Assembly: GCA_048887165.1 (NCBI GenBank)
Contig: JBHLJZ010000004.1
Span: 5,538-69,537, forward strand
Reading direction: 5' to 3'
Length of the DNA: 64,000 bases
Origin: Candidatus Hodarchaeota archaeon
Lineage (GTDB): Archaea; Asgardarchaeota; Lokiarchaeia; Sigyniarchaeales; SOKP01
The stretch's first letter is position 1. Each line of letters starts with the position of its first letter. Position numbers and translations under genes: made by a program. The notes below the pieces were generated by a model, which saw only the letters and a program-made list of their open reading frames with translations, had not been told where the DNA came from and did not search any database. Positions 1 to 64,000 of the stretch are shown piece after piece.

Positions 1-1917
1 ATATTTTGCAACTTCTTTTGTAAATAAATCCCATAATTCTACTGCAAGTGAATCGATTTCTTCTTTATCATTTCCCCACTTTTGGTATTTATTGATAAGT
101 TTTTGCCTGAAATCTTCTTGTCCTTCGAAATTAGAGTTTAAAATCTTAATTAACTCTGGTAAGGTTTTTTGGTTCTCTTCATATACTACTTTTTTTATAT
201 TGTATAATGAATCAACCAAGGTTGCGAACCCATAAGCGGTTATCGAAGAAAAATTATATTTTGCTCCTCCACACACATGATCTATACCCTTTTCTATACA
301 TCCTTCCAACGTTGCAGAAATAAAAGGGTGTTGAAAATATTTCATAGCCTCAATATCTCCAATTTCAGCGATTTTTACAGATCTTTCTACATTAAATTCA
401 AGCTGATGTATAAAAGCTTTATAAAAATCATTGTAATTTTTGAATTGTGACGGATTTCCTGTTTCTAATCCATCAACCTTTTTTGTCAAATCGCTATAAC
501 TGTTATTAAGTGTTAATTCCAATACGCCTGGTAAGCTTATAAACATTCTACCTGTAGCAGCAAAGCTATTTCCTTGTCCTGTGGGTTCTACACATCCAAT
601 TAAGACATAATTTCTAGCATCTTCTAATGAGTATCCCGCTTTTTCTAGCGCTGGTATAATTATATCATCATTATAAAAGGCAATTCCAGAAGTTGATCGC
701 AAAACTTCAGCAGCTTTCTTCACAAATTTTTTAGGTGTGTTCTTAAAAATTCTTACTGATAAATCAGTTGTAAATAACTTTACATTCTCATATGCTTCAA
801 GGAAAAGATACGAAAGTTCATTTATTGCATCATTCCCATTTTTATCCATTCCTCCAATAGTTATTGTCTGAGTATTTTGGCCAAGAGCATTTGCTACCAT
901 TGTAAAATCTGTTGGTAATAATGTTACGTTCCAAGTAAGTTTTAAATTCAACTCCTCAATCAATTCTAAAGCAAATTCTCGAGTTATAATACCCTCTTGG
1001 AGGTCTTTTATATAAAAAGGCCATAATATTTGATCTAATCGCCCTAAAGCAAGTACACTACGCTGATAAATAATGTTAGCAATATTTTGCGAAAACCAGA
1101 TAAATTGTACTGCTTCATAAAATGTATTTGGAGGTTCTTCTGTGAATTTTTTCATCATATCTCCGATTATTTCAAGTTCTTTCTTGCGAAATTCATTAAT
1201 GTCCCTCATTGCAATACTATACGCAAGATCAGAATATCTTTGAGAAAAGTCCACAGCAGCTTTATAATAAATCTTAACAGCTTCATAGAAATCATACTTT
1301 TCTTGAAACTTATGATCATTTTTATCTAATTTTGTTTGATTTGTTTTTGCTTCATTTATAATTCCTTTGTATCCCATTTTTAATAGTTTTTCATAACCTG
1401 CACATAAATGTCCTTCTGTTGCTCCAATTTGAATTGCTATGTTAGGTGCTAAGGAGTCTATTAAACCTTCTCCCGTGATATAACCTTCTTCTAGTAATCT
1501 TTTGGTTATTCTACTCCCTATTAAAGATTTATCTTTCCAATAGGGAAGCAGTTTTATTAGGTCTTCAATTTCTTGTTCTTCAATGAAAAAAGGTTGAAGT
1601 GGCCTTCTTTTTAATTTTTTATATGTGATTCTTTTTTCTAAACTATTATCGTATCTCTGAAGATCAAGATTAATTTTTTCTCCTAAATTTTTACTTGTTT
1701 CATTTCCAACTAGTAATTCATCTTCTCTGATGAAAATTGTCATATTCCTTAAAGTATGGGCTACAGCTTTTGCTCTTTTAATGATCTCAGGATCATTTGG
1801 ATACTTTTTATATATTTCAGTAAAAAATTTCATGCGTTCAATACAGATTTCATATTTACTTGTTATTAGATTTTGTTTTAATCTAAAAATCCGCTCCAAA
1901 TCTGTAGCTGTATTCAA
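1..1917 (-). CDS. Glycyl radical enzyme, PFL2/glycerol-dehydratase-like family. Partial: N-terminal ~639 aa only, C-terminal Gly-radical domain lies beyond the window start
   Basis: Absent from the supplied ORF track because its stop is off-window. My own minus-strand translation is open from 1917 to 1. It reads ...TDLERIFRLKQNLITSKYEICIERMKFFTEIYKKYPNDPEIIKRAKAVAHTLRNMTIFIREDELLVGN...ARNYVLIGCVEPTGQGNSF..., which is the conserved GRE N-terminus plus the single-Cys GCVEP thiyl loop. Start placed at TTG 1915-1917. The first in-frame ATG (1831-1833) would remove conserved N-terminal residues. Confidence 0.8.
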   Translation of the reverse strand, partial: MNTATDLERIFRLKQNLITSKYEICIERMKFFTEIYKKYPNDPEIIKRAKAVAHTLRNMTIFIREDELLVGNETSKNLGEKINLDLQRYDNSLEKRITYKKLKRRPLQPFFIEEQEIEDLIKLLPYWKDKSLIGSRITKRLLEEGYITGEGLIDSLAPNIAIQIGATEGHLCAGYEKLLKMGYKGIINEAKTNQTKLDKNDHKFQEKYDFYEAVKIYYKAAVDFSQRYSDLAYSIAMRDINEFRKKELEIIGDMMKKFTEEPPNTFYEAVQFIWFSQNIANIIYQRSVLALGRLDQILWPFYIKDLQEGIITREFALELIEELNLKLTWNVTLLPTDFTMVANALGQNTQTITIGGMDKNGNDAINELSYLFLEAYENVKLFTTDLSVRIFKNTPKKFVKKAAEVLRSTSGIAFYNDDIIIPALEKAGYSLEDARNYVLIGCVEPTGQGNSFAATGRMFISLPGVLELTLNNSYSDLTKKVDGLETGNPSQFKNYNDFYKAFIHQLEFNVERSVKIAEIGDIEAMKYFQHPFISATLEGCIEKGIDHVCGGAKYNFSSITAYGFATLVDSLYNIKKVVYEENQKTLPELIKILNSNFEGQEDFRQKLINKYQKWGNDKEEIDSLAVELWDLFTKEVAKY

Positions 1918-2064
1918 TTTTAAACTCGCTATGTAATAATTATTAGATATTCGTTTTATGATATAATAATTTAATTCTATAAAAACTTTAAAATTTTAAA
2001 AGATAAGTAATTAAAAGTTATTTAGAAATGTAAAAAATTTCATTCTATTGGTGAAAAATAAAAT

Positions 2065-2913
2065 TTGAAAGATTTTAAAAATAAAGTAGCAGTTATCACA
2101 GGAGCAGGGAGCGGGATTGGTCGAGGGCTTGCTATTAAATGTATTCAAGAAGGAATGAAAACAGTAATTTCTGATCTTAATGAAAAAAATTTAGAAAGGG
2201 TAATTAGGAAAATCAAACGATTAGGAGGAGATTGTTTAGCAGTTAAAGTAGATGTTTCAAAAAGTGATGAGGTAAAAGAACTCTCAAAAAACGCTATTGA
2301 TAAATTTGGAACAGTAGATTTATTGTTTAATAATGCAGGTGTAGCGATGCCACGTTTTGCTTGGCAATACACATTAAATGATTGGGAATGGATATTAGGT
2401 GTGAATTTATGGGGTGTGATTCATGGGATTCGGATTTTTGTGCCAATTATGCTTGAACAAGGGAAAGAAGGTTATATTGTAAATACAGCATCCATTGAAG
2501 GATTATGTTCCAGAAATCCTGGCGGTGCAATTTATAGCGTTTCAAAGCATGGAGTAGTTGCTCTTTCTGAAGTCCTAAAGAATAATCTTGAGGAGATAGG
2601 AGCTAAAATAAAAGTTTCCGTTTTGTGCCCTGGATTAGTTGATACCAAGATTTTCACTTCTGAATTGAATCGTCCGAAAGAATATTTAGATCAACAATTA
2701 GAACCAATAGATATTCATGATCGTGATCGAGAAGTAAATATATACAGGAAAGTACTTGCAGAATCACCCATGATATCTCCTGAAGAGGTTGCAGAAACTG
2801 TTTTCCAAGCTATAAGAGAGGAAAAATTTTACATTTTAACCCATAAACAATCGATTTTTAAAAATGTGATAAAGGAACGAATGGACGCAATTCTTAAAGC
2901 TTTTGACGATTAA
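2065..2913 (+). CDS. Short-chain dehydrogenase/reductase (SDR) family oxidoreductase
   Basis: 282 aa. Has the TGAGSGIG dinucleotide-binding motif, NNAG, and the catalytic YSVSK (YxxxK). TTG start preceded by GGTGA. Confidence 0.85.
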   Translation: MKDFKNKVAVITGAGSGIGRGLAIKCIQEGMKTVISDLNEKNLERVIRKIKRLGGDCLAVKVDVSKSDEVKELSKNAIDKFGTVDLLFNNAGVAMPRFAWQYTLNDWEWILGVNLWGVIHGIRIFVPIMLEQGKEGYIVNTASIEGLCSRNPGGAIYSVSKHGVVALSEVLKNNLEEIGAKIKVSVLCPGLVDTKIFTSELNRPKEYLDQQLEPIDIHDRDREVNIYRKVLAESPMISPEEVAETVFQAIREEKFYILTHKQSIFKNVIKERMDAILKAFDD

Positions 2914-3011
2914 CAAATAGAAAAAATATGCTTATACTAAAAATGCTATATGTTTTTTTCTTTTACTTAATTAAATAATCATAATTATATATTATCAATT
3001 TTTTAAGGAAA

Positions 3012-3857
3012 ATGGATTTTGAAACTATTAAATTTGAATTAAATGAAAAAGGTATCGGAATTATAACTTTTAATCGACCAGGAAAAGCTAATGCTATGTC
3101 TTTTCAAATGGTTGAAGACCTCCATAGTTTATTTGACCAACTTGAAACCAATCTTGACTGTCGTGTAATAATTATGCGAGCAGAAGGCAATGTTTTTAAT
3201 GCAGGACAAGATCTAGTTGATGGAGCTATTTTAAAAACCAAAAGGAAGCCAGAACATCTAAAAAAGTTTTTTTATATTGATGTTCCTGACGTTGTAAAAA
3301 GTTGTATGTATTACCAATGGCGTATAGCAGAACTCATAGTAAAAATGAGAAAGATCTCACAACCTATAATTGCTATGATCAACGGGGCTGCTATTGGAGC
3401 AGGATTTTCCTTAACCATGGCCACAGATATCCGTATTGCAACGAAAAAAGCAAAATTTAATGCCGCTTATATTAAATTTGGATTAACTGGTTCTGATATG
3501 GGCAGTAGTTATTTTCTTCCAAGACAAATTGGAATGTCAAAAGCAACAGAATTATTATATACAGGACGGTTTTTTGATGCTGAAGAAGCTGAAAAAAATG
3601 GATTTGTATTAAAAGTTGTAGAAGAAAATGAATTGTTAACTGCTGCTGTGGAGCTGGCCCAAAATATGTTACATAAGAGTCCTCTGGGATTACGCATGAC
3701 AAAACAAGCTATTAATTTATCAATGGATTCACCTAGTTTGGAAACGATTATCCAAATTGAAAACCGCGGTCAAATACTCTGTAGTATGTCAAATGATGTT
3801 ATGGAAGGATTAAAAGCGTTTTATGAAAAGAGAGATCCCCAATTTCCACTAAGATAA
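3012..3857 (+). CDS. Crotonase (enoyl-CoA hydratase/isomerase) superfamily protein, paralog 1, atypical active site
   Basis: 281 aa. Crotonase core ...INGAAIGAGFSLTMATDIRIA...FGLTGSDMGSSYFLPRQIG... Clearly paralogous to 3900-4754 and 5652-6497, with the shared N-terminus M(D/N)FE(T/S)IKFEL. Confidence 0.85.
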   Translation: MDFETIKFELNEKGIGIITFNRPGKANAMSFQMVEDLHSLFDQLETNLDCRVIIMRAEGNVFNAGQDLVDGAILKTKRKPEHLKKFFYIDVPDVVKSCMYYQWRIAELIVKMRKISQPIIAMINGAAIGAGFSLTMATDIRIATKKAKFNAAYIKFGLTGSDMGSSYFLPRQIGMSKATELLYTGRFFDAEEAEKNGFVLKVVEENELLTAAVELAQNMLHKSPLGLRMTKQAINLSMDSPSLETIIQIENRGQILCSMSNDVMEGLKAFYEKRDPQFPLR

Positions 3858-3899
3858 TACAAAAAAAGATGATTAATTTTAAAATAAAGAGTGATAAAC

Positions 3900-4754
3900 T
3901 TGAATTTTGAAAGTATAAAATTCGAATTGAAGGAAAATGGAATAGGAATTCTAACTCTAAATAGACCAGAAAAATTGAATGCAATGTCTTTTCAAATGAT
4001 TCAAGATTTACATACAATACTCGATCATTTAATGGTCAATTTGGATTGTAGAGTACTTATATTAAAAGCAGAAGGACGGGCATTTTGTGCTGGTTTAGAT
4101 TTGAAGGAATCGATGGTACTTCAATCAAAAAAGAAACCTCCTGAGTTAAAAGAAAAATTCCCTTTTTTAAATGCTCCTGATAAAGATATAATAAAAGCTA
4201 AAATGTATGGTCAGTGGCATACCAGTCAAGTTATAGTAAAAATGCGCAAAATTAGTCAACCTGTTATAGCTATAGTCAATGGAGCTGCATCAGGTGCAGG
4301 ATTTGCTTTTGCATTAGCAGCGGATATTCGAATTGCAGGCAAAAATGCACGATTTAATAATGCATTTATTAATGTTGGATTTTCTGGTGCGGATTTAGGA
4401 AGTAGCTATCATTTACCTCGACTTATTGGTATGTCAAGAGCAACAGAGATTTTATACTCAGGACGATTTGTTGATGCTGAAGAGGCAGAAAAAATTGGCT
4501 TAGTTTTAAAGGTTGTTGAAGATGAAAAATTACTTGATACAGCAATGCAAGTAGCGGAGAATATGCTCCATAAAAGTCCCTTAGGATTACGCATGACTAA
4601 ACAGGCGATTAATATCTCTCAGGATTCTCCTAGTCTGGAAACATTGCTTCAATTAGAAAATCGTTCCCAAATGCTCTGTTCAACTTCAGATGACATCATG
4701 GAAGGTGTTCAATCATTTTTCGAAAAAAGAGACCCTAAATATCCTTTAAGATAA
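3900..4754 (+). CDS. Crotonase superfamily protein, paralog 2
   Basis: The track ORF starts at GTG 3891. TTG 3900 gives MNFESIKFEL, which matches the N-termini of the two paralogs and follows a GAGTGA SD-like motif. Core: NGAASGAGFAFALAADIRIA...VGFSGADLGSSYHLPRLIG. Confidence 0.85.
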   Translation: MNFESIKFELKENGIGILTLNRPEKLNAMSFQMIQDLHTILDHLMVNLDCRVLILKAEGRAFCAGLDLKESMVLQSKKKPPELKEKFPFLNAPDKDIIKAKMYGQWHTSQVIVKMRKISQPVIAIVNGAASGAGFAFALAADIRIAGKNARFNNAFINVGFSGADLGSSYHLPRLIGMSRATEILYSGRFVDAEEAEKIGLVLKVVEDEKLLDTAMQVAENMLHKSPLGLRMTKQAINISQDSPSLETLLQLENRSQMLCSTSDDIMEGVQSFFEKRDPKYPLR

Positions 4755-4791
4755 ATCTAAATTTTACTACAATTATAATTTTTTGTTTTAA

Positions 4792-5619
4792 ATGAATAGC
4801 AAATTACTTCCAAGGAATATCTACCAGAACTATATAAAAAATAATATCAGCAGAGCTGAAGTCATCACACTTTTGGGTTCCTATATTGAAAATAGTCATA
4901 ACTTAGATCTTAGACTTGAAAGTTTAAATTTTTTAAATAAATTAGAGGAAAAAACTAAATCTATTTTTAAGATTCTTGAAACATGTCTTATATCTGATGA
5001 AAATGAGGAATTAAGAGTAATAGCAATGGAAGCGTTATTCAGAAATTACCAAAACGAGAGTTTTGAATCTTTAAAATGGACAATACTTAATGATAAATCA
5101 TCTCTAGTGCTACAAGCTATAAAAAATATTATAGAAAAGGGGGAAATTAAACATTCTGAAGATTTCAAAAAAATTTTTAATGAAAGATTTCAAAAAATTG
5201 CAAAAAATTATAATATAACGATTCAAGAGGTTCCAGTTCTCATCGATTTGAGATTTAATTTAGTTAAAAGTATTTATTCTGATTTCATCTATGATAACTA
5301 CTCGATATGTGTGATTAGAAATAATTATATTAGAGAACTAAGTTTATCTTTTAAAAGTTCATTACCTGAATCAATAGGTTCTTTAAAAAAGTTAGAAACT
5401 TTAGATTTGAGATGTAATAATTTATCTTCGTTACCAGAATCATTAAGCCATCTAAAAAAGCTAAGATATCTCAATTTAAGTTGGAATAATTTTACTCATA
5501 TTCCCAAATTTTTGACCAAAATGGATTCTCTTGAATTTTTAGATTTAAGTAATAATAATATTAAAAATATTCCAGAATCGATTAAAAAATTGAAAAGATT
5601 AAAGACTCTTTTTTATTAA
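4792..5619 (+). CDS. HEAT/ARM-like plus leucine-rich-repeat (LRR) protein
   Basis: 275 aa. The C-terminal half holds consecutive ~23-residue LRRs (LKKLETLDLRCNNLSSLPESLSH / LKKLRYLNLSWNNFTHIPKFLTK / MDSLEFLDLSNNNIKNIPESIKK / LKRLKTL). The N-terminal half is helical and repeat-like. Confidence 0.7.
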   Translation: MNSKLLPRNIYQNYIKNNISRAEVITLLGSYIENSHNLDLRLESLNFLNKLEEKTKSIFKILETCLISDENEELRVIAMEALFRNYQNESFESLKWTILNDKSSLVLQAIKNIIEKGEIKHSEDFKKIFNERFQKIAKNYNITIQEVPVLIDLRFNLVKSIYSDFIYDNYSICVIRNNYIRELSLSFKSSLPESIGSLKKLETLDLRCNNLSSLPESLSHLKKLRYLNLSWNNFTHIPKFLTKMDSLEFLDLSNNNIKNIPESIKKLKRLKTLFY

Positions 5620-5651
5620 TATAAATAATAATTATACTTTTGAGAAATAAA

Positions 5652-6497
5652 ATGAATTTTGAAACAATTAAATTTGAGTTAAAAGAAAATGGAATTGGTA
5701 TATTAACCCTTAATCGTCCTGAAAAACTCAATGCAATTTCATTCCAAATGGAAGAAGAATTACATGAGCTATTAGATTACTTAATGATTAATTTGGATTG
5801 CCGAGTTCTAATTTTAAAAGGTGAAGGTCGAGCCTTTTGTGCGGGAACAGATCTTCAAGAAGGATTGATATTAAATTCTAAAAAACAACCTGCTGGTTAT
5901 GAAAAATTTTATTATTTGAATATATCAGAACCAGTAAAAAGAAAGATGTATCATCAATGGAGAATCAGTCAAATCTATATTAAAATGCGAAAGATTAGTC
6001 AGCCAATCATATCGCTAATTCATGGAGCTGCTGTTGGAGGAGGATTTGGATTTGCTATGGCTTCAGATATACGATTTGCGAGTGATGATGCGAAATTTAT
6101 TAACGGTTCAATAAACATTGGATTAACAGGGGCAGATGTAGGAGGAAGTTATTTTCTACCTCGTTTAATAGGAATGGCGAGAGCTTCTGAGATTTTATAC
6201 TCCGGTAGAAATGTGGATGGAAGAGAAGCCGAGAAAATAGGCTTGGTATTTAGAACCGTTGAAAAAGAGAAACTATTAGAAGTAGGTTTGGAAAAAGCAG
6301 AAGAATTGCTAAAGAAAAGCCCATTAGGCTTAAGAATGACTAAACAAGCTATTAACTTATCAATGGACTCACCAAGCTTGGAAAATATTTCACAATTTGA
6401 GAACTCATCTATTGTTCTTACTTTTAGCTCAAAAGATGTTATGGAAGCTTCAAGTGCTTTTTTTGAGAAAAGAGATCCAAAATATCCACTTCGCTAA
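5652..6497 (+). CDS. Crotonase superfamily protein, paralog 3
   Basis: The track ORF starts at TTG 5640. ATG 5652 gives MNFETIKFELKENGIGILTLNRPEKLNA, colinear with the paralogs. Core: HGAAVGGGFGFAMASDIRFA...IGLTGADVGGSYFLPRLIG. Confidence 0.85.
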   Translation: MNFETIKFELKENGIGILTLNRPEKLNAISFQMEEELHELLDYLMINLDCRVLILKGEGRAFCAGTDLQEGLILNSKKQPAGYEKFYYLNISEPVKRKMYHQWRISQIYIKMRKISQPIISLIHGAAVGGGFGFAMASDIRFASDDAKFINGSINIGLTGADVGGSYFLPRLIGMARASEILYSGRNVDGREAEKIGLVFRTVEKEKLLEVGLEKAEELLKKSPLGLRMTKQAINLSMDSPSLENISQFENSSIVLTFSSKDVMEASSAFFEKRDPKYPLR

Positions 6498-6553
6498 TCA
6501 TTTTAAATCATATAAAGTAACTTTTAATTCCTAATTTATATTTTAATAGTTGT

Positions 6554-8329
6554 ATGGGGATTGATAATAATTTGAAATGGGAGCCAGTCAAAGGTCAAAT
6601 TATGACTAAATGGGCAAAAGATGTTGATCCAAATAATCCTCTTCCCGACTATCCTAGACCTCAATTTAGGAGAAAAGAGTGGATGAATTTAAATGGATTA
6701 TGGAATTATGCTATACTTCCTAAAGAGAAAGAAATGGTTAATTCTTATGATGGAAAGATTTTAGTTCCATTTCCTATAGAATCTGCTTTATCTGGTGTAA
6801 GTAAGAAATTAAGACCACTCCAAAATTTATGGTATCAAAGACATTTTAAAATACCCTTTACATGGAAGGGAATGAAAATTTTAATTCATTTTGGTGCTGT
6901 TGATTGGGAAATGGCAATCTGGATAAATAAGAAAGAGATTGGAACACATCGAGGTGGATACACTCCCTTTTATTTTGATATTACAGAATATGTTCAAATA
7001 CAGAATGATAATGAGATCATCATTAGAGTTTCGGATCCAACTAACAAAGGAAATCAGGGACGAGGGAAACAAACTTTGAATCCTGGTGCAATTTTTTATA
7101 CAGCAGTTTCAGGGATTTGGCAAACCGTTTGGCTCGAGCCAGTTCCTAAAACTTTCATAAAATTTATTCAAATGATTCCTGATATTGATGAACAAACCTT
7201 AAATCTTGATTTTGATATCGAAAATCCACAACCTCATGATTTTTTACACTTAGAAATAAAAGATCTTGATAACATAATACTATCTTATCAACAAGAATTC
7301 AATTCAAATCTTAAATTCAACATTCCTTCACCAAAACTCTGGACTCCTAAAAATCCGTTTCTTTATGATTTAACTGTTAAGTTATTAAGAGACGCTATAA
7401 TTATTGATGAAATTGATAGCTATTTTGGGATGAGAAAAATTGGATTAGGAAAACCAGAAAATGGTATCCAACAGATAGAATTGAATAATAAACCATTATT
7501 TCAATATGGAACTCTTGATCAGGGTTACTGGCCTGATGGTTTGTATACTGCGCCTACTGATGAGGCTTTAAGTTATGATATAGAAATTACTAAAGAACTT
7601 GGGTTTAATATGATTCGAAAACATGTAAAGGTTGAACCTGCAAGATGGTATTACCACTGTGACAAGGTTGGAATTTTAGTATGGCAAGATATGCCAAATG
7701 GAGGGACCATAATGTTAGACCCAGCTAAAGAAATTGAAGAATTTAAAAATAAGAAACGAGATGAACAAGAAAAGTTGGAATATTACAATGAGCTTGAAGA
7801 TATGATAAAAAATTTATTCAATTCCCCATCGATTGTTGTATGGGTACCTTTTAATGAAGGTTGGGGTCAATTTGATACAGAATTAGTGGTAGAAAGAATC
7901 AGAAAATTAGATGGAACCCGCCTTATTGATAGTGCAAGTGGTTGGTTTGATCAAGGAGTAGGAGATATTTATGATTGCCATAATTATCCAACACCTAAAA
8001 TGCCAGTTCTTAAAAAAATAGGAGATCGTGCTGCAGTCGTAGGGGAATTTGGAGGATTAGGATTAGAAATACATGATCACATGTGGAACATGAGATCAAA
8101 ATTTGTATATAGAAATTACGATGATCCAAATAGTATGATTACAATGTATGGAAAACTAATTTCAACTTTGAAAAAATTAATAGGAAAAGGACTTACCGCA
8201 GCGATCTATACTCAAATTACTGACGTAGAAGGGGAAGTGAATGGACTTTTAACATATGATCGCAAAGTTATCAAAATAGACCAAAATCAATTAACAGAGT
8301 TAAACTTAAGTTTACACCAACTAGAATGA
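6554..8329 (+). CDS. Glycoside hydrolase family 2-like enzyme (beta-galactosidase/mannosidase/glucuronidase type)
   Basis: 591 aa. Sugar-binding-domain motif HFGAVDWEMAIWINKKEIGTHRGGYTPFYFDIT. TIM-barrel acid/base region VVWVPFNEGWGQ. No signal peptide seen. Confidence 0.75.
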   Translation: MGIDNNLKWEPVKGQIMTKWAKDVDPNNPLPDYPRPQFRRKEWMNLNGLWNYAILPKEKEMVNSYDGKILVPFPIESALSGVSKKLRPLQNLWYQRHFKIPFTWKGMKILIHFGAVDWEMAIWINKKEIGTHRGGYTPFYFDITEYVQIQNDNEIIIRVSDPTNKGNQGRGKQTLNPGAIFYTAVSGIWQTVWLEPVPKTFIKFIQMIPDIDEQTLNLDFDIENPQPHDFLHLEIKDLDNIILSYQQEFNSNLKFNIPSPKLWTPKNPFLYDLTVKLLRDAIIIDEIDSYFGMRKIGLGKPENGIQQIELNNKPLFQYGTLDQGYWPDGLYTAPTDEALSYDIEITKELGFNMIRKHVKVEPARWYYHCDKVGILVWQDMPNGGTIMLDPAKEIEEFKNKKRDEQEKLEYYNELEDMIKNLFNSPSIVVWVPFNEGWGQFDTELVVERIRKLDGTRLIDSASGWFDQGVGDIYDCHNYPTPKMPVLKKIGDRAAVVGEFGGLGLEIHDHMWNMRSKFVYRNYDDPNSMITMYGKLISTLKKLIGKGLTAAIYTQITDVEGEVNGLLTYDRKVIKIDQNQLTELNLSLHQLE

Positions 8330-8360
8330 GGGAATAATTATAAAAAGAGATGAATAAATA

Positions 8361-9704
8361 ATGAGAAATGAAATTAATTCTTCGAATAGGGGAAATTCTA
8401 AAGCAGAACTAAATGTGACAAAAATTGGCTCCCAGAATGTACTAATAATTTTGATTTTAGGAATAGCTGGCCAAATTGCATGGGCAGTAGAGAATAGTTG
8501 GTTTAATACTTTTGTTTTTGATGAGATAACTCCCAATCCATGGCCAGTAGCATGGATGGTCGCTGTAAGTGCAATCACAGCAACGCTTACAACGTTAATA
8601 ATGGGGGCGTTAAGCGATCGAACGCGTTCGAGATGGGGACGAAGAAGACCATACATCCTTTTCGGTTATATTACTTGGGGAATTGTTACTGCCTTATTTC
8701 CTTTGGTATCATTCATTAAGCTTATTGGAATTGCTGTTGTAATGGTAATTATAGCAGATGCGATTATGACTTTTTTTGGTTCAACAGCAAATGATGCAGC
8801 ATATAATGCTTGGATTACGGATATAGGTGATTCCAGCAACCGTAACCGAATTTCAAGCATAAATAGTATAACAGGATTAATTGCTACTCTCATTTCAATA
8901 GGAGTAGCGGGTTTTATCATTGATTTCTATGGATACTTTACATTCTTCTACATCTTAGGAGGTATTGTTTCGATTAGTGGCCTAATTGCAGGGCTAATCC
9001 TCAAAGAACCAGAGACTATATCTGAAGAACCGAATTCTCAAAAAAAGTTACAGAAAGAATTTTTAGAGTTATTATCTCTGAACAATATTCGAAAAAATAA
9101 GATTTTATATCTCTTATTTCTCAATATGGCTTTAAGTGGGATAGCTAGTCAAATATACTTCCCCTATATCTTTATTTATTTTGAACACTATTTAGGACTA
9201 ACAAAGTCACTAATAAGTATTATAGGGGGCTTAATAATAGCTGGATCTACTGTTGCAATTATTGCTATTGGATTTATTAGCCATAAATTTAATCGAAGAT
9301 CAGTTTTAATTTTTGGCACTTTTATAGCTGCTGGATTTTTGTTCACACTAGGTTTAGTTGTTGATATATGGATTTTAATAGTTATTTACATGCTTCAAAC
9401 CATATCCAGTATGACTGTTGGAGCGATACATGGTGGATGGTTACAGGATAAATATCCAGAAGGTAATATCGGTAAATTTCAAGGTGTTCGCTTGATTTTT
9501 ATGGTACTTATTCCAATGGTTATTGGTCCTTTAATTGGTTCCGCACTGATCTCACAATTTGGGATTCCAATTATTATAAATGGTGAATCTGGATATGTCC
9601 CCACGCCACCCTTACTCATGATTGGTGCTTTAGTATCTCTTCTTGCTATAATTCCCTTATCCTTTATCAAGAGGGTTGATGGAGAAATCCATTTCAAGAA
9701 TTAA
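8361..9704 (+). CDS. GPH-family (glycoside-pentoside-hexuronide) MFS sugar:cation symporter
   Basis: 447 aa, about 12 predicted TM helices. GPH signature LSDRTRSRWGRRRPY after TM2. Lies immediately downstream of the GH2 gene. Confidence 0.8.
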   Translation: MRNEINSSNRGNSKAELNVTKIGSQNVLIILILGIAGQIAWAVENSWFNTFVFDEITPNPWPVAWMVAVSAITATLTTLIMGALSDRTRSRWGRRRPYILFGYITWGIVTALFPLVSFIKLIGIAVVMVIIADAIMTFFGSTANDAAYNAWITDIGDSSNRNRISSINSITGLIATLISIGVAGFIIDFYGYFTFFYILGGIVSISGLIAGLILKEPETISEEPNSQKKLQKEFLELLSLNNIRKNKILYLLFLNMALSGIASQIYFPYIFIYFEHYLGLTKSLISIIGGLIIAGSTVAIIAIGFISHKFNRRSVLIFGTFIAAGFLFTLGLVVDIWILIVIYMLQTISSMTVGAIHGGWLQDKYPEGNIGKFQGVRLIFMVLIPMVIGPLIGSALISQFGIPIIINGESGYVPTPPLLMIGALVSLLAIIPLSFIKRVDGEIHFKN

Positions 9705-9754
9705 AATAATATTATATGAAAAAATAAAAAAAATATATAGATTTTAAAAATTGA

Positions 9755-10264
9755 TTATTCTCTAATTTGAACTTTTGGTTGGATTTTCGAAGCTCCACCG
9801 AAATTAGTTATAACAGGACAATGGGAAAATACTTTTTCCATAAGTTCATCAATTTTTTCTTTAGGAGCATCTGCTTTTATTCTTATAACAGGTTCTAATT
9901 TGTCATAACCCGCAAGTTTTGTATCATCAATTCCAAATATTGCACCGAGGTTAATATGTCCACGTGAGAAAATCTTCATCTCTTTTATTTCAATATTCAT
10001 AATTTTAGCCCAGAATCGTGTGACTGCAATAATACACGCTCCAATAGAAGATAAAATTACCAATAATGGTGAGGGCCCTTTATTTGTACCGTCTAATCCC
10101 CCTGGAGCATCGATAAGTAACTCAAATGGTTCACCTCCGGGATTTCCCATTATACAATTCACTTGCATCCCATCAGATAACATGTCACATTCGATATTAA
10201 AATTCTTTTCTCCCGCGTTCCAATCAGCCTTGATGGCATCATAAGTTTCTTCAAAACTTGGCAT
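9755..10264 (-). CDS. OsmC/Ohr-family protein
   Basis: 169 aa. Two conserved Cys contexts: GPSPLLVILSSIGACIIAV and FSHCPV. Confidence 0.7.
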   Translation of the reverse strand: MPSFEETYDAIKADWNAGEKNFNIECDMLSDGMQVNCIMGNPGGEPFELLIDAPGGLDGTNKGPSPLLVILSSIGACIIAVTRFWAKIMNIEIKEMKIFSRGHINLGAIFGIDDTKLAGYDKLEPVIRIKADAPKEKIDELMEKVFSHCPVITNFGGASKIQPKVQIRE

Positions 10265-10465
10265 ATTTCATCATTTTGACTTTTTTGTTTATGAATAAAT
10301 ATTCATATTCATTTGAATATAAATTCAATAAAATGACTTCTATTTTAAATCTAATTGTTACGATCCTTTTCAAACATTTCATTGATGTTTTATATAAACC
10401 TTTTTAAATATCAACGTCATAATTTGATCTATTAATATTTTATATTAATTTAGAAGTGAAAATAG

Positions 10466-12112
10466 ATGGCGAAAACAAGAACGATAATTTTAAATATTAT
10501 AATAATAGGTATAGCGACTGCAGTCATCTTGATTATCGTAGATATTGCTACCAATTTTTTTGGTAATAGGGATGAACTTCTCCGTTTTTTTAGTCCTTTC
10601 CTTGATTTGGAGAGCTTTTTATCGATATTTAGTATGATTTTTGGTCTCTCACATATTCCTCTTTCAATTATTTTTAGCCTAATTCTTATCTGGAAAAGGA
10701 ATAAAATAAAGGCTTACCCATTTGTCTTAGTAATTTGGATATATCCATTACTTACTTTTTTACCTTTATTTATACCAGTAATGATGGGTCCAGTTGATAT
10801 GTATGAGATGTATACCACTTTCTATTCTTACTTATTTGTAAGTTTTCTTACAATAATTTTACCTGCATTAATTGTTACAATTATAGCATTTTTATTCAAG
10901 AAAAAGAAAAAAGGAATAAAAAGGGAAAGAGTCGGGGAAATAAGTATTAGAGCACCAACAGCTGCCATAAGTTTTCCATTAGAAAGAGAATTAATATTTA
11001 TCAGCTATGCAACAGTCGATTCTAATTTTTTTCAAATTCCAAAACTTACGAGAATATTGACTAGTTATCCAGAAATTGACGAAATTCTTTACTGGGAGTC
11101 AGATATGCACGATGATATTTATAGATATATGGATACTAATCTAAAAAGATGTAAAGTAGTACTTTTATTTTGCTCTAAAAATTCTCTTTATTCCGAAGCA
11201 GTCAATATGGAATGGAGTTCGGCATTAAAATTGAATAAACGGATTATCCCTGTATTTGTAAACCCAGATGACATACCTGCTTTATTAACAACCAAATTAG
11301 GAGTTCAATTTAATGTGAATGATCCTTTTTCTTCAATTGAGGACATTTACAACATGATATTAAAGAAATTAGAAGTTGAATCTGTTCGAGAATTTACACG
11401 TTATATTATACCAAAATGGATAAAAGCAGAGGACTTTTATCTTCAACTTCCTCTTGAAGAGACGGTTGAAGAGACCTTAAGTTTTGAAAGTGATTTTCCT
11501 TCAATTGAATTAGGGATTCAAATTGGATCAATTCTACAGAATAATAATTTTCATGTTCCAGGACTAAAAAAAGCTCTTAAGGCAAAGAAAAAGAAAAAAA
11601 AGAAAGATTCTTCTGAATTAACTGAGGAATCTGAATTTACAAAATTTACTTCTTTTGCGGAATTGCGAGATGATCCAGAAAATGTCGCAATTTTAGTTAA
11701 AATTGAAGAGATAACAGAAAATACTAGTAATGTTTTACTTAATTTAAAAGGAAAAAGAAGTTGGGTGTTAAAAGAAATCTTGAAAGATATCGATCTAAAA
11801 TTAATTGAATTAAAAAGTAAAACAGAGCTTATTCGTAATTATTCCGGAAATGTTATTTCTTTAATGAAAGATTTAACCGATCTCGAAAGGTTCTTAAGAA
11901 AACATCTAGGTTCAAGTATTAAAAATATTGAAGAGCTTATCAAACAATATAAAAACAAAGAAATTGATGAGGAAGAATTTATTATTAAAGGTACTCAATC
12001 CGTCGGAAAGGATTTTATTATAGTATTTCTTAGAAACATTTCTTTAATCCTAAAGGAAAAGAAACAAATAATAGAAAGTAGACCACCTAGTCAAACTCAA
12101 ATTGCATTTTAA
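10466..12112 (+). CDS. Polytopic membrane protein with a cytoplasmic TIR domain and a C-terminal coiled-coil region
   Basis: 548 aa. The N-terminal ~150 aa carry about 4-5 TM helices followed by KKKKKGIKRER. TIR_2-like block (nt ~10991-11370): IFISYATVDS...RCKVVLLFCSKNSLYSEAVNMEWSSALKLNKRIIPVFV. Poly-Lys linker, then a helical tail. Confidence 0.6.
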   Translation: MAKTRTIILNIIIIGIATAVILIIVDIATNFFGNRDELLRFFSPFLDLESFLSIFSMIFGLSHIPLSIIFSLILIWKRNKIKAYPFVLVIWIYPLLTFLPLFIPVMMGPVDMYEMYTTFYSYLFVSFLTIILPALIVTIIAFLFKKKKKGIKRERVGEISIRAPTAAISFPLERELIFISYATVDSNFFQIPKLTRILTSYPEIDEILYWESDMHDDIYRYMDTNLKRCKVVLLFCSKNSLYSEAVNMEWSSALKLNKRIIPVFVNPDDIPALLTTKLGVQFNVNDPFSSIEDIYNMILKKLEVESVREFTRYIIPKWIKAEDFYLQLPLEETVEETLSFESDFPSIELGIQIGSILQNNNFHVPGLKKALKAKKKKKKKDSSELTEESEFTKFTSFAELRDDPENVAILVKIEEITENTSNVLLNLKGKRSWVLKEILKDIDLKLIELKSKTELIRNYSGNVISLMKDLTDLERFLRKHLGSSIKNIEELIKQYKNKEIDEEEFIIKGTQSVGKDFIIVFLRNISLILKEKKQIIESRPPSQTQIAF

Positions 12113-12130
12113 ATTCAATTTCTATTGTTC

Positions 12131-12138
12131 TTTTTTTT
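12131..12138 (+). terminator. Oligo-T tract, candidate archaeal intrinsic terminator
   Basis: T8 run located 19 nt after the stop codon at 12112. Confidence 0.3.
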
Positions 12139-12235
12139 ATAAAATATTTTATAATCTAAAAGAGAAATTTTTTTCACTTTTGGATTGATATTAAGAATTA
12201 TACAGAAAATTAGCTATTTTAAGGTTAGAAAAATC

Positions 12236-12769
12236 ATGGAACAAAAAACTATGTCTGAATCGAAAGTTGAAATCGCTCAGGTTATGTATCCAGAGCATGC
12301 TAACCCTGCTGGAAATGTTCATGGTGGACATATTTTAAAACTCATTGATCAAGCTGGGGCAATTGTTGCAGCAAGGCATACACACAAGAATGTAGTGACA
12401 GCTTCTGTGGATAGAATGGATTTTATCTCTCCCGCTTATGTTGGTAATCTCGTATTTGCAAAAGCATCACTAAATTATGTGGGCAGAACATCTATGGAAG
12501 TGGGAGTCAGAGTTGAAGCAGAATGTTTAAGAACTGGTAGGCATACACATATTGCTACTGCGTACCTTACTTTTGTAGCTTTAGATGAGGATGATAATCC
12601 CACTGAAGTTCCTATCCTCATTCCGGAAAAAGAAGATGAAAAGCGTCGTTATGAAGAAGCTAAAAAAAGAAGAGAACTACGAATCAAAAAAAGAAGGGAA
12701 CATGAGCATCCAGAAGAACCGTGTATCGTAAGACCTAGTAAACTAATTGAATCTGAAAAAAATAATTAA
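12236..12769 (+). CDS. Acyl-CoA thioesterase (hotdog fold, YciA/Acot-like)
   Basis: Motif MYPEHANPAGNVHGGHILKLIDQAGAIVAARH. The track start is TTG 12185. ATG 12236 (MEQKTMSESK) is more plausible. Basic/acidic C-terminal tail. Confidence 0.8.
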   Translation: MEQKTMSESKVEIAQVMYPEHANPAGNVHGGHILKLIDQAGAIVAARHTHKNVVTASVDRMDFISPAYVGNLVFAKASLNYVGRTSMEVGVRVEAECLRTGRHTHIATAYLTFVALDEDDNPTEVPILIPEKEDEKRRYEEAKKRRELRIKKRREHEHPEEPCIVRPSKLIESEKNN

Positions 12770-12910
12770 TTTTTTCCTTATCCTTATATATTTTAAGTTA
12801 TTACAGTTGTGTAAAGATTTTTAAAGATATATAACCTAATCAATAATTAACAATCCAATGTATTAACTTAATTATATCAAAAATCTTAAAGCCAAATTTG
12901 GTGCATTTCA

Positions 12911-14545
12911 TTGAAAAAAGGGAAGATACTATTTTTCAGTTTATATATTTCTGGTCTTTTTTTATTGCTATTTATTCCACTTATTTGGGGAAATTTTTTT
13001 TCTAACTCGTGGTTTTATCATTTAGGAGATTCTTTTAGCTCGGTAGCAATTTCTTCTGATGGGGAATATATAGTAGCTGGGGCTTTTAATGGTAGAGTAT
13101 ATCTCTTCGATAAGGATAGCAGAAAACCACTATGGTCTTATGAAACTGGTCATGAAATAACATCAGTAGCCATTTCATCTAATGGTGATGATATTGTTGC
13201 TGGTAGTAGGGATCGAATGGTTTATATGTTCAATAAGTTAGTTTCCACCCCTTTATGGAGTTATAATACTGGAGCAGATGTGTTATCTGTTGCAATATCT
13301 TCTGATGGTAATTATCTCGTATCCGGAAGTGAAAATGGTAATGTTATCCTATTTGAGAAATCCAGTTCTACTCCCTTATGGAGCAATTCGACAGGATACG
13401 AGATAAAAAATTTAGATATCTCGTCTGATGGACAAAATATTGTTGCAATAGGACAATTTTTTACATTTTATTTATTCAATAAGACAAGTCCTATTCCTGA
13501 ACTTAGTTATTCTCTAACCGATTACCCTATTTCAGTAGCAATAAGCTCAGATGGAAAGTCTATTGTCGCCGGTACTGTAGATGATAAAGTATATTTATTT
13601 AGCAACTCTAGTTCTACTCCTCTATGGACATATAGTGGGTACGACGAAATTCGTTCCGTGTCGATTTCCTCAAACGGACAATATATTGCGGCGGGAGGTT
13701 TAGGTCAATATGTTTATTTTTTTGAAAATTCAAGTTCCACCCCATTATGGACCTATAGAACGTTTAATAATGTAGAATCTGTTTCTATATCATCAAATGG
13801 AGATTATTTAGCTGCAGGTACTTTTGGCTCTGGAGAACAACAAAAATCATATTGTTTTCATAAATCAAGTCAATCTCCTTTATGGACTGTCCAAGGTGGA
13901 GGGAAAACTGCAATTTCCTCAAATGGAAAATACATTGCCTCCATACCAGGCCTTAAATTATTCTTCTTTGAAGTAGAGAGCCAATTTAATCTTTCTGATT
14001 TTAATACTTATACAATGATTGTTTTGACTATTGGGGGTGTGGGATTAGTCATTTCTATAATTGTTGTTGTTGCAAGAAGGAAGAAACTAAAAGCGAGAGG
14101 CATTCGAGTATTTATCAGCCATGCTGTAGATGATTTCAGTAAATATAGAATAGAAGAGATAGCTAAGTACTTAGAATCCCATCCAGAAATTAATCATGTA
14201 TACTACTGCGAAGAAGACCTTACGGGAAATATAGATGACTGGATGAGAAAAACTGTTCCAAGGTGTCAACTTTTAATATTTTTCTCAACAGAAAATGCTT
14301 TGAAGTCAGAAGATTGCATGAATGAATTAAAAATAGCACGTAAGCTCAATATTCAAATTACTCCTGTTTTAGGAGTTAATTTAAAATGGGAAGATTTAGA
14401 AAACTTGAATATTAACCGGGAACTTGGACAAGAATTTGATCCAATGGAATTTGATCAATTTAAAGAAAGTATCTATAATTATATCATAAAATTCGCTCAA
14501 GATCTAGAAAAAGAAATCCTTGAGAAAAAAAAAATTAAAAAATAA
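12911..14545 (+). CDS. Type-I membrane protein: 8-bladed beta-propeller-like ectodomain, single TM, cytoplasmic TIR domain
   Basis: 544 aa. N-terminal signal/anchor. Eight ~40-aa repeats (SVAISSDG.YIVAG...VYLF...S.PLW.Y). TM helix MIVLTIGGVGLVISIIVVVA followed by RRKKLKAR. TIR block from nt ~14105: RVFISHAVDD...RCQLLIFFSTENALKSEDCMNELKIARKLNIQITPVLG. Confidence 0.7.
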   Translation: MKKGKILFFSLYISGLFLLLFIPLIWGNFFSNSWFYHLGDSFSSVAISSDGEYIVAGAFNGRVYLFDKDSRKPLWSYETGHEITSVAISSNGDDIVAGSRDRMVYMFNKLVSTPLWSYNTGADVLSVAISSDGNYLVSGSENGNVILFEKSSSTPLWSNSTGYEIKNLDISSDGQNIVAIGQFFTFYLFNKTSPIPELSYSLTDYPISVAISSDGKSIVAGTVDDKVYLFSNSSSTPLWTYSGYDEIRSVSISSNGQYIAAGGLGQYVYFFENSSSTPLWTYRTFNNVESVSISSNGDYLAAGTFGSGEQQKSYCFHKSSQSPLWTVQGGGKTAISSNGKYIASIPGLKLFFFEVESQFNLSDFNTYTMIVLTIGGVGLVISIIVVVARRKKLKARGIRVFISHAVDDFSKYRIEEIAKYLESHPEINHVYYCEEDLTGNIDDWMRKTVPRCQLLIFFSTENALKSEDCMNELKIARKLNIQITPVLGVNLKWEDLENLNINRELGQEFDPMEFDQFKESIYNYIIKFAQDLEKEILEKKKIKK

Positions 14546-14557
14546 ATGAAAAAATAA

Positions 14558-14580
14558 TTTTTTTTAAATTTTCTTTTTTT
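14558..14580 (+). terminator. Oligo-T tracts, candidate archaeal terminator
   Basis: T8 (14558-14565) and T7 (14574-14580) directly after the stop at 14545. Confidence 0.35.
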
Positions 14581-14841
14581 AAAATTCTTCTTCAGATGGA
14601 ATATATCAAATAGGAAAAATAAGTTTACTTTGAACTTAGAATTATGGATAGCAAGGCCCATTGAATTTTAAACTTATATTCTAAATATTTGTTTCAGAAA
14701 AAAGTATACTTGTGCTTAATTTACGCCTAAATTGTTTTTTTAAGTAAATGATGTCAAATTTTAAATCTTAACAAAAGCGTTAAATACTCTTTAGTCAAAT
14801 ATTGAATATTAAAATTAAAACATAAATGCTAACTTTTAATT

Positions 14842-17800
14842 ATGTCCAAAACAAATCAAAAAAAATTGCAAAATTATAAAGCCTTAATCGTTGTTTTTTT
14901 AATCTTGGCGATTTATACTGAAATTACCATTATAGGTATTAACATAGCTCCCTTAGATAAGGCTAAAGAGATAGATGTAAAAAGCTATATTTCTCCAAAA
15001 ACAAGTTCACAATCAGTTTCACCCGTAGAACTTGGTCAATATTATGATGAATACAATTATACTAACGATGTGTTTGTGGATGGAGACATTGCTTATATAT
15101 CAGATTTTAAAGATGGTTTGGAAATTATTAATGTAAGTGATCCTACTAATCCTACAAAATTAGGGAATTATACTACTAGTAATTGGGCCAAAAGTGTATT
15201 TGTATCAAATGATGTTGCATACATATCAATTGGATCCAGTTGGGATAGGCATATGGAAATTATTAATGTAAGCGATCCAACAAATCCAGTATTGTTATCT
15301 ACTATAACAGATTTTGGAAATTCAGTATTTGGTCAGGATGTCCTTGTTTCTGGAGGCATAGCATACTTAGCTGATTCTATGGAGGGTCTAGTAATATATA
15401 ATGTCAGTAACCCTTCTAATCCTAAATTCTTAAGTAAGCTAGGTGATTCTAATAATTTTTCTAGAAGTATTAAGATAGCTGGTAATATTGCTTATTTAGT
15501 TGAATGGGAAGACGGATTAGAAATTATAAACGTAAGTGATCCATATCATCCCGAAGAGATAACGAATTTTAATGATGGAGGGGGTTATTGGGATATAGCG
15601 ATAGAAGGAGATTTAGCCTATATAACAGATTTAAATGGTGGATTTAGAATCTTTGATATAAGTGATCCAACTAATCCTAAGAAATTATGTTATTTTAATG
15701 AAGGTGATACATCAGCATCAGGAATTTCGATATTCGGAAATATTGCTCTCCTATCAGCAGGATCTAATGGTACAAAAATAATTGACATAAGTGATCCATT
15801 CAATCCATATAAATTAGGGGTTTATAACGATGGCGGCTCATCTGCAGCTACATTTATTTCAAGAAATTTAATTTATGTGGCAGATCGAACTGATGGGTTA
15901 GAAATTATAGATCTTAACTTTCAAACAGGGCAATGGTTAACACCCTCTTTATTAAGTAAATGTGGTGATGATTATAATAATACTCAAAATGTGTTTGTTT
16001 CTGGTGACATCGCATATGTATCAGATGATGCTGATGGATTGGAAATTATTAATGTAAGTAATCCCTTTAGCCCTGTACTTTTAGGAAAATTTGGAGATTC
16101 TTATAATAGTACCATGAATGCATTCATTTCTGATGAGATTGCCTATATAGCCGATGAAAATGATGGTTTAGAAATCGTTAATGTAAGTAATCCTTCTAAT
16201 CCTTATGAAATTGGATATTTTAATGATGGGGGTATAGTTCAGGATGTATTTATCTCTGGTGGTATTGCATATGTTTTAGATGCGGTAGACGGATTAGAAA
16301 TTGTTAATATAACTGATCTCACAAATCCGACAGAAATAGGTGAGCTAGGTACCATTCCGCTTTGGTGTTTTGATATTGCTGTTTATGGGAATATTGCTTA
16401 TATAGCTACTGAAAGTGGAATGGTTATAGTTGATGTGAGTAATTCTTCAAATCCTATAATGTTGGGTAGTTATTATGACGGAGGAATTAGTGTTTGGGGC
16501 AGTGCTATTAGCTTTTATAATGATATAGTTTACTTTACTGAGGGCGCTCATGGTTTAGAAATGATTGATGCGAGTAATTTAAGTTCACCTAAATTACTAG
16601 GAAAATTTGGAAATGGTACATACCCAGACAATAATTCGAAGGGAATTTTTATTTCGGGAAATTTTGCTTATATTGCAGATGATAATGACGGATTAGAAGT
16701 AGTTGATGTAAGTGATCCAAGCAATCCTATTGAAGTAACAAGTTTTAATGATGGTGGGATTGCAAATGGTGTATATTTTTCGAAGAATATAGTATATATT
16801 GCTGATGAAGAACAAGGTTTAGAAATTATTGATACAGGATTAGATAATGATGATGATGGGCTAAGCAATGTAGAAGAATTTATTACATACTCAACTAATT
16901 TAAATAATGCAGATACAGATGGAGATAATATCAATGATTTCGATGAAATTAATACATATTCTACTGATCCCAATGATGATGATAGTGATGATGATAATCT
17001 TAACGATGGAGAAGAATTAATATTTTCTACTGATCCCAATGATGATGATAGTGATGATGATGGGTTAAATGATGGAGCTGAAGTGAATACGTATTTTACT
17101 GATCCAAATGATAACGATCACGATAATGATGGTATATTAGACGGAGAAGAGACAATAGCAGGCTCAGATGGATATATAACTAATCCAACTGATAATGATT
17201 GCGATGATGATGGATTGCTAGACGGAGCAGAAACAATAACTTATCTAACGAATCCATTAAATCCAGATTCTGATTATGATGATTTACCTGATGGCTGGGA
17301 AGTCCAACATTCACTCAATCCAAATTCACCCAATAGAAACGAAGACCCAGATGTAGATGGTTTAACTAATTATGAAGAATTTCAGCATGGAACGGATCCC
17401 AGATTAGAAGATACTGATGGAGATGGGTATTCAGATGGCGCTGAAGTAGCTGCTGGCACAGATCCTTTGGATCCTAACAACTTTCCATTCAGTATTTGGG
17501 ATTTTTTTAGAAGATTTGGATTATTAATTGGAATTGCTGTTATTTCTGTGGCAATTGTAGCTGCTGTTGCTATTCGAAGGAAATCAATCCAAGCTAAAAA
17601 ACTCCGAGTTTTTATAAGCCATGCTGTTGATGACTTTAGAAGTTATAGAATTGCTGATATTGCTAAATTTCTCGAATCACAAAAAGAAATCTCTCATGTA
17701 TATTATTGTGAAGAAGATCTAGTAGGGAACATTGATGACTGGATGAAAAAAACAGTACCTCGTTGTCAGCTTTTAATTTTCTTTTCAACAGATAAATCAT

Positions 17801-18057
17801 TAAATTCAATGGATTGTATGAATGAAATCAATCTTGCTCGAAAACATGGTTTACAGATTACCCCTGTCTTAGGAATTAATTTAAGATGGGAAGATTTAGA
17901 AAAGTTAAATGTAAATAGAGAACTTGGAAAGGAATACGATCCGATGCAATTTGAAAAATTATGTAATGAATTATATGGCTATGCTTTAAAATTCAAAGAA
18001 GATTTAGAAAAAGAAGCTCAAGAAAAAAAAAATGATAGAAAAAGAATGAAAAAATAA
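14842..18057 (+). CDS. Type-I membrane protein: LVIVD-repeat beta-propeller(s), TSP3-like Ca-binding repeats, single TM, cytoplasmic TIR domain
   Basis: 1071 aa. N-terminal anchor. About 12 repeats of the form A.(I/V).D..DGLEI(I/V)NVS(D/N)P.NP..LG (LVIVD-type). D-rich DxDxDG..D.(E) repeats (nt ~16840-17490). TM helix LLIGIAVISVAIVAAVAI followed by RRK. TIR block from nt ~17605, about 70% identical to that of 12911-14545. Confidence 0.75.
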   Translation: MSKTNQKKLQNYKALIVVFLILAIYTEITIIGINIAPLDKAKEIDVKSYISPKTSSQSVSPVELGQYYDEYNYTNDVFVDGDIAYISDFKDGLEIINVSDPTNPTKLGNYTTSNWAKSVFVSNDVAYISIGSSWDRHMEIINVSDPTNPVLLSTITDFGNSVFGQDVLVSGGIAYLADSMEGLVIYNVSNPSNPKFLSKLGDSNNFSRSIKIAGNIAYLVEWEDGLEIINVSDPYHPEEITNFNDGGGYWDIAIEGDLAYITDLNGGFRIFDISDPTNPKKLCYFNEGDTSASGISIFGNIALLSAGSNGTKIIDISDPFNPYKLGVYNDGGSSAATFISRNLIYVADRTDGLEIIDLNFQTGQWLTPSLLSKCGDDYNNTQNVFVSGDIAYVSDDADGLEIINVSNPFSPVLLGKFGDSYNSTMNAFISDEIAYIADENDGLEIVNVSNPSNPYEIGYFNDGGIVQDVFISGGIAYVLDAVDGLEIVNITDLTNPTEIGELGTIPLWCFDIAVYGNIAYIATESGMVIVDVSNSSNPIMLGSYYDGGISVWGSAISFYNDIVYFTEGAHGLEMIDASNLSSPKLLGKFGNGTYPDNNSKGIFISGNFAYIADDNDGLEVVDVSDPSNPIEVTSFNDGGIANGVYFSKNIVYIADEEQGLEIIDTGLDNDDDGLSNVEEFITYSTNLNNADTDGDNINDFDEINTYSTDPNDDDSDDDNLNDGEELIFSTDPNDDDSDDDGLNDGAEVNTYFTDPNDNDHDNDGILDGEETIAGSDGYITNPTDNDCDDDGLLDGAETITYLTNPLNPDSDYDDLPDGWEVQHSLNPNSPNRNEDPDVDGLTNYEEFQHGTDPRLEDTDGDGYSDGAEVAAGTDPLDPNNFPFSIWDFFRRFGLLIGIAVISVAIVAAVAIRRKSIQAKKLRVFISHAVDDFRSYRIADIAKFLESQKEISHVYYCEEDLVGNIDDWMKKTVPRCQLLIFFSTDKSLNSMDCMNEINLARKHGLQITPVLGINLRWEDLEKLNVNRELGKEYDPMQFEKLCNELYGYALKFKEDLEKEAQEKKNDRKRMKK
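16959..17061. repeat. 66-bp-period tandem repeat inside the TSP3-like coding region
   Basis: The 37-nt string ttctactgatcccaatgatgatgatagtgatgatgat occurs perfectly at 16959-16995 and again at 17025-17061. It encodes STDPNDDDSDDD. Confidence 0.9.
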
Positions 18058-18185
18058 ATAAATCTATTATTTTTTATTTTATAACAATATTAATTTTAAG
18101 TATCAATATTTCCAGTATAATTTAATAGAAAATAATTTATTTTTGTTCTAAATTAAGAAATAAAATAAAATAAAATTTAAATTTT

Positions 18186-19916
18186 TTAGAAGACGCCTGC
18201 ATCTTTTAAAATTTGTTTATGATCAAAAGCTAAATCCATAGTTTTTACTTTTTCAATTGGAATTGCTTCGGCAACTTTTGCGTCATCTCCACCTGCTAAC
18301 AATGTGAGATCTTTGACTAACCTGCATTTAAATGCAGTTGATACAATTCTTCCTCGAGGATCCCGACCTTTTTGATCATATGTCCCTATTTTTTTTACTA
18401 CTTCAACAGCAAGGTTAGTTTCTTCTCTTACTTCTCTTACGACCGCTTGTTCGGCGTTTTCATTATACTTAATGAAACCACCAGGTAGAGCATACTTACC
18501 TTTATAAGGATGATATTTTCTTTTGATTAATATTATATTTCGATTTTTATCCTCTATAACGGCATCTACAGTATAACCCTTCTCTTCCACTTTTGCTTTT
18601 AATCGATGTAATACAAAATAAGTTAATGTACCTATAAACATCAACCCAATGATCGTCGTTGCTAATAAATAAGATATTATGACAAATTGACTTTTTGTAG
18701 GATCTGTGCCTAGAATTAGAACATCAAAAAAATCTTTCACGATTCCAGCACTTAATATTATATTTACTAGATATAATATCCTTGTTGTAACCTTTTGATT
18801 CTTTTCATTTCTTTGAAGATAGAATTCTTGCATAGAATCATATAGCATCTTGAATTTTTCATTAACTCTCTCTATAATAGTTTCAATACGATAACCTTTT
18901 ATAAGATGGGTTAAAACTCGTGTGTAATGCTCACGTGGATTCCAATCTAATTCGCTGTAAATAAGACTCATTTTGGTTTGAATCATTCCTCGTAAAAATC
19001 TAAGATTATTAGTCTTATGTTCTATTGTTTCCAGACTCATAAAAACATCTGAATAACGTTTCATAAATAAAATGTCCAGTGAATTATTAATCGTCATGAG
19101 TGCGAAAAGAACAGCTCTTATTTTTGGAGTTGGTTCTAATATATGTTCTTTTATATAGGGAAACTCTGTGTTATAGTTATGTTCTGCCATGTAAATAAAT
19201 CCAGAATTTCTTTGAATATAATGCAGTTCAGAGACGCGATTAGAGAAATTCTTTTTTGTCCTTCTTTCAAAAAGTTCATCAGAATAATCGCCCCATTGTC
19301 CTGAATATACGCGAGTCCAATATCCAAGAACTTCTTTATACCTTTCTATATTTTTTGCATCCCACTGGACTTCTATAGGGCTAGTTTTATTTGATATTAA
19401 GAACACATATATTGGACTCTCGGTATCTATAAGGAGAAATTCATTTTCTCTTCTATTACTAAAGTCTTTAAGAATATCAAGAACAATATAGGGTATCTGT
19501 TGGATTAAATCTGGTGTGATCTTTTCTTTTTTATATGGCTCATTTTTAAAATATTCAATTTCAAATTTAAAATATCCTAAGGTGTTATAAACTAAATCTC
19601 GATAGTCTTCAGTATAAGGTCTATTTTCGTCAGTATAAGGAAAATTCTGGAAGAAAGGTTCCCAATCACATTCAATAACTATTGATTTGGCCATTTCTCT
19701 TAAAATGGTCTTCTTCTCTTCAGCATAAGGATATTTCTCTAAAAATATGAAGGATTTTGCTAGTTCTTCATCACTAAGATTCTTTAATTTTTCCAAAAGG
19801 AATGCTTCTATTTCTTCCGCCTTAGTTTCTCCAATAAACTCATTCGTATTTATGAAAGCACTGATATACCAAAATTCTTTTCCGTAAATAAAACGTAAAT
19901 TTTCTTCCATTTTCAA
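18186..19916 (-). CDS. Fusion protein: ~380-aa unknown cytoplasmic domain, two TM helices, C-terminal Nudix hydrolase (ADP-ribose pyrophosphatase-like)
   Basis: 576 aa. Near-canonical Nudix box GGFIKYNENAEQAVVREVREETNL (Gx5Ex7REUxEExxU). Flanks KGKYALPGG and DPRGR are typical of COG1051-type ADPRases. TM helices ILYLVNIILSAGIV and FVIISYLLATTIIGLMFIGTLTYFVL. Confidence 0.75.
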   Translation of the reverse strand: MKMEENLRFIYGKEFWYISAFINTNEFIGETKAEEIEAFLLEKLKNLSDEELAKSFIFLEKYPYAEEKKTILREMAKSIVIECDWEPFFQNFPYTDENRPYTEDYRDLVYNTLGYFKFEIEYFKNEPYKKEKITPDLIQQIPYIVLDILKDFSNRRENEFLLIDTESPIYVFLISNKTSPIEVQWDAKNIERYKEVLGYWTRVYSGQWGDYSDELFERRTKKNFSNRVSELHYIQRNSGFIYMAEHNYNTEFPYIKEHILEPTPKIRAVLFALMTINNSLDILFMKRYSDVFMSLETIEHKTNNLRFLRGMIQTKMSLIYSELDWNPREHYTRVLTHLIKGYRIETIIERVNEKFKMLYDSMQEFYLQRNEKNQKVTTRILYLVNIILSAGIVKDFFDVLILGTDPTKSQFVIISYLLATTIIGLMFIGTLTYFVLHRLKAKVEEKGYTVDAVIEDKNRNIILIKRKYHPYKGKYALPGGFIKYNENAEQAVVREVREETNLAVEVVKKIGTYDQKGRDPRGRIVSTAFKCRLVKDLTLLAGGDDAKVAEAIPIEKVKTMDLAFDHKQILKDAGVF

Positions 19917-20109
19917 TTGCCCTCAAATAAATTATATTAGACAAATGATTAAATTATTATTAAATTGTTATTCTATTTATTACTTTTTTTTTTTCTAATC
20001 TAAAAATTATTATTAATTCTCTTCAAAATGATTTTAGCAATCTTTTTTTATAATTGAGTTTAATTAAGTTTAATAATAAAATCTAACAAATTTTTAAAGG
20101 AAAATTACG

Positions 20110-21435
20110 ATGGAAGGAGAGGTAAAAAAAATAAAATTAAAGCGAAGAATTTCTCTTCTTGGAATAACTTTTTACGGTGTTGGGAATGTTTTAGGTGCCG
20201 GGATTTATGCTTTAATAGGTGAAGTTGTTGGGATAACTGGAAATATCTCATGGATATCGTTTATATTAGCATCTATTACAGGTGCTTTAACAGGATTATC
20301 TTATGCCGAACTTTCTGCTATGTTTCCTAAAAGTGCTGCTGAATTTGTTTATACCGAAGAAGCATTTAAAATTAGAATAGTATCGTTTATTTTAGGATGG
20401 ATTATCATTTTTTCAGGAATTTTTTCTGCTGCTACTGTTGCTTTAGGATTTGCTGATTATTTATCTAGTTTATTAGGAGTCCCTATTGTTATTGTTAAAG
20501 TCATAATTGCGATTTCACTTATCATTATATTAAGCTTTATTAACTTTATAGGTATTAGAACTTCAACGTGGACGAATATTTTATTCACCCTGATAGAAGC
20601 ATCGGGTTTAATATTTATAATAATTATAGGAGTACCTTACTTAGGTTCTGTGAATTATTTTGAATTGCCTGCAGCATCTTCAATAAATGCTATATTCTCA
20701 GCAGTCGCTCTAATCTTTTTTGCTTATATTGGTTTCGAAGATATTGCAAATATTGCAGAGGAAGCTAAGGAACCTCACCGAAATGTTCCTAGAGCAATAA
20801 TTTATTCAATTATTATTACAACAATCTTATATTGTTTAACAGCACTTTCAGTAGTAAGTATAGTTAATTACGCTGACATTGCTAATTCAGATGCTCCGTT
20901 AAATTATGTTGTTTCCACAGTTCTAGGCCCTATTGGGGGCTTTATTATGACTATTATTGCACTATTCGCAACAGCGAACACAGTTTTAATCATGTTAATT
21001 GTTACATCAAGAATGATTTATGGGATGGCAAGAGATAAAGCTTTACCAGAAGGATTAGCAAAAATCTCACCAAAGCACAGGATTCCTACCCTTTCTGTAT
21101 TTTTAACAATGATCCTAACTATCATTCCTGTATTCTTTGTAGATATTTCAATTGTAGCGCATGCAACTGTTTTCGGTGTTTTGATAAACTTTTTCTTGGT
21201 CAATATTAGCTTAATTGCCTTAAGGAGAATGAAACCAGAAATTGAAAGACCTTTCAAATTAACACCAAATATAGGCTGGATACCTATTATTGCACTATTA
21301 GGTGCTATTGTTTGTATAGCATTACTTTTTACGTTTGATTTGCTAACTATAATTATCCAATCTATAATTATTCTAGTTGGTATTGTTGTATTCTATGCTA
21401 TGAAATCTAAAATTGAAACTAAAGCTATGAAATAG
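20110..21435 (+). CDS. APC-superfamily amino acid/polyamine permease
   Basis: 441 aa, about 12 TM helices. N-terminal GVGNVLGAGIYALIGE motif typical of APC transporters. Confidence 0.8.
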   Translation: MEGEVKKIKLKRRISLLGITFYGVGNVLGAGIYALIGEVVGITGNISWISFILASITGALTGLSYAELSAMFPKSAAEFVYTEEAFKIRIVSFILGWIIIFSGIFSAATVALGFADYLSSLLGVPIVIVKVIIAISLIIILSFINFIGIRTSTWTNILFTLIEASGLIFIIIIGVPYLGSVNYFELPAASSINAIFSAVALIFFAYIGFEDIANIAEEAKEPHRNVPRAIIYSIIITTILYCLTALSVVSIVNYADIANSDAPLNYVVSTVLGPIGGFIMTIIALFATANTVLIMLIVTSRMIYGMARDKALPEGLAKISPKHRIPTLSVFLTMILTIIPVFFVDISIVAHATVFGVLINFFLVNISLIALRRMKPEIERPFKLTPNIGWIPIIALLGAIVCIALLFTFDLLTIIIQSIIILVGIVVFYAMKSKIETKAMK

Positions 21436-21627
21436 TTTTTTTCATAAAAATTAGAAAATCAATAATTCTAACTATATTTTTCTTTCCATTTTTTTTGTTT
21501 TAAGGAGGTATCATCCTTCATTTTACACTTTCGATGAATTTGATCTTGTTTTTCCCATTCTTTTTCAAGCAAATCGTCTAATTCATCGTATTCATTCTCA
21601 TCTTGATCCAAAGAAATCACCTTTGAT

Positions 21628-22761
21628 TTATTTATCAAGGGCTTCTAATAAATAGTCTGTTATATATCGACATGTTTTTTCTGATTGAGTTTTATAATTT
21701 ACATACCTATAGTTAAATACACATAATGGGCAAGAAGTAATAATATCTTTGGTCTTTAATTCTTGAAATATTTTTGAGCCTATTTTAATTGAGATACTAC
21801 TGTCTACTCCTCTAATTCCAGAACCGGCTCCGCAACAGGGAGTATATTCACGATTCTCATTTAACTCTTCCACTTTAGTATTGATCATCTTCAATAATTC
21901 TCTTGGTTCCTCAAATATCTTAAGATTTTTTAATTTCCTCCCCATACGACAAGAATCATGATAGGTAATATTATTATTCAAATTATTAAATTGAAGTTTA
22001 CCATCCTTAGTAAGTATATTAACAATTTGGATGATATGCTTTACATTAATATTCCAATCAGAAACATATTTCGGATATATATTATTGAATGCATATAAAC
22101 ATCCTCCACATGTAACTAAGATATTTTTTACACCAATTTCCTTAAATAATTTGAAATTCTCTTCAAATATTTGTTTTGCAAGTTCTAAATTTCCAGCAGA
22201 ATAAACATACTCCCCACAACATGGTTCCTTTTCTAATATTTTAAAATCAAAATTTCCTGCCTTCAATAATTTATAAGAAGAACTTGCGCTCTCTTTAACT
22301 CTAAAGGAAGACATACAACCTAAAAATAATAATGTATCAGATTCTTTGCTTTCATAAAGCTCTTGTTCTCGAAAACTGTTAGGAATCCAATCTAACCTTT
22401 CTTCGGGATTGCCGTTGACACTATTATCTTTCTCAATAATATTTTTAATAATTTTATTATGAATCTCTAGAGGGGCTTCATTTTGATTAACTAACTTGAT
22501 TTTAGATGAATGTATCAAATCGGAGATGTTAATATTTTCTGTACAAAATCGGTCACATATTCCACATAAAGTACAAGTATACAATCCTATTTTTTCTTCT
22601 TCCGTAATACTCTCATTTTTGAAAACTTTTTTAGTAATTTTTAACCGTCCGTTTGGTGATTTCAAATCATCTTGGGTTACTATAAAAGTATCACAATAAT
22701 CCATACAAGTTTTACAGTCAATACAAGACTCTATTTCTGTTAATAACTGGATTTCATTCAT
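21628..22761 (-). CDS. (Fe-S)-binding oxidoreductase, GlcF/HdrD-like: 2x[4Fe-4S] ferredoxin domain plus two CCG domains
   Basis: 377 aa. Motifs CIDCKTCMDYC and CTLCGICDRFC. CCG-type motifs CCGE...CGGC and CCGAGSG...CPLC. Its start overlaps the upstream gene stop by 4 nt. Confidence 0.75.
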   Translation of the reverse strand: MNEIQLLTEIESCIDCKTCMDYCDTFIVTQDDLKSPNGRLKITKKVFKNESITEEEKIGLYTCTLCGICDRFCTENINISDLIHSSKIKLVNQNEAPLEIHNKIIKNIIEKDNSVNGNPEERLDWIPNSFREQELYESKESDTLLFLGCMSSFRVKESASSSYKLLKAGNFDFKILEKEPCCGEYVYSAGNLELAKQIFEENFKLFKEIGVKNILVTCGGCLYAFNNIYPKYVSDWNINVKHIIQIVNILTKDGKLQFNNLNNNITYHDSCRMGRKLKNLKIFEEPRELLKMINTKVEELNENREYTPCCGAGSGIRGVDSSISIKIGSKIFQELKTKDIITSCPLCVFNYRYVNYKTQSEKTCRYITDYLLEALDK

Positions 22762-23525
22762 ACAATATCATCTAAAGAAACGTTATATAATTTATCAATG
22801 CTACTATACCCTACAATTTCATCTCTTAAATAAATCCTAAATGGTAATTCTAAGTCTTTATAGGGCTTTAAAATATTAAGTAGGGTAATATGCTCAGGCT
22901 TTTTAAACTCAGCTTTATATTCTTGGCCAACTCCTTCAGAATATTGATATTGTTGTAAAACAAATTCACCTCTAAATTGATTTTTCCTGAGAAAAGAAAT
23001 AATTTTATGGATATCACTTTGTTTTAAAACATTCTCTACGAAAGTAGTTCTGATTTCAAAATCGATTTGCTCTCGATGATTTACATTCGAATAAGTCTCA
23101 AAAATTCTATCTGGATTTACATTACTTCCGGTAATCTTTCTTAATTTATTTTTTTTTAAAGGACCTTTTAGATCTAACGCTACTCTATCAATCAAAGGCA
23201 ATAATTCTTTAATAATCTCTGGATTAGTACCATTTGTATCTACACTAATATATTTCCCTATCTTTTTAATTTCTTTACATAATTCTAATAAATCATGTTG
23301 AAGAGTAGGTTCTCCTCCTGAGATACTAATCCCATTAACTAACATATTACTCTTTATTTGGTCAATCAACTCATTTATTTCCCAAATTCTACCTACTTCC
23401 TTACTTAATAGAAATTTATTATGACAAAACCCACAGTTTAAATTGCATCCAACTGTAAAAATAACCATGGAAGACTTGTTAGGAATATCTTTAGTAGATA
23501 TATCTATAATTCCTCCTACTCTCAC
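22758..23525 (-). CDS. Radical SAM activating enzyme (glycyl-radical-enzyme activase/NrdG-like)
   Basis: 255 aa. Motif VGCNLNCGFCHNK (GCNLxCxFCHN, CxxxCxxC) and SISGGEPTLQ. Confidence 0.75.
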   Translation of the reverse strand: MRVGGIIDISTKDIPNKSSMVIFTVGCNLNCGFCHNKFLLSKEVGRIWEINELIDQIKSNMLVNGISISGGEPTLQHDLLELCKEIKKIGKYISVDTNGTNPEIIKELLPLIDRVALDLKGPLKKNKLRKITGSNVNPDRIFETYSNVNHREQIDFEIRTTFVENVLKQSDIHKIISFLRKNQFRGEFVLQQYQYSEGVGQEYKAEFKKPEHITLLNILKPYKDLELPFRIYLRDEIVGYSSIDKLYNVSLDDIV

Positions 23526-23534
23526 AGAATCAAC

Positions 23535-24431
23535 TCAATACTCTTTTTTAACTAAATCTTCTACTGCATATAATGTTAATGAGAAAGGACCTATAGATTC
23601 CATTTTGAGAGATGTCAATGCTGCTGCGAACTTTAAAGATTCATCTGGACTTTTTGTAATTCTTGAGCCTAAATAACTAATAAATGCGGTATCTCCACGC
23701 CCGGTTCTTCCAATACTATTTTTGTTTTTCCAAGGAAAAAAATAAATTTGACTTTCAGCATTTACAGTAATACCCCTTTCATGAGTTAAAAGTATTTCAG
23801 AGGGTCCTAATTCTATTAACTCTTCAGAGGCTTTATTAATATCCTTCTGGCCCGTCAAGATTTCAGCTTCTGTTTGGTCTACTTTTAATACCTTTACCTT
23901 AGAAATTATATCAATTTTATCTCTATGGTCTAACTCACGATAAATTATTTCCTTATTTTCTCTAATTCTTATGAAACCTTGGATATCTAAACATAATTTC
24001 TCTTTATACCTTTCAGAGAGATGATTTAATAGGTTAACATCTATCTCTCCAGCTATAATTGGGCCAATTACGAAATATTTAGTTTTAATATCAGGGATCT
24101 CTTCTTTCCTAAATAAACCAGCAAAACCTAAAGGTTCATAATTTCTAAACTCAACATTTTTTGAAGAATAAATATTCTTTAAACCAGAGGTTTCCTCGGA
24201 AGGATAAGCATAATACCTAATTCCTTTTATCCTAAAGATATCCAATATAGGAAAATCCTCTTTTTTTAATCTTGTAATTACAGTTATTTTAAGACCCATA
24301 TGAGCTCCAGCAATTCCCCCATAATACACTCCTCCTCCTAAAGAGGGGGTACTGACTCCATCAACTTCAATTATATCCTTCGCGATATGACCTAAGATAA
24401 CAATATCTGACCTTATTAAATCCTTAGCCAT
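23535..24431 (-). CDS. PfkB-family carbohydrate/nucleoside kinase
   Basis: 298 aa. N-terminal GG(V)YYGG sugar-lid region. C-terminal GRTGRGDTAF, comparable to the DTxGAGD ATP/anion-hole motif. Confidence 0.75.
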   Translation of the reverse strand: MAKDLIRSDIVILGHIAKDIIEVDGVSTPSLGGGVYYGGIAGAHMGLKITVITRLKKEDFPILDIFRIKGIRYYAYPSEETSGLKNIYSSKNVEFRNYEPLGFAGLFRKEEIPDIKTKYFVIGPIIAGEIDVNLLNHLSERYKEKLCLDIQGFIRIRENKEIIYRELDHRDKIDIISKVKVLKVDQTEAEILTGQKDINKASEELIELGPSEILLTHERGITVNAESQIYFFPWKNKNSIGRTGRGDTAFISYLGSRITKSPDESLKFAAALTSLKMESIGPFSLTLYAVEDLVKKEY

Positions 24432-24568
24432 GAGTATATTATTTAAATTACACTAATGTTTAAGAAATTAACTAATATTATAAAATTTAATATTAAAATT
24501 ATGCATATCAAAAGAAAATAATAAAAACATTAAAGAGAAGAGAAGAATAAAAATACCTAATAAGCTCT

Positions 24569-24769
24569 TTATTCATAAACTAATAATGAATTTACCTTCG
24601 AATTGCTTACAAAACGCGCAATAATTTTTTCTTCAATTTTTTCTAAATTCACAGGTTTAGTACAATTCCAATCATAACATTGCCTATCGTCCTTATAAAT
24701 AACTCCACAATGAATATAATGATAGGATCCATAGGCATATTCTTTACCACAATTTGGACATTTTGGCAT
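24569..24769 (-). CDS. Small zinc-ribbon protein
   Basis: 66 aa. MPKCPNCGKEY...HCG...C..WNC gives CxxC plus further Cys/His ligands. Coding status not independently supported. Confidence 0.4.
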   Translation of the reverse strand: MPKCPNCGKEYAYGSYHYIHCGVIYKDDRQCYDWNCTKPVNLEKIEEKIIARFVSNSKVNSLLVYE

Positions 24770-25322
24770 TTTTTTTTCACATCACCTTAATTTTGAATAA
24801 TTTTTATACTTTTTTTTGTTTTACTATATTTTTTTTAATTTATTTCTTTTGTATATCTTAGGTATAATATAGTAAAAATGCTATTTAAACCTTCCCATCC
24901 CTTTCCCCTTTTATCATAAACCTTAAATATATTAGGCAAATCGACAAAAATTAGGTAATTAAAAAATTAGTCTGAAATCTTTTTAACTAATCATTTATAA
25001 AATGAAAGATTTATAATATTCTTGGATATACTATAGCAATATTGAAATTTCTTTAAAGTATACCCAAAAAAACCATAAAGTTTAAAAGATGAATTATAAG
25101 GTTAAAATTTACTAATATTTTTATAATCTTATTTATAACAGGTACTGCAAATGCTAAGGATAATTATCCACTAATGAAATGCCCTGTTGGTCAACCTGGA
25201 TTAATACCAGGGTATTGGAATAGTATTGCTAAATTTAAAAAAAAGAAAATTCATAAAATTTGAATTAAAATGAGTTTTTAATAACACATTTTTTTTTATT
25301 AAAAAAAGTTTGAGTATACTCA

Positions 25323-26150
25323 TTATAGTTTCTTATCTTTCACATTTGTTTTCACTGATTCTGATTCGGAAACCTCTACTTTACTTAAAATTTCGTATAA
25401 TTTATCCAAATATTCTTCTTTTTTGTACCTTTTTATAACCACATTAAAGGTGCTCTCACCCACTTTTACAAAATAACCTACTGATTTTTTAGGTTTTTCC
25501 TCGTATTTTTTCCTTAAACGTGCGATGATAGGTTTAATTAAACCTTTAAAAGGTTTAATTGGAAATTCATATCCATAGCACGGTAAGTCTTGTGTAGTCG
25601 AGGCATCCATCATCCCCTTCATCGAGGTTTTTCTTCGAGACTTTCCGGATAAATAGTATATAAATCCATCTATGGATGGACCTCCAACACCTCCCAACCG
25701 ACCACCCCCCACTTCAAGTTGACCTTGAGCAATGATTCTATTATTAGTAATGATAAGATGTCCATAATCTATGGAAATAATGACTGGAACGCGAACAATC
25801 GCTTTGGATTTACTATCTACCATTGATATATCTGCATCACATTCAAAGAGTATTTTCTCTCCATCGTATAAGCTATATTTTTCAATAATATATCTTGCCA
25901 TTTGGTTTTTTTTCTCTCTATCTTTATAATACGGCAAAAAAGAAGAAATAAAATTGTTCTTCATAAATAATTCAGGATTTTTACTAAAAGATTCTCCTAC
26001 AATTTCAAAAAACTCACTATCAGAAATAGATTGATGTTCAGTTTTTATCTTCCATAATTCACGTAAATTAGTTTCAATGCGAGAATACGATGGTTCTGAC
26101 AGATTAATTTCTTCCTTAATATTATTCACTATTTGATTTATATCCCTCAT
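25323..26150 (-). CDS. Hypothetical protein
   Basis: 275-aa ORF with non-repetitive composition, a Gly-rich loop GGGRLGGVGGPS, and no recognisable motif. Confidence 0.5.
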   Translation of the reverse strand: MRDINQIVNNIKEEINLSEPSYSRIETNLRELWKIKTEHQSISDSEFFEIVGESFSKNPELFMKNNFISSFLPYYKDREKKNQMARYIIEKYSLYDGEKILFECDADISMVDSKSKAIVRVPVIISIDYGHLIITNNRIIAQGQLEVGGGRLGGVGGPSIDGFIYYLSGKSRRKTSMKGMMDASTTQDLPCYGYEFPIKPFKGLIKPIIARLRKKYEEKPKKSVGYFVKVGESTFNVVIKRYKKEEYLDKLYEILSKVEVSESESVKTNVKDKKL

Positions 26151-26441
26151 TTATCTTCTCTTTTTTCTTTAATGGGCTACTATTTTCTCCATCATAGCAA
26201 AATCTAATTTTTAAGTTAATGTATAGGAGGATAATTTCCTTTATATAATTTCAGTTTACAAGGGAACAAAGCAATTAACGCTATTGTCAATTATTGTTAG
26301 CAGGATATACCAGTCCAATGTGAAACATTCTTTTGATTTAAGTAACAAAAGATTCAATAATAAGGAATTTTATTTTTGATTTTAGGAATATATTCAAACA
26401 ATTATTTAAAAAAGAATAAAAATAAGATTTGAAGTTGAATT

Positions 26442-26864
26442 TTATTTTTCTATAGACTTAGATTTTCTATTTTCCGAGAGTAAATATCTATTTGCTAAAA
26501 CTAAACCTATATTGCCAATCATCGCACCTAAAAGACCAAATATTGCTCCTATTAAAAGAATTAATACCAAAAATAGCCATCCAAAACCTGTTCCAAAGAT
26601 CAATGCTCCTATTTGATTTAAAACTGTATAAGTATTTCGTGTAGCCATCCCAAATAAGGAATATACTAACCAACAAACAAGAATACCCATTGAACCCACC
26701 AAAATACCTCGCCTCATAGATTTATTCATGAAACCTGCTATAATACCGGGGATAATTATTAAATGCCATACTGGAATTAGTGTCAAAACTGAAGTTACAC
26801 AATAAGTAACTAAAAAGCTCAATAATAACATCAAATTCTCTTTCTCCATTGATCTAACCTCCAT
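26442..26864 (-). CDS. Small integral membrane protein (4 TM)
   Basis: 140 aa, four hydrophobic helices. Overlaps the end of the upstream acylase gene by 11 nt, which suggests co-translation. Confidence 0.55.
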   Translation of the reverse strand: MEVRSMEKENLMLLLSFLVTYCVTSVLTLIPVWHLIIIPGIIAGFMNKSMRRGILVGSMGILVCWLVYSLFGMATRNTYTVLNQIGALIFGTGFGWLFLVLILLIGAIFGLLGAMIGNIGLVLANRYLLSENRKSKSIEK

Positions 26865-29445
26865 ATGGTTTAAAATAAATAATTGATTCAGTTATTGAAT
26901 CTGGAAAGTTTATTGCACTGTATCCAGAGTAGGTTAAATGATGTTTGCCTTGGAGGAATAACTCTGTAAGTTGATCAGAATAATGCTTAGAATTCGATAA
27001 GCCTCTTTGCCCTCCAGCAATACAAGTTCTTGAATTACTCAAATTACTGAAATCTATTATTAATCTATGTGCCGCACCACCATAAGATAATCCAACTTCT
27101 TTTTCATTCATGCTTATACCCGAAGGATTTACAGTATATCCTTCTCCTCCTCCTTCAAAAGGACCCAAATTTAAAGATGGTAGCCCAGTTAAACTTCTAA
27201 AATACAATTTATGGATATCCCCCCATCTCCAGTTTTGGGGATCAGGATCATCATAAAAATCTTCAAGCCATTCTATTGTAGCATTTAAAGCAATTAAGAT
27301 AATATCATCTCGATCCTCAGTCCCTCCTGTATTGATATCGTTAAACCAATGGGAGCTTTCATTTTCTTTCATTAAGTACTCTAAGATACTCCAGCGTGGT
27401 TTCGTTGAAGCATTATAAGTGGAAAACTCATCATCAAATGTATAACTTCTAAAAAAGTCACGCCACTTTCGATAGATAGTAGGAGCACTTAATTCTTTAT
27501 CCATAACATAATTCCACGCATTCAGTTCTTCAAGTATATCATTAATTTGAGAGGGTGGAGAAAGACCATAATAATTTTCAGTAGCATTTATGAAATAGGG
27601 TGTAAATGCTTTTGCCATGCTAGAATTTATGTCAAACTGAAAGTCTGCCATCATGGAGACACTTATATCGTCAGTATAATTGAGTAAATAATTAAGTCTT
27701 CTTGCCCTATAGCCTTCAGCATAATCATTGTGTAAGAAATGCTGGACATAGTCAGGACCAGCAGCTATTTGATTAGCGGAAACTAAATAATGTTGAGATG
27801 GGTTTAAAGTATTTGGCAATTCATTAAACGGTGCATAAGCAACCCATTCTCCTTCTCCATTTGAACCGTTATAAGGGAGGGAACCGTTACCATAATATCC
27901 CATTGGTATTTTTGAATCATCTCTAATAGGTATCGCACCAGTTGGTCTAATTGCAATATTTCCATGGATATCTCCATAAACCATATTAATAGGTGGAGAA
28001 GAATAAAAACTCGATGCTGTATCAAATTCCGTTCTATCTTTTGAATGAATCATATCATAAATTGCTATAAATTCATAAGTAATATTATTAGGTAAATACT
28101 TCGGAACTAAGATTATATCCGGTTGTTCGAATGGATTTGGAACTCCTTCATTTGCTAAAAATGTATTTAAAACAGGTCCATGGACAGTATCCTTAACGGT
28201 AAAGATGACATCTTTTTCCCCTTTTACTTTTATTTCATAAGTTCGATAAGTATATGGTACAGAACTGCCATTATAAATATAATTAGAATCGCCAATAGTG
28301 TTGAAGTAATACCAATCTAAATGATCAGCAGGAAAGATTGTTGCTCCCCAACCTAAATATTGGTTGTAACCAACAATAGGAAAAGTAAGACCAGGAACAG
28401 TATAACCATAAAAGTTTAAGTTAGTGTCAGTTGAAACGACGTGTGTTTCATAAAGGAAAGTAGGAATAGGCCAACCCCAATGTTGATCATTGCAAAGTAT
28501 AGGCGCTCCGGTATTACTTTTAATTCCGTCGACAACCCAGTTATTGCTACCCTTGGAACAATATGACTCAATTAATTCTTTTTGGAACTCGATCTTTTCT
28601 ACATTCCTTAAAAATCTAGAAATCTCTTCGACTAATAGCTCATTTTTTTCAGTTTTAATTGTATCACCACCAGAAGACAGCGGAAATTCACCATAGTTAG
28701 GACAAACAGGAATCTGATACGGTAAATAAGGAGTATGGGTTTCTGAATACCAATCCGGATTCACTGAGTTGAATGCTTCATAATTTATATATCTATAAAG
28801 GTCATTATATTGCCACGAATAGTATAACGATACAAATTTTAATATTGCTATAACATCAAGAGGATCAAATTCTTGAGGTTTAAAATTGAGTAAATAATAC
28901 TCTAAAGGCATCTCATTCTTATGAGTGTCTATATAATGGTTAATTCCATCGATATATCTTTCTACAGTAGGAATTAAATTAATCTGACCCATTGCTTGCA
29001 TCTCGTAAGCTTTTTGTAAAGTTAATTCCGCCCAATATTCCATGCCTATAGCTAAGTTTAATTTATCATCATCTAAAGCGGAAGGTCCTAATATCTCAGC
29101 CATTTTTCCGCGAGCAATACGTCTAAACATATCCATTTGAAAAAGTCTATCTTGAGCATGGCAATAACCTAACGCAAAGAAAACATCTGATTCATTAGAC
29201 CCATATATATGGGGCACGCCCCAATCATCTCGAATAATTGTCACATCATTATTTAACCCATTTATACTTTGTAATTCTCTTACAGGAACTTCACCAGGAA
29301 CTTTCCATACTCCATTACCTGGAAACAATAATCCCCCTAATGATGGAATATTTAAAATGGGAATAGAAAATATTGTCATCAAAATTGCCGTAATTAATAG
29401 AGCACTTGATATTTTAATAATATCTTTTCTTTCTTGATTCATCAT
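26854..29445 (-). CDS. Penicillin acylase/AHL-acylase family Ntn-hydrolase (peptidase S45), membrane-anchored or secreted
   Basis: 863 aa. N-terminal TM/signal. Family motifs DRLFQMD and the autoprocessing-site nucleophile context CSKGSNNWVVDG. Confidence 0.8.
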   Translation of the reverse strand: MMNQERKDIIKISSALLITAILMTIFSIPILNIPSLGGLLFPGNGVWKVPGEVPVRELQSINGLNNDVTIIRDDWGVPHIYGSNESDVFFALGYCHAQDRLFQMDMFRRIARGKMAEILGPSALDDDKLNLAIGMEYWAELTLQKAYEMQAMGQINLIPTVERYIDGINHYIDTHKNEMPLEYYLLNFKPQEFDPLDVIAILKFVSLYYSWQYNDLYRYINYEAFNSVNPDWYSETHTPYLPYQIPVCPNYGEFPLSSGGDTIKTEKNELLVEEISRFLRNVEKIEFQKELIESYCSKGSNNWVVDGIKSNTGAPILCNDQHWGWPIPTFLYETHVVSTDTNLNFYGYTVPGLTFPIVGYNQYLGWGATIFPADHLDWYYFNTIGDSNYIYNGSSVPYTYRTYEIKVKGEKDVIFTVKDTVHGPVLNTFLANEGVPNPFEQPDIILVPKYLPNNITYEFIAIYDMIHSKDRTEFDTASSFYSSPPINMVYGDIHGNIAIRPTGAIPIRDDSKIPMGYYGNGSLPYNGSNGEGEWVAYAPFNELPNTLNPSQHYLVSANQIAAGPDYVQHFLHNDYAEGYRARRLNYLLNYTDDISVSMMADFQFDINSSMAKAFTPYFINATENYYGLSPPSQINDILEELNAWNYVMDKELSAPTIYRKWRDFFRSYTFDDEFSTYNASTKPRWSILEYLMKENESSHWFNDINTGGTEDRDDIILIALNATIEWLEDFYDDPDPQNWRWGDIHKLYFRSLTGLPSLNLGPFEGGGEGYTVNPSGISMNEKEVGLSYGGAAHRLIIDFSNLSNSRTCIAGGQRGLSNSKHYSDQLTELFLQGKHHLTYSGYSAINFPDSITESIIYFKPYGG

Positions 29446-29580
29446 AAACTTAAAATCTCTTTTTTTTAGATTTGCTATAAACTAAATTAGATTAGACTAA
29501 TATAAAAAACTTTAAAATAAAATGATATGATTTAGGAATTCAAATTTAAAATCACAAATTTTTATAATCTAATTTAAGAA

Positions 29581-30300
29581 TTAATTAGACTTAACTGAGT
29601 TAATAATTGCCCTAACACATGATTTAACAAATTTGGAAGAAAATTCAAAATCTAACCTTATATGTTTCGCAACTTCCACTTGAATAGCACTAATTTGTTT
29701 TACATTGTAGAATTGTTGAGTAATATACCCCCCAGAGTAACCTAAATTAAATTTTGATATACTCAATCCGTCATCTAAAGAGAAAAATTTTGATAACTCT
29801 TGATGTAATTGAGAACAACCCCAATACCTGTCGCAATTTTCCTCATTGGAATTTTGAAATAAATCCAATGTATTACCAAAAACATGTCCAAGAATTATAT
29901 CTGGATAATTTTTTTTAGGTTTTGTAAAACCATGGAGATCAATTATTAAAGTTCTCCCGTATTTAGAAACAGATTCTTGAGCAAACCTTCTTAATTGGTC
30001 GTGATAAAGAAAATGAATATTTCGAGCCATATTGGAGGATTGATTAAATGCTTGATCTGATATGGGAGGTCTATTCAAATCAATCTTCGATCTATGAATT
30101 TTATTTAAGATGTAATAAATAGAAATATTTTTAATTGATTTAATTATTTGCTTAGCGATAATATAGGTATTTATATCAACGAGATTTTGACCAACTTGTT
30201 TATCAGGAATTACTTTTGGCCTCTTATAACCTCCATGAGGAGTTGATAAAACTATTGGCACTGAACCTTCGCCAATTTCAAAATATTTTCTAAGATTCAT
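29581..30300 (-). CDS. N-formylglutamate amidohydrolase-like (FGase family) hydrolase
   Basis: 239 aa. Ordered motifs STPHGG ... IDLNRP ... IIDLHGF match the metal-binding pattern of the FGase fold as I recall it. Confidence 0.5.
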   Translation of the reverse strand: MNLRKYFEIGEGSVPIVLSTPHGGYKRPKVIPDKQVGQNLVDINTYIIAKQIIKSIKNISIYYILNKIHRSKIDLNRPPISDQAFNQSSNMARNIHFLYHDQLRRFAQESVSKYGRTLIIDLHGFTKPKKNYPDIILGHVFGNTLDLFQNSNEENCDRYWGCSQLHQELSKFFSLDDGLSISKFNLGYSGGYITQQFYNVKQISAIQVEVAKHIRLDFEFSSKFVKSCVRAIINSVKSN

Positions 30301-30543
30301 TCAAGATGAAAAATTATTCAGAAATTATAAATATTAATAAGGAAATATTGAATGATTATTTATGTCTTTTTTACATTATGAATTTTTGTCGATGATTCAA
30401 TTTATTAACTTATTAAGACAGTGATAAATTATTATTATCAAATTATAACATATTTTCAAAACCTTTTTTAAAAAAGATTATTTTTCCTAATTACAAATAT
30501 GTAAATTTTAAGTTACCAATTAATTGAGGTATGGGATAAAAAT

Positions 30544-30831
30544 ATGACAATTGATGATTTGATAAGTTTCTTAAAGAAAAAAGGATTTAGAGACACCCTA
30601 GAAGTACTCACTCAGTTTAAGAACTATAAAACGGATAAACATACTTTTTACAACGAGTTAAATAAGTTCAGCTATTATAATTCATACTTTAGAGTAAAGG
30701 ATGAGATGATCAACAGAGGACTAATCGAAATAGAATTAAATAACAAGAAGAAATACGTTAAACTGACAGACAAAGGATTAGACGTTTATAATCGACTAGT
30801 TGAAATTAACAAATTAATAAATTCCAAATAA
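30544..30831 (+). CDS. Small winged-helix DNA-binding protein
   Basis: 95 aa. Helical N-terminal part and a beta-hairpin-like KKKYVKLTDKGL (wing). Confidence 0.45.
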   Translation: MTIDDLISFLKKKGFRDTLEVLTQFKNYKTDKHTFYNELNKFSYYNSYFRVKDEMINRGLIEIELNNKKKYVKLTDKGLDVYNRLVEINKLINSK

Positions 30832-30927
30832 AATTATATTTGGTTTTAAATTTTCTTAAATCTTTTATTTCAATTTATTTGTTTTTATATTATTTTTTAA
30901 TGGTTATTTTCTGAGTGATTTATTATA

Positions 30928-31560
30928 ATGATAATTAGAAAGCTCATAGTTGGACCATTAGGTACAAATTGTTATATCTTTGGGTCAGAAGATACAAATG
31001 AAGTAGTTATAATCGATCCAGGAGGAAATGCGGAAAATATAATCCAAAATGTAAAAGAGCTTAATGGAAAACCGATCGCTGTATTACTTACACATGGACA
31101 TTTTGATCATACTTTTAAAGTAGGAAAAATTTTAAGATTTTTTCAAATTCCTCTAATGTATTGTGAAAAGGAATACACCTCGAGAGTTTATACTCAGCGA
31201 AAAGCGGATAAATGGTTAGCTGAAGGAGATACTTTAAAAATTGGAGATATTCACTTAAAAATTTTAGAAACTCCTGGTCACTCACCAGGATCTTTATGTT
31301 ATTATTCTAATGACGTGAAGGAATATAAAAAACGTAAGATCGATGGCATTATATTTACAGGGGATTTAATATTCAAAAGAAGCATAGGGCGCTCTGACAT
31401 TCATGGTGGCAATCAAAATTTACTGTTTCAAAGTATCAAGAATAAAATAATGTACAATAGCATTATTACTGATAATTTTTTAATATTTCCAGGACATATG
31501 AGCTCTACCTCAGTTGGAGAAGAACGAGCTTTGAATTTATTTAAAAAATATTTTCTTTAA
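30928..31560 (+). CDS. MBL-fold metallo-hydrolase (glyoxalase II-like)
   Basis: 210 aa. Motifs LLTHGHFDH, TPGHSPGS, and GDLIF...GRSD. Confidence 0.85.
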   Translation: MIIRKLIVGPLGTNCYIFGSEDTNEVVIIDPGGNAENIIQNVKELNGKPIAVLLTHGHFDHTFKVGKILRFFQIPLMYCEKEYTSRVYTQRKADKWLAEGDTLKIGDIHLKILETPGHSPGSLCYYSNDVKEYKKRKIDGIIFTGDLIFKRSIGRSDIHGGNQNLLFQSIKNKIMYNSIITDNFLIFPGHMSSTSVGEERALNLFKKYFL

Positions 31561-31724
31561 ATTAAGAATTTACTGATCTTATTCGAAATTATTTTAGATT
31601 AAGTCTTACTAAAAAACTATAAAATAATTTTTTAATTTAAAAATAGATGATAATTTTTTAAAGACTGAATATATTATAATATTAAAAATTCTTTATTTTA
31701 CGAATTAATGGTGAATATTAAAAC

Positions 31725-32009
31725 TTGATAGATGTCAATCAAGTAAAAGAAATTATTAGGAAATTCGAAGAACGTGAAGGAATTCGAGGAGTTATAATAT
31801 GTGATTCTACAGGACTTCCTATAAAATCGAATTTGGCAACTGAACAAACAGAGGAAGTTTCTGCTTATATTACCGCTTTAATTGGAAAGTCGCGACAAGT
31901 TGTTGATGCTCTTAAAGAAGGATCATTAAAGTTTATAAGACTTGAAACTAGTAAGGGCGAAGTAATGGTAGCAATTGAGGAACAACTGATTTTAATAATA
32001 TTAAAATAA
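31725..32009 (+). CDS. Roadblock/LC7 (MglB-like) domain protein
   Basis: 94 aa. Typical pattern GIRGVIICDSTGLPIKS...EVSAYITALIG...LKFIRLETSKGEVMV. Confidence 0.7.
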   Translation: MIDVNQVKEIIRKFEEREGIRGVIICDSTGLPIKSNLATEQTEEVSAYITALIGKSRQVVDALKEGSLKFIRLETSKGEVMVAIEEQLILIILK

Positions 32010-32166
32010 ATTTATTATAGCGTTATTTTTTCAATTATCCTTTTTTATATATTTGATAAATTTAAATTTCTTTAAATTATATATATATTTAAGAAGATTT
32101 CTTTAACTAATTTAAGAATATTTTATCAAGTTTTAAATTCATTATAATTAACCTAAATGATTGAAA

Positions 32167-32520
32167 ATGGCTTCTAAAGAGGTAATCGAACAGAAATTAG
32201 CTGAATTAATGGATATTGTGCCAGAATGCGAAGGGTTAATTGCTGCTGACCCTAATGGGAAAATAATTGTAGGTCAGACAATTACAGAAATGGATCATCA
32301 ATCTATAGCAAAAAATTGTTTAACAATAATTAATGATTCAAATTCTTTAGGGAAAAACATAGGAAAAGGGACACTTAAAGTTACTACCATAGAATTGCAA
32401 AATGGATTTGCAGTATTGGTCGGATCAAATAAAACAGTATTAATAGCATTAGCAGGTCTTGACGGAAAAGCGTCACTCAGTCTTTTAAAAAGACACCTTA
32501 TTTCTATATCAAACTTATAA
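32167..32520 (+). CDS. Roadblock/LC7 (MglB-like) domain protein
   Basis: ATG 32167 (MASKEVIEQK); the track start is TTG 32161. Pattern CEGLIAADPNGKIIVGQ...SIAKNCLTII...TIELQNGFAVLV. Confidence 0.65.
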   Translation: MASKEVIEQKLAELMDIVPECEGLIAADPNGKIIVGQTITEMDHQSIAKNCLTIINDSNSLGKNIGKGTLKVTTIELQNGFAVLVGSNKTVLIALAGLDGKASLSLLKRHLISISNL

Positions 32521-32567
32521 TTTATCTATTCTTTTTTTCAATAAAAATAAGATAAAATTAGATAATA

Positions 32568-35500
32568 TTATTTTTCTTTGTCATCCTTTAAACCTTCTTC
32601 CTCTAATAATGAATCTAAATCAGTAACTTTTTCTTTTATAGTTTCTTTGGGTTTTTCTTTCTTTTTTTTAATTGTAATCTCTTCTTCGGGTTCTGTTACC
32701 TTTTCTAACTCAGAAACTTTTACATACTTACCTCTTCGTGGTCTTCTTTTACTAACCTCTTCAACTGGAGTTTCTATACGCTTGATTGTTCTTTTAGTAA
32801 AGAGATACATTAAACCCCATACTATTATAAAAACTCCAAGGATTATTACCATAAAGAATGATGTAAGATAACTAGATAGAGGAATATCGAAAGTCTGAAA
32901 TACATTAGATGCTTCAAAATTAATAATTTCATCAGTCAGAATATTTTGGGCATCGATAGATATATTTATTTCTAATTCATTGATAATTGGGATATCAACT
33001 TCTAATATGAGATATGTTGACTCATTAGGAGAAAAGTGGTTTAGAATTATGTAATTTCTTTCTACAATTGAATATTCTAAATTAGGTGTTATAATGACAT
33101 TAATATCAATAACTCTAAGAATAGAATTTCCAATATTTGTTAGACTTAATTTAAATGTTGATAGTTTATTTCGATAGATAAATGGTACATTTTTATTTAA
33201 CGAGATAGAAATGTTATTTGATACTCTAAATAGATCAACAGTAATATTTTGTGATTTGCCTAGAATGTATATGTCACCACTCCAAATAAAGCTAAAAAGT
33301 AACTGATCTTCATTATCTAGCGTCAAAGAGTCAATCTCGAAGTTAACTAACCCATTTATATCAGAAAATTGTGATGAAATGTTAATCCATGAAGTATTAT
33401 TGTAATATCGACAAGTAACATTTTCATTTGGAAGGATCTGACCAAACTCAGTTGATAAAAATCCCGAAATGTTAAAGATGGATCCCTTTAACGGAGTTTC
33501 TGGATTAATAGATATATTTATAAATTTACTATTTGTTTTAAGTGCAAAAGAATCGATAAATTGATTATAACTGCTTACATAATTCTTATCATATATATTT
33601 ACTAAAAATGTCGTCTGATTTGGGAGATAAACACACTCATTTCTTTGAAAAGGTTTTAATATTGAAGCTCCTGTTATTTCTTTATCATATTTCAATGCTA
33701 TAATATATCCTTCAAATTCACTTTCCGTACTATTTACTAATAAAGCATAATTATCACTTTCAAAGATTCCAATTTCATGATATTCTCCACTTGATTCAAA
33801 ATAAATAGTCACTATCGTCTTAGCTCCTCCTTTTCTAACTGGTGCATTTTGACCTGGCCAGAAATCATCAGGCTGAAGAGTGGGCATTGTTAATTGTACA
33901 CTGAATTCTTGAATATCTCTACCTAAAGGGTCTCCCTTTAATTTTAGTGTTTTAGTACTAGAGGTTTGTTGATCAATAATCCATTCTTCATTCGATAAGG
34001 ATACAAGTTTGATATCTACATATATGTCCAAGTCAATAAGTTCATGCATATTTTGAATAGAAACATTGATTATGATATTTTCATTAGGATTTAAGATGGT
34101 TTCGTTTTGTAAAAATGACTTAAGCACAATTGGGATGTCATCCATACTCATTTCATAAACATATTCCTCGTTTACATTTGATTCATTTACAGGGAAAAAA
34201 TTTGGAATGTAAGTTCCAGTAGTCTCATTCACAGTTGCTATTAAAATCGAATAATTATCATAAACACGATCAACAAGTCCGTCTAAAACATTTTGATCTT
34301 GTAGTTCTTGATAAAAGAAATCATCCAGACTGACATTATAAGAATTGATATATAACTTTAACTTTTTACATCCTAAAGCAGATCCGTTACTCCAAAAGTA
34401 ACCTAAATAATAATTTCCGATAACTGGTAAGGTATCGTCAATATTAAGAATGATATCATTATTGAAATCATAAAAGAGTGATCCTTCTTTGAGATAACCA
34501 CTATTATCATTAAATTGTTTCCAAATAGTCTTATTTTTAGGATAAAATAAATATACTGTCGCAGAGCCAGTCGCAGGTGCTAAATTATTATGGTCCCTAA
34601 TTTCAAGCCCTGTTGTCATATTATCTCCATTCATAAATCCATTTGTTTCCCAAAAGTTGCTATTATATTTTAAATAACTATGCATCTCATATACAAGATT
34701 AGTGCTGTTTAGTTGAAGAGAATATAATCCAGAAATATTATTGGTAATATTATACGTAACAATTGATACTTCAAAGCTATGATTATCAGCTAAATTAAAT
34801 TCTCCGCCAGTCTCATTAACTATAAGATCGTAGATCTCATCATTATTTGGGTTTGTTAGGTTGTGTGCATAATAATCATCTGGATAGACGAACCAAAATT
34901 CAAGATAATCCCAGTTATCAAAATTTTTATATCCTAAATCTAAAGTATAGTTTAACGTCCATTCTGGAGTTCCGTCATAACTTACATTATAAGTGCTTAA
35001 AGCATCTTCTATCCAGTATGCTTTAACTGAATAACTAACATTAAATTCAAATCCTTTTATAATACTATTATTCCAAGAAAGGTCGACTTTAAAATTATTG
35101 AATCCGTCACTTATTATAGGGACTGTGAGATTGTTATTCCAGCGACCCAAACCCCACGTAAGATATGAACTTTCATTATATGGATAAGAACTAATAGTTT
35201 GATTTTCTATGGGAAGATCTTGGATATTCAAGTTGTCATCTTCAGACATAATAAAATCGGAAGGCATATAACCTCTTGTAACGTTGATTTTAAACGAACT
35301 AGCATCTAACTGTTCTGAAAAATAAATAGTTGTTTCAACATTCTTTCGAGCATTACTCCAAGATTGACCATTATCTGTGGTTTTCTTTAATTGATGATCT
35401 GTAATTTGATCAGGATCCCCAAAAGTAACCCTAGGCAAAGAAACTAAGCTGTAGATCTTTTCAGCACTGTCAGATTTAATTACTATAAAGTAATTATAGA

Positions 35501-36710
35501 GTTTCAAATCTACTGTGTTTGCAGTATTGAACTCAAAATAGGATAATTCGTCTCCTAAATAACCAGTAGTAAAGGAATCTATCATTCTACTATTATTTGG
35601 CCCCAATCCTACGTTTCTAAGATTAGAATCTGTTCTTACTACTGTTCTGTTGGCTTCATATAATGAGATATTCAAATTGGCACTAGCAGCAGCAGTTTTG
35701 TTCAATGTCCTGATCCAGGCATAAAAACCATTTACAGTTGATGCTTCTCCTTTCAAATCAAACTCTAATGCAACATACTCATTATTTGTAATTGGTAAAT
35801 CAAATCCATAAGTAGAAAATTCGCTATAAGAATCTAAAGTGACATTGTACACCTGAGTATCAAATCGTTCAATAAAGAATTGAATCTGGTTGACATCAGA
35901 ATTATTGATGAAATTTAAATTTTCATTAATTATTCTTTCATTAATTTGATGTGGTCCTAAACTACTATTAACAAAGATAGGATCAGTTACATTTTTCCAT
36001 ATTAAATCTGATATATCTAGCATTTTTACAGTAATGTAGGCATCTCTACTTATTTCATAACCTAGCGTAAGTACAAAACCTAAGATAAAATCTCGATCAA
36101 ATGCTAGATTTATTGAAGGAGTTCCACTTACAAACCAAGTACCAGCGAAACTAGCATCGATAGAAAAATTGATAATTCCATTTGAAGCATTAATTATTAT
36201 ATCGTTATCAGGATTCACATCAGTTAATTGTCCAATATTAGAGAGTGTCAGTGCATTACCTTCATTTATTGTTAATGAGGAGCCACCAACATTGAAATCA
36301 AAATCTATGAAGCTACTTGCATATAACGCATCAGTATCTTCTAAAATATATTCTGTAGTATAATTATTTTGAAATGTAAAATTAAAATCACCAAATGAAA
36401 GATAACCCACATCTGTATCTGACATGGAAGGTACATTGAAGAATTGCTGATTATTATAAGAAACAGACTCATTTGTAACATATAATCTTACATCTTGGTT
36501 ATCTCCAGAACCTGTAATATAATAATCACTCAAATAAGTGTCTGAAGAGACTTGTAATTCACTTTCTTTTTCTAAAAGAGTGTCTATTTCATCTTTTCCA
36601 TCAATTTGCCAATAAAAGCTATTAAATATCTGTATATTCGTTAGAAGAATAGAAATAATAAAAATGCTTAAGAGCATTATCCTTTTAACTTCTCTTTTTC
36701 GTCGTATCAA
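32568..36710 (-). CDS. Giant type-I surface protein (S-layer/adhesin-like), sequon-rich, with a charged cytoplasmic tail
   Basis: 1380 aa. N-terminal anchor MLLSIFIISILLTNIQIF. C-terminal TM FFMVIILGVFIIVWGLMYLF followed by a K/E-rich tail. Very many NxS/T sequons throughout. Confidence 0.7.
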   Translation of the reverse strand: MIRRKREVKRIMLLSIFIISILLTNIQIFNSFYWQIDGKDEIDTLLEKESELQVSSDTYLSDYYITGSGDNQDVRLYVTNESVSYNNQQFFNVPSMSDTDVGYLSFGDFNFTFQNNYTTEYILEDTDALYASSFIDFDFNVGGSSLTINEGNALTLSNIGQLTDVNPDNDIIINASNGIINFSIDASFAGTWFVSGTPSINLAFDRDFILGFVLTLGYEISRDAYITVKMLDISDLIWKNVTDPIFVNSSLGPHQINERIINENLNFINNSDVNQIQFFIERFDTQVYNVTLDSYSEFSTYGFDLPITNNEYVALEFDLKGEASTVNGFYAWIRTLNKTAAASANLNISLYEANRTVVRTDSNLRNVGLGPNNSRMIDSFTTGYLGDELSYFEFNTANTVDLKLYNYFIVIKSDSAEKIYSLVSLPRVTFGDPDQITDHQLKKTTDNGQSWSNARKNVETTIYFSEQLDASSFKINVTRGYMPSDFIMSEDDNLNIQDLPIENQTISSYPYNESSYLTWGLGRWNNNLTVPIISDGFNNFKVDLSWNNSIIKGFEFNVSYSVKAYWIEDALSTYNVSYDGTPEWTLNYTLDLGYKNFDNWDYLEFWFVYPDDYYAHNLTNPNNDEIYDLIVNETGGEFNLADNHSFEVSIVTYNITNNISGLYSLQLNSTNLVYEMHSYLKYNSNFWETNGFMNGDNMTTGLEIRDHNNLAPATGSATVYLFYPKNKTIWKQFNDNSGYLKEGSLFYDFNNDIILNIDDTLPVIGNYYLGYFWSNGSALGCKKLKLYINSYNVSLDDFFYQELQDQNVLDGLVDRVYDNYSILIATVNETTGTYIPNFFPVNESNVNEEYVYEMSMDDIPIVLKSFLQNETILNPNENIIINVSIQNMHELIDLDIYVDIKLVSLSNEEWIIDQQTSSTKTLKLKGDPLGRDIQEFSVQLTMPTLQPDDFWPGQNAPVRKGGAKTIVTIYFESSGEYHEIGIFESDNYALLVNSTESEFEGYIIALKYDKEITGASILKPFQRNECVYLPNQTTFLVNIYDKNYVSSYNQFIDSFALKTNSKFINISINPETPLKGSIFNISGFLSTEFGQILPNENVTCRYYNNTSWINISSQFSDINGLVNFEIDSLTLDNEDQLLFSFIWSGDIYILGKSQNITVDLFRVSNNISISLNKNVPFIYRNKLSTFKLSLTNIGNSILRVIDINVIITPNLEYSIVERNYIILNHFSPNESTYLILEVDIPIINELEINISIDAQNILTDEIINFEASNVFQTFDIPLSSYLTSFFMVIILGVFIIVWGLMYLFTKRTIKRIETPVEEVSKRRPRRGKYVKVSELEKVTEPEEEITIKKKKEKPKETIKEKVTDLDSLLEEEGLKDDKEK

Positions 36711-36877
36711 ATAAAAACAACTGCTTAATTCAATTTTTTATTTATAAAATAATTTAAGAATATTAAAATTTCCTAATTATTTTAAATTTATCAGTTAGAT
36801 TATGAAATGACAAAATATTATTAATCTTCAATATATTCTAATTTAATAAATAAACCAAAGAATGATGGATTTGTTAA

Positions 36878-38230
36878 ATGAGCGAGAATTTAATTATTCA
36901 TGAGATTGAGGCAAATAAAGAAGAGTATATTAATTTATTTAGAAAATTAGTTCAAACAAATTCATATAATCCCCCTGGTAATGAAAAAAGTATTGCTTTA
37001 ATAATCGAACAATACTTAAAAGAAGCAGGTATTAAGGTTGAAATTTTTTCCTTTGATAATAATCGAGCTAACTTAATTGCTTATTTAAATGAAAATACTG
37101 AAGGAAGAAATTTATTATATAATGGTCATATGGATGTAGTTCCTCCAGGATCTGAGCAAGATTGGAAAAATGATCCTTTAGACGCCTATACCAAAAGAAA
37201 TAAATATATTTATGGAAGAGGAGCAGCAGATATGAAAGGAGGTCTAGCTGCTATGGTCATTGCTTTGAAGATATTAAAAAAATTAGAGATCCGAGTATCT
37301 GGAAACCTAATTCTAAACACAGTTGCGGATGAGGAGACAGGAGGAGAATATGGTACTAAATGGTCTTTAGATAATTGGCTTAAATCTGTTAAAATTGATT
37401 TTACTGTGATAGGAGAACCTTCTGGACTTAATCCACTCCCAAAAGCTATACTTTTAGGAGAAAAGGGGCGTCTGATTGTAAAAGTAAAAACAAATGGTAT
37501 ATCCTGCCACTCATCAATGCCAGCAATGGGAAAAAACGCCATCAATATGATGAGTGAGATTATTGAAAATCTGGATAAATTAAATGAGTATATACCTCCT
37601 ATAAACCCACCAATTGATAAAAATCAATTAAAAAAATTGATAGGATCATCTTTTCCGACTAATGATATTCTAGAAAAAATATTTTCAGAACAACCAGTTT
37701 TGCAGAGCCTACTAGATTCACTAGTACGTTTTACTAAAGCTGTAACTGTAATTAAGGGAGGGATTAAAGAGAATGTTATTCCTGATACCTGTGAAGCTAT
37801 TATTGACTTTAGGCTTTTACCGGATCAAGATGTTAATACAATTATGAAAGCATTACGAAAGATTATTGAAGAAGATTTGGGATATATGGTAAAAGATCAT
37901 AAAGCTGGCATATCAGGCAATGTATTTGTCAATTTGGAAATTGTGACTGCCTCAGAGGGTTCATATTGGAAAGAATGGCAAAATTCTTCTGATTTAAGAG
38001 AGTTTCATCAATTAGTTGAGAACATCTATCGAAGAAAACCTTTTTATTTTCTTTTGCCTGCTTCTGCTGATGCCCATTATCTACGAAACGATAACTTTTG
38101 TACTCAAACAATCTTATTTGGGCCAGGAAGTGCTGGAACAGCACACGCAGTAAATGAATATATAGAGATTCAAGACTTTATTAATGCAATAAAGGTTTAC
38201 ACCTTATTTGCTTACAGATTCTTAAGATAA
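36878..38230 (+). CDS. M20-family metallopeptidase (ArgE/DapE/acylase-like)
   Basis: 450 aa. Motifs GHMDVVP, GRGAADMKGG, and ADEETGG. Confidence 0.8.
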   Translation: MSENLIIHEIEANKEEYINLFRKLVQTNSYNPPGNEKSIALIIEQYLKEAGIKVEIFSFDNNRANLIAYLNENTEGRNLLYNGHMDVVPPGSEQDWKNDPLDAYTKRNKYIYGRGAADMKGGLAAMVIALKILKKLEIRVSGNLILNTVADEETGGEYGTKWSLDNWLKSVKIDFTVIGEPSGLNPLPKAILLGEKGRLIVKVKTNGISCHSSMPAMGKNAINMMSEIIENLDKLNEYIPPINPPIDKNQLKKLIGSSFPTNDILEKIFSEQPVLQSLLDSLVRFTKAVTVIKGGIKENVIPDTCEAIIDFRLLPDQDVNTIMKALRKIIEEDLGYMVKDHKAGISGNVFVNLEIVTASEGSYWKEWQNSSDLREFHQLVENIYRRKPFYFLLPASADAHYLRNDNFCTQTILFGPGSAGTAHAVNEYIEIQDFINAIKVYTLFAYRFLR

Positions 38231-38329
38231 AACTTTAATTTCCTTTTTATGTCTATATAAAATATAAATTTTTTTAAGAGTTAGATTTCTTAATAATTTT
38301 AAATTTATTGAATTTTTCATGTAAATATT

Positions 38330-39502
38330 TTGCAAGATATTAAAATTGAAGATACGGTTATACTTTTAGATACCTCTCGTTCAATGTTAAGAAAAGATTT
38401 CAAACCGAATCGGATAAATGTTGCATTGGGTGCAGTAAAAAATTTCATTCATTCAAAATTTGTAATAGATCCAAAAGATAGAATTGCAATAGTGACTTTT
38501 GGAGATACAACGAGAAGAATTTGTCCCTTTAGTTTTGAAGAAGAAAAATTGGTTGACTCGTTTAAGAAAATTCAGATCTCTGGTAAAGGTTTATTACATG
38601 AAGGAATCGCATTTTCTATCCAAATACTAGTAGGAGAAATGCGAAAAATCGGTGGAAAAACGCAAAGGATATTTATTGTCTCGGACAATAAGTTAATTTA
38701 TGACGAAAAAATAATGAAAATGGTCAATATCGCTAAGGGTTTAGGAATATATATCGATTCTTGCCAGCTAGGAAAATCGCAAGATTATAGTCAAACCATA
38801 TTAAAACAGATTACTCAATCAACAAATGGAGAATATGGATTTTTCAACAATACAAAAGCGATATTAAATGCAGGAAAAGCATTTGCTTCAAAGAAGGCAG
38901 CAAAAGAAACTACAGATTATTTCGCTCCAGATAAAAAGATTGAGCTGGCTCCTTTAATAAGTGAAATTGCATTACCATTGAGAAGACCTAATGTACTTGA
39001 TATTAGACTTATGATGACTGAAGGAAATAAGGGGCAAGAAAAGTGTTCGATTTGTCATTCAACTAAAGCACCAATAACAGAAGCAGATTTCTATTCTGAA
39101 GGGAGATATTGCCCCTCTTGTGATCGCCCAATGCATTTATCATGTGCTACAATGTGGGCGAAAAAAACTGAATATAAAGAAAATGTTTTTAGGTGTCCAT
39201 TTTGTTATTTTCTTCTTGAATTACCGAGATCAGCTTCAATTATAATAGAACAAAAAACGGAAGATGAACCAAAAATAAAAATTATTGATGAGACTGGTAT
39301 AAATACAACTAAAATGGTGGTAATTCCCGAGGCCCAAATTAATAGCATTGATGCTTCATGCACTTATTGCCACAGTATTTTTTTAGGAGATTACAAGGTT
39401 TATCAATGTGAAAAATGTGGCGCATATTACCATGAACCTTGTTTGAACAAGATGAATGAAGAAATCAAAGCATGCAGAAATTGCGGAGCATCGATCACCT
39501 AA
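38330..39502 (+). CDS. vWA-domain protein with two C-terminal C4HC3 (PHD/RING-like) zinc fingers
   Basis: 390 aa. MIDAS motif VILLDTSRSM (DxSxS). Finger 1 (nt 39044-39205): CSIC-x18-CPSC-x4-H-x2-C-x16-CPFC. Finger 2 (nt 39359-39484): CTYC-x12-CEKC-x4-H-x2-C-x10-CRNC. Confidence 0.75.
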   Translation: MQDIKIEDTVILLDTSRSMLRKDFKPNRINVALGAVKNFIHSKFVIDPKDRIAIVTFGDTTRRICPFSFEEEKLVDSFKKIQISGKGLLHEGIAFSIQILVGEMRKIGGKTQRIFIVSDNKLIYDEKIMKMVNIAKGLGIYIDSCQLGKSQDYSQTILKQITQSTNGEYGFFNNTKAILNAGKAFASKKAAKETTDYFAPDKKIELAPLISEIALPLRRPNVLDIRLMMTEGNKGQEKCSICHSTKAPITEADFYSEGRYCPSCDRPMHLSCATMWAKKTEYKENVFRCPFCYFLLELPRSASIIIEQKTEDEPKIKIIDETGINTTKMVVIPEAQINSIDASCTYCHSIFLGDYKVYQCEKCGAYYHEPCLNKMNEEIKACRNCGASIT

Positions 39503-39636
39503 CGATAAAACTTATTTTTTAACAGAGTATTTTAAGTTATAACGCATTCCTAGATCAATTTTACATAAATATTGTCAATTTTTTAACATTAATCTAATAA
39601 AATTGAAATAATAAAGTAAATTACTTAACAAATACG

Positions 39637-39643
39637 AGGAGGT
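39637..39643 (+). promoter_or_regulatory. Shine-Dalgarno-like ribosome-binding site for metG
   Basis: AGGAGGT lies 5 nt upstream of ATT 39649 and 8 nt upstream of CTG 39652, in the MetRS reading frame. Confidence 0.5.
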
Positions 39644-39648
39644 AACTT

Positions 39649-41700
39649 ATTCTGTCTAAAACTAAAACTAATAAATGGATTATCACTTCGGCTTGGCCTT
39701 ATTCAACTCAACCACCTCATCTCGGTAATTTAATAGGGAGTACTCTCTCTGCAGATGTATTTGCAAGATTTCTTAGAATGAAGGGTGATGAAGTTGTTTT
39801 TGTTTCAGGTTCAGATACACATGGAACACCCGTTGCCGTGGAAGCAAAAAAATCAGGTATTTCTACAGAGGAGCTAGCTTTAAGGAACCATGCAATTATT
39901 AAAGATTTACATAAAAAATGGAAAATTTCATTTGATAATTACACTTTAACGCACAATCCAACACATATTGAATTTGTACAGAATTTCTATTTAGATATAC
40001 AAAAGAATGGATATATCTTTGAAAAAGAAATTGAATCATTATTTTGTGAAATCGATAATTTATTTCTACCAGATAGATTTGTCGAAGGAGTATGTCCTTT
40101 CTGTGGAGATGAAAAAGCAAGAGGAGATCAATGTGATAAGTGTCAAAAACTTCTTACTCCTTTAGAATTAAAGAATCCTCAATGCGCTATCTGCGGAAAT
40201 CCTCCAAAAGTTAAAAAAACTAAACATTGGTATATGGATTTTCCCAAATTACAGGAAAGTTTAGAAATTTTGATTGAAAATAATAAGATTATTCCCTCGA
40301 ATGCAAGACAAATGTGTTTAAATAGTATTTCTGAAGGTTTACCAGAAAGATCAATTACTAGGGATTTAGAGTGGGGAATTCCTGCACCTTTTAAAGGAGC
40401 TGATAATAAAACTATCTACGTTTGGTTTGAGGCAGTATTAGGGTACATATCTGCCGTCAAAGAATGGGCAGAAAAAATAATTAAAGATCCAGAAAAATTT
40501 AGATACTTTTGGAAAGATCCCAATACTAAAACAGTTTATTTTATTGGAAAAGATAATATCATTTTTCATTTAATTGTATTTCCAGGTTTATTAATGGCTT
40601 ATAATAATGACAAAAAAGAAACTGATAGATTCGTTCTTCCGTATAATGTCTCTTCTACTGAATTTTTAATGTATGAGAATGAAAAATTTTCAAAGTCAAG
40701 AGGCATTGGTATCTGGATTGATGAAGCATTAGAATTGGCACCAATTGATTATTGGCGTTTCAATTTAATTTACAACCGCCCTGAAACTAGCGATACATCG
40801 TTTTTATGGTCAGAATTTGAAAACAACATTAAAGCTTTGAATGATAACATTGGAAATTTTATTCACAGAACTTTAACATTCATTAATAAACAATTTAATG
40901 GAAAAGTTCCCAAAAAATTAGAATATGACGAAATTGATAGAAATTTTATTGACAAAATCAATAATATTAGTTTTGAAATAAGTGAGAACTTAGAAAATTT
41001 CAATTTAAGAAAAGCTCTCAGAGAAATTGTTAATTTTGGAAAAGAAGGGAATGTTTATTTGAATGAAAAGGCACCATGGCATATAATAAAGAAAAATAAA
41101 GATTTAGCAGGCCACGTATTTAATATTTGTATTCAAGCAGTCTATGCATTTGCTGTCCTTTTAGGGCCTTTCATTCCTGATACTTCTGAAACAATACTCT
41201 CTTATCTAAATGCTCCATCATTGAAGGATATAAGATGGGAGAGTATTAATGAAAATTCTATAGAAGAGGGAATAAAAATGAAAAAACCTGAACCCTTATT
41301 TCAAAAACTTGATGTCGATGAGATTAAAAATAAACTCCAAAATTTAAGAGAACAAAAATTAAGAGGAGCTGAAAAAGGATTGATATCATATGATGATTTC
41401 AAAAAATTAGATATAAAAGTTGCATTGGTAGAAGAAGTAGAAAAAGTACTTAAAGCAGATAAGCTGTATAAATTAACCATTAACCTAGGGACAGAAAAAA
41501 GAACTTTAGCAGCAGGATTAGCAGAACATTATAAAGCAGAAGAACTAAGAGGTAAAAAAATAGTTGTTTTAACAAATTTAGAACCTAGAAAACTTAGGGG
41601 TATTACTAGTCAAGGTATGCTTCTTGCTGCAGTTGAAGGAGATAAAGTATCTATTTTAAAGCCAGATAAAGACATTCCTCCCGGAGCCAAAGTAGAATAA
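39649..41700 (+). CDS. metG: Methionyl-tRNA synthetase with a C-terminal Trbp111/EMAP-like tRNA-binding domain
   Basis: The track ORF (ATG 39778) lacks the HIGH motif. The frame is open from 39646 and encodes ...KWIITSAWPYSTQPPHLGNLIGSTLSADVFARFLRMKGDEV. Zinc knuckles CPFCG...CDKC, and KMSKS = KFSKSRG. C-terminal LDIKVALVEEV...ADKLYKLTINLG. The start must be non-AUG (ATT 39649 or CTG 39652). Confidence 0.9.
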   Translation: MLSKTKTNKWIITSAWPYSTQPPHLGNLIGSTLSADVFARFLRMKGDEVVFVSGSDTHGTPVAVEAKKSGISTEELALRNHAIIKDLHKKWKISFDNYTLTHNPTHIEFVQNFYLDIQKNGYIFEKEIESLFCEIDNLFLPDRFVEGVCPFCGDEKARGDQCDKCQKLLTPLELKNPQCAICGNPPKVKKTKHWYMDFPKLQESLEILIENNKIIPSNARQMCLNSISEGLPERSITRDLEWGIPAPFKGADNKTIYVWFEAVLGYISAVKEWAEKIIKDPEKFRYFWKDPNTKTVYFIGKDNIIFHLIVFPGLLMAYNNDKKETDRFVLPYNVSSTEFLMYENEKFSKSRGIGIWIDEALELAPIDYWRFNLIYNRPETSDTSFLWSEFENNIKALNDNIGNFIHRTLTFINKQFNGKVPKKLEYDEIDRNFIDKINNISFEISENLENFNLRKALREIVNFGKEGNVYLNEKAPWHIIKKNKDLAGHVFNICIQAVYAFAVLLGPFIPDTSETILSYLNAPSLKDIRWESINENSIEEGIKMKKPEPLFQKLDVDEIKNKLQNLREQKLRGAEKGLISYDDFKKLDIKVALVEEVEKVLKADKLYKLTINLGTEKRTLAAGLAEHYKAEELRGKKIVVLTNLEPRKLRGITSQGMLLAAVEGDKVSILKPDKDIPPGAKVE

Positions 41701-42945
41701 TTATAGTTTTAATGAAAAGATAGGATTTAATCTAGCTACGATTTCACCCAAATCTAATTGAAGAGATTTGAGTATTACATCTCTTCCCCTATATTCAAAT
41801 TGTAGTTCTTTTACATTTCTTAAAATCTTTAATTTAGATTTGTCTTTTACTAATTCACATACAAAATATCTTTGATCCTTATATTCAAGTACTCTTTGAA
41901 CAGTTAATATATCAGGTAAAGTATAGCCTCCTCCATGGGGTAGTAAGTTAGCATTCTTTAGCAATTCTTTTAATCCTAGCTCTTCAGCTCTCTCCGTAAA
42001 TTTATTATTTCGAAGGACGGTTCCTGAAAAATTTTTTTTTCCCCTAAATAAATAACATGCTATATCAGCTCTAAGCGCAGTAGGATAAATATTTGATTCA
42101 ATATGATCACAGTTAGAATCGGTACAATTACTTCCTAAGTACATATTATTATAATCTTTTAAGAACTGATGAGGTTGATTGCAAATAATATTTAATTTAT
42201 CACCAAATAAACGGGACCCAATGATTTCACGCTTTTTATTAGAAAATTTCAAAGCTTTATTATGAAAATCTAGATATTCTTTTGCATCAGAATCAAGTAA
42301 GACATATTGTGATCCAAATATTGTTTTTTCCTCAATTGACTTTTCTTTTAAAGTTTTTGAAGAATCAATATATAAACCTATACCGTATTTGTCATTTCTA
42401 AATTCAGGAGCAGAACCATGAATTAAGAACAAATATGGAGGAAATTTAATGTCAGATAAATTCTTAGTTTCAAAACAATTAACAAAATGGTTAGAAATTC
42501 CATAATCCCAATTTATTAAAATATTATCATAATATAGTTCTGTAGATTTAATATTATCAATTTCCTTGATAATATCATAAGGATCAGGTAACTCATCTAA
42601 ACCTCCTGCCAATATTCCGCAACAATTTGGCTTTACATTTAAAAAGATTAATCTCTCTTTACCATTACCCCAATTTAACCGTCCACCATACCCTAAACCA
42701 GAATTCCACCTATAATTATTACGAGATATTGTTTCGTCTGGAGAGGATATAAATGTCGCTTTTGGGTCAAAACCATATTTTTCTTGAATTAATTGAAATT
42801 GTGAAAGACCATATTTCATATTTTCTCTGCATAATCTCGAAGCACCATCATTTAATCCCGTAGAAAATATGAAATTACTTGCTCTTTGCAATAAATCTTC
42901 TTTATTTAAATTAATTAAGTTAGAATGAAGGCTTCTTGAGCTCAT
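41701..42945 (-). CDS. Hypothetical protein, possibly a divergent RtcB-like fold
   Basis: 414 aa. Ordered motifs KPNCCGILAGG / ISNHFVNCFE / LIHGSAPEF / CNQPHQF / LLPHGGGY resemble the RtcB Cys / GNHFIE / HSGSRG / HN / HGAGR order. This is from memory, and the spacing is only partly consistent. Confidence 0.35.
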   Translation of the reverse strand: MSSRSLHSNLINLNKEDLLQRASNFIFSTGLNDGASRLCRENMKYGLSQFQLIQEKYGFDPKATFISSPDETISRNNYRWNSGLGYGGRLNWGNGKERLIFLNVKPNCCGILAGGLDELPDPYDIIKEIDNIKSTELYYDNILINWDYGISNHFVNCFETKNLSDIKFPPYLFLIHGSAPEFRNDKYGIGLYIDSSKTLKEKSIEEKTIFGSQYVLLDSDAKEYLDFHNKALKFSNKKREIIGSRLFGDKLNIICNQPHQFLKDYNNMYLGSNCTDSNCDHIESNIYPTALRADIACYLFRGKKNFSGTVLRNNKFTERAEELGLKELLKNANLLPHGGGYTLPDILTVQRVLEYKDQRYFVCELVKDKSKLKILRNVKELQFEYRGRDVILKSLQLDLGEIVARLNPIFSLKL

Positions 42946-43069
42946 TCGACTAAAATTTATTCCTTAATAAAGTTAAATAAGTTATATAATAACTTATTAT
43001 ATAATATTAATGATAAAATAATGCTAATCGCTAATAACTAAATATAAATAATATCTTATAAAAAATATT

Positions 43070-43705
43070 ATGAGCTCAGTTAATGGCAATATTCTCTTTG
43101 ATTCTGTAAAAGAAATAAAGTCTGAAGGAATATTTAAAGGATCTATAATAACAAAGTGTAATGATGATTACAAATCAGTAATTTTTTCCGATAATATGAG
43201 AATTACAAATTCGGAAGGAGTTTATATTACAGAAGGGCTGAATGTTGGTTTTAAACTCATAGGAAATAAGATGTCAGCATTTTCTAAAAAGGGAGATTTC
43301 TATTGGAAGGATAACATAAGTTCCCTTGAGTACTCTGTATTAATCCCCGAAGATATAATGAAGGTTTATGATGAGGGACAATTTGGTGACGCATTTCCTT
43401 TTACACTAAATTTATTACATACAGCGGGACTTTATTTAAGTAATTATGAATATGGTATAAATCATCTTGACTTTTTCAAAGGAGAGATTCTTAAGAATCC
43501 AGTTTCTCTAATAATGAATGGTATCATCGTTGCGGATAGGGTGGTTATCGATCATCGAGGTGATCCTGTATTTTACGATTGTCTGATTGTGGGAAGAGAT
43601 CAAAAAGAGGATTTATCAGTATCGTATGAACCATTAACAAATGTAAAGAAGTCATTAGCAAATGTTGAATATATTATCATTTTAGGGATTGAAGAATTAA
43701 AATAA
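43070..43705 (+). CDS. Hypothetical protein
   Basis: 211-aa ORF with ordinary composition and no motif recognised. Lies 21 nt upstream of the ATPase gene. Confidence 0.5.
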   Translation: MSSVNGNILFDSVKEIKSEGIFKGSIITKCNDDYKSVIFSDNMRITNSEGVYITEGLNVGFKLIGNKMSAFSKKGDFYWKDNISSLEYSVLIPEDIMKVYDEGQFGDAFPFTLNLLHTAGLYLSNYEYGINHLDFFKGEILKNPVSLIMNGIIVADRVVIDHRGDPVFYDCLIVGRDQKEDLSVSYEPLTNVKKSLANVEYIIILGIEELK

Positions 43706-43726
43706 GAATAATCAAATTGTGACATT

Positions 43727-44968
43727 ATGCTCTTATTTGACAATAAAAAGGCTAGATTACTGAATTTCTTAAAATTAGGAATAAATCCCTTTAAAAAATT
43801 TGTAATTACAGGAGAGATTAAAGAAGATCTGAGTTTAGTTAAATCTAGAAAAGAATTTTTAGATAAAATTGTTAAAGTCATTGAAAATGAGAAAAACTTT
43901 ATTCTACCAATCGTTGGAGAAGTTGGAATTGGAAAAACGCACTTATTCTGGGCTCTGAAGAATAAATTATACTATCATAACGCATTTTATATTTCCTTAG
44001 AAAATGTAATAAAGAAATTCTTTTACAATATTTATTCTGAATTTATAGAAGCTATTGGTGTCGAACCATTAAGAAATATAGTTAATCATATATGTAATCA
44101 ATGGGGCGCTTTAGAAAGAAAATTTGGCTTTTTTCATGTGGCAAATATAGAAAAAGTCAGAAAAATTGCATTTAATAAATTATCAGAACAATATCCTCAA
44201 GATGAAAGATTCGCATTATTAGATATAATAAACGGTATAACAACACACCAATTAGATTTGTATAAAAAAGTTGAAGCAGAGGGTTGGCTTTTAGCAGAAT
44301 TGATGAATATCAAGGAGTTATCAAGTTTAAACATGAGGCATGATCTTAGGAACAGTAAAACGGCTTATATCATGTTAAAGCTATTAATCGAAAATTCTAA
44401 ATTAGGGAGCGTTTTGTTCATTGATGATTTCGAAAAAGCTATTACTATGACAAAACCAGTAATAGAACTTGAAACAGAATCAGAGGAGGTTTTTGATCGA
44501 AGTTGGTTATATGGAAAGAAATCTTCCCCAGATAATCTACTTAAATCTAAAAAAATTTTTGAAAAATTATTTAAATTAAATCAGATCAATGGATTGCGAA
44601 TCATCATAATGTTAAATTCTCTTAATTGCCTAGGAGAAATAAAGCGGAAATTACGAAATATTGATGGGGAAGTAATTTTAAATATAAAAGAGCCCATGAT
44701 TATTCCTAAATTAGATGAAAATGATACCCATGAGATTTATAAGAAAAATTTAAAGGTTTTCCTTGAAAGTATAGATTTCGGAGATTATTTAAAACAATTT
44801 CCAAACGAGCTTTTCCCATTAAATGAGGAAATATTACATAAGATCTTTCAAAAATCAAGCGGAAATCCAAGAGAGATTATGAAATTGTTAATAAAATTAT
44901 TTAATGAAATAATTTATTCTAGTGACAATTTAAATACGATTTTAGAAGATTTTCTTAACTCTAATTAA
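43727..44968 (+). CDS. AAA+/P-loop ATPase (Orc1/Cdc6-like or archaeal-ATPase-like core, no winged helix seen)
   Basis: 413 aa. Walker A VGEVGIGKTHL. Walker B VLFIDDFEKA. Lid/sensor-2-like SGNPREIMKLL. Confidence 0.65.
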   Translation: MLLFDNKKARLLNFLKLGINPFKKFVITGEIKEDLSLVKSRKEFLDKIVKVIENEKNFILPIVGEVGIGKTHLFWALKNKLYYHNAFYISLENVIKKFFYNIYSEFIEAIGVEPLRNIVNHICNQWGALERKFGFFHVANIEKVRKIAFNKLSEQYPQDERFALLDIINGITTHQLDLYKKVEAEGWLLAELMNIKELSSLNMRHDLRNSKTAYIMLKLLIENSKLGSVLFIDDFEKAITMTKPVIELETESEEVFDRSWLYGKKSSPDNLLKSKKIFEKLFKLNQINGLRIIIMLNSLNCLGEIKRKLRNIDGEVILNIKEPMIIPKLDENDTHEIYKKNLKVFLESIDFGDYLKQFPNELFPLNEEILHKIFQKSSGNPREIMKLLIKLFNEIIYSSDNLNTILEDFLNSN

Positions 44969-44969
44969 G

Positions 44970-45704
44970 CTATAATCTCTTTAATAGTATCTTTTCATAT
45001 ATCTCGATTTCATTGATTATAAGATTTTTATATTCTTCTTCCCATTTAGATTTGAGAATTAATTCCTTAAAACTATTTAAAGTATCAAAAGAGTTTATGT
45101 AATTAATTAATAAGGATCTAATAATTCTGTTATTCAAGAATTTATAGTTTTTAGAATAGTTCAAGAAATCTATTAAATCATTATTTTCCTTAATGTTCTT
45201 TTTAATGATATCAATACTTTTATCTAATATAACAGAACTAGTAGAATTAAGATTTTTCATTAGAATTATTAAAATATTCATAGGAATTGTTTCTATAAAA
45301 ATTAATAACTCTAAAGCTTTTTCTTTAATTGGAAGATAATCTTCATTCAATGCAAAACTTAATAATTCAAGTAATTTCTCATTTGGAGCAAAATTTGGGG
45401 AAATCTTGATAAATGCTTGGAGTATTTCATCTCGTACCCATCTATCAGATTCAAAATAATTATTTACAAGATATTCGTAAAATTTTTCGTCTAATTTTGA
45501 TATTGTTCCAATTTCTCCTAATAAGTATATAAAATTAATTTTTACTTTTTCTAATAAATTTGAATCAAGGTCATTCAAGATAAAATCTATTAAATCTGAA
45601 GGTATATCCTTTGCATTTTTACTTAATAAAATTAAATAATCATTTAACATTTCTGGATTATCTATTTCCTGGATTTTACTAATTATTTCATCTAAATTAT
45701 CCAT
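44970..45704 (-). CDS. All-helical HEAT/ARM-like repeat protein
   Basis: 244 aa. Periodic helical repeats containing D.RWVRDEILQAF and similar HEAT-like strings. Confidence 0.45.
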   Translation of the reverse strand: MDNLDEIISKIQEIDNPEMLNDYLILLSKNAKDIPSDLIDFILNDLDSNLLEKVKINFIYLLGEIGTISKLDEKFYEYLVNNYFESDRWVRDEILQAFIKISPNFAPNEKLLELLSFALNEDYLPIKEKALELLIFIETIPMNILIILMKNLNSTSSVILDKSIDIIKKNIKENNDLIDFLNYSKNYKFLNNRIIRSLLINYINSFDTLNSFKELILKSKWEEEYKNLIINEIEIYEKILLKRL

Positions 45705-45734
45705 AAGTAAAACTGTATATCTTTCTTAACATTT

Positions 45735-47162
45735 TCATATATTAGAATCTAAATTATCATGATCCAATGTATTTGTCTCATTAATATCATCATTGTACTT
45801 TAGTACAGAAGTATCTTTAGATATCGGTTCTTTTTCTTTTTTACTTTTTAATTTCTTCTTTATCAAAAAATTTTCAAATTCCCATTTACTGATTTTATTT
45901 GTATCAAGAGCACCACTATTTTCTAAATAAGATTTAAAGTCGCTAACAATATTGATAACCTCGTCTTTTTTAAAATTTTTCTTAAAGATTAAACCCTTTC
46001 TTTCTAGTATATACTCTGAATACCACCAATAAAATATTAAAGCAACAAGTAAGATTAGGAAATTGTTAACAAGGTTGATTTGGCTCCGACTAGTATATGT
46101 GCCACTAATTGAACCTGCTCCAAGAATCATTATTACTTGACCTTCAATATATAGAATTGTAAAAGCAAACAAGAAAAATGATATATTATTTTCATTAAAA
46201 ATCTTAAATTTATAGAGTTTATCCCCTAATCCTTTTAATACTAAAATTGCAGTAAAACTCATTAAGAGGATATCAATTAATACTCTAAAAATATCTACTC
46301 CAAGTGCCTGAGTGGCAGTTCTAAAAGAATATATAAAACTAAATGATTTATACCAAATGTAGAACCAAATTAATATATGAAATATGGATAAAAATATATT
46401 AGGTGTTCCATTCTTCAAGCCTTTTATAAACAAAACTATTAATCGCCAAGAGATTAATAATATTATTAAAAACATTGCAATATTCCATCCATAAAACCAA
46501 TAAAGCGAATCAATTGGATCTGAAGGGCTTAAGGGCTCGAAAAATGGTATAAATCCATACAAGGTCCCTAATTGGATTAATATAGGTATAACCAAACTGA
46601 CTATTAAGAAAAATGCACTCTTGTATTCATTATTTTTAACATTAATTTCATTCTGAATTATCCTTTCGTTTAATTTAATTGAGAAATCTTCAAATAAAAT
46701 TCTTAAGAAAAAGATTTGTATTAGATTCCAGCCAAAGTAAATTATAATGAAGAATGAAGGAAGGAGAAAATCCCATCCTAAAAACTCTATCGGTAATTGA
46801 GAAGAAGAACCAAGTAAAAAGTAAATTAAAGTGATAATAAAACTAATTACAAGTGAGATTGTTAGAGAAACTATCTTTTTTGGTTCAAATTTTTTGTCTG
46901 ATGAAAGCAGATATGGATGGCTTTGAGGAAATATTCCAATAATCATCAAGATTAAAAATGTTAATGAAAATGTTGTAGCAAAAAATAATACAATATTCCC
47001 AAGATTCGGACTTGGACTAAAACTTAATATTGTTATAATTAGAATAACTAAGAAAAATACGATTGTATACATTATATGATTCGGACTAAAGATTTTATGA
47101 AAAAAGTCATCTATTTTTCCTTTAAAATTAACCCTTTTAGCTTCTGAATTCATTAAGTTCAA
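45735..47162 (-). CDS. Polytopic integral membrane protein (about 10 TM), unknown function
   Basis: 475 aa, multiple hydrophobic helices, soluble acidic C-terminal tail. Confidence 0.6.
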   Translation of the reverse strand: MNLMNSEAKRVNFKGKIDDFFHKIFSPNHIMYTIVFFLVILIITILSFSPSPNLGNIVLFFATTFSLTFLILMIIGIFPQSHPYLLSSDKKFEPKKIVSLTISLVISFIITLIYFLLGSSSQLPIEFLGWDFLLPSFFIIIYFGWNLIQIFFLRILFEDFSIKLNERIIQNEINVKNNEYKSAFFLIVSLVIPILIQLGTLYGFIPFFEPLSPSDPIDSLYWFYGWNIAMFLIILLISWRLIVLFIKGLKNGTPNIFLSIFHILIWFYIWYKSFSFIYSFRTATQALGVDIFRVLIDILLMSFTAILVLKGLGDKLYKFKIFNENNISFFLFAFTILYIEGQVIMILGAGSISGTYTSRSQINLVNNFLILLVALIFYWWYSEYILERKGLIFKKNFKKDEVINIVSDFKSYLENSGALDTNKISKWEFENFLIKKKLKSKKEKEPISKDTSVLKYNDDINETNTLDHDNLDSNI

Positions 47163-47388
47163 AACCTCTTTTTTTAATAAAATATTGAAATTATAGATTG
47201 GATGAAATTAAATAACCGTTTAAAATATTAATAGTTATTTACAATTTTATGAATTTCTAGATACTCATTAAATCTTATTGTAACAAAAAAGAAAATTCAA
47301 AATCAGATAAAATTAAATAACTGTTAGGTGTTCTTATGCATATTTATCTAATAATAAATCTGAACTTAGAATTAAAAAGTGTTCAATA

Positions 47389-49611
47389 ATGAAATCTAAA
47401 AATAAATATTTAATTAGTGAAGTAATTATCGTATATTTGATCTTTACTCTAACATTTGGTTTTTACGCAATTCCAATAAAAGTTGAATCATTAAGTCGGG
47501 ATTTTATTCCTAAATCTTCTCAATTCGTTCCTCGAAATATACGTATAGCCATTTATGATGAACCGAATGTTACTGTACCATCTTATGGTGAACCAGTTTT
47601 AACATATAATTATAATAATATTGAATATATTCTAACTACGGCTGGTTATACTGTTTCAAATTTAACTACTACCCAAATTTTGAATCATGAATTAACAACA
47701 GCAAAATTTGATGTATTTGTGCTAGTCGATAATCTTCCAAGAGAGAGTATTGTTAATTATGTAAAAGAATTTTGGCTTGGAGGAGGAGCAATATTATCGT
47801 TTGATAGTGCAATAAGTTACCTTTGTTATGCTGGGATTCTCCCCCCTGAATCTGAAGGAGATAATGGATACTTCTTATACTGGGATTACTTAGTTTCTGC
47901 AACACAAAACGTTACCTTACGGCATCCTATTTCGAAATCGTATGCTTTAGGAGAAAATTTTACTAATTTTAATTCTGATTTTGCAACTTTTTTCTGGAGT
48001 GCTTTAATGGGAACAAGTATATCTAGTGATTTATATAAAATCGCTACTATTAATGGGAATGATAATGCTGCTACAGTTGTAGCTTATGAGCCAACGATCT
48101 TTAGCGGAGGAAAAGTTGTACACATTCTCACTAATTTTCAATTAGACGCAGATGATCTTGTCGTAGATGCTGTGGAGTGGTTATGTCCAAGACCAAAAGG
48201 TCGAATTCTATTTGATCTGTCACATTTACCCTATTATGGAATTGATCCATGGGATACATTAGCTGATTATTATCCAAGATTTGAAATCATACGTGATTAT
48301 CTTGTAAATCGCTCTTATACAATTGATAAACTTTATCCTTCTGTAAGCGGGAATTTAACCACTGCAAATTTGGCTCCTTATGATGTACTTGTTATTGCCT
48401 TGTCCAATTATAACTTTACTTCCAGTGAAGTTTCAGTTGTAACAAATTGGGTTAATAGTGGAGGAAACCTTCTTATATTTGGAGAAAATACAATTCTGAA
48501 TACACAAAATGAAAATGTTAATTATTTATTGAAAAATTTCGATCTTAAAATTAATTTAACATCCTCAGGTTCAGGTGCTGCTACTTATCAAATAGAACAT
48601 CCCATTCATGAAGGTTGTAGTCAATTAACGGTTTCTGCTCCAGGAAAAGTTGTATATAGCGGTAATGCTTTTCCGATATTAGGTAGTGATGCAGATAATA
48701 TTTTTATTGCCGGACAAGAATATGGCGATGGACGTATAATTCTTATGTCAGATATTGCTCCTTTTCGAGACTCAACTATAATGAGTACCGATAATCTTCA
48801 ATACGGCATTAATCTCTTAAATTGGTTAACAGCATCCCAAGCCGAAGTTTTACTATATTTAGATCAAACAGGCCCACCAGATCCCAATGATAACTACTAC
48901 AGAGCTCCAGTCACTAACGCTCTTAATGATTTAGGCGTTCCATTCTATTTAACTTATACTATATATTACTTCAATCTAAGTATGAGCTTTAATGAATATC
49001 CTCTTGCCATAATTGATAATCCTGTAGCATATATTGGCGGTTATTTTAGTGATGTTTTAAATTATATGAAATCTGGCGGTCATTTAATAATAAGCACCTA
49101 TTCTTATGGTGTAACTTCTGGAGATCCGTTATGGGATTATTTGGGATTTGAACCTACTGGAGATACTTTTTCTACACCTCAACCTATATATATCTGGGAC
49201 AACACTCATCCAATTTTTAATACGCCTGCCGATTATGGGGCTACTTCAATAAGTAGTACATATAACTATGTTATTACTGATGTCTGCAATTTAACAATAT
49301 ATGGTAATGCTACTGCAATAGCGGGATTAACAAGTTCAGCGAGCTCAGAGGGAGTAGCTGTAATTCTTGGAGCTGAAGGCCGATCTATAGCTAATGCTAT
49401 GCTTGTGACTACTTATATAGATGATACTGACGATTCTACATACCCAGATGCTCAAGAGTTATGGGAAAACGAAATTGCCTATATGATGTCTATTATATAT
49501 CCACCCACAGAACCAGATGGATTTAATTGGTTATGGATAATTATTATTGCTGCTATTATTGTAGGAGCTTTAGCAATTATAATAATAATAATCCGAAAAC
49601 GTAAGAAATAG
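47389..49611 (+). CDS. Type-I surface protein, unknown ectodomain
   Basis: 740 aa. N-terminal anchor. C-terminal TM WLWIIIIAAIIVGALAIIIIII followed by RKRKK. NxS/T sequons. Confidence 0.6.
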   Translation: MKSKNKYLISEVIIVYLIFTLTFGFYAIPIKVESLSRDFIPKSSQFVPRNIRIAIYDEPNVTVPSYGEPVLTYNYNNIEYILTTAGYTVSNLTTTQILNHELTTAKFDVFVLVDNLPRESIVNYVKEFWLGGGAILSFDSAISYLCYAGILPPESEGDNGYFLYWDYLVSATQNVTLRHPISKSYALGENFTNFNSDFATFFWSALMGTSISSDLYKIATINGNDNAATVVAYEPTIFSGGKVVHILTNFQLDADDLVVDAVEWLCPRPKGRILFDLSHLPYYGIDPWDTLADYYPRFEIIRDYLVNRSYTIDKLYPSVSGNLTTANLAPYDVLVIALSNYNFTSSEVSVVTNWVNSGGNLLIFGENTILNTQNENVNYLLKNFDLKINLTSSGSGAATYQIEHPIHEGCSQLTVSAPGKVVYSGNAFPILGSDADNIFIAGQEYGDGRIILMSDIAPFRDSTIMSTDNLQYGINLLNWLTASQAEVLLYLDQTGPPDPNDNYYRAPVTNALNDLGVPFYLTYTIYYFNLSMSFNEYPLAIIDNPVAYIGGYFSDVLNYMKSGGHLIISTYSYGVTSGDPLWDYLGFEPTGDTFSTPQPIYIWDNTHPIFNTPADYGATSISSTYNYVITDVCNLTIYGNATAIAGLTSSASSEGVAVILGAEGRSIANAMLVTTYIDDTDDSTYPDAQELWENEIAYMMSIIYPPTEPDGFNWLWIIIIAAIIVGALAIIIIIIRKRKK

Positions 49612-49637
49612 TTTAAATTAATAAAATTCACTTTTTT

Positions 49638-50375
49638 TTATTTTTTGCCAACAACACCTACATACAACGTAGTTTCATTAATTCCGTCAATATCTAATAA
49701 TTTATTTAATTCATCATCATAGATTGCCCCTATTGTACAAGCTCCCAAACCTAATGATTCTACTACTAAGTACAAGTTTTGTCCTATATGTCCTGCATCT
49801 AAATAAATATATCTGTAACAGCGTTGTAAATATTTCCATTTTGATCGTCCAATTACAGCAGTTAAAATAAAAGTAACATTAGAATTAACAACCATCATTT
49901 GATCCAAACATCCTTCTGTAATATTTATAGAAAAATCACCAAGTTTTAACAATTCTAAACTATGCTCACGAATATTATAATGATAGATTCCTGGATCTAT
50001 ACCTTTTACGTTTAGAACAACTGGATAGATTTCAATTGGGAATAAACCTCCTGCGGAGGGTATAGTTCGAAAAGCAAACTGAGGAAAAACACGTGTCAAA
50101 CCAGATATCCCAAATAGCAATAAACTCAACTCTTCTAATGATAGATCTTCTTTTTTAAATTCTCTTGTTGACTTTCGGTTTTTTATTACATCCCAAAATT
50201 TAATTGAATCATCAAATTGAGGCTGTGGCAATTTTATATTTCTAATCGCATTAGGATAAGTTTTATATGTTTTAGGCTTATTTCCCCAATCTAAATAATG
50301 TTGAGGCAACTTCCCTCTAATATATTTTGATTTTTGTTGGAAATTATCTCCATAATTATCTAAATCTTTTTCCAT
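49638..50375 (-). CDS. SagB/ThcOx-type dehydrogenase (nitroreductase fold)
   Basis: 245 aa. Motifs RKSTREF and TIPSAGGLFPIEIY, with a YLDAGH-type FMN-fold C-terminus. Confidence 0.65.
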   Translation of the reverse strand: MEKDLDNYGDNFQQKSKYIRGKLPQHYLDWGNKPKTYKTYPNAIRNIKLPQPQFDDSIKFWDVIKNRKSTREFKKEDLSLEELSLLLFGISGLTRVFPQFAFRTIPSAGGLFPIEIYPVVLNVKGIDPGIYHYNIREHSLELLKLGDFSINITEGCLDQMMVVNSNVTFILTAVIGRSKWKYLQRCYRYIYLDAGHIGQNLYLVVESLGLGACTIGAIYDDELNKLLDIDGINETTLYVGVVGKK

Positions 50376-50534
50376 AAAATAAAATATATAGAATAAATTA
50401 AAAATTTTAGATTAATAAATTAAAATTCGCAATTAGAATGAATTTTTATCGTTAACGATATTGAATTAGTATGTTTAAACAGAAATTTTAAATATTTTTG
50501 AAACAATTTTATTTGGATTAGAGATGATCCAATT

Positions 50535-51506
50535 ATGAATCTTGAAAAAAGTTTAAAAAGAATACCTTTCTTAAGTTTTCTTGTATCTTATAAATGTACT
50601 AATGAATGTAAGCATTGTGCTCTTCAAGCATCTCCAAATCAAGACGATGTTTTAATGGAACTTGGGGATTTAAAGAGATATTTAGAAGATATTACTTCAA
50701 ATTATATCGTACAGGAAGTTGGTTTTTTTGGAGGAGAACCTTTACTCCATCCTAAATTATTAATTAGACTTATTGAAGAAGTAAAAAAATATGGTATTTC
50801 AAAGATAGGATTACCAACAAATGGATTTTGGGGAAAAAATGATGAAATTGCTAAGAAATATGCTCAAAACTTAAAAAGTGCGGGATTAAATCTTATTGGT
50901 TTTAGTGTTGACGCATTTCATCAAGATTTTATTTCGCTCGATGTCGTTGGTAGGGCAATAAATGCATCTCATGAAGCAGAAATTGAAACAATAATCTTGG
51001 TAGCCCAGACTCTAGGATCTGAAGATCAAATAAATCCATTTAATGAACAAACAAAAAAGATTACTGATACTCTTTCAAAGCAATTTCAGTTTTGCCAAGT
51101 AATAAAAAGTGAATTACAAGTGAGAGGAAGAGCCATGAGACTACTAACGGATTATTATCCAATGAGAACAATACCCTCAGATAAATGTCTTATTTTTAAG
51201 GTTCCTATGTTTATGATAGATCCCAATGGATGGGTTTTCCATCAATTATGTCATGGAATCTGTATTGGTAATGCCAAGGAAAATTCTTTATCTGAAATTA
51301 TACAAAATTTTAACTATAGAAAACACCCAATAATAAGCAAATTAGTAGCTAATGGAGGACCTAAAAATCTTCTTGAAATTGCGATTGAAAAGGGATATAA
51401 ACCTCAAAAGGGATATGCAGACAAATGTCACCTCTGTTCTAGTGTACGGAATTTTCTTCGTCCTTTTTACCCAAATATTCTTGAGCCTCCGAACTTATAC
51501 TTTTAA
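50535..51506 (+). CDS. Radical SAM enzyme with a SPASM/twitch-like C-terminal Cys cluster
   Basis: 323 aa. Radical SAM motif CTNECKHC (CxxxCxxC) and FFGGEP. C-terminus: C-x13-G-x6-CHGIC...GNAKENSLSEIIQNF...CHLC. Confidence 0.75.
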   Translation: MNLEKSLKRIPFLSFLVSYKCTNECKHCALQASPNQDDVLMELGDLKRYLEDITSNYIVQEVGFFGGEPLLHPKLLIRLIEEVKKYGISKIGLPTNGFWGKNDEIAKKYAQNLKSAGLNLIGFSVDAFHQDFISLDVVGRAINASHEAEIETIILVAQTLGSEDQINPFNEQTKKITDTLSKQFQFCQVIKSELQVRGRAMRLLTDYYPMRTIPSDKCLIFKVPMFMIDPNGWVFHQLCHGICIGNAKENSLSEIIQNFNYRKHPIISKLVANGGPKNLLEIAIEKGYKPQKGYADKCHLCSSVRNFLRPFYPNILEPPNLYF

Positions 51507-51555
51507 GTTTGAAGAAAGAATAAAAAAAATTTTAAAGAAATTTATTAAAAAAAAA

Positions 51556-52428
51556 CTATATACCAAGCTTTTCTAATATTCCAGATAATCTTGTGCGATG
51601 AAATTTTAATCCTAACTCATCAGAACTAAACCCCATTGCTAAAGCGTAAAGCTCAGTGATATACATCACTGGAACATTGAATTCAGTCTCGTAGATTTTA
51701 CCTAAATCTCTCTGTCTCGTGTCAAATTGCTGATAGCACGCTGGACAATTGACTACGATAACATCTACATCAGCTTTTTTGATGGCATCCATCTTAATCT
51801 TTAAGTTCGCTAACCCATGTTCTTCATAAGCGTTAGTAACAGCGTTCCCACAGCATAAAACCTCTTCTCCGTATTCAACTACTGTTGCTCCACTTGCTTC
51901 AACAAGCTTCTTTAGCGTGGTTGGTTGCATGGGATCATCGGATTCCATCCATTCGGTAGGACGCATATAATGACACCCTGGATGTATAGCAACTTTTAAT
52001 TCACTAAGTGGCTTAATAATTGTTCCTTTAATTTTCTCTAAATTATCACTCAGTACATCAACAAAATGCTTAATGTCTATTGTACCCTTATAATTTTTCC
52101 CAATCTTTGCAAGCTCTTTATTAACCTTATCTATCTTCGATGAATCGTGCTTCAATTGATACTGAACTCCTCTAAGAGTGTTTGTGCATCCATTACACAA
52201 AGAAATAATGTCTTTTCCTTCAGCTTCAGCCAAGCATAAATTTCTCGCACCAAGTGCTAGCCAAGCATCGTTATCAAACGATTTCATGCCTGTAGGATCC
52301 GGACAACACGAAAAGTTTGTTTGTGATGTTTCGATTCCAATCTTATCAAAAACCTTACGCGAGCTGGCCTCGATGAATGGAATACGATTTCCAATAGTAC
52401 ATCCTTCAAACATTTTATATTCTGTCAT
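51556..52428 (-). CDS. hdrB: Heterodisulfide reductase subunit B-like (two CCG domains), copy 2
   Basis: 290 aa. Motifs CCPDPTG...CNGC and CCGN...CPAC. Confidence 0.85.
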   Translation of the reverse strand: MTEYKMFEGCTIGNRIPFIEASSRKVFDKIGIETSQTNFSCCPDPTGMKSFDNDAWLALGARNLCLAEAEGKDIISLCNGCTNTLRGVQYQLKHDSSKIDKVNKELAKIGKNYKGTIDIKHFVDVLSDNLEKIKGTIIKPLSELKVAIHPGCHYMRPTEWMESDDPMQPTTLKKLVEASGATVVEYGEEVLCCGNAVTNAYEEHGLANLKIKMDAIKKADVDVIVVNCPACYQQFDTRQRDLGKIYETEFNVPVMYITELYALAMGFSSDELGLKFHRTRLSGILEKLGI

Positions 52429-52446
52429 TTTCTTCTTACCCTCAAA

Positions 52447-52962
52447 TTATTTTAATTTTTTATCAGATCCAATGTTCTTCAGTAATTTTTGTATTTCACT
52501 TATATCTGGAGCTGCAACAGGAGGTAACCCTAATTGGGTTCTCCTTCTCTCAATTGCAGGTTGTGGAGGAATTGCTTTACCACTTTCATATACAGCTTTT
52601 GCTTGATTGTAAATAGGGTCTGGACCCTTCCCTAAAGCAATACTTTGATTTTTGAGTAAAGCAAAAATCTCAGTAAGTTCAATGCCTTGAGGACACACTT
52701 CATCACAAGTAACACAGACAGTACAACCCCATATTGTTAGTTCCTCTTTATTAAGAAGTAATTCTTCATGTCCTAAAAGAGTCATTAAGATATTTTGTCT
52801 AGGGTTATATCCTGACGTTTTGTAAGAATTTGTCGTTACTTTCGTTATAGGACAATTATCTGAGCATTTACTACATTGATAACAATATTTAAGTACATCC
52901 GCTCCAAGCTGAAAATCCGTTGCTACTTTCTTAAAATCGACACTTGTTCCCATAATTTTCAC
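52447..52962 (-). CDS. hdrC: Heterodisulfide reductase subunit C-like (2x[4Fe-4S]), copy 2
   Basis: 171 aa. Motifs CYQCSKCSDNCP and CTVCVTCDEVCP. Confidence 0.8.
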   Translation of the reverse strand: MKIMGTSVDFKKVATDFQLGADVLKYCYQCSKCSDNCPITKVTTNSYKTSGYNPRQNILMTLLGHEELLLNKEELTIWGCTVCVTCDEVCPQGIELTEIFALLKNQSIALGKGPDPIYNQAKAVYESGKAIPPQPAIERRRTQLGLPPVAAPDISEIQKLLKNIGSDKKLK

Positions 52963-53077
52963 TTTTTTTATTATTTTTTTACATATTTTACTTTTTAGGC
53001 TTTTGCCCCACGCAAGGGGTAGTTGTGTTCACTTTTTTTAGTAAACATTCATCCTAAGCCTATTTTCATATTTCGAG

Positions 53078-53317
53078 TTATTTTACTGCTTCAAAATACA
53101 TATACCATTGTTCTTCGTCTTCGAGAAAGTCTGTTCCTAAGTGCTTATGTTTTGTTTGTTTCGCTAAATCTCTTGGAACAGATTCACTTGCTGGTTTATA
53201 GTCTGTTATTACTTTTAAGACAGTTCCAGGTCTCATTTTCATGAGTTGTTTTTTAGTTTTTAAAGCTGGAACAGGACAAACTAAACCACAGACGTTTAAT
53301 TCCATATCAAATTTCAT
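53078..53317 (-). CDS. tusA: TusA-family sulfur carrier, copy 2
   Basis: Start reassigned to ATG 53317 (MKFDMELNVCGLVCPVPALKTKK), preceded by GGAGAG. This avoids overlap with the upstream gene. CPxP active-site motif present. Confidence 0.75.
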   Translation of the reverse strand: MKFDMELNVCGLVCPVPALKTKKQLMKMRPGTVLKVITDYKPASESVPRDLAKQTKHKHLGTDFLEDEEQWYMYFEAVK

Positions 53318-53348
53318 TTTAATTCTCTCCTTGATTATTTTTTTTAAT

Positions 53349-54491
53349 TTAATCACATATAATTGAAAATATTGGCTCATCCATAGAAGGATCAGCTTTC
53401 ATTTCTAATTCCATTAATTGAGCTAACCGAAGTGCTTCATATCTAGCTTTTTTAGGTTCAAGACCCGTTTCTTTCACAATATCAGTAATAGTGCTAGGAC
53501 CTTTCTCTGTTATATAGTCTAGAACTTGTTGTCTTGGAGTTTTTTCGAAGCTAAAGAGTTCGCGTTTTGCTTTAAAATCGATGGCTGTTTTCAAATCCTC
53601 TTCATTGACTTCACCGATATCAAATAAACCTTTTTCAATGGCACTTTCTACTAATTCCTTACCTCGCTCAGTCCAAGCTATAACGGTCGTATACCCCGCT
53701 GCTGAACCAACTTCACCAGCAGTGATATCAGAATAAATTGCTGGAAAATCTTGGCAATGTTTACAGTGTGCTTTACAGCTTTCACATCGCTTCCCATCTT
53801 GAAGGTCAAGATCTTCTGGATTAACTGTCTCTGATTCCTCCTCAAGTTCCTTCAATATATTTAGCGACATTGTCTCACCTATAAGTGTGCATCCACATCT
53901 TTTATCTGGATGGATTTGTGAACTACAAAATAACCCAATCTTTAATATCTCTCTATTCATGCTTTCTTCGATATTAGCAGCACCTCTCATTTCACATGGC
54001 ACACCAACAATTCCTACTGGATCAAAAGTCTCTCCAATGAGCTCAATTAGCCTTTCAAGGACACCCGAACGAATATAGACCACTCCAGCTTTTTCAACAA
54101 CTTTATTTGGATCTGAGACTCTTTCTGCTACTCTATCTTCATCTTGTTCTTGAACCATCACGATTTCACTAATAGTTTGATTCTCCAATAACTCTTTTGT
54201 TAGGGTTGTCACAAACCCTCCACTTGAAGCTTTAGCAAGAATTTCCTTATTTTTACTTCTTAAAGAATAAATACCTAAAGCTGGTTTAACTTCGAAGTTT
54301 TTTTGAATAACTTGTGGACAATTTTGATAACATCTTCCGCAGTCTTGGCCATCTTTCTCAAGTATACAATAATCTTTAAGTGTTGGAATCATATCTTTCA
54401 TTTCGATATGTTTACAAGAGCCCACACACAATCCACAGCCTTGGCAAAAGCCTTCGTCAATAATTTCAGATTTTAATAATTCATAACTCAT
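53349..54491 (-). CDS. FrhB/FdhB-family (F420-hydrogenase/dehydrogenase beta-like) flavo-FeS protein with an N-terminal ferredoxin motif and a C-terminal wHTH-like tail
   Basis: 380 aa. Motifs CQGCGLCVGSC and CGRCYQNCP. FrhB-like strings ASSGGFVTTL, GVVYIRS, and GIVGVPCEMRG. The C-terminal ~60 aa are helix-turn-helix-like. Confidence 0.6.
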   Translation of the reverse strand: MSYELLKSEIIDEGFCQGCGLCVGSCKHIEMKDMIPTLKDYCILEKDGQDCGRCYQNCPQVIQKNFEVKPALGIYSLRSKNKEILAKASSGGFVTTLTKELLENQTISEIVMVQEQDEDRVAERVSDPNKVVEKAGVVYIRSGVLERLIELIGETFDPVGIVGVPCEMRGAANIEESMNREILKIGLFCSSQIHPDKRCGCTLIGETMSLNILKELEEESETVNPEDLDLQDGKRCESCKAHCKHCQDFPAIYSDITAGEVGSAAGYTTVIAWTERGKELVESAIEKGLFDIGEVNEEDLKTAIDFKAKRELFSFEKTPRQQVLDYITEKGPSTITDIVKETGLEPKKARYEALRLAQLMELEMKADPSMDEPIFSIICD

Positions 54492-54493
54492 GA

Positions 54494-55729
54494 TTATCCC
54501 TCTTTAATTTTTATTTCCTTTACAATACCGATTGGATCAATTGTAAATTCTACTGAACCATTTTTGTAAGTTCCTTCAACTATTTCAAAAATTTGAGTTT
54601 TATAATCTTCAAAGTTGTCATTATCATCAATCTTCGACCTAAATCCTCCAAAAAATACATTTGATAAATTCATGTTTCCAGCAATGCTCCTGATTTCATC
54701 AGTGATTTTCTTATATTGAACTGGATCCTTGTTTTTAATTGCTTTTTGAAGTTGTTCTTCTAATTTTAATAGTTGATTTCTATATTTTTTAGTTTGTTCA
54801 CTTACTTCTATATTGTTAATTTCTTCATAGGTTTGAATAATTTTTAGTGTTAATGAGATTGAATGATCTCCCCCTAATAACCCTGAAATTAGTGGTAATT
54901 CTTCAAGCAGCCTTCCTGTGAAAACGTCTTCTAATAAGGTACCACTAGAAGGAATTCGACCTTTTGGTAATCCCGATGTTGGTAAAGTAAATCGAAAGAA
55001 ATTTCCTACTAAATCAGGTAGACTTGCTGTTAAGTCATCATCTTTATCTGCTAGCTTATCGGTAGCACCCTTTTCAGAATGTTCAGTAGCAATTTCAATA
55101 TTTCCCATAAGTGTTCCAAACATGCCTAACATTCTGATTCCAGAACGCTCTAAAATTGGTTTGCAACCTCTACATGGAGCGCTATAATCAATACATCGTT
55201 CTTTACATTCTTTAGAGACAAAACCATTACAAAGATATCCAAGATCATTGAAACATGTCTCTGCATCATCTAATTCAATTTGTCGTTTTACTTCTTCTAA
55301 GTAATCACAAGTTTTTTTCCTTCCGCACACAATACAAAGATTGTTTAATTTAGGGAGATCACTATCCTCAATCTCTAATTTCAGTTCCTCAATTTCCCCT
55401 AAACAACCATTAACATTAATTGATTCATCAATAAATTTACTTAAAGGAGATACATCATGACCTTTTTGATTGGCAAGAGCAAAAACGCCTCCAGTAGTAG
55501 CACAGTTTCCATAAGCAATCACTTTTTCCGAATTTATCTTTATTTCAGTTAAAATATCCTTATTCTCTGGCAATAAAAATCCAGTGATAATTGATACATC
55601 TGTTTTTTCCGATTTCCAATTTCTAGGATCATGAACAAATTCTATTTTATACATTGAATCTCCTCTCAAAAGAATAGTCTCATTGAAACATTTATTACAT
55701 CCATTAAATTGAAATATTTTAACATCCAT
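54494..55729 (-). CDS. [NiFe]-hydrogenase small-subunit-like (Oxidored_q6/MvhG-HydD-like) protein with a long C-terminal extension
   Basis: 411 aa. Proximal-cluster ligand pattern GCNKC ... YGNCATTGG ... VNGC. Further Cys cluster CIVCG...C...CRGC. The C-terminal ~200 aa are unassigned. Confidence 0.5.
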   Translation of the reverse strand: MDVKIFQFNGCNKCFNETILLRGDSMYKIEFVHDPRNWKSEKTDVSIITGFLLPENKDILTEIKINSEKVIAYGNCATTGGVFALANQKGHDVSPLSKFIDESINVNGCLGEIEELKLEIEDSDLPKLNNLCIVCGRKKTCDYLEEVKRQIELDDAETCFNDLGYLCNGFVSKECKERCIDYSAPCRGCKPILERSGIRMLGMFGTLMGNIEIATEHSEKGATDKLADKDDDLTASLPDLVGNFFRFTLPTSGLPKGRIPSSGTLLEDVFTGRLLEELPLISGLLGGDHSISLTLKIIQTYEEINNIEVSEQTKKYRNQLLKLEEQLQKAIKNKDPVQYKKITDEIRSIAGNMNLSNVFFGGFRSKIDDNDNFEDYKTQIFEIVEGTYKNGSVEFTIDPIGIVKEIKIKEG

Positions 55730-56183
55730 CTTTAAAAGTCCCCTCCTCTCTAATTGCGGTTGCTAATCGTTCTACAATATCGTCGAAATCTCCGACAGCT
55801 GTTTCTCCTTCTGCGGCTCGAGATGTATATTGATTCACAAACTGATCACTATAACCTAATTCTTTAAACAACTTTTTCATCAATTTAATTCTATGCATTG
55901 ATAAAATATTCCCATTAAAGAAATGACATGCTCCCAAACAACAACCTACACATGCAACTGCATCTGCTCCGTTGCTTAAAGCATCCATAATCTGAATAGG
56001 ACCGACTTGACCAGTACATTGAACTCTAACAATACGAATTGCAGGATTATATGCCATTCGGGCCACACCAGCTGTATTAGCTGAACCTTGCCCACATTCA
56101 TTACACATAAAAACTACAATATTTTCCATTTTTTCGAGCACTTCTGGCTCGATATATTCACATTCACTCATTTTCGCAAACAA
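55719..56183 (-). CDS. mvhD: MvhD/FlpD-type iron-sulfur subunit
   Basis: 154 aa. Motif FMCNECGQGSANTAG...IRIVRVQCTGQV...GADAVACVGC..GACH. Confidence 0.8.
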   Translation of the reverse strand: MFAKMSECEYIEPEVLEKMENIVVFMCNECGQGSANTAGVARMAYNPAIRIVRVQCTGQVGPIQIMDALSNGADAVACVGCCLGACHFFNGNILSMHRIKLMKKLFKELGYSDQFVNQYTSRAAEGETAVGDFDDIVERLATAIREEGTFKDGC

Positions 56184-58194
56184 CGCCTCCGCCTGATATG
56201 GCGATTATTTCATCTAACAGTTGTTCATCACTAAAATTCAAAAGTTGAATTGCTCCTGTAGGACAAGCAGGCATACACATACCACAAGATTTACAGGCAA
56301 CTTCATTCACCATAGGAGTTCCATCATCATTAATTTCAATTGCAGCTGGAGCGCACACTGTTTTACATAGTCCGCATCTAACACATAAATCAAAATCTAC
56401 TGAAGGAATTAACATCTCCTTTTCAATATATCCTCTAACAAGTGGGGCTGCAGCTATAGCTGCGGCATTACCTGCTTGGGCAACAGACTCGGAAATGTCT
56501 TTAGGACCTTGAATTGCTCCTGCTAAGAAAATTCCTCCTTTACTACTTAATGTGGGATTCATTTTAATGTGAAACTCTTTTAAGAACCCTTCTTTCGAAC
56601 GTAATACATGTAACTTTGATCCTAACGGGCCAATTCCCTCGGGCGGAACCATCGCTGCTGAAAGTACGACCATATCTGCTTTTAACTTTAAAGGTGTTTG
56701 ACTTAAAGTATCTTCAACTATAACTCTTAATTCTCCAGTAATAGGATCTCTTAATATTTCAGATGGCCGTCCTCTTATAAATCGGACTCCTACTTCTTGA
56801 GCAGATTTGTATAATTCTTCGAAGTTTAAGCCTGGAGTTCTTACATCAATATAGCAGATTGTAACATCTGTATCAGGATACATTTCTTTAATAATCCTAG
56901 CGTTTTTAATCGCAAACTTACAGCAAACTCCGGTGCAGTATTCATTTCCAACTTGGTCATTTCTGCTACCAACACATTGGATCATTACAATACTTTTTGG
57001 AATCTTTGCATCTGAGGGTCTTAAAATTTGACTATTAGTAAGCGAACCAGGTGCTAACATCCTTTCTAATTTTAATTGTGTAATCACATCGTCATATCCT
57101 TCTTGACCATAATGATAAGCTTCTATTTCAGAAGGATCATATTCATCATAACCTGCAGCAACTACTATTGAACCGACTTTAAATGTTTTAGTTTCTGGTT
57201 GCATATTAAAATCGACTGCTTGAACTGGACATACGTTAATACATGTTTTACATTCAATACAATTATTTTTATCCCTTACATAAGTTGCTGGAATTGCTTG
57301 TGGATAAGCTTTATAGATTGCGTTTCTTATTGACATTCCACTATCCCATTCGCTTGGCAACTCAACAGGACAATTAGCAGCACACTCTCCGCATGAAGTA
57401 CAATTATCCTTAACATAACGAGGCTTTATCTCAACCTCTACTTCAAAATTTCCCATCGAACCCTCGACATTTTTGATATGAGCGTTAGTGTATAGTTCTA
57501 CTAAAGGGTGATTTGCAACCCCATTAGTTAATGGGGAGATTGAACATTGTGGACATTCTAAAGTTGGAAATGTTTTATTCAATTGAGTCATATGACCACC
57601 TATTGTCGATAACCTTTCAATTAAATAAACAGGAATTCCTAATTCAGCTAAATCATAAGCAGAACGAAGTCCAGCAATACCTGCTCCTATAACTAAAGCA
57701 GCTTTAGTGGTAGGAACCTTACGAGTCTCAACATCTTCTAATTTTCTAGCTCTATTTACTCCCGCCTCAACCAGTTTCATTGCTTTTTGAGTAGCTTTAT
57801 CCTTTTCTTTCTGATGAACCCAACTATTAAACTCTCTTACATTTACTTGTTGATGTCTATGTTTGTTAAGACCCATTTCTTCAATAGTTCTTGCAAAAGT
57901 CCTTCCATGTTGATTCTTTGAACAAGATGCGACAACAGTACGATTTACACCTAAATCTTCTATAGAATCTTTAATCATTTGCACTCCTGGTTTAGAACAC
58001 ATAAACATATAATGTTCTGCTCTAACTACATTAGGTAAATCCTTAGCATAATCAGCTACTTTTGAAACATCAACCGTTCCAGCGATGTTATGACCACAAT
58101 GGCAAACAAATACCCCAATTCGGGGTTCTTCGTCAGATTCTATCCCACCCTTGATTTTGTCAGAACTTTTAACTTTTTCTTCTTTGATTGTCAT
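56164..58194 (-). CDS. hdrA: Heterodisulfide reductase subunit A, full-length type (FAD plus multiple [4Fe-4S])
   Basis: 676 aa. N-terminal VFVCHCGHNIAG. FAD motif VIGAGIAGLRSA. Fe-S motifs CTSCGECAANCP, CIECKTCINVCP, CVRCGLCKTVC, and CKSCGMCMPACP. Confidence 0.9.
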   Translation of the reverse strand: MTIKEEKVKSSDKIKGGIESDEEPRIGVFVCHCGHNIAGTVDVSKVADYAKDLPNVVRAEHYMFMCSKPGVQMIKDSIEDLGVNRTVVASCSKNQHGRTFARTIEEMGLNKHRHQQVNVREFNSWVHQKEKDKATQKAMKLVEAGVNRARKLEDVETRKVPTTKAALVIGAGIAGLRSAYDLAELGIPVYLIERLSTIGGHMTQLNKTFPTLECPQCSISPLTNGVANHPLVELYTNAHIKNVEGSMGNFEVEVEIKPRYVKDNCTSCGECAANCPVELPSEWDSGMSIRNAIYKAYPQAIPATYVRDKNNCIECKTCINVCPVQAVDFNMQPETKTFKVGSIVVAAGYDEYDPSEIEAYHYGQEGYDDVITQLKLERMLAPGSLTNSQILRPSDAKIPKSIVMIQCVGSRNDQVGNEYCTGVCCKFAIKNARIIKEMYPDTDVTICYIDVRTPGLNFEELYKSAQEVGVRFIRGRPSEILRDPITGELRVIVEDTLSQTPLKLKADMVVLSAAMVPPEGIGPLGSKLHVLRSKEGFLKEFHIKMNPTLSSKGGIFLAGAIQGPKDISESVAQAGNAAAIAAAPLVRGYIEKEMLIPSVDFDLCVRCGLCKTVCAPAAIEINDDGTPMVNEVACKSCGMCMPACPTGAIQLLNFSDEQLLDEIIAISGGGVVCENE

Positions 58195-59112
58195 TTAAAT
58201 TGCCCCCTCTTCCCTTTTTATTTCTTCTACCCCAAAAATGAAATTTCTGCCCATTAATTGATATTGAAGACCAATAAATTCTTGATCCATACCCATACAA
58301 TAGGCAACAAGCTGAGAAAGATGAATTACTGGATAATCATAATTAAAACTCTTATTTTTGTTCAAATAATCTTGTCCCGTCTCAAATTGTAAATGACAGA
58401 ACGGACAGATATCTAATATAAAATCTGGCTTAACCTCATCGATATTCTTCATTTTTTCGCTAAAAATTGTCATACTTGCATCACCTGAATATGCTTTTAC
58501 TCCACCTCCGGCACCACAGCAAGTAAGTTGTTCTTTGAATCTAACTGATTCTATTCCTAAAGCCTCAACAAATTCTTCGATAATTGTTGGGCCCTCTGAA
58601 CTTTCAATTTCTCTGATTCTAGTTGGTTTTAAAAAGTGACATCCATAATGAATAGCCGCTCTGGCATTCACTTTTCTTATAATATGATCTTCAATTCCCC
58701 AAGGTCCAATTTCGTATCCAAGTACTTCAGCTACGTGTCGGACATCTATCGTACCTTTATATTCGTAATCACCAATTTGTTTAAGCTTCTCATTTACTAA
58801 TTCACGATGTTCTTCATTTTCTTTCAAATGTTTATTTACTTCTTGAAGTGTTCCGAAACATCCATTACATACGGTTAAAATGTCCGCGTCTAATTGTTCT
58901 GCTATACATAAATTTCTCGCTGCTGCTACCATCCAATCAACTTTATTGAAAGAACGGAACACGCCAGGAGCAGGACAACAAGTTGCTTTTTCCATATCCA
59001 AAAGTTCATACCCTAGTTTATCCATAACAAATTTCGTTGATTTTTCTATAGCAGGATATCGATTCGGCATGAGACATCCTAAAAAAAATGCGAATGTATT
59101 TTCTTTAACCAT
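58195..59112 (-). CDS. hdrB: Heterodisulfide reductase subunit B, copy 1
   Basis: 305 aa. Motifs CCPAPG...CNGC and CCGAGGG...CPFC. Abuts the hdrA start with no gap. Confidence 0.9.
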   Translation of the reverse strand: MVKENTFAFFLGCLMPNRYPAIEKSTKFVMDKLGYELLDMEKATCCPAPGVFRSFNKVDWMVAAARNLCIAEQLDADILTVCNGCFGTLQEVNKHLKENEEHRELVNEKLKQIGDYEYKGTIDVRHVAEVLGYEIGPWGIEDHIIRKVNARAAIHYGCHFLKPTRIREIESSEGPTIIEEFVEALGIESVRFKEQLTCCGAGGGVKAYSGDASMTIFSEKMKNIDEVKPDFILDICPFCHLQFETGQDYLNKNKSFNYDYPVIHLSQLVAYCMGMDQEFIGLQYQLMGRNFIFGVEEIKREEGAI

Positions 59113-59115
59113 TTT

Positions 59116-59673
59116 TTATGCCTCCTCTTTATTCTTTTTTTCCTCCTTAACAGGAGGTAAATCGAACATATTTTTTTCAATATTTTTTAAATCTTTATCA
59201 TCTCCTTCCTGCTTGAACTTAAATGCAGTGGGAGGTAGTTCTTCTAAACCTAATTCGACTCTTCTTTTTCTTACTTCGTCATTTATCGGTACTGCATGAC
59301 CAAAGTTTTTTAAATATCCAACAACAGCCCTATGATTAGGTGAAATATTACCCCTTTTCGTAGCATAATTTCTTAATTCCATAATCACATCTGTAGGTCT
59401 TACATCTCTAGGACATCGCTCATAACATTGATAGCATGTTGTACATAGCCAAATATCTGGATCTTCTAATACCGATAAATCTCCAAGAACAACTTTTCGA
59501 ATAATCGAACGAGTTTTTAATGCAGTCCATCTACCACTTTCACAACTTGCAGTACATGTTCCACATTGAATACATTTCATAATATTTGATCTTCTCTCAA
59601 TGTCTTTGAAATATGCTGGATCAAAATCTTCATCCACCATATATTTCCTTTGTTGTTCTTCTGTTTCAGACAT
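59116..59673 (-). CDS. hdrC: Heterodisulfide reductase subunit C, copy 1
   Basis: 185 aa. Motifs CIQCGTCTASC and CTTCYQCYERCP. Confidence 0.85.
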   Translation of the reverse strand: MSETEEQQRKYMVDEDFDPAYFKDIERRSNIMKCIQCGTCTASCESGRWTALKTRSIIRKVVLGDLSVLEDPDIWLCTTCYQCYERCPRDVRPTDVIMELRNYATKRGNISPNHRAVVGYLKNFGHAVPINDEVRKRRVELGLEELPPTAFKFKQEGDDKDLKNIEKNMFDLPPVKEEKKNKEEA

Positions 59674-59718
59674 TTATTATCACCAATTTATTATCTTGAA
59701 AAAAAAAAAAAAATAAAG

Positions 59719-60144
59719 TTATAATGAGACAATCCTTCCACCATCAGCCATCTGTAAAAATGAGGCTGCTCCAACAGGTTCTTCCACGAAATCTAATAGA
59801 TCTTCTCTTTTAATCCCCATTAAATCCATTGTCATTTGACATGGATATAATTTCATATTACCGTTCTCAACAGCTTCCTTAATCATGCCCCATGGATCTT
59901 CAATTCCAAATTTTTTCATCCTTTTCAAAAAGATTTTTGCCCCCATTCCTTTCATAGGAAATGGCATTCCAGCAGCTTTGGGCTTAAATTTCTTTTGTAA
60001 AAGGTTTAAACCCCAGAAGGTAAAGAAAAAATTCATTTTAACATCCATCGCATCCCCTGTGGTGCCTAGGATCATCATCATTCCAAACTTTTCGAATGAT
60101 TTATCCTTTACAATAAAATTTATTGTTTCGGCCATATTTTCCAC
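59719..60144 (-). CDS. DsrE-superfamily protein (DsrE3/COG2210-like sulfur carrier)
   Basis: 141 aa. Motifs MMMILGTTGDA...FFFTFWG and the single conserved Cys context LYPCQMTMDLMGI. Confidence 0.6.
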   Translation of the reverse strand: MENMAETINFIVKDKSFEKFGMMMILGTTGDAMDVKMNFFFTFWGLNLLQKKFKPKAAGMPFPMKGMGAKIFLKRMKKFGIEDPWGMIKEAVENGNMKLYPCQMTMDLMGIKREDLLDFVEEPVGAASFLQMADGGRIVSL

Positions 60145-60283
60145 CTTTTTTTATTTTTTTTGATTTTTTTATTTTTATTTTGTTTTAATTAATTTTTTTG
60201 AAGTCAGCTTCTTGCTAACTTTACCATGATTTTTCTTGATTTTTTAAAAAAATTTTAAATTTAATTTATTAAAATTGATAACT

Positions 60284-60628
60284 TTATATCCACGAGATTA
60301 CTTTTTGACTACTATCTAAAAGGTCTACTAACTCACTATATTCAACAGGCTTTACGTTCCCATGTAATCGCTCAATTGGTATGCCTCGCGCATTCATATC
60401 TGGAATCATAGCATAAACAGATAAATCTAATCCTAACAATTCTTCAATTGCTTTTGGAAATCTTGCATTAATAGTGAAACCAATTACCCCATCATGAATC
60501 AGTACAAATTTGATTTCTGATCCTTTCTGAATTTGAGTCTTTAGAAGAGGTAAAAGTCTCTCTAAATGATTCCCTGTTCTTTCACTAAATCCGAATAAAT
60601 ATAATATATCCAATTTTTTTCCCTCCAT
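60284..60628 (-). CDS. dsrH: DsrH/TusB-like protein
   Basis: 114 aa. Motif VLIHDGV...VYAMIPDMNARGI. Its start ATG overlaps the dsrF stop (TAATG). Confidence 0.65.
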   Translation of the reverse strand: MEGKKLDILYLFGFSERTGNHLERLLPLLKTQIQKGSEIKFVLIHDGVIGFTINARFPKAIEELLGLDLSVYAMIPDMNARGIPIERLHGNVKPVEYSELVDLLDSSQKVISWI

Positions 60629-60996
60629 TAAAATCTAAAACAAACATCAGCTTGTTCTATTAAATCTGCTAATTCGGTTAAATTAATAATTTTAAGACTT
60701 TCATATTCGATAAGATCCTCTTCAGTCATTCCTGCTTCTTTAAGTGCTGAATCCATCACATATAGCTCCAGATCAGATAAATCCGCCATTTCAATTACCT
60801 CATCCATAACATCCATGCCAACAGCGTTTGGTTTAGCATTTTTATTTAGTAGATATACGGCATCTCCTGTAAATACTACTTGACAGCTTATATATTCTCC
60901 TAAGGCTACAAAACCAGATCCAATCCTTATTGCTTCTGCTGCTGAATTCTTGCCAACTGGTGATTGGTCAGTAATAACCACTACTGATTCGACCAT
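60628..60996 (-). CDS. dsrF: DsrF/TusC-like protein
   Basis: Start reassigned to ATG 60996 (MVESVVVITDQSP), 8 nt after GGAGGT. The track start is 61017. Motifs AAEAIRIG...VFTGDAV...LYVMDSALKEAG. Confidence 0.7.
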   Translation of the reverse strand: MVESVVVITDQSPVGKNSAAEAIRIGSGFVALGEYISCQVVFTGDAVYLLNKNAKPNAVGMDVMDEVIEMADLSDLELYVMDSALKEAGMTEEDLIEYESLKIINLTELADLIEQADVCFRF

Positions 60997-61000
60997 TTTT

Positions 61001-61369
61001 CTAACCTCCAGTTCCAAAAACTATTACTTTATCGGTTTCAACTGACCAGTTTGAGAAGTCTCCTAAACCTTCTTCAGTTGCGCCATCAATGAATTCATGT
61101 TCTTTAATTCCAGTCAGACTTACCCATGTGCTACAGCCAGCAACGGGAATTTTATTCTCAAGGCAGAAATCTTGAATTTTTTTTGGAAGGTTTCTAATTG
61201 AAGAACCACTGCTAATATCCTTTTTTAAGTTATAAACGCCTGAACCGTAGAAAAAGAAACCTTTGATTGTGTGTCCTTTTTCTATGATAGCTTTTGACAA
61301 TTCAATTAAAGAATCAACCGCTTCAAACTTATACGGCTCCGTACTAATAAAAAATGTATAAGAAATCAT
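61001..61369 (-). CDS. dsrE: DsrE/TusD-like protein with a conserved active-site Cys
   Basis: 122 aa. Motifs FFFYGSGV and IPVAGCSTW. Confidence 0.7.
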   Translation of the reverse strand: MISYTFFISTEPYKFEAVDSLIELSKAIIEKGHTIKGFFFYGSGVYNLKKDISSGSSIRNLPKKIQDFCLENKIPVAGCSTWVSLTGIKEHEFIDGATEEGLGDFSNWSVETDKVIVFGTGG

Positions 61370-61395
61370 CGTTCGTGCCTCGAATAATCAATACT

Positions 61396-61629
61396 TTATG
61401 CTTTTTTAATAAAGAAAACAACTTGACCGTTATTTTCATTAGTCTCAAGTAATTCATCGCCAGTTTTATGTAATAAAGCAGGAACATCCTTTAATGCCCC
61501 TTTATCATCAACAATTAGTTCTAAGACTTGTCCAGGATTCATCTTTTTTAATTCCTTTTTTGTCATTAATACAGGCATGGGACATTTCTTCCCAACTGCA
61601 TTAAGTGTTATATCAGCCATTTTTTTCAT
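61396..61629 (-). CDS. tusA: TusA-family sulfur carrier, copy 1
   Basis: 77 aa. Motif LNAVGKKCPMPVLMTKKELKKM (CPxP). Confidence 0.8.
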   Translation of the reverse strand: MKKMADITLNAVGKKCPMPVLMTKKELKKMNPGQVLELIVDDKGALKDVPALLHKTGDELLETNENNGQVVFFIKKA

Positions 61630-61663
61630 CCCTTACAGTTATTTTTTCTATTTTTTTAACTTT

Positions 61664-61693
61664 TAATACCAAATTAGTTTAAAATTGGTATTA
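61664..61693. promoter_or_regulatory. 9-bp perfect inverted repeat, candidate operator in the divergent tusA/Lrp intergenic region
   Basis: TAATACCAA (61664-61672), 12-nt spacer, TTGGTATTA (61685-61693). Sits about 35 nt upstream of the tusA start on the minus strand. Confidence 0.3.
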
Positions 61694-61912
61694 TTTATAG
61701 AAAAAAATGCAAACAAATATTTAAATAATAGTTTTTTTTTTTATAATCGTGGAACTTTTTAATAAAAAACCACTAAATTTAGTAAAGATACTAGAGAAAA
61801 AAATTATTAATAAGTAAGAACTATATTTTAATAACTTAAAAAAAAATTTGAGATATTAAATATCAGATTTAAAGTTTTAAATAATAATTAAAACAAAAGC
61901 AAGAGATTTTTT

Positions 61913-62413
61913 ATGGTTATAACAAATGATCTAAATGACTCTTTAGATGATATTGACAGAGAGATACTTGTATTACTACAAGACGACGCAAAGATCACAA
62001 TTAATGAGATTTCCGAAAAAGTAAAAGATCGTTTAGGATTAGACGAACCAAAAAGTGCAACCGCAATTAGAGCCAGAGTAAAAAGGTTAGAAAGGGATTT
62101 AATAAAGAAATACATGGCTATAATTGATTGTAGTAAATTAGGATATCGAGAAATGGTTATTGCCTCCCTTCGAGTGAATTCTCAACAGCCTATTGACGAT
62201 ATAAAAAAGAAAATCGAGGATTTGCAGCAAGTTAAATACGCTTACATCGTAACAGGAGAATATCCCCTTATTGCTATGTTCAAATGTTTAAACCATGAAG
62301 ATGCAATGTCTTTAATCGAAAAATTAAGAAACATGCCAGGGGTAGAAGAAATTAAAACTCAAATTGTCCTAGATAGGATAAAAGAAGACCATTCAATAAT
62401 CATTCCTGAATGA
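61913..62413 (+). CDS. Lrp/AsnC-family transcriptional regulator
   Basis: 166 aa. N-terminal HTH DDIDREILVLLQDDAKITINEISEKV. C-terminal RAM-like domain ...YIVTGEYPLIAMFKC. Confidence 0.8.
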   Translation: MVITNDLNDSLDDIDREILVLLQDDAKITINEISEKVKDRLGLDEPKSATAIRARVKRLERDLIKKYMAIIDCSKLGYREMVIASLRVNSQQPIDDIKKKIEDLQQVKYAYIVTGEYPLIAMFKCLNHEDAMSLIEKLRNMPGVEEIKTQIVLDRIKEDHSIIIPE

Positions 62414-62573
62414 GAACATTAAAAATCTTTTTTGTAAAACCTTTTGGGAATTTTCTGTATGACTTTAGATAAGTTGAATTTTATGATTAGATTTAGAAAT
62501 AAAACTATAAATATATAAAATCCATATATTTACTATTTAATTTAATCACAACGTAAAAAAATAGTGGATATTT

Positions 62574-63335
62574 TTGGAAGTAGTAGACATATTACATGGC
62601 AGTTTTAGTCTGGTCTTTGTTATTATTTCCTTCATTGTCGGATTCACGATACTTTTGAAGTATTTTAAACTTAAAAATCGATTACTTGTATTAGTTGGAC
62701 TCACTTGGATTGGATTATCTTTCCCTTGGCTTCCAGATTTAATTTCATTCCTAATGAGTCTATTTGCACAAAGTACACTCTCAAGAGAATGGTATTTTAT
62801 TATTGGAAACGTGTTTCTTCCAATCGCTTTAATTCCGTGGATGATGGCTTATACAGATATGATCAGAAGAGATAGGAAAAACTTATATATGGGTCTAATT
62901 GTAGTTCTTTGTATTACTTTTGAGATTATGTTTTTCTCTTTATTTTTTATTGATATCAATTTAATAGGTAGTTTAACTAGTGCATTTAGTGCTGATTTTG
63001 GAATCCTTTTGATAGTATTTTTATTCATAACAATGATAATAATGCTTACTACAGGCATTAAATTTGCTCGTGAATCTATTAAATCAGAAAATAAGGAAAT
63101 AAGATTAAAAGGGAAACTTCTTCAGGCAGCATTCATTTTATTTACCATCGCAGCAATTCTAGAAAAAACGGCGAGATCCATTATGTTAGGTCTTGTTTTT
63201 CAAGATCCTACAGATCTTTTGTTACAAGTAATGCTCGCTATAGTACGCACGCTATTGATTCTTAGTGCATTTGGCTTTTATGGTGGATTTCTCTTGCCTA
63301 AATGGATGAAAGAAATTCTTATGAAAAATATATAA
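62574..63335 (+). CDS. Integral membrane protein (about 7 TM), unknown function
   Basis: 253 aa, hydrophobic helices throughout, TTG start. Confidence 0.55.
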   Translation: MEVVDILHGSFSLVFVIISFIVGFTILLKYFKLKNRLLVLVGLTWIGLSFPWLPDLISFLMSLFAQSTLSREWYFIIGNVFLPIALIPWMMAYTDMIRRDRKNLYMGLIVVLCITFEIMFFSLFFIDINLIGSLTSAFSADFGILLIVFLFITMIIMLTTGIKFARESIKSENKEIRLKGKLLQAAFILFTIAAILEKTARSIMLGLVFQDPTDLLLQVMLAIVRTLLILSAFGFYGGFLLPKWMKEILMKNI

Positions 63336-63463
63336 TATTTTTCTTTTTTTTATTATATCTCTTAACTCTTAATTCTGATAAGGATTAATTAAAGAGTACT
63401 TAATTACATTAAGTAGAATAATTACTCAAATTTTCTTTATGATCTTCTTTTCTTTTATACTAT

Positions 63464-64000
63464 TCATTCGCTTAAAGAAATTTTTTTACGCTGTATGATT
63501 ATCAAGCTCACAATACTTACCAATACAAATATAAGGATGATATTTCCAGATGGGATGGCATTTTCAACTATTTTTAATGTTGATATTGTTTGATTGTTAA
63601 CTTTTATTTCTTCTCGTATTAAAATCCCTTTTTCGTTATACGTAAGGATTGCTTGAACATTATTTATTTCAATCGTAATTGTATTACCCTGCACAGTTGC
63701 AGAATAGGGTGTTTGAGATTCAATAAAACCTTTGATTATATTTACATCAACAGGGTCATTTGGAATAGCATAATATCCTCCATAGCCTCCGATCAACAGG
63801 TTTTCCATATGCTGATGATATTGAAAAAATTGCATTGTTTTATTATAAGAAAGTAATTCCTGGTTCTCAAATTCTATAGAATCCATTATTAATATTTCAT
63901 ACTTATTTGTATTGGAATTTAACTTGCTTACGCTTATGTTTATAACTAATACATCGAAAAATTGATATATGTTCTCAATTGAAACGTTGACAGTAGTCAA
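63464..64000 (-). CDS. C-terminal part of a TM-anchored surface protein (5' end probably off-window)
   Basis: The ORF reaches the window edge. C-terminal anchor IILIFVLVSIVSLIII followed by QRKK. Confidence 0.5.
   Translation of the reverse strand: MTTVNVSIENIYQFFDVLVINISVSKLNSNTNKYEILIMDSIEFENQELLSYNKTMQFFQYHQHMENLLIGGYGGYYAIPNDPVDVNIIKGFIESQTPYSATVQGNTITIEINNVQAILTYNEKGILIREEIKVNNQTISTLKIVENAIPSGNIILIFVLVSIVSLIIIQRKKISLSE

Follow-up and report, generated by a model that had tools for sequence, protein, structure and literature searches.

Membrane TIR proteins beside a membrane-anchored ADP-ribose-type Nudix protein in a Lokiarchaeial chromosome point to an undescribed NAD-derived signalling or defence module

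Characterised prokaryotic TIR domains work on NAD+, and among Nudix domains those of the NrtR type sense ADPR and those of the NadM type hydrolyse it (PMC9503650). In plants, signalling by the nucleotides that TIR enzymes make is limited by a Nudix hydrolase, which breaks down TIR-derived nucleotides; the Nudix protein NUDT7 restrains TIR/EDS1 signalling (PMC9153377). For the Asgard archaea, a survey of defence systems lists Rst_2TM_1TM_TIR (PMC11291487).

The locus described here lies on a Lokiarchaeial chromosome, in a stretch of 64,000 nt that was analysed as a whole and is called the window below; the source organism belongs to the Promethearchaeota, i.e. the Asgard archaea, as an earlier note made from the sequence had suspected. 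Three genes (P1, P3 and P4) encode TIR proteins and a fourth, convergent gene encodes a membrane-anchored Nudix protein of ADP-ribose type, and all four ORFs are present at the coordinates and on the strands given below, with no TIR ORF in the remaining 48 kb of the window. Because the TIR–Nudix pairing has been kept in related genomes through many rearrangements, this arrangement suggests a module for NAD-derived signalling or defence that has not been described before. Our best explanation, held as a whole with moderate confidence, is that a chromosomal TIR–Nudix module specific to Lokiarchaeia is represented in the window by its accessory half. The widespread core is a triad of a 4-TM protein (smallTM), a cytosolic WD40-TIR protein of ~1225 aa and the Nudix protein, and P1, P3 and P4 are variable accessory TIR genes, not the conserved TIR partner of the Nudix protein.

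The locus resembles Thoeris in that a Glu-bearing TIR protein is genetically linked to a protein with a domain that binds or processes nucleotides of the ADPR family, and P1 scores above the Pfam ThsB_TIR threshold (24.9 vs 21.2 bits). However, there is no counterpart of ThsA, either as a SIR2-SLOG or as a Macro-TM protein: Pfam and PADLOC scans of all window neighbours and of the core proteins found no SIR2, SLOG or Macro domain, in agreement with the earlier remark that no known Thoeris-type effector is visible. PADLOC-DB v2 calls no catalogued anti-phage system for the window or the core proteins either, and its sole matches are a generic Nudix-domain match to PDC-S07, one WD40 match and marginal ThsB matches (E = 0.001-0.04) from which no system is called. 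The TIR domains here are fused to large sensor domains and membrane anchors and are partnered with a catalytically intact Nudix domain, and the genes are chromosomal and vertically inherited, not island cargo.

The pairing of TIR and Nudix recalls the plant TIR/NUDT7 system, a likeness shown at superfamily level only: the plant genes are not linked, NUDT7 is a soluble protein and the TIR domains are of PF01582 type on NLRs, whereas here they are of TIR_2 type on membrane or WD40 proteins, and the Nudix protein is membrane-anchored with a novel N-terminal domain (N-domain). NadM-Nudix and NrtR come nearest to the Nudix domain in both sequence and fold and have a GRDPRG-type motif in common with it, and the family is, like NrtR, associated in genomes with NAD biosynthesis genes (nadA); nevertheless, in place of an NMN adenylyltransferase or DNA-binding domain the protein has a ~380-aa domain followed by a 2-TM hairpin. 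Rst_2TM_1TM_TIR and further candidate systems of the TM+TIR type are likewise small multi-gene sets of TM proteins and a TIR protein, but they are without a Nudix component, and no PADLOC model matches P1, P3, P4, WD40-TIR, smallTM or the Nudix N-domain. In the literature searched, no published system matching the TIR–Nudix module was found.

With Toll-like receptors, P3 and P4 share the order of parts (ectodomain, single TM helix, cytoplasmic juxtamembrane TIR), and the TIR fold matches MyD88, MAL and TLR15 at TM ~0.55-0.6. The Toll-like layout that the earlier note saw in two of the proteins stands as regards topology, but not as regards the ectodomain, which has no LRR and is a WD40/PQQ-like propeller in P3 and made of LVIVD and TSP3 repeats in P4. 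Furthermore, the TIR domains are of TIR_2 type and keep the catalytic-position Glu, there is no MyD88-like adaptor, and identity to animal TIR domains is 15-19%. The resemblance is topological only and is no evidence of ancestry. Asgard LRR-TIR relatives, for their part, are without a TM helix.

TIR proteins of the window

P1 (548 aa; 10466..12112, plus strand) consists of four TM helices (aa 2-147, nt 10469-10906; hydropathy and positive-inside flanks), a cytoplasmic TIR domain (aa 177-286, nt 10994-11323) with Glu E249 at nt 11210-11212, and a C-terminal domain of ~250 aa with no Pfam match and no known family. Pfam places TIR_2 at aa 177-283 (51.1 bits, cut-off 28). The P1 TIR belongs to the same subfamily as that of the WD40-TIR core protein (43-47% identical), and P1 orthologues adjoin the Nudix gene in L011 (89%) and L021 (79%). 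The P1-type TIR with its C-terminal module also forms the end of proteins of 1400-1800 aa.

P3 (544 aa; 12911..14545, plus strand) carries an N-terminal signal or anchor, a WD40/PQQ-like beta-propeller ectodomain (WD40, 95 bits in Pfam), a single TM helix (aa 365-390, nt 14003-14080; hydropathy), a juxtamembrane cytoplasmic TIR domain (aa 396-516, nt 14096-14458; Glu E472 at nt 14324-14326; TIR_2 at aa 400-487 with 32.6 bits, cut-off 28) and a C-terminal helix, and its orthologues adjoin the Nudix gene in L011 (92%) and L017 (64%). P4 (1071 aa; 14842..18057, plus strand) has an N-terminal anchor, 12 LVIVD repeats that make up beta-propellers (294.9 bits in Pfam), TSP3 calcium-binding repeats (TSP3_bac, 46 bits), a single TM helix (aa ~890-914, nt 17509-17583; hydropathy) and a cytoplasmic TIR domain (aa 919-1039, nt 17596-17958; Glu E995 at nt 17824-17826); an orthologue adjoins the Nudix gene in L011 (73%). 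The TIR_2 match of P4 (aa 923-1011) is, at 27.1 bits, slightly below the Pfam cut-off of 28, and the P4 tail is 67% identical to that of P3 and scores 200 bits on the TIR subfamily HMM.

These scores agree with the earlier description of three same-strand genes with TIR_2-like domains, P4 falling just under the cut-off, and the TIR motifs then picked out are real and form part of near-invariant columns of the family. Basic stretches (KKKKKGIKRER, RRKKLKAR and RRKS) stand right behind the last TM helix before each TIR domain, so that by the positive-inside rule all three TIR domains are predicted to be cytoplasmic, as had been proposed; together with hydropathy, the rule predicts type I topology for P3 and P4, with ectodomain, single TM helix and cytoplasmic TIR.

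The fold was modelled for the P3 tail: the AF2 model (pLDDT 87.8, pTM 0.83) has a flavodoxin-like TIR fold, and its best Foldseek matches are PdTIR, MyD88, MAL, SPARTA TIR-APAZ, RPS4, BtpA and AbTir (E ~1e-4, probability 1.0), with the TLR15 TIR also among the matches. The Glu of SEDCMNEL, SMDCMNEI and SEAVNMEW is invariant, being present in 50/50 aligned family members and in every Nudix-adjacent TIR. By Pfam alignment and by weak profile matches (E = 0.1 and 1.5, respectively), its column corresponds to the E in the HKEL stretch of C. elegans TIR-1, the orthologue of SARM1, and to the E in DWCWDEL of Cat1; these are the catalytic Glu positions, which in NAD+-cleaving TIRs lie in the helix behind the third strand. 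Within the limits of these E-values, the first two segments do carry a catalytic-position Glu as had been suggested, and the TIR domains of P1, P3 and P4 are putatively NAD+-cleaving.

The membrane-anchored Nudix protein

The Nudix gene (paralogue A, 576 aa; 18186..19916, minus strand) is convergent with P4 across a gap of 128 nt and, given this orientation, is not co-transcribed with the TIR genes in the window. Since the orthologues begin MEENL, translation probably starts at the ATG at 19910 and not at the TTG at 19916. The protein consists of the conserved N-domain of ~380 aa, which is without known family (aa 3-380, nt 18777-19910, minus strand), a 2-TM hairpin (aa 383-436, nt 18609-18770, minus strand; hydropathy) and the Nudix domain (aa 448-571, nt 18204-18575, minus strand; NUDIX 69.1 bits, Pfam cut-off 21.1). 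The Nudix box, GFIKYNENAEQAVVREVREETNL (nt 18411-18479, minus strand), follows the consensus G-x5-E-x7-R-E-U-x-E-E-x-G-U (PF00293) with only the final G replaced, by N, and the GRDPRG motif begins at aa 517. Orthologues form more than 120 full-length clusters; GRDPRG is intact in every orthologue, and the box is intact in all members of paralogue A and of a paralogue B that is 42-50% identical to A and has the same architecture.

The best NCBIfam matches of the Nudix domain are NadM-Nudix and NrtR, all with scores far below the equivalog cut-offs, and the PDB sequence and fold matches are NadM-Nudix and NrtR with ADP-ribose (among them 2qjo, 2qjt, 3gz5 and 3gz8). The domain is thus closest to the NadM-Nudix/NrtR ADP-ribose enzymes, in the sense of similarity and not of equivalog membership, which is in line with the earlier description of an ADP-ribose-pyrophosphatase-like Nudix domain joined to two TM helices and an unfamiliar domain of about 380 aa. 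The AF2 model of the protein has a pLDDT of 74.6. Across 19 members, the N-domain and TM region have no consistent Pfam match at E <= 5 and no PDB profile match better than E = 0.36; assignment of this part to SLATT, CorA or a channel family was discarded for want of HMM or profile similarity.

Gene linkage and the missing core pair

A TIR ORF lies at most 1.5 kb away in 16 of the 20 paralogue-A loci that have at least 2 kb on both flanks (Nudix identity 65-88%), a strongly positive outcome for the conservation of the neighbourhood, and this linkage persists over five gene orders and two unrelated genomic contexts. For paralogue B, no TIR was found in any of the 13 stand-alone loci (183.6 kb covered). 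As an independent tie of the family to NAD metabolism, nadA is the neighbour of paralogue A or B in 13 loci. Searching reciprocally from smallTM, WD40-TIR is always the next gene, and a Nudix gene of the same family flanks the pair in all informative metagenome loci (7/7). None of the parts of the module occurs on viral contigs, and their evolutionary rates resemble those of housekeeping genes, which fits core signalling better than classical mobile defence.

In the window, however, the core pair has been lost. Three-way DNA alignment places a deletion scar in the spacer between the Nudix gene and AAperm (19917..20109), which is chimeric, made up of parts of both spacers bordering the smallTM + WD40-TIR cassette of L011, the closest relative and the reference for this comparison: the AAperm-proximal part matches L011 5200-5390, the Nudix-proximal ~95 nt are nearly identical to L011 9760-10020, and the cassette itself (L011 5376-9773) is missing. 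The window has thus lost smallTM and WD40-TIR by a clean ~4.4-kb deletion, keeping only the accessory TIR genes. The possibility, raised in the earlier note, that the four genes form one system is supported by the conserved linkage, but the window does not contain the whole system.

A candidate mechanism and its alternatives

We propose that the membrane TIR proteins may cleave NAD+ and that the adjacent Nudix protein may hydrolyse the ADPR-type product, an account read from sequence that could about equally well hold or fail; to the observed domain identities, topology, conserved Glu and Nudix box and conserved gene linkage it adds, by inference, that the TIR domains are NADases, which product they make and that the Nudix protein hydrolyses it. 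Specifically, P1 (polytopic), P3 and P4 (beta-propeller ectodomain, single TM helix, juxtamembrane TIR) would be membrane sensors in which a stimulus leads to clustering of the TIR domains, and these would cut NAD+, yielding ADP-ribose or an ADPR nucleotide in cyclic or modified form. The Nudix domain, held at the same membrane by the 2-TM hairpin, would hydrolyse this product, thus clearing or resetting the signal and returning the fragments to NAD metabolism. The cytosolic WD40-TIR and the 4-TM protein, the pair deleted in the window genome, are the partners of this Nudix protein in most relatives.

Some observations sit uneasily with a simple clearing hydrolase: the model gives no role to the large and highly conserved N-domain, the Nudix gene is convergent in the window, and four paralogue-A loci have no TIR neighbour.

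It is doubtful, if conceivable, that the Lokiarchaeia possess a vertically inherited membrane pathway with an NAD-derived second messenger, in which surface receptors of Toll-like topology with an enzymatic TIR, together with the cytosolic WD40-TIR, would write an ADPR-type signal and a dedicated membrane Nudix protein with its novel N-domain would both read and erase it. If true, the archaea most closely related to eukaryotes would offer a prokaryotic precedent for TIR receptors that signal across a membrane, and also for ADPR signalling coupled to a Nudix protein in the manner of TIR/NUDT7 or ADPR/TRPM2.

The Nudix protein could also be an effector or receptor in a Thoeris-like system and not an off-switch, which we regard as unlikely; a TIR-made ADPR derivative would then bind the Nudix domain or the N-domain, and oligomerisation of the 2-TM part would cause membrane permeabilisation or ion flux. 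The ThsA Macro-TM effectors offer an analogy, and TRPM2 is gated by ADPR through its NUDT9-homology Nudix domain. Within the core triad, the Nudix protein and smallTM are the sole effector candidates, and in many loci smallTM, WD40-TIR and Nudix follow each other in this order on one strand with gaps of 50-200 nt. Dozens of polar and aromatic residues are invariant in the N-domain, and the long helices after it extend into the TM hairpin; NrtR, moreover, shows that this Nudix clade can sense ADPR (PMC9503650), 3gz8 being among the best fold matches. On the other hand, every member has a fully intact catalytic box, unlike Nudix domains that are dedicated sensors; conservation within the protein is lowest in the TM segments; no similarity to SLATT, CorA or any channel family is seen; and paralogue B is built in the same way but has no TIR partner.

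Quite improbable, in our estimate, is a reading of the Nudix protein as a general enzyme of ADPR/NAD turnover in Lokiarchaeia, at a local gene-accretion spot where TIR genes would gather because the site tolerates insertions or shares regulation, with no dedicated product-substrate relationship. The adjacency of nadA, seen for both paralogues, also allows such a housekeeping NAD-salvage role. Four well-flanked paralogue-A loci (L001, L014, L016 and L018) have no TIR neighbour, and therefore the Nudix protein can work without an adjacent TIR; accessory TIR content also varies among the closest relatives (window, L011, L073 and L001), and TIR fragments in L019 and L048 suggest turnover. Mere accretion, however, accords poorly with a variable space beside the Nudix gene that holds only TIR genes and smallTM and no other cargo, with TIR genes on either flank and retained in both genomic contexts, with a paralogue B that sits in the same Hexapep-nadA slot and never has TIR neighbours, and with a triad that is conserved to the same degree as its housekeeping neighbours.

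Very improbable is that the TIR domains are non-enzymatic scaffolds for protein-protein assembly like those of animal TLR/MyD88, with a functionally unrelated Nudix protein: scaffold TIRs (MyD88, MAL, TLR15) are among the best Foldseek matches and the topology of P3 and P4 is receptor-like, but the catalytic-position Glu is invariant across subfamilies as divergent as the P1 and P3 types (32% identity), the neighbourhood conserves no adaptor-like partner made of a TIR alone, the model would not account for the conserved linkage to a Nudix of ADPR type, and characterised prokaryotic TIRs act on NAD+ (PMC9503650).

A gene that the earlier note passed over lies between P1 and P3 and encodes a 4HBT (hotdog-fold) acyl-CoA thioesterase (12185..12769, plus strand; PF03061, 69.5 bits; YciA-like), which is a backbone gene and probably not part of the module. 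It is missing from the L011 cluster, its position relative to the TIR genes varies in L021, L031 and L073, and in L001 it lies directly between the Nudix gene and OsmC, without TIR genes.

TIR proteins and membrane Nudix protein of the window

All four open reading frames that the earlier note had claimed are found exactly as described: P1 (10466-12112, + strand), P3 (12911-14545, +), P4 (14842-18057, +) and the convergent Nudix gene (18186-19916, -), whose start is probably the ATG at 19910. A 4HBT thioesterase gene, left out at that first reading, lies between P1 and P3. TIR domains had been proposed for all three same-strand products, and the Pfam model TIR_2 detects them with 51.1 bits in P1, 32.6 bits in P3 and 27.1 bits in the P3-like tail of P4, the last just under the cut-off of 28 bits; P4 is counted as a TIR protein because this tail is 67% identical to that of P3 and scores 200 bits on the subfamily HMM. 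Neither the P1 nor the P3 TIR region had a meaningful match in a single-sequence search of PDB sequences. For the P3 tail, the fold is supported by AF2 modelling (pLDDT 87.8); with this model Foldseek returns PdTIR, MyD88, MAL, SPARTA TIR-APAZ, RPS4, BtpA and AbTir.

By hydropathy, P1 has four TM helices, and P3 and P4 each have an N-terminal anchor and one TM helix. Basic residues follow the last helix ahead of each TIR domain, so a cytoplasmic location is predicted for all three TIR domains, as suggested previously, and for the two soluble portions of the Nudix protein. The Pfam matches make the ectodomain of P3 a WD40/PQQ-like propeller and that of P4 a series of twelve LVIVD repeats with TSP3 repeats. 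The likeness to Toll-like receptors that had been drawn stands for this layout only. Soluble proteins of Promethearchaeota that combine LRRs with TIR_2 (P0227-P0241, ~350-470 aa; TIR 40-50% identical to that of P3) were considered as possible true TLR analogues and rejected, as none has a TM helix and their topology is therefore not Toll-like.

In the family profile an invariant Glu (E472 of P3) is aligned with two residues, each with a weak E-value and each taken here to be a catalytic position: the E of HKEL in TIR-1, the Caenorhabditis elegans orthologue of SARM1, and that of DWCWDEL in Cat1. The conserved residues are E249 in P1, E472 in P3 and E995 in P4, and the column is invariant in 50 aligned relatives and in every Nudix-adjacent TIR found; the Glu noted earlier is retained as the putative catalytic residue.

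The convergent gene does encode a Nudix domain (Pfam NUDIX, 69.1 bits), preceded by a hairpin of two TM helices (hydropathy). Its proposed resemblance to ADP-ribose pyrophosphatases is upheld by NCBIfam, PDB sequence and fold comparisons, which place it closest to NadM-Nudix ADP-ribose pyrophosphatases and the ADPR-sensing regulator NrtR. The protein family comprises more than 120 full-length clusters (55-89% identity), with source names of Lokiarchaeota or Promethearchaeota (the Asgard phylum). Every member has an intact catalytic box and GRDPRG motif, the N-terminal ~380 aa hold many invariant polar residues, and conservation is lowest in the TM hairpin. Membership of the N-domain in CorA, SLATT or other known families was looked for and rejected, no relative being found among Pfam or PDB profiles, and Foldseek with the full-length model returned matches to the Nudix domain only.

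The window gene belongs to the clade that we call paralogue A. Paralogue B (42-50% identity) is a true paralogue, since both occur in one MAG (loci L015 and L039); its examples (L024 11893-13581, -; L028 2500-4188, -; L035-L049) share the N-domain/2-TM/Nudix architecture and the intact box. Loci L020, L041, L050 and L052 carry clearly Lokiarchaeial Nudix orthologues in bins named Woesearchaeota, Nanopelagicaceae bacterium, Odinarchaeota and Hodarchaeota, names that are probably binning or labelling errors.

Linkage of TIR and Nudix genes across relatives

The TIR/Nudix neighbourhood is kept in related genomes. A TIR HMM scan of 42 Nudix loci from named genomes places a TIR ORF within 1.5 kb of the Nudix gene in 16 of the 20 paralogue-A loci (65-88% identity) that have flanks of 2 kb or more on each side. 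The same HMM finds a TIR in none of the 13 stand-alone paralogue-B loci, anywhere in their 183.6 kb in total, and none in the other 48 kb of the window. Only paralogue A is thus associated with TIR genes, and a functional link of some kind between the two is likely.

Precomputed Pfam tables list no TIR beside the Nudix orthologues and no Nudix beside the TIR relatives, and would make the TIR genes unrelated insertions. This reading was overturned when tblastn revealed P1-type TIR ends in the ~1200-aa neighbours that have no Pfam record; in L003, L005 and L006 these are WD40-repeat proteins whose terminal TIR is 43-47% identical to that of P1.

The common core is a triad of a four-TM protein of 146 aa (smallTM), a cytosolic WD40-TIR protein (~1225 aa) and the Nudix protein, which occurs in five gene arrangements and in two unrelated contexts, rSAM-CCG-AAperm...OsmC (as in the window) and Hexapep...nadA. 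A reciprocal search of metagenomes from smallTM always finds WD40-TIR following it, and a Nudix of the same family flanks the pair in all seven informative loci. Remoter smallTM homologues (39-53% identity; L075, L079, L082-L084, L086-L087) have neither WD40-TIR nor Nudix neighbours, so that the four-TM family is broader than the triad. In several genomes extra TIR genes, P1-like, P3/P4-like or of a beta-helix-TM-TIR form, lie across the Nudix gene from this core.

In L011, the closest relative (Nudix 88% identical), the order is rSAM-CCG-AAperm-WD40TIR-smallTM-NUDIX-P4-P3-P1-OsmC-MFS. The window keeps this order minus WD40TIR and smallTM, and the 193 nt between its Nudix and AAperm genes form a chimera of both spacers bordering the missing cassette in L011; judging from this junction, both genes were removed by a clean deletion of ~4.4 kb. 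In L073 (89%) the core pair is present, 4HBT directly adjoins the Nudix gene and P3 and P4 are missing, and in L001 (84%) TIR genes are wholly absent. The gene content of these four loci indicates that accessory TIRs turn over fast among close relatives, the triad itself being widely conserved. Short TIR, P1-like and CCG fragments with a split Hexapep gene beside the Nudix (L019 11813-12653, L048 3559-5285) appear to be remnants of decayed genes and suggest that TIR genes turn over at this site.

Candidate mechanism and its alternatives

TIR enzymes that convert NAD+ to signals have a central place in the immunity of bacteria, plants and animals, and to our knowledge nothing is known of TIR enzyme biology in Asgard archaea. 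The best-supported reading, held with moderate confidence, is that a stimulus would cluster the TIR proteins, that the clustered domains would cleave NAD+ at the membrane, and that the co-localised Nudix would hydrolyse the ADPR-type product. NUDT7 offers a precedent from TIR signalling in plants (PMC9153377), and another is the handling of ADPR by the Nudix domains of NadM and NrtR (PMC9503650).

Alternatively, the Nudix protein might be a signal-activated membrane effector or receptor. This main rival, which we consider unlikely, is favoured by the large conserved N-domain and by the lack of any other effector in the triad; against it speak a catalytic box that is intact, the low conservation of the TM segments and the existence of paralogue B without TIRs. 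NAD housekeeping or a gene-accretion spot agrees less with the data and is rather improbable: the variable space beside the Nudix gene is filled by TIR genes only, which counts against a generic insertion hotspot. That the TIRs are scaffolds also agrees less with the data and is very improbable.

Quinolinate synthase NadA (346 bits) adjoins paralogue A or B in 13 loci, in the second of the two contexts; A and B stand side by side, followed by nadA, in L024 and L028, and in several genomes paralogue B is divergently adjacent to nadA and never has TIR neighbours. This adjacency ties the Nudix family to NAD metabolism independently of TIRs and, together with the housekeeping-like evolutionary rates of the module, suggests NAD-derived signalling as core physiology rather than mobile defence. 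A mobile or viral origin was rejected, as IMG/VR viral contigs hold no relative of the family, tRNA genes are absent from the window and the locus is surrounded by housekeeping genes only. Membership of a known defence system was likewise rejected: PADLOC is negative for all components and, in line with the earlier remark that the locus, if it is one system, has no described architecture, detects neither Thoeris nor Rst_2TM_1TM_TIR nor any other catalogued system.

A survey of Asgard defence mentions neither Nudix nor Thoeris. The literature searched combines Asgard, Nudix and TIR only in a general review of bacterial defence systems, and holds nothing on Lokiarchaeota with TIR domains or matching the TIR-Nudix module. 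What is new is the conserved membrane-Nudix partner with sensor-fused TIRs; TIR-based NAD signalling is of an already known kind. The locus and its relatives define a conserved, experimentally tractable module in which TIRs fused to sensors are combined with a membrane Nudix belonging to the ADP-ribose clade. If the Nudix is a dedicated eraser or reader of a TIR product, TIR signalling would have a terminator or receptor encoded by the host itself, Thoeris-like systems would gain a new effector logic, and the question whether receptor-type TIR signalling is older than eukaryotes could be put to concrete proteins.

Related TIR families and other genes

The P3/P4-type TIR is an Asgard family of 156 clusters, in which the domain nearly always follows a TM helix. 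The dominant architecture (P0144-P0221) is a protein of ~408 aa with about seven TM helices and a C-terminal TIR, of which we know of no description; single-pass forms with big ectodomains are rarer. The P1-type family is much larger (734 representatives), and its TIR with the C-terminal module is also found at the end of proteins 1400-1800 aa long. P1 itself was considered as a smallTM-TIR fusion and rejected, since its N-terminus reaches only -8.6 bits on the smallTM HMM. A third ectodomain-TM-TIR architecture adjoining the Nudix is formed by ~1400-aa proteins (L005 5528-9793, -; L031 2082-6293, -) with a signal/anchor, a NosD/right-handed beta-helix ectodomain, one TM helix, a P1-type TIR and a P1-like C-terminal domain.

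Elsewhere in the window, a 1380-aa ORF (32568-36710, -) has no Pfam match at E <= 1e-5, and in L001 a 1402-aa ORF that lacks a Pfam record is located ~6 kb away from the Nudix gene. A 740-aa protein (47389-49611, +) matches the IFT52 GIFT domain weakly, at a score above threshold (PF23355, 32.7 bits), and also DUF4350, and is possibly a case of a eukaryote-like domain in an Asgard genome. Enoyl-CoA hydratase genes (3012-6497, +) have a small LRR protein (4792-5619) among them, and L001 (13186-15793) shows this ECH-LRR-ECH arrangement too.

Follow-up and report, generated by a model that had tools for sequence, protein, structure and literature searches.

The 64,000 nt stretch of Candidatus Hodarchaeota DNA analysed here (the window) carries a cluster of 14 ORFs at 51556–61629, all on the minus strand, and a divergently oriented regulator gene. 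Domain calls were made with Pfam and NCBIfam profiles, and the features are as follows.

61913–62413, plus strand: transcription regulator of the Lrp/AsnC family, divergently transcribed from the cluster (Pfam HTH_AsnC and AsnC_trans_reg)
61396–61629, minus strand: TusA1, single-Cys CPMP sulfur carrier (PF01206, 85 bits)
61001–61369, minus strand: DsrE/TusD-like subunit, active-site Cys79 (PF02635, TIGR03012)
60628–61017, minus strand: DsrF/TusC-like subunit, gene overlapping dsrE and dsrH (PF02635, TIGR03010)
60284–60628, minus strand: DsrH/TusB-like subunit (PF04077; TIGR03011, 49.8 bits against a cutoff of 49.2)
59719–60144, minus strand: DrsE_2 (COG2210, DsrE2/DsrE3-like), single-domain sulfur carrier (PF13686, 87 bits)
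59116–59673, minus strand: HdrC1, 2x[4Fe-4S] (TIGR03290, 179 bits against a cutoff of 160)
58195–59112, minus strand: HdrB1, with two CCG motifs as sites for noncubane clusters (TIGR03288, 374 bits, threshold 345)
56164–58194, minus strand: HdrA, 676 aa, full five-domain bifurcating type (645 bits, residues 19–665 against methanogen HdrA 7–651)
55719–56183, minus strand: MvhD/FlpD, [2Fe-2S] connector (PF02662, 111 bits)
54494–55729, minus strand: X, MvhG-like hydrogenase small subunit with a C-terminal domain (Oxidored_q6/VhuG-like)
53349–54491, minus strand: Y, flavoprotein with 2x[4Fe-4S] ferredoxin, FrhB_N and FrhB_C domains and a C-terminal extension of ~65 aa (Pfam)
53078–53317, minus strand: TusA2, Hdr-linked TusA subtype with two Cys, CGLVCPVP (PF01206); the ORF spans 53078–53380, and the true start is probably M22, giving 79 aa
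52447–52962, minus strand: HdrC2, added to the locus in this lineage (TIGR03290, 75 bits, under the cutoff)
51556–52428, minus strand: HdrB2, added to the locus in this lineage (TIGR03288, 270 bits, under the cutoff)

A first-pass annotation had described 14 minus-strand genes here, and its coordinates, strand and domain identifications all agree with the profile searches, including a persulfide-carrier set (two CPxP TusA proteins, DsrE with its Cys, DsrF, DsrH and a COG2210/DsrE3-like protein) and a full-length HdrA of the methanogen bifurcating type with MvhD. The tight junctions it had named (dsrE/F, dsrF/H, hdrC1/B1, hdrB1/A, hdrA/mvhD and mvhD/X) are overlaps or gaps of 0–4 nt, as is X/Y, and wider gaps precede DrsE_2 (139 nt), hdrC1 (45 nt) and hdrC2 (~115 nt). 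A second, independent assembly (GCA_048886165.1) has identical gene content and 99.94% identity across 15.6 kb. The core of the cluster is tusA-dsrEFH-COG2210/DrsE_2-hdrCBA-mvhD-X-Y-tusA together with the AsnC regulator gene, which lies beside the cluster in Lokiarchaeial loci, inside it in MK-D1 and adjacent to it in Thorarchaeota.

The bifurcating-type core and the origin of hdrC2B2

HdrA matches its methanogen counterpart over the full length and sHdrA (6tjr) over part of it only (131 bits). It has both ferredoxin domains, its FeS cysteines are all invariant, E356 and K409 (5odc numbering) are kept, and a Cys occupies the Sec position. HdrB1 (317 bits against M. maripaludis HdrB) has ten invariant CCG cysteines and keeps E87 and H154 of the proton pathway (numbered as in M. 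maripaludis HdrB), while all eight cysteines of HdrC1 are invariant. The mvhD gene overlaps both hdrA and X, and its product is 83–97% identical among relatives. These features, with HdrB1 and HdrC1 scoring above their cutoffs, support a bifurcating core.

Hyphomicrobium, Aquifex and Sulfolobales have sulfur-oxidising systems of the sHdr type. The order hdrC1B1A ... hdrC2B2, accompanied by genes for TusA and the DsrE family, superficially resembles such systems, which are defined by shdrC1B1AHC2B2 plus LbpA (PMC11094781); the first-pass annotation had taken it for the sHdr-defining order and the locus for a hybrid of a sulfur module with a bifurcating Hdr. Such a system, or a true hybrid, would produce sulfite by oxidising sulfane sulfur bound to proteins. 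However, the 676-aa HdrA is unlike the ~340-aa sHdrA (645 versus 131 bits), and sHdrH, the lipoate-binding protein LbpA (its absence had been noted before) and lipoate ligase are all missing among the window ORFs of at least 120 aa. Furthermore, hdrC2B2 adjoins the cluster only in one sub-lineage (the window, L025 and the P0121 contig) and not in 24 related species loci, MK-D1 or Thorarchaeota. In other Lokiarchaeia, the orthologous hdrC2B2 lies directly downstream of mvhG-mvhA (group-3c [NiFe] hydrogenase). HdrB2 is 81% identical to the mvhGA-linked HdrB2 and 35% identical to HdrB1, and HdrC2 shares 67% identity with the mvhGA-linked HdrC2 of a relative, L026. Judged by these sequence comparisons, hdrC2B2 is a recent relocation from the mvhGA operon into the window's lineage. 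Because HdrA is of the bifurcating type, sHdrH and LbpA are absent from those ORFs and the hdrC2B2 adjacency is not ancestral, the locus falls outside the sHdr definition, and its description as an sHdr or sHdr hybrid was rejected; sulfur oxidation of this kind is already largely refuted and very improbable.

X and Y, a candidate input arm

Residues 1–256 of X are MvhG-like, with three FeS-cluster sites, and align with residues 10–295 of MvhG (5odc_E); the family keeps 12 Cys, all of them FeS ligands, and Foldseek matches are to small-subunit folds. A conserved 155-aa C-terminal domain follows. It resembles the L2 region of MvhA weakly (E about 0.002–0.04; Foldseek not significant) and could be a non-functional vestige of MvhA, the weakness of the match weighing against this part of the interpretation. 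The X family is tiny, with 17 representatives at E<1e-30 among 1.84e9. A hydrogenase large-subunit gene was not found in the locus or the window.

The top PDB matches of Y are 8rja_E/8riu_B, the N-terminus of Fsr, and FrhB, with the ElpB/FdhB-type chain 8rvu_E also matched. Among solved structures, Y is thus nearest to F420-module proteins and to the N-terminal part of Fsr. In most Lokiarchaeia, Y is longer and carries an inserted Fer4_20 plus Pyr_redox_2 module of the NfnB/GltD NAD(P)H type with a GxGxxA NADP-type site. The Y of the window retains remnants of the flanks of this insert, and by this evidence arose by deletion from an 820-aa FrhB-GltD fusion, the insert having been lost in the window's lineage. 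The earlier calls of a hydrogenase small-subunit-like and an FrhB-like protein stand, while the nature of X as an MvhG lacking its large subunit, and of Y as a deletion derivative, had been missed. The full-length MvhG match with its 12 Cys, the missing large subunit and the FrhB-family Y together support an input arm without hydrogenase.

Sulfur carriers and their linkage to Hdr

In both TusA proteins, the CPxP cysteine is invariant across relatives (Cys16 of TusA1, n = 27 sequences; identity 57–82%). Cys79 of DsrE, invariant in 19 sequences, aligns with Cys78 of both A. vinosum DsrE and E. coli TusD. DrsE_2 has 2qs7 as its top PDB match, with the Cys aligned, and its Cys102 is invariant (n = 20; identity 60–91%). 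DsrH, the least conserved product of the cluster (about 50–64% identity), has no Cys at all, and DsrC/TusE was not identified among the cluster ORFs; both observations weigh against carriers as Hdr partners. TusA2 belongs to a distinct TusA subgroup common to the window, MK-D1 and Thorarchaeota, and is 79–96% identical among relatives, on par with the redox subunits (median identity 87% for TusA2, 82% for DrsE_2 and 87% for HdrA). Its second Cys follows a complementary pattern and lies near the C-terminus in MK-D1 and one Thorarchaeote; this shifting position also weighs against the carrier reading.

The core order is kept in ~16 Lokiarchaeial species genomes, including cultured MK-D1, and its recurrence in ~16 other species-level genomes is far above chance. 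Likewise, tusA-dsrEFH-DrsE_2 lies upstream in ~16 Lokiarchaeial species genomes with sufficient flank, and tusA2 follows Y in nearly all loci that reach past Y. MK-D1 has the same gene set with asnC inserted, Thorarchaeota have the same families in rearranged order, and a TusA gene is immediately 3′ of Y in all three lineages. In L026, a second carrier set flanking the mvhGA-hdrC2B2 operon also speaks for this linkage. The physical coupling of sulfur carriers to Hdr that the first-pass annotation had proposed thus persists through both groups despite shuffling, and so withstands the refutation test set by that annotation. The orthologues in MK-D1 (DSAG12_01139-01151) are transcribed at similar levels, 182–348 RPKM. 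They were catalogued without interpretation in the supplementary tables of Imachi 2020, a paper that left the Hdr substrate as an unknown X-S-S-X, and a preprint from 2025 on a further Asgard archaeon (Nerearchaeum) proposed that Hdr acts on TusA/DsrE-bound persulfides. The earlier view that no such complex had been described is true only in part, since the MK-D1 genes were listed, though uninterpreted, and a similar idea has appeared. The cluster hints at the substrate of Hdr in the archaea most closely related to eukaryotes.

HdrB1 is close to CoM-S-S-CoB reductases, HdrB1 and HdrC1 both exceeding the CoB-CoM reductase equivalog cutoffs and HdrB1 conserving E87 and H154, so an ordinary HdrABC acting on a small-molecule heterodisulfide (CoM-S-S-CoB-like, or X-S-S-X) has to be considered. 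The carriers would then serve tRNA thiolation, Moco or FeS assembly, in keeping with the automatic annotation of MK-D1, which calls them TusA/TusD/TusC/TusB. Against this are the linkage kept across two Asgard classes despite rearrangement, the constant TusA gene after Y, the conservation of TusA2 and DrsE_2 like that of redox subunits, and the absence of a TusE/MnmA partner from the locus. The TusBCDE route is also bacterial, and no CoM/CoB synthesis is known from these archaea. CoM-S-S-CoB is an unlikely substrate, and a small-molecule Hdr in general seems unlikely.

An assimilatory role, in which sulfide is freed from thiosulfate- or sulfite-derived thiosulfonates or persulfides on TusA/DsrE with no energy conservation, is quite improbable. 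These archaea inhabit sulfidic sediment with free sulfide at hand, a complete bifurcating HdrA that retains both of its ferredoxin domains would be costly for assimilation alone, and YeeE, sulfite and thiosulfate genes were not found within the window. Such a role is nevertheless sketched in the Nerearchaeum preprint and fits the moderate, housekeeping-like RPKM values in MK-D1; in L026, a second tusA-yeeE-dsrEFH set (yeeE belonging to a thiosulfate-transporter family) flanks the mvhGA-hdrC2B2 operon.

Proposed electron flow and comparison with known systems

Conserved synteny, and TusA2 and DrsE_2 conservation similar to that of HdrA, support a link between Hdr and the carriers. With about even confidence, we favour a hydrogenase-less, flavin-fed HdrABC-MvhD that would reduce carrier-borne persulfide or disulfide plus ferredoxin, with hdrC2B2 as an added second arm. 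Beyond the observed gene content, cofactor-binding residues, synteny and MK-D1 expression, we infer complex formation, donor, substrate and direction as follows. The product would be a soluble, methanogen-type, flavin-based electron-bifurcating HdrABC-MvhD, and its input arm a [NiFe]-hydrogenase derivative minus the catalytic large subunit, made of X (a three-FeS chain, perhaps with an inactive piece of MvhA joined to it) and Y. Electrons would pass from a hydride donor to the Y flavin, X, the MvhD [2Fe-2S] cluster and the bifurcating FAD of HdrA, from which one branch would run via HdrC1/HdrB1 to a sulfur-sulfur bond, while the second would reach ferredoxin. The donor would be NAD(P)H in most Lokiarchaeia, via the NfnB/GltD-type insert of Y, and in the window's lineage, where the insert is deleted, a ligand of the FrhB-like part, such as a deazaflavin or other reduced carrier. 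The oxidant would be sulfane sulfur, or a disulfide, on the co-encoded carriers, delivered by TusA1, DsrEFH and DrsE_2 and presented by the two-cysteine TusA2 in a DsrC-like manner. HdrC2B2, normally part of the Mvh hydrogenase operon, would be a second reductase arm.

Persulfide/sulfide couples may be too negative for NAD(P)H-driven ferredoxin reduction, which makes the direction uncertain and favours a reverse, confurcating reaction, in which oxidation of reduced ferredoxin together with carrier thiols or sulfide would generate NAD(P)H or, through MvhGA, H2. This agrees with the electron-confurcating Mvh-Hdr model with XSH/X-S-S-X (Imachi 2020) and with the usual association of hdrC2B2 with mvhGA. 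With no hydrogenase large subunit in the locus or window, the reverse reaction appears rather improbable.

HdrA (including E356 and K409), HdrB1, HdrC1 and MvhD are close homologues of the MvhAGD-HdrABC proteins of hydrogenotrophic methanogens (5ODC and related) with all cofactor ligands, and X is homologous along the whole MvhG length. In contrast, the locus lacks the [NiFe] subunit MvhA, X has an additional C-terminal domain, an FrhB-family flavoprotein (Y) occupies the catalytic place, and sulfur-carrier genes are co-encoded. FlxABCD-HdrABC of Desulfovibrio and other anaerobes is NADH-dependent and has been proposed to reduce DsrC and ferredoxin. It has been mentioned for Asgard archaea (Imachi 2020), and shares the proposed path from NAD(P)H through an MvhD-like connector and HdrABC to a protein-borne sulfur centre and ferredoxin; however, the locus has no FlxA/B/C homologues, its input being MvhG-like plus FrhB/GltD, and its carriers are TusA/DsrEFH/DrsE_2, not DsrC.

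The input arm shares its logic with the F420H2-dependent, nickel-independent input module of ElpABC-HdrABC (Nature 2025, PMC12350162). There, the bifurcating FAD of HdrA receives electrons from an FrhB/FdhB-family flavoprotein, a catalytically dead relic subunit and a connector of the MvhD type, and this characterised system supports the proposed X-Y arm. The relic there derives from FdhA, and in the window from the small (possibly also large) subunit of a [NiFe] hydrogenase; Y has a ferredoxin domain at its N-terminus as well as, in most Lokiarchaeia, the NAD(P)H insert, and the context is not methanogenesis.

The sHdr-LbpA system with its TusA/DsrE3 relay (PMC11094781) likewise links Hdr-like BC subunits to TusA and DsrE-family proteins, including a DrsE_2-type Cys protein, and differs in lacking the bifurcating HdrA, MvhD, X and Y and in having sHdrH and LbpA; the hdrC2B2 adjacency seen in the window is, moreover, not ancestral. 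The dsrE-dsrF-dsrH trio with its DsrE Cys and adjoining tusA recalls TusA-DsrEFH-DsrC of Allochromatium and TusBCD-TusE of E. coli, but scores are far under the TusB/C/D equivalog cutoffs, DsrH is without Cys, DsrC/TusE and DsrAB are absent, and the set is linked to Hdr. Finally, type III HdrA with inserted GltD (PMC12054007) and NfnB/DsrL-type modules show a comparable insertion of a GltD/NfnB NAD(P)H-FAD-2x[4Fe-4S] unit into an Hdr system, here placed in Y rather than HdrA and lost again in the window's lineage.

Gene content of the cluster

The fourteen consecutive genes claimed in the first-pass annotation were recovered by ORF listing as 14 minus-strand ORFs at window positions 51556-61629, and Pfam and NCBIfam searches bore out all of the domain identifications made there. 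The packing is as tight as had been described, with dsrEFH, and the genes from hdrC1 through Y, joined by overlaps or gaps of 0-4 nt. Wider gaps separate dsrH from DrsE_2 (139 nt) and tusA2 from hdrC2 (about 115 nt). The proposed sulfur-carrier set (two TusA, DsrEFH and DrsE_2) is present in full.

Features of the cluster and its upstream regulator (window positions)
61913-62413, divergent, upstream of the cluster: Lrp/AsnC regulator
61396-61629, minus strand: TusA1 (Pfam)
Downstream of TusA1, minus strand: DsrE, DsrF, DsrH, then DrsE_2 (PF13686) (Pfam/NCBIfam)
Minus strand: HdrC1 and HdrB1, with scores over the curated TIGR03290/TIGR03288 cutoffs
Minus strand: HdrA, 676 aa, then MvhD (PF02662, 111 bits)
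Minus strand: X, 411 aa, its N-terminal part Oxidored_q6/VhuG-like
Minus strand: Y, 380 aa, with ferredoxin, FrhB_N and FrhB_C domains
53078-53317, minus strand: TusA2, then HdrC2 and HdrB2

The GC content of the window is about 30%. A public MAG contig (JBHLKX010000010.1, GCA_048886165.1) matches at 99.94% identity across 15.6 kb, with the same gene content, so that the arrangement is not an artefact of a single assembly. The cluster as observed is confirmed, and the interpretation first placed on it is supported in part.

The dsrE, dsrF and dsrH genes are overlapping paralogues. In alignments, Cys79 of DsrE falls on the active Cys78 found in both A. vinosum DsrE and E. coli TusD, and the DrsE_2 cysteine, Cys102, coincides with the one in S. 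solfataricus 2qs7. DsrH has no cysteines and so lacks the conserved DsrH Cys that is a trait of type I DsrEFH. No DsrC/TusE acceptor was found among the cluster genes by Pfam/NCBIfam, the search outside the cluster covering ORFs of at least 120 aa. TusA2 belongs to a subgroup (DYKPAxESVPR...FExVK) that is common to Lokiarchaeia, the cultured strain MK-D1 and Thorarchaeota, and is separate from TusA1. TusA2 carries a second Cys four residues ahead of the CPxP Cys (CGxxCPxP; Cys31 and Cys35) in 24 sequences, which end F[EQK][AT]VK, while the two sequences without the -4 Cys (MK-D1 and a Thorarchaeote) end FECVK, not FEAVK. This complementary pattern, which has few independent events behind it, suggests that TusA2 may need a resolving cysteine, as DsrC does.

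Elsewhere in the window, three successive TIR-domain proteins are encoded at 10466-18057 (plus strand): a 548 aa TIR_2 protein, a 544 aa protein with a WD40 beta-propeller and TIR, and a 1071 aa protein with LVIVD repeats, TSP3 and TIR. They may be immune or NADase-type genes in an Asgard genome. The region 21628-23525 (minus strand) carries a third Hdr-related gene, for a 377-aa HdrD/GlpC-like protein (Fer4_8 and two CCG domains), which overlaps a radical SAM gene and is followed by a weak PfkB-like ORF. A 1380-aa ORF at 32568-36710 (minus strand) and several ORFs of 211-475 aa at 41701-47162 are without Pfam matches.

Affiliation of the Hdr proteins

HdrA residues 19-665 match the solved methanogen HdrA over its full length (645 bits), whereas the match to the sulfur-oxidiser sHdrA 6tjr reaches 131 bits and covers residues 340-588 alone. 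When aligned to 5odc_A residues 2-646, the protein keeps E356 and K409 (5odc numbering), two residues singled out as important for the bifurcating FAD (PMC12054007), and has Cys where Methanococcus has Sec. All FeS ligands of the five-domain HdrA are present, and its cysteines are invariant in 26 sequences. The claim of a full-length HdrA with MvhD of the bifurcating type is upheld by these features. HdrB1 matches M. maripaludis HdrB at 317 bits and retains E87 and H154, the proton-pathway residues of HdrB (PMC13518236). It contains two PF02754 domains with two CCG motifs (noncubane clusters), HdrC1 has 8 Cys, and the cysteines of both are invariant. More widely, the FeS-ligand cysteines of HdrA, HdrB1, HdrC1, MvhD and X show no variation in 23-29 homologues. 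HdrB2 is a separate paralogue, with 35% identity to HdrB1 and a 220-bit match to methanogen HdrB; HdrC2 and HdrB2 score under the family cutoffs, but their motifs are nevertheless kept.

The sulfur-oxidising Hdr-like system (sHdr) is defined by a syntenic shdrC1B1AHC2B2 core that includes sHdrH, together with LbpA (PMC11094781). The linked TusA and DsrE-family sulfur transferases expected of sHdr are found in the cluster. No sHdrH was detected among the cluster genes (Pfam/NCBIfam), the interval between hdrA and hdrC2 being occupied by MvhD, X, Y and TusA. At 676 aa, HdrA is unlike sHdrA, a short form of about 340 aa that does not bifurcate and has no ferredoxin domains. Among window ORFs of at least 120 aa, neither an LbpA/GcvH-type lipoate-binding protein (Pfam) nor sulfite-handling genes were found. 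With the wrong type of HdrA, no sHdrH or LbpA among the ORFs searched and an hdrC2B2 pair that is not conserved among relatives, membership in sHdr is rejected, and the reading of the cluster as an sHdr hybrid falls with it. Metagenome surveys should therefore not score the cluster as potential for sulfur oxidation. A search for sHdrB sequences in a plasmid collection returned none, and two distant HdrB-like genes only.

The cluster instead encodes a variant of the bifurcating HdrABC complex, whose proposed input arm is nickel-free and derived from a hydrogenase, and whose set of sulfur-carrier partners is conserved.

Conservation of the cluster and arrival of hdrC2B2

Protein X was searched against one genome per GTDB species, which gave 24 loci, all from Promethearchaeota (Lokiarchaeia), at 62-85% identity. 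By tblastn, every sufficiently long locus carries an Lrp gene and then tusA-dsrE-dsrF-dsrH-DrsE_2-hdrC1-hdrB1-hdrA-mvhD-X-Y-tusA2, the upstream part being complete in about 16 of the 24. Promethearchaeum syntrophicum MK-D1, a cultured organism with a closed genome, has the same set (DSAG12_01139-01151), with an AsnC regulator inserted ahead of hdrC. The most distant members of the X family are in Thorarchaeota, where asnC stands beside dsrE-hdrC-hdrB-hdrA-mvhD-X-Y-tusA-dsrE-dsrF-dsrH and a DsrE/DrsE_2 gene and a further tusA lie near the cluster. The order is thus kept in Lokiarchaeia, and the same families recur, rearranged, in Thorarchaeota, an outcome in favour of the coupling in the original proposal, which a lack of conserved order in relatives would have undermined. 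That Hdr and carrier genes stay linked in two classes in spite of rearrangement is strong evidence for their functional coupling. Median identities of TusA2 (87%) and DrsE_2 (82%) show them to be as conserved as HdrA (87%); DsrH (53%) and TusA1 (58%) drift.

Several other features of these loci were seen. MK-D1 (CP042905.2) has a third set, hdrC'(175 aa)-hdrB'(341 aa)-hdrA'(660 aa), at positions 1-3069 of the extracted locus, divergent from and adjoining tusA-dsrEFH, and its HdrB' is a third paralogue with 38-43% identity to B1 and B2. A large IFT52 GIFT/DUF4350 protein, encoded at window 47389-49611 (plus strand), recurs beside the cluster in several Lokiarchaeia, and its MK-D1 counterpart (17622-19043 of the same locus) is near an Arf/Roc-family GTPase. 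X proteins 76-83% identical to that of the window are labelled Odin-, Hermod-, Hod- and Heimdallarchaeota at NCBI; close matches in the GTDB-based collection are all Promethearchaeota, and the submitter labels look unreliable.

The hdrC2B2 pair behaves differently from the conserved core. It follows tusA2 in none of the 24 related loci and is absent from this position in MK-D1 and Thorarchaeota as well. In two related loci, tusA2 is followed directly by a SagB-like gene, which in the window comes only after hdrB2 and a radical-SAM gene. Orthologues of HdrB2 (76-91% identity) are common in Lokiarchaeia, and in three independent contigs they are encoded directly 3' of a 441-aa MvhG and a 434-aa VhuA-type [NiFe] large subunit. 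Besides the window and its twin assembly, only a single metagenome contig (P0121) has the arrangement Y(380 aa)-tusA-hdrC2-hdrB2, and the HdrB2 of that contig is 91% identical to that of the window. No mvhA, mvhG or yeeE was found in the window by tblastn. The order hdrC1B1A-hyp-hdrC2B2 had been taken as defining sHdr; since the adjacency is confined to the window's lineage and the pair is linked to mvhGA in relatives, the likeness is a lineage-specific coincidence. The window copy is a derived form, which has lost the GltD module of Y and has taken hdrC2B2 from an Mvh operon.

In one related genome (GCA_019057575.1, locus positions 3803-10873), mvhG-mvhA-hdrC2-hdrB2 has a divergent tusA-Sulf_transp(YeeE)-dsrE-dsrF-dsrH set upstream of it, and hypD/E/F/C maturation genes surround this stretch. 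This second association of Hdr with sulfur carriers resembles the tusA-yeeE-dsrEFH "type II" synteny that has been reported for sulfate reducers. At window 49638-51506, a SagB-type peptide dehydrogenase gene (TIGR03605, 145 bits) stands beside a YydG-like radical SAM gene on the opposite strand, and these may be a RiPP-type maturation pair. The YydG-like gene is missing here in the two relatives with tusA2 next to the SagB-like gene, and P0121 has an FAD oxidoreductase instead.

The X-Y module and its possible reaction

Residues 9-256 of X align with residues 10-295 of MvhG in the solved Mvh-Hdr complex (5odc_E), and the family alignment contains 12 conserved Cys, sufficient for proximal, medial and distal clusters. 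Foldseek matches of the AlphaFold model are hydrogenase small subunits and NuoB. The family is tiny, with 17 representatives among 1.84 billion at E<1e-30, beyond which the search gave ordinary MvhG proteins alone (E ~1e-10). No MvhA large subunit with the NiFe-binding CxxC was found in the window (tblastn; Pfam). X carries an additional conserved C-terminal domain of 155 aa. By hhalign, X 264-324 pairs with residues 40-100 of an MvhA from Lokiarchaeia (E=0.002), a segment that holds the RICGIC nickel-binding motif, where X reads LLGGDHSIS. An HMM of the domain, run against all 1,078 ORFs from the retrieved loci, had four MvhA as best non-self matches (E 0.009-0.04), in the same region. For a model of the domain by itself (pLDDT 60), no PDB match was significant, and Foldseek on the whole-X model gave small-subunit folds only. 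Given the weak E values and the absence of a significant structural match, the idea that X joins MvhG to a dead piece of MvhA is taken only as a lead.

Y scores 45.6 bits to FrhB_N and 70.9 bits to FrhB_C (Pfam cutoffs 22 and 23.3) and far under the cutoff of all NCBIfam equivalogs. Among solved structures, its best matches are 8rja_E, 8riu_B, the N-terminal half of Fsr, which oxidises F420H2, and FrhB. No F420 biosynthesis was seen among the supplementary-table entries listed for MK-D1. Y is about 820 aa long in MK-D1 and in all 24 related Lokiarchaeial loci covering the gene, with a Fer4_20 and Pyr_redox_2 module inserted into FrhB_C. This insert matches NF009410 (395 bits) and NfnA 9n5u (311 bits), as well as NfnB and GltD, and its second Rossmann motif is GGGPVA, i.e., the GxGxxA form associated with NADP (PMC12054007). 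Thorarchaeal Y is genuinely short (345-346 aa). The short Y of the window keeps both flanks of the insert (GCTLIG; EE..NPEDL..RCxSC) and is 73% identical to long Y outside it. These remnants indicate a secondary in-frame deletion, common to the population of P0121, and rule out that the short form is the ancestral Lokiarchaeial state. An assembly artefact or pseudogene is ruled out by the 99.94% identical twin assembly and by the second population (HdrB2 91% identical), in which an intact 380-aa Y is followed by tusA-hdrC2B2. Y documents the gain of an NAD(P)H domain in Lokiarchaeia and its later loss in the window's lineage.

Hdr complexes are central to every Asgard metabolic model. Synthesis of CoM or CoB is not known from Asgard archaea. 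For MK-D1, Imachi et al. reported expression of all orthologues of the cluster (182-348 RPKM), the carriers appearing under automatic TusA/TusD/TusC/TusB names; their main text covers only MvhADG-HdrABC and Flx-Hdr, and leaves the thiol/disulfide pair as an anonymous XSH/X-S-S-X. Papers on the Asgard selenoproteome mention hdrA-mvhD pairs, and not the cluster. Literature searches turned up no account of the X-Y module, of an FrhB-GltD fusion that was later lost, or of a linkage of Hdr and carriers conserved across classes. A conserved, expressed operon that ties one HdrABC-MvhD set to TusA/DsrE-type carriers offers a testable candidate for the Asgard Hdr substrate and for the way in which sulfur chemistry feeds into the energy metabolism of these archaea.

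We infer complex formation, donor, substrate and direction alike from the genes. The flavin of Y would accept hydride, from NAD(P)H via the GltD insert in most Lokiarchaeia, and possibly from a deazaflavin in the window's lineage. X would wire the electrons to MvhD and on to HdrA's bifurcating FAD, from where a low-potential electron would pass to ferredoxin while HdrC1B1 reduces an S-S bond. Considering the conserved linkage to the carriers, the best candidate oxidant would be carrier-bound sulfane sulfur or a di-/trisulfide of TusA2. A small-molecule heterodisulfide is a possible substrate too, as HdrB1 is very close to the CoM-S-S-CoB reductases, and the reaction could run in reverse, in the confurcating direction, which low-potential sulfur couples might favour.

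In its most far-reaching form the scheme, which we consider rather unlikely to hold in all its parts, would have Lokiarchaeia and Thorarchaeia run a hitherto unrecognised energy-conserving reaction. Nickel-free X-Y would feed electrons from NAD(P)H or a deazaflavin to bifurcating HdrABC, and the "heterodisulfide" would be a two-Cys, DsrC-like TusA2, which TusA1, DsrEFH and DrsE_2 would load with sulfane sulfur, such that sulfur or polysulfide reduction drives ferredoxin reduction. If true, the X-S-S-X of the MK-D1 metabolic model would be identified, and hydrogen-sulfur syntrophy models of eukaryogenesis would gain a concrete enzyme.

Among known systems, FlxABCD-HdrABC differs in its subunits FlxA (NAD(P)H/FAD) and FlxB/FlxC (FeS), encoded beside an MvhD-like FlxD, which the cluster genes do not include: the mvhD-tusA2 interval encodes MvhG-like and FrhB-like proteins, not Flx or sulfhydrogenase beta/gamma-like ones, and MK-D1 has separate Flox sets elsewhere in its genome. 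The group 3c [NiFe] hydrogenase Mvh is matched in its three-FeS-cluster MvhG and in MvhD, while MvhA is missing. The proposed X-Y-MvhD input arm is paralleled in anatomy by the recently solved Elp-Hdr complex, in which electrons from F420H2 are passed to HdrA by ElpA, a truncated relic of FdhA without cofactor, ElpB, a flavoprotein of the FdhB/FrhB family, and ElpC, which is homologous to MvhD (PMC12350162). Beside Elp-Hdr, X-Y would represent a second, independent route to a flavin-fed Hdr input module without the metal catalytic subunit.
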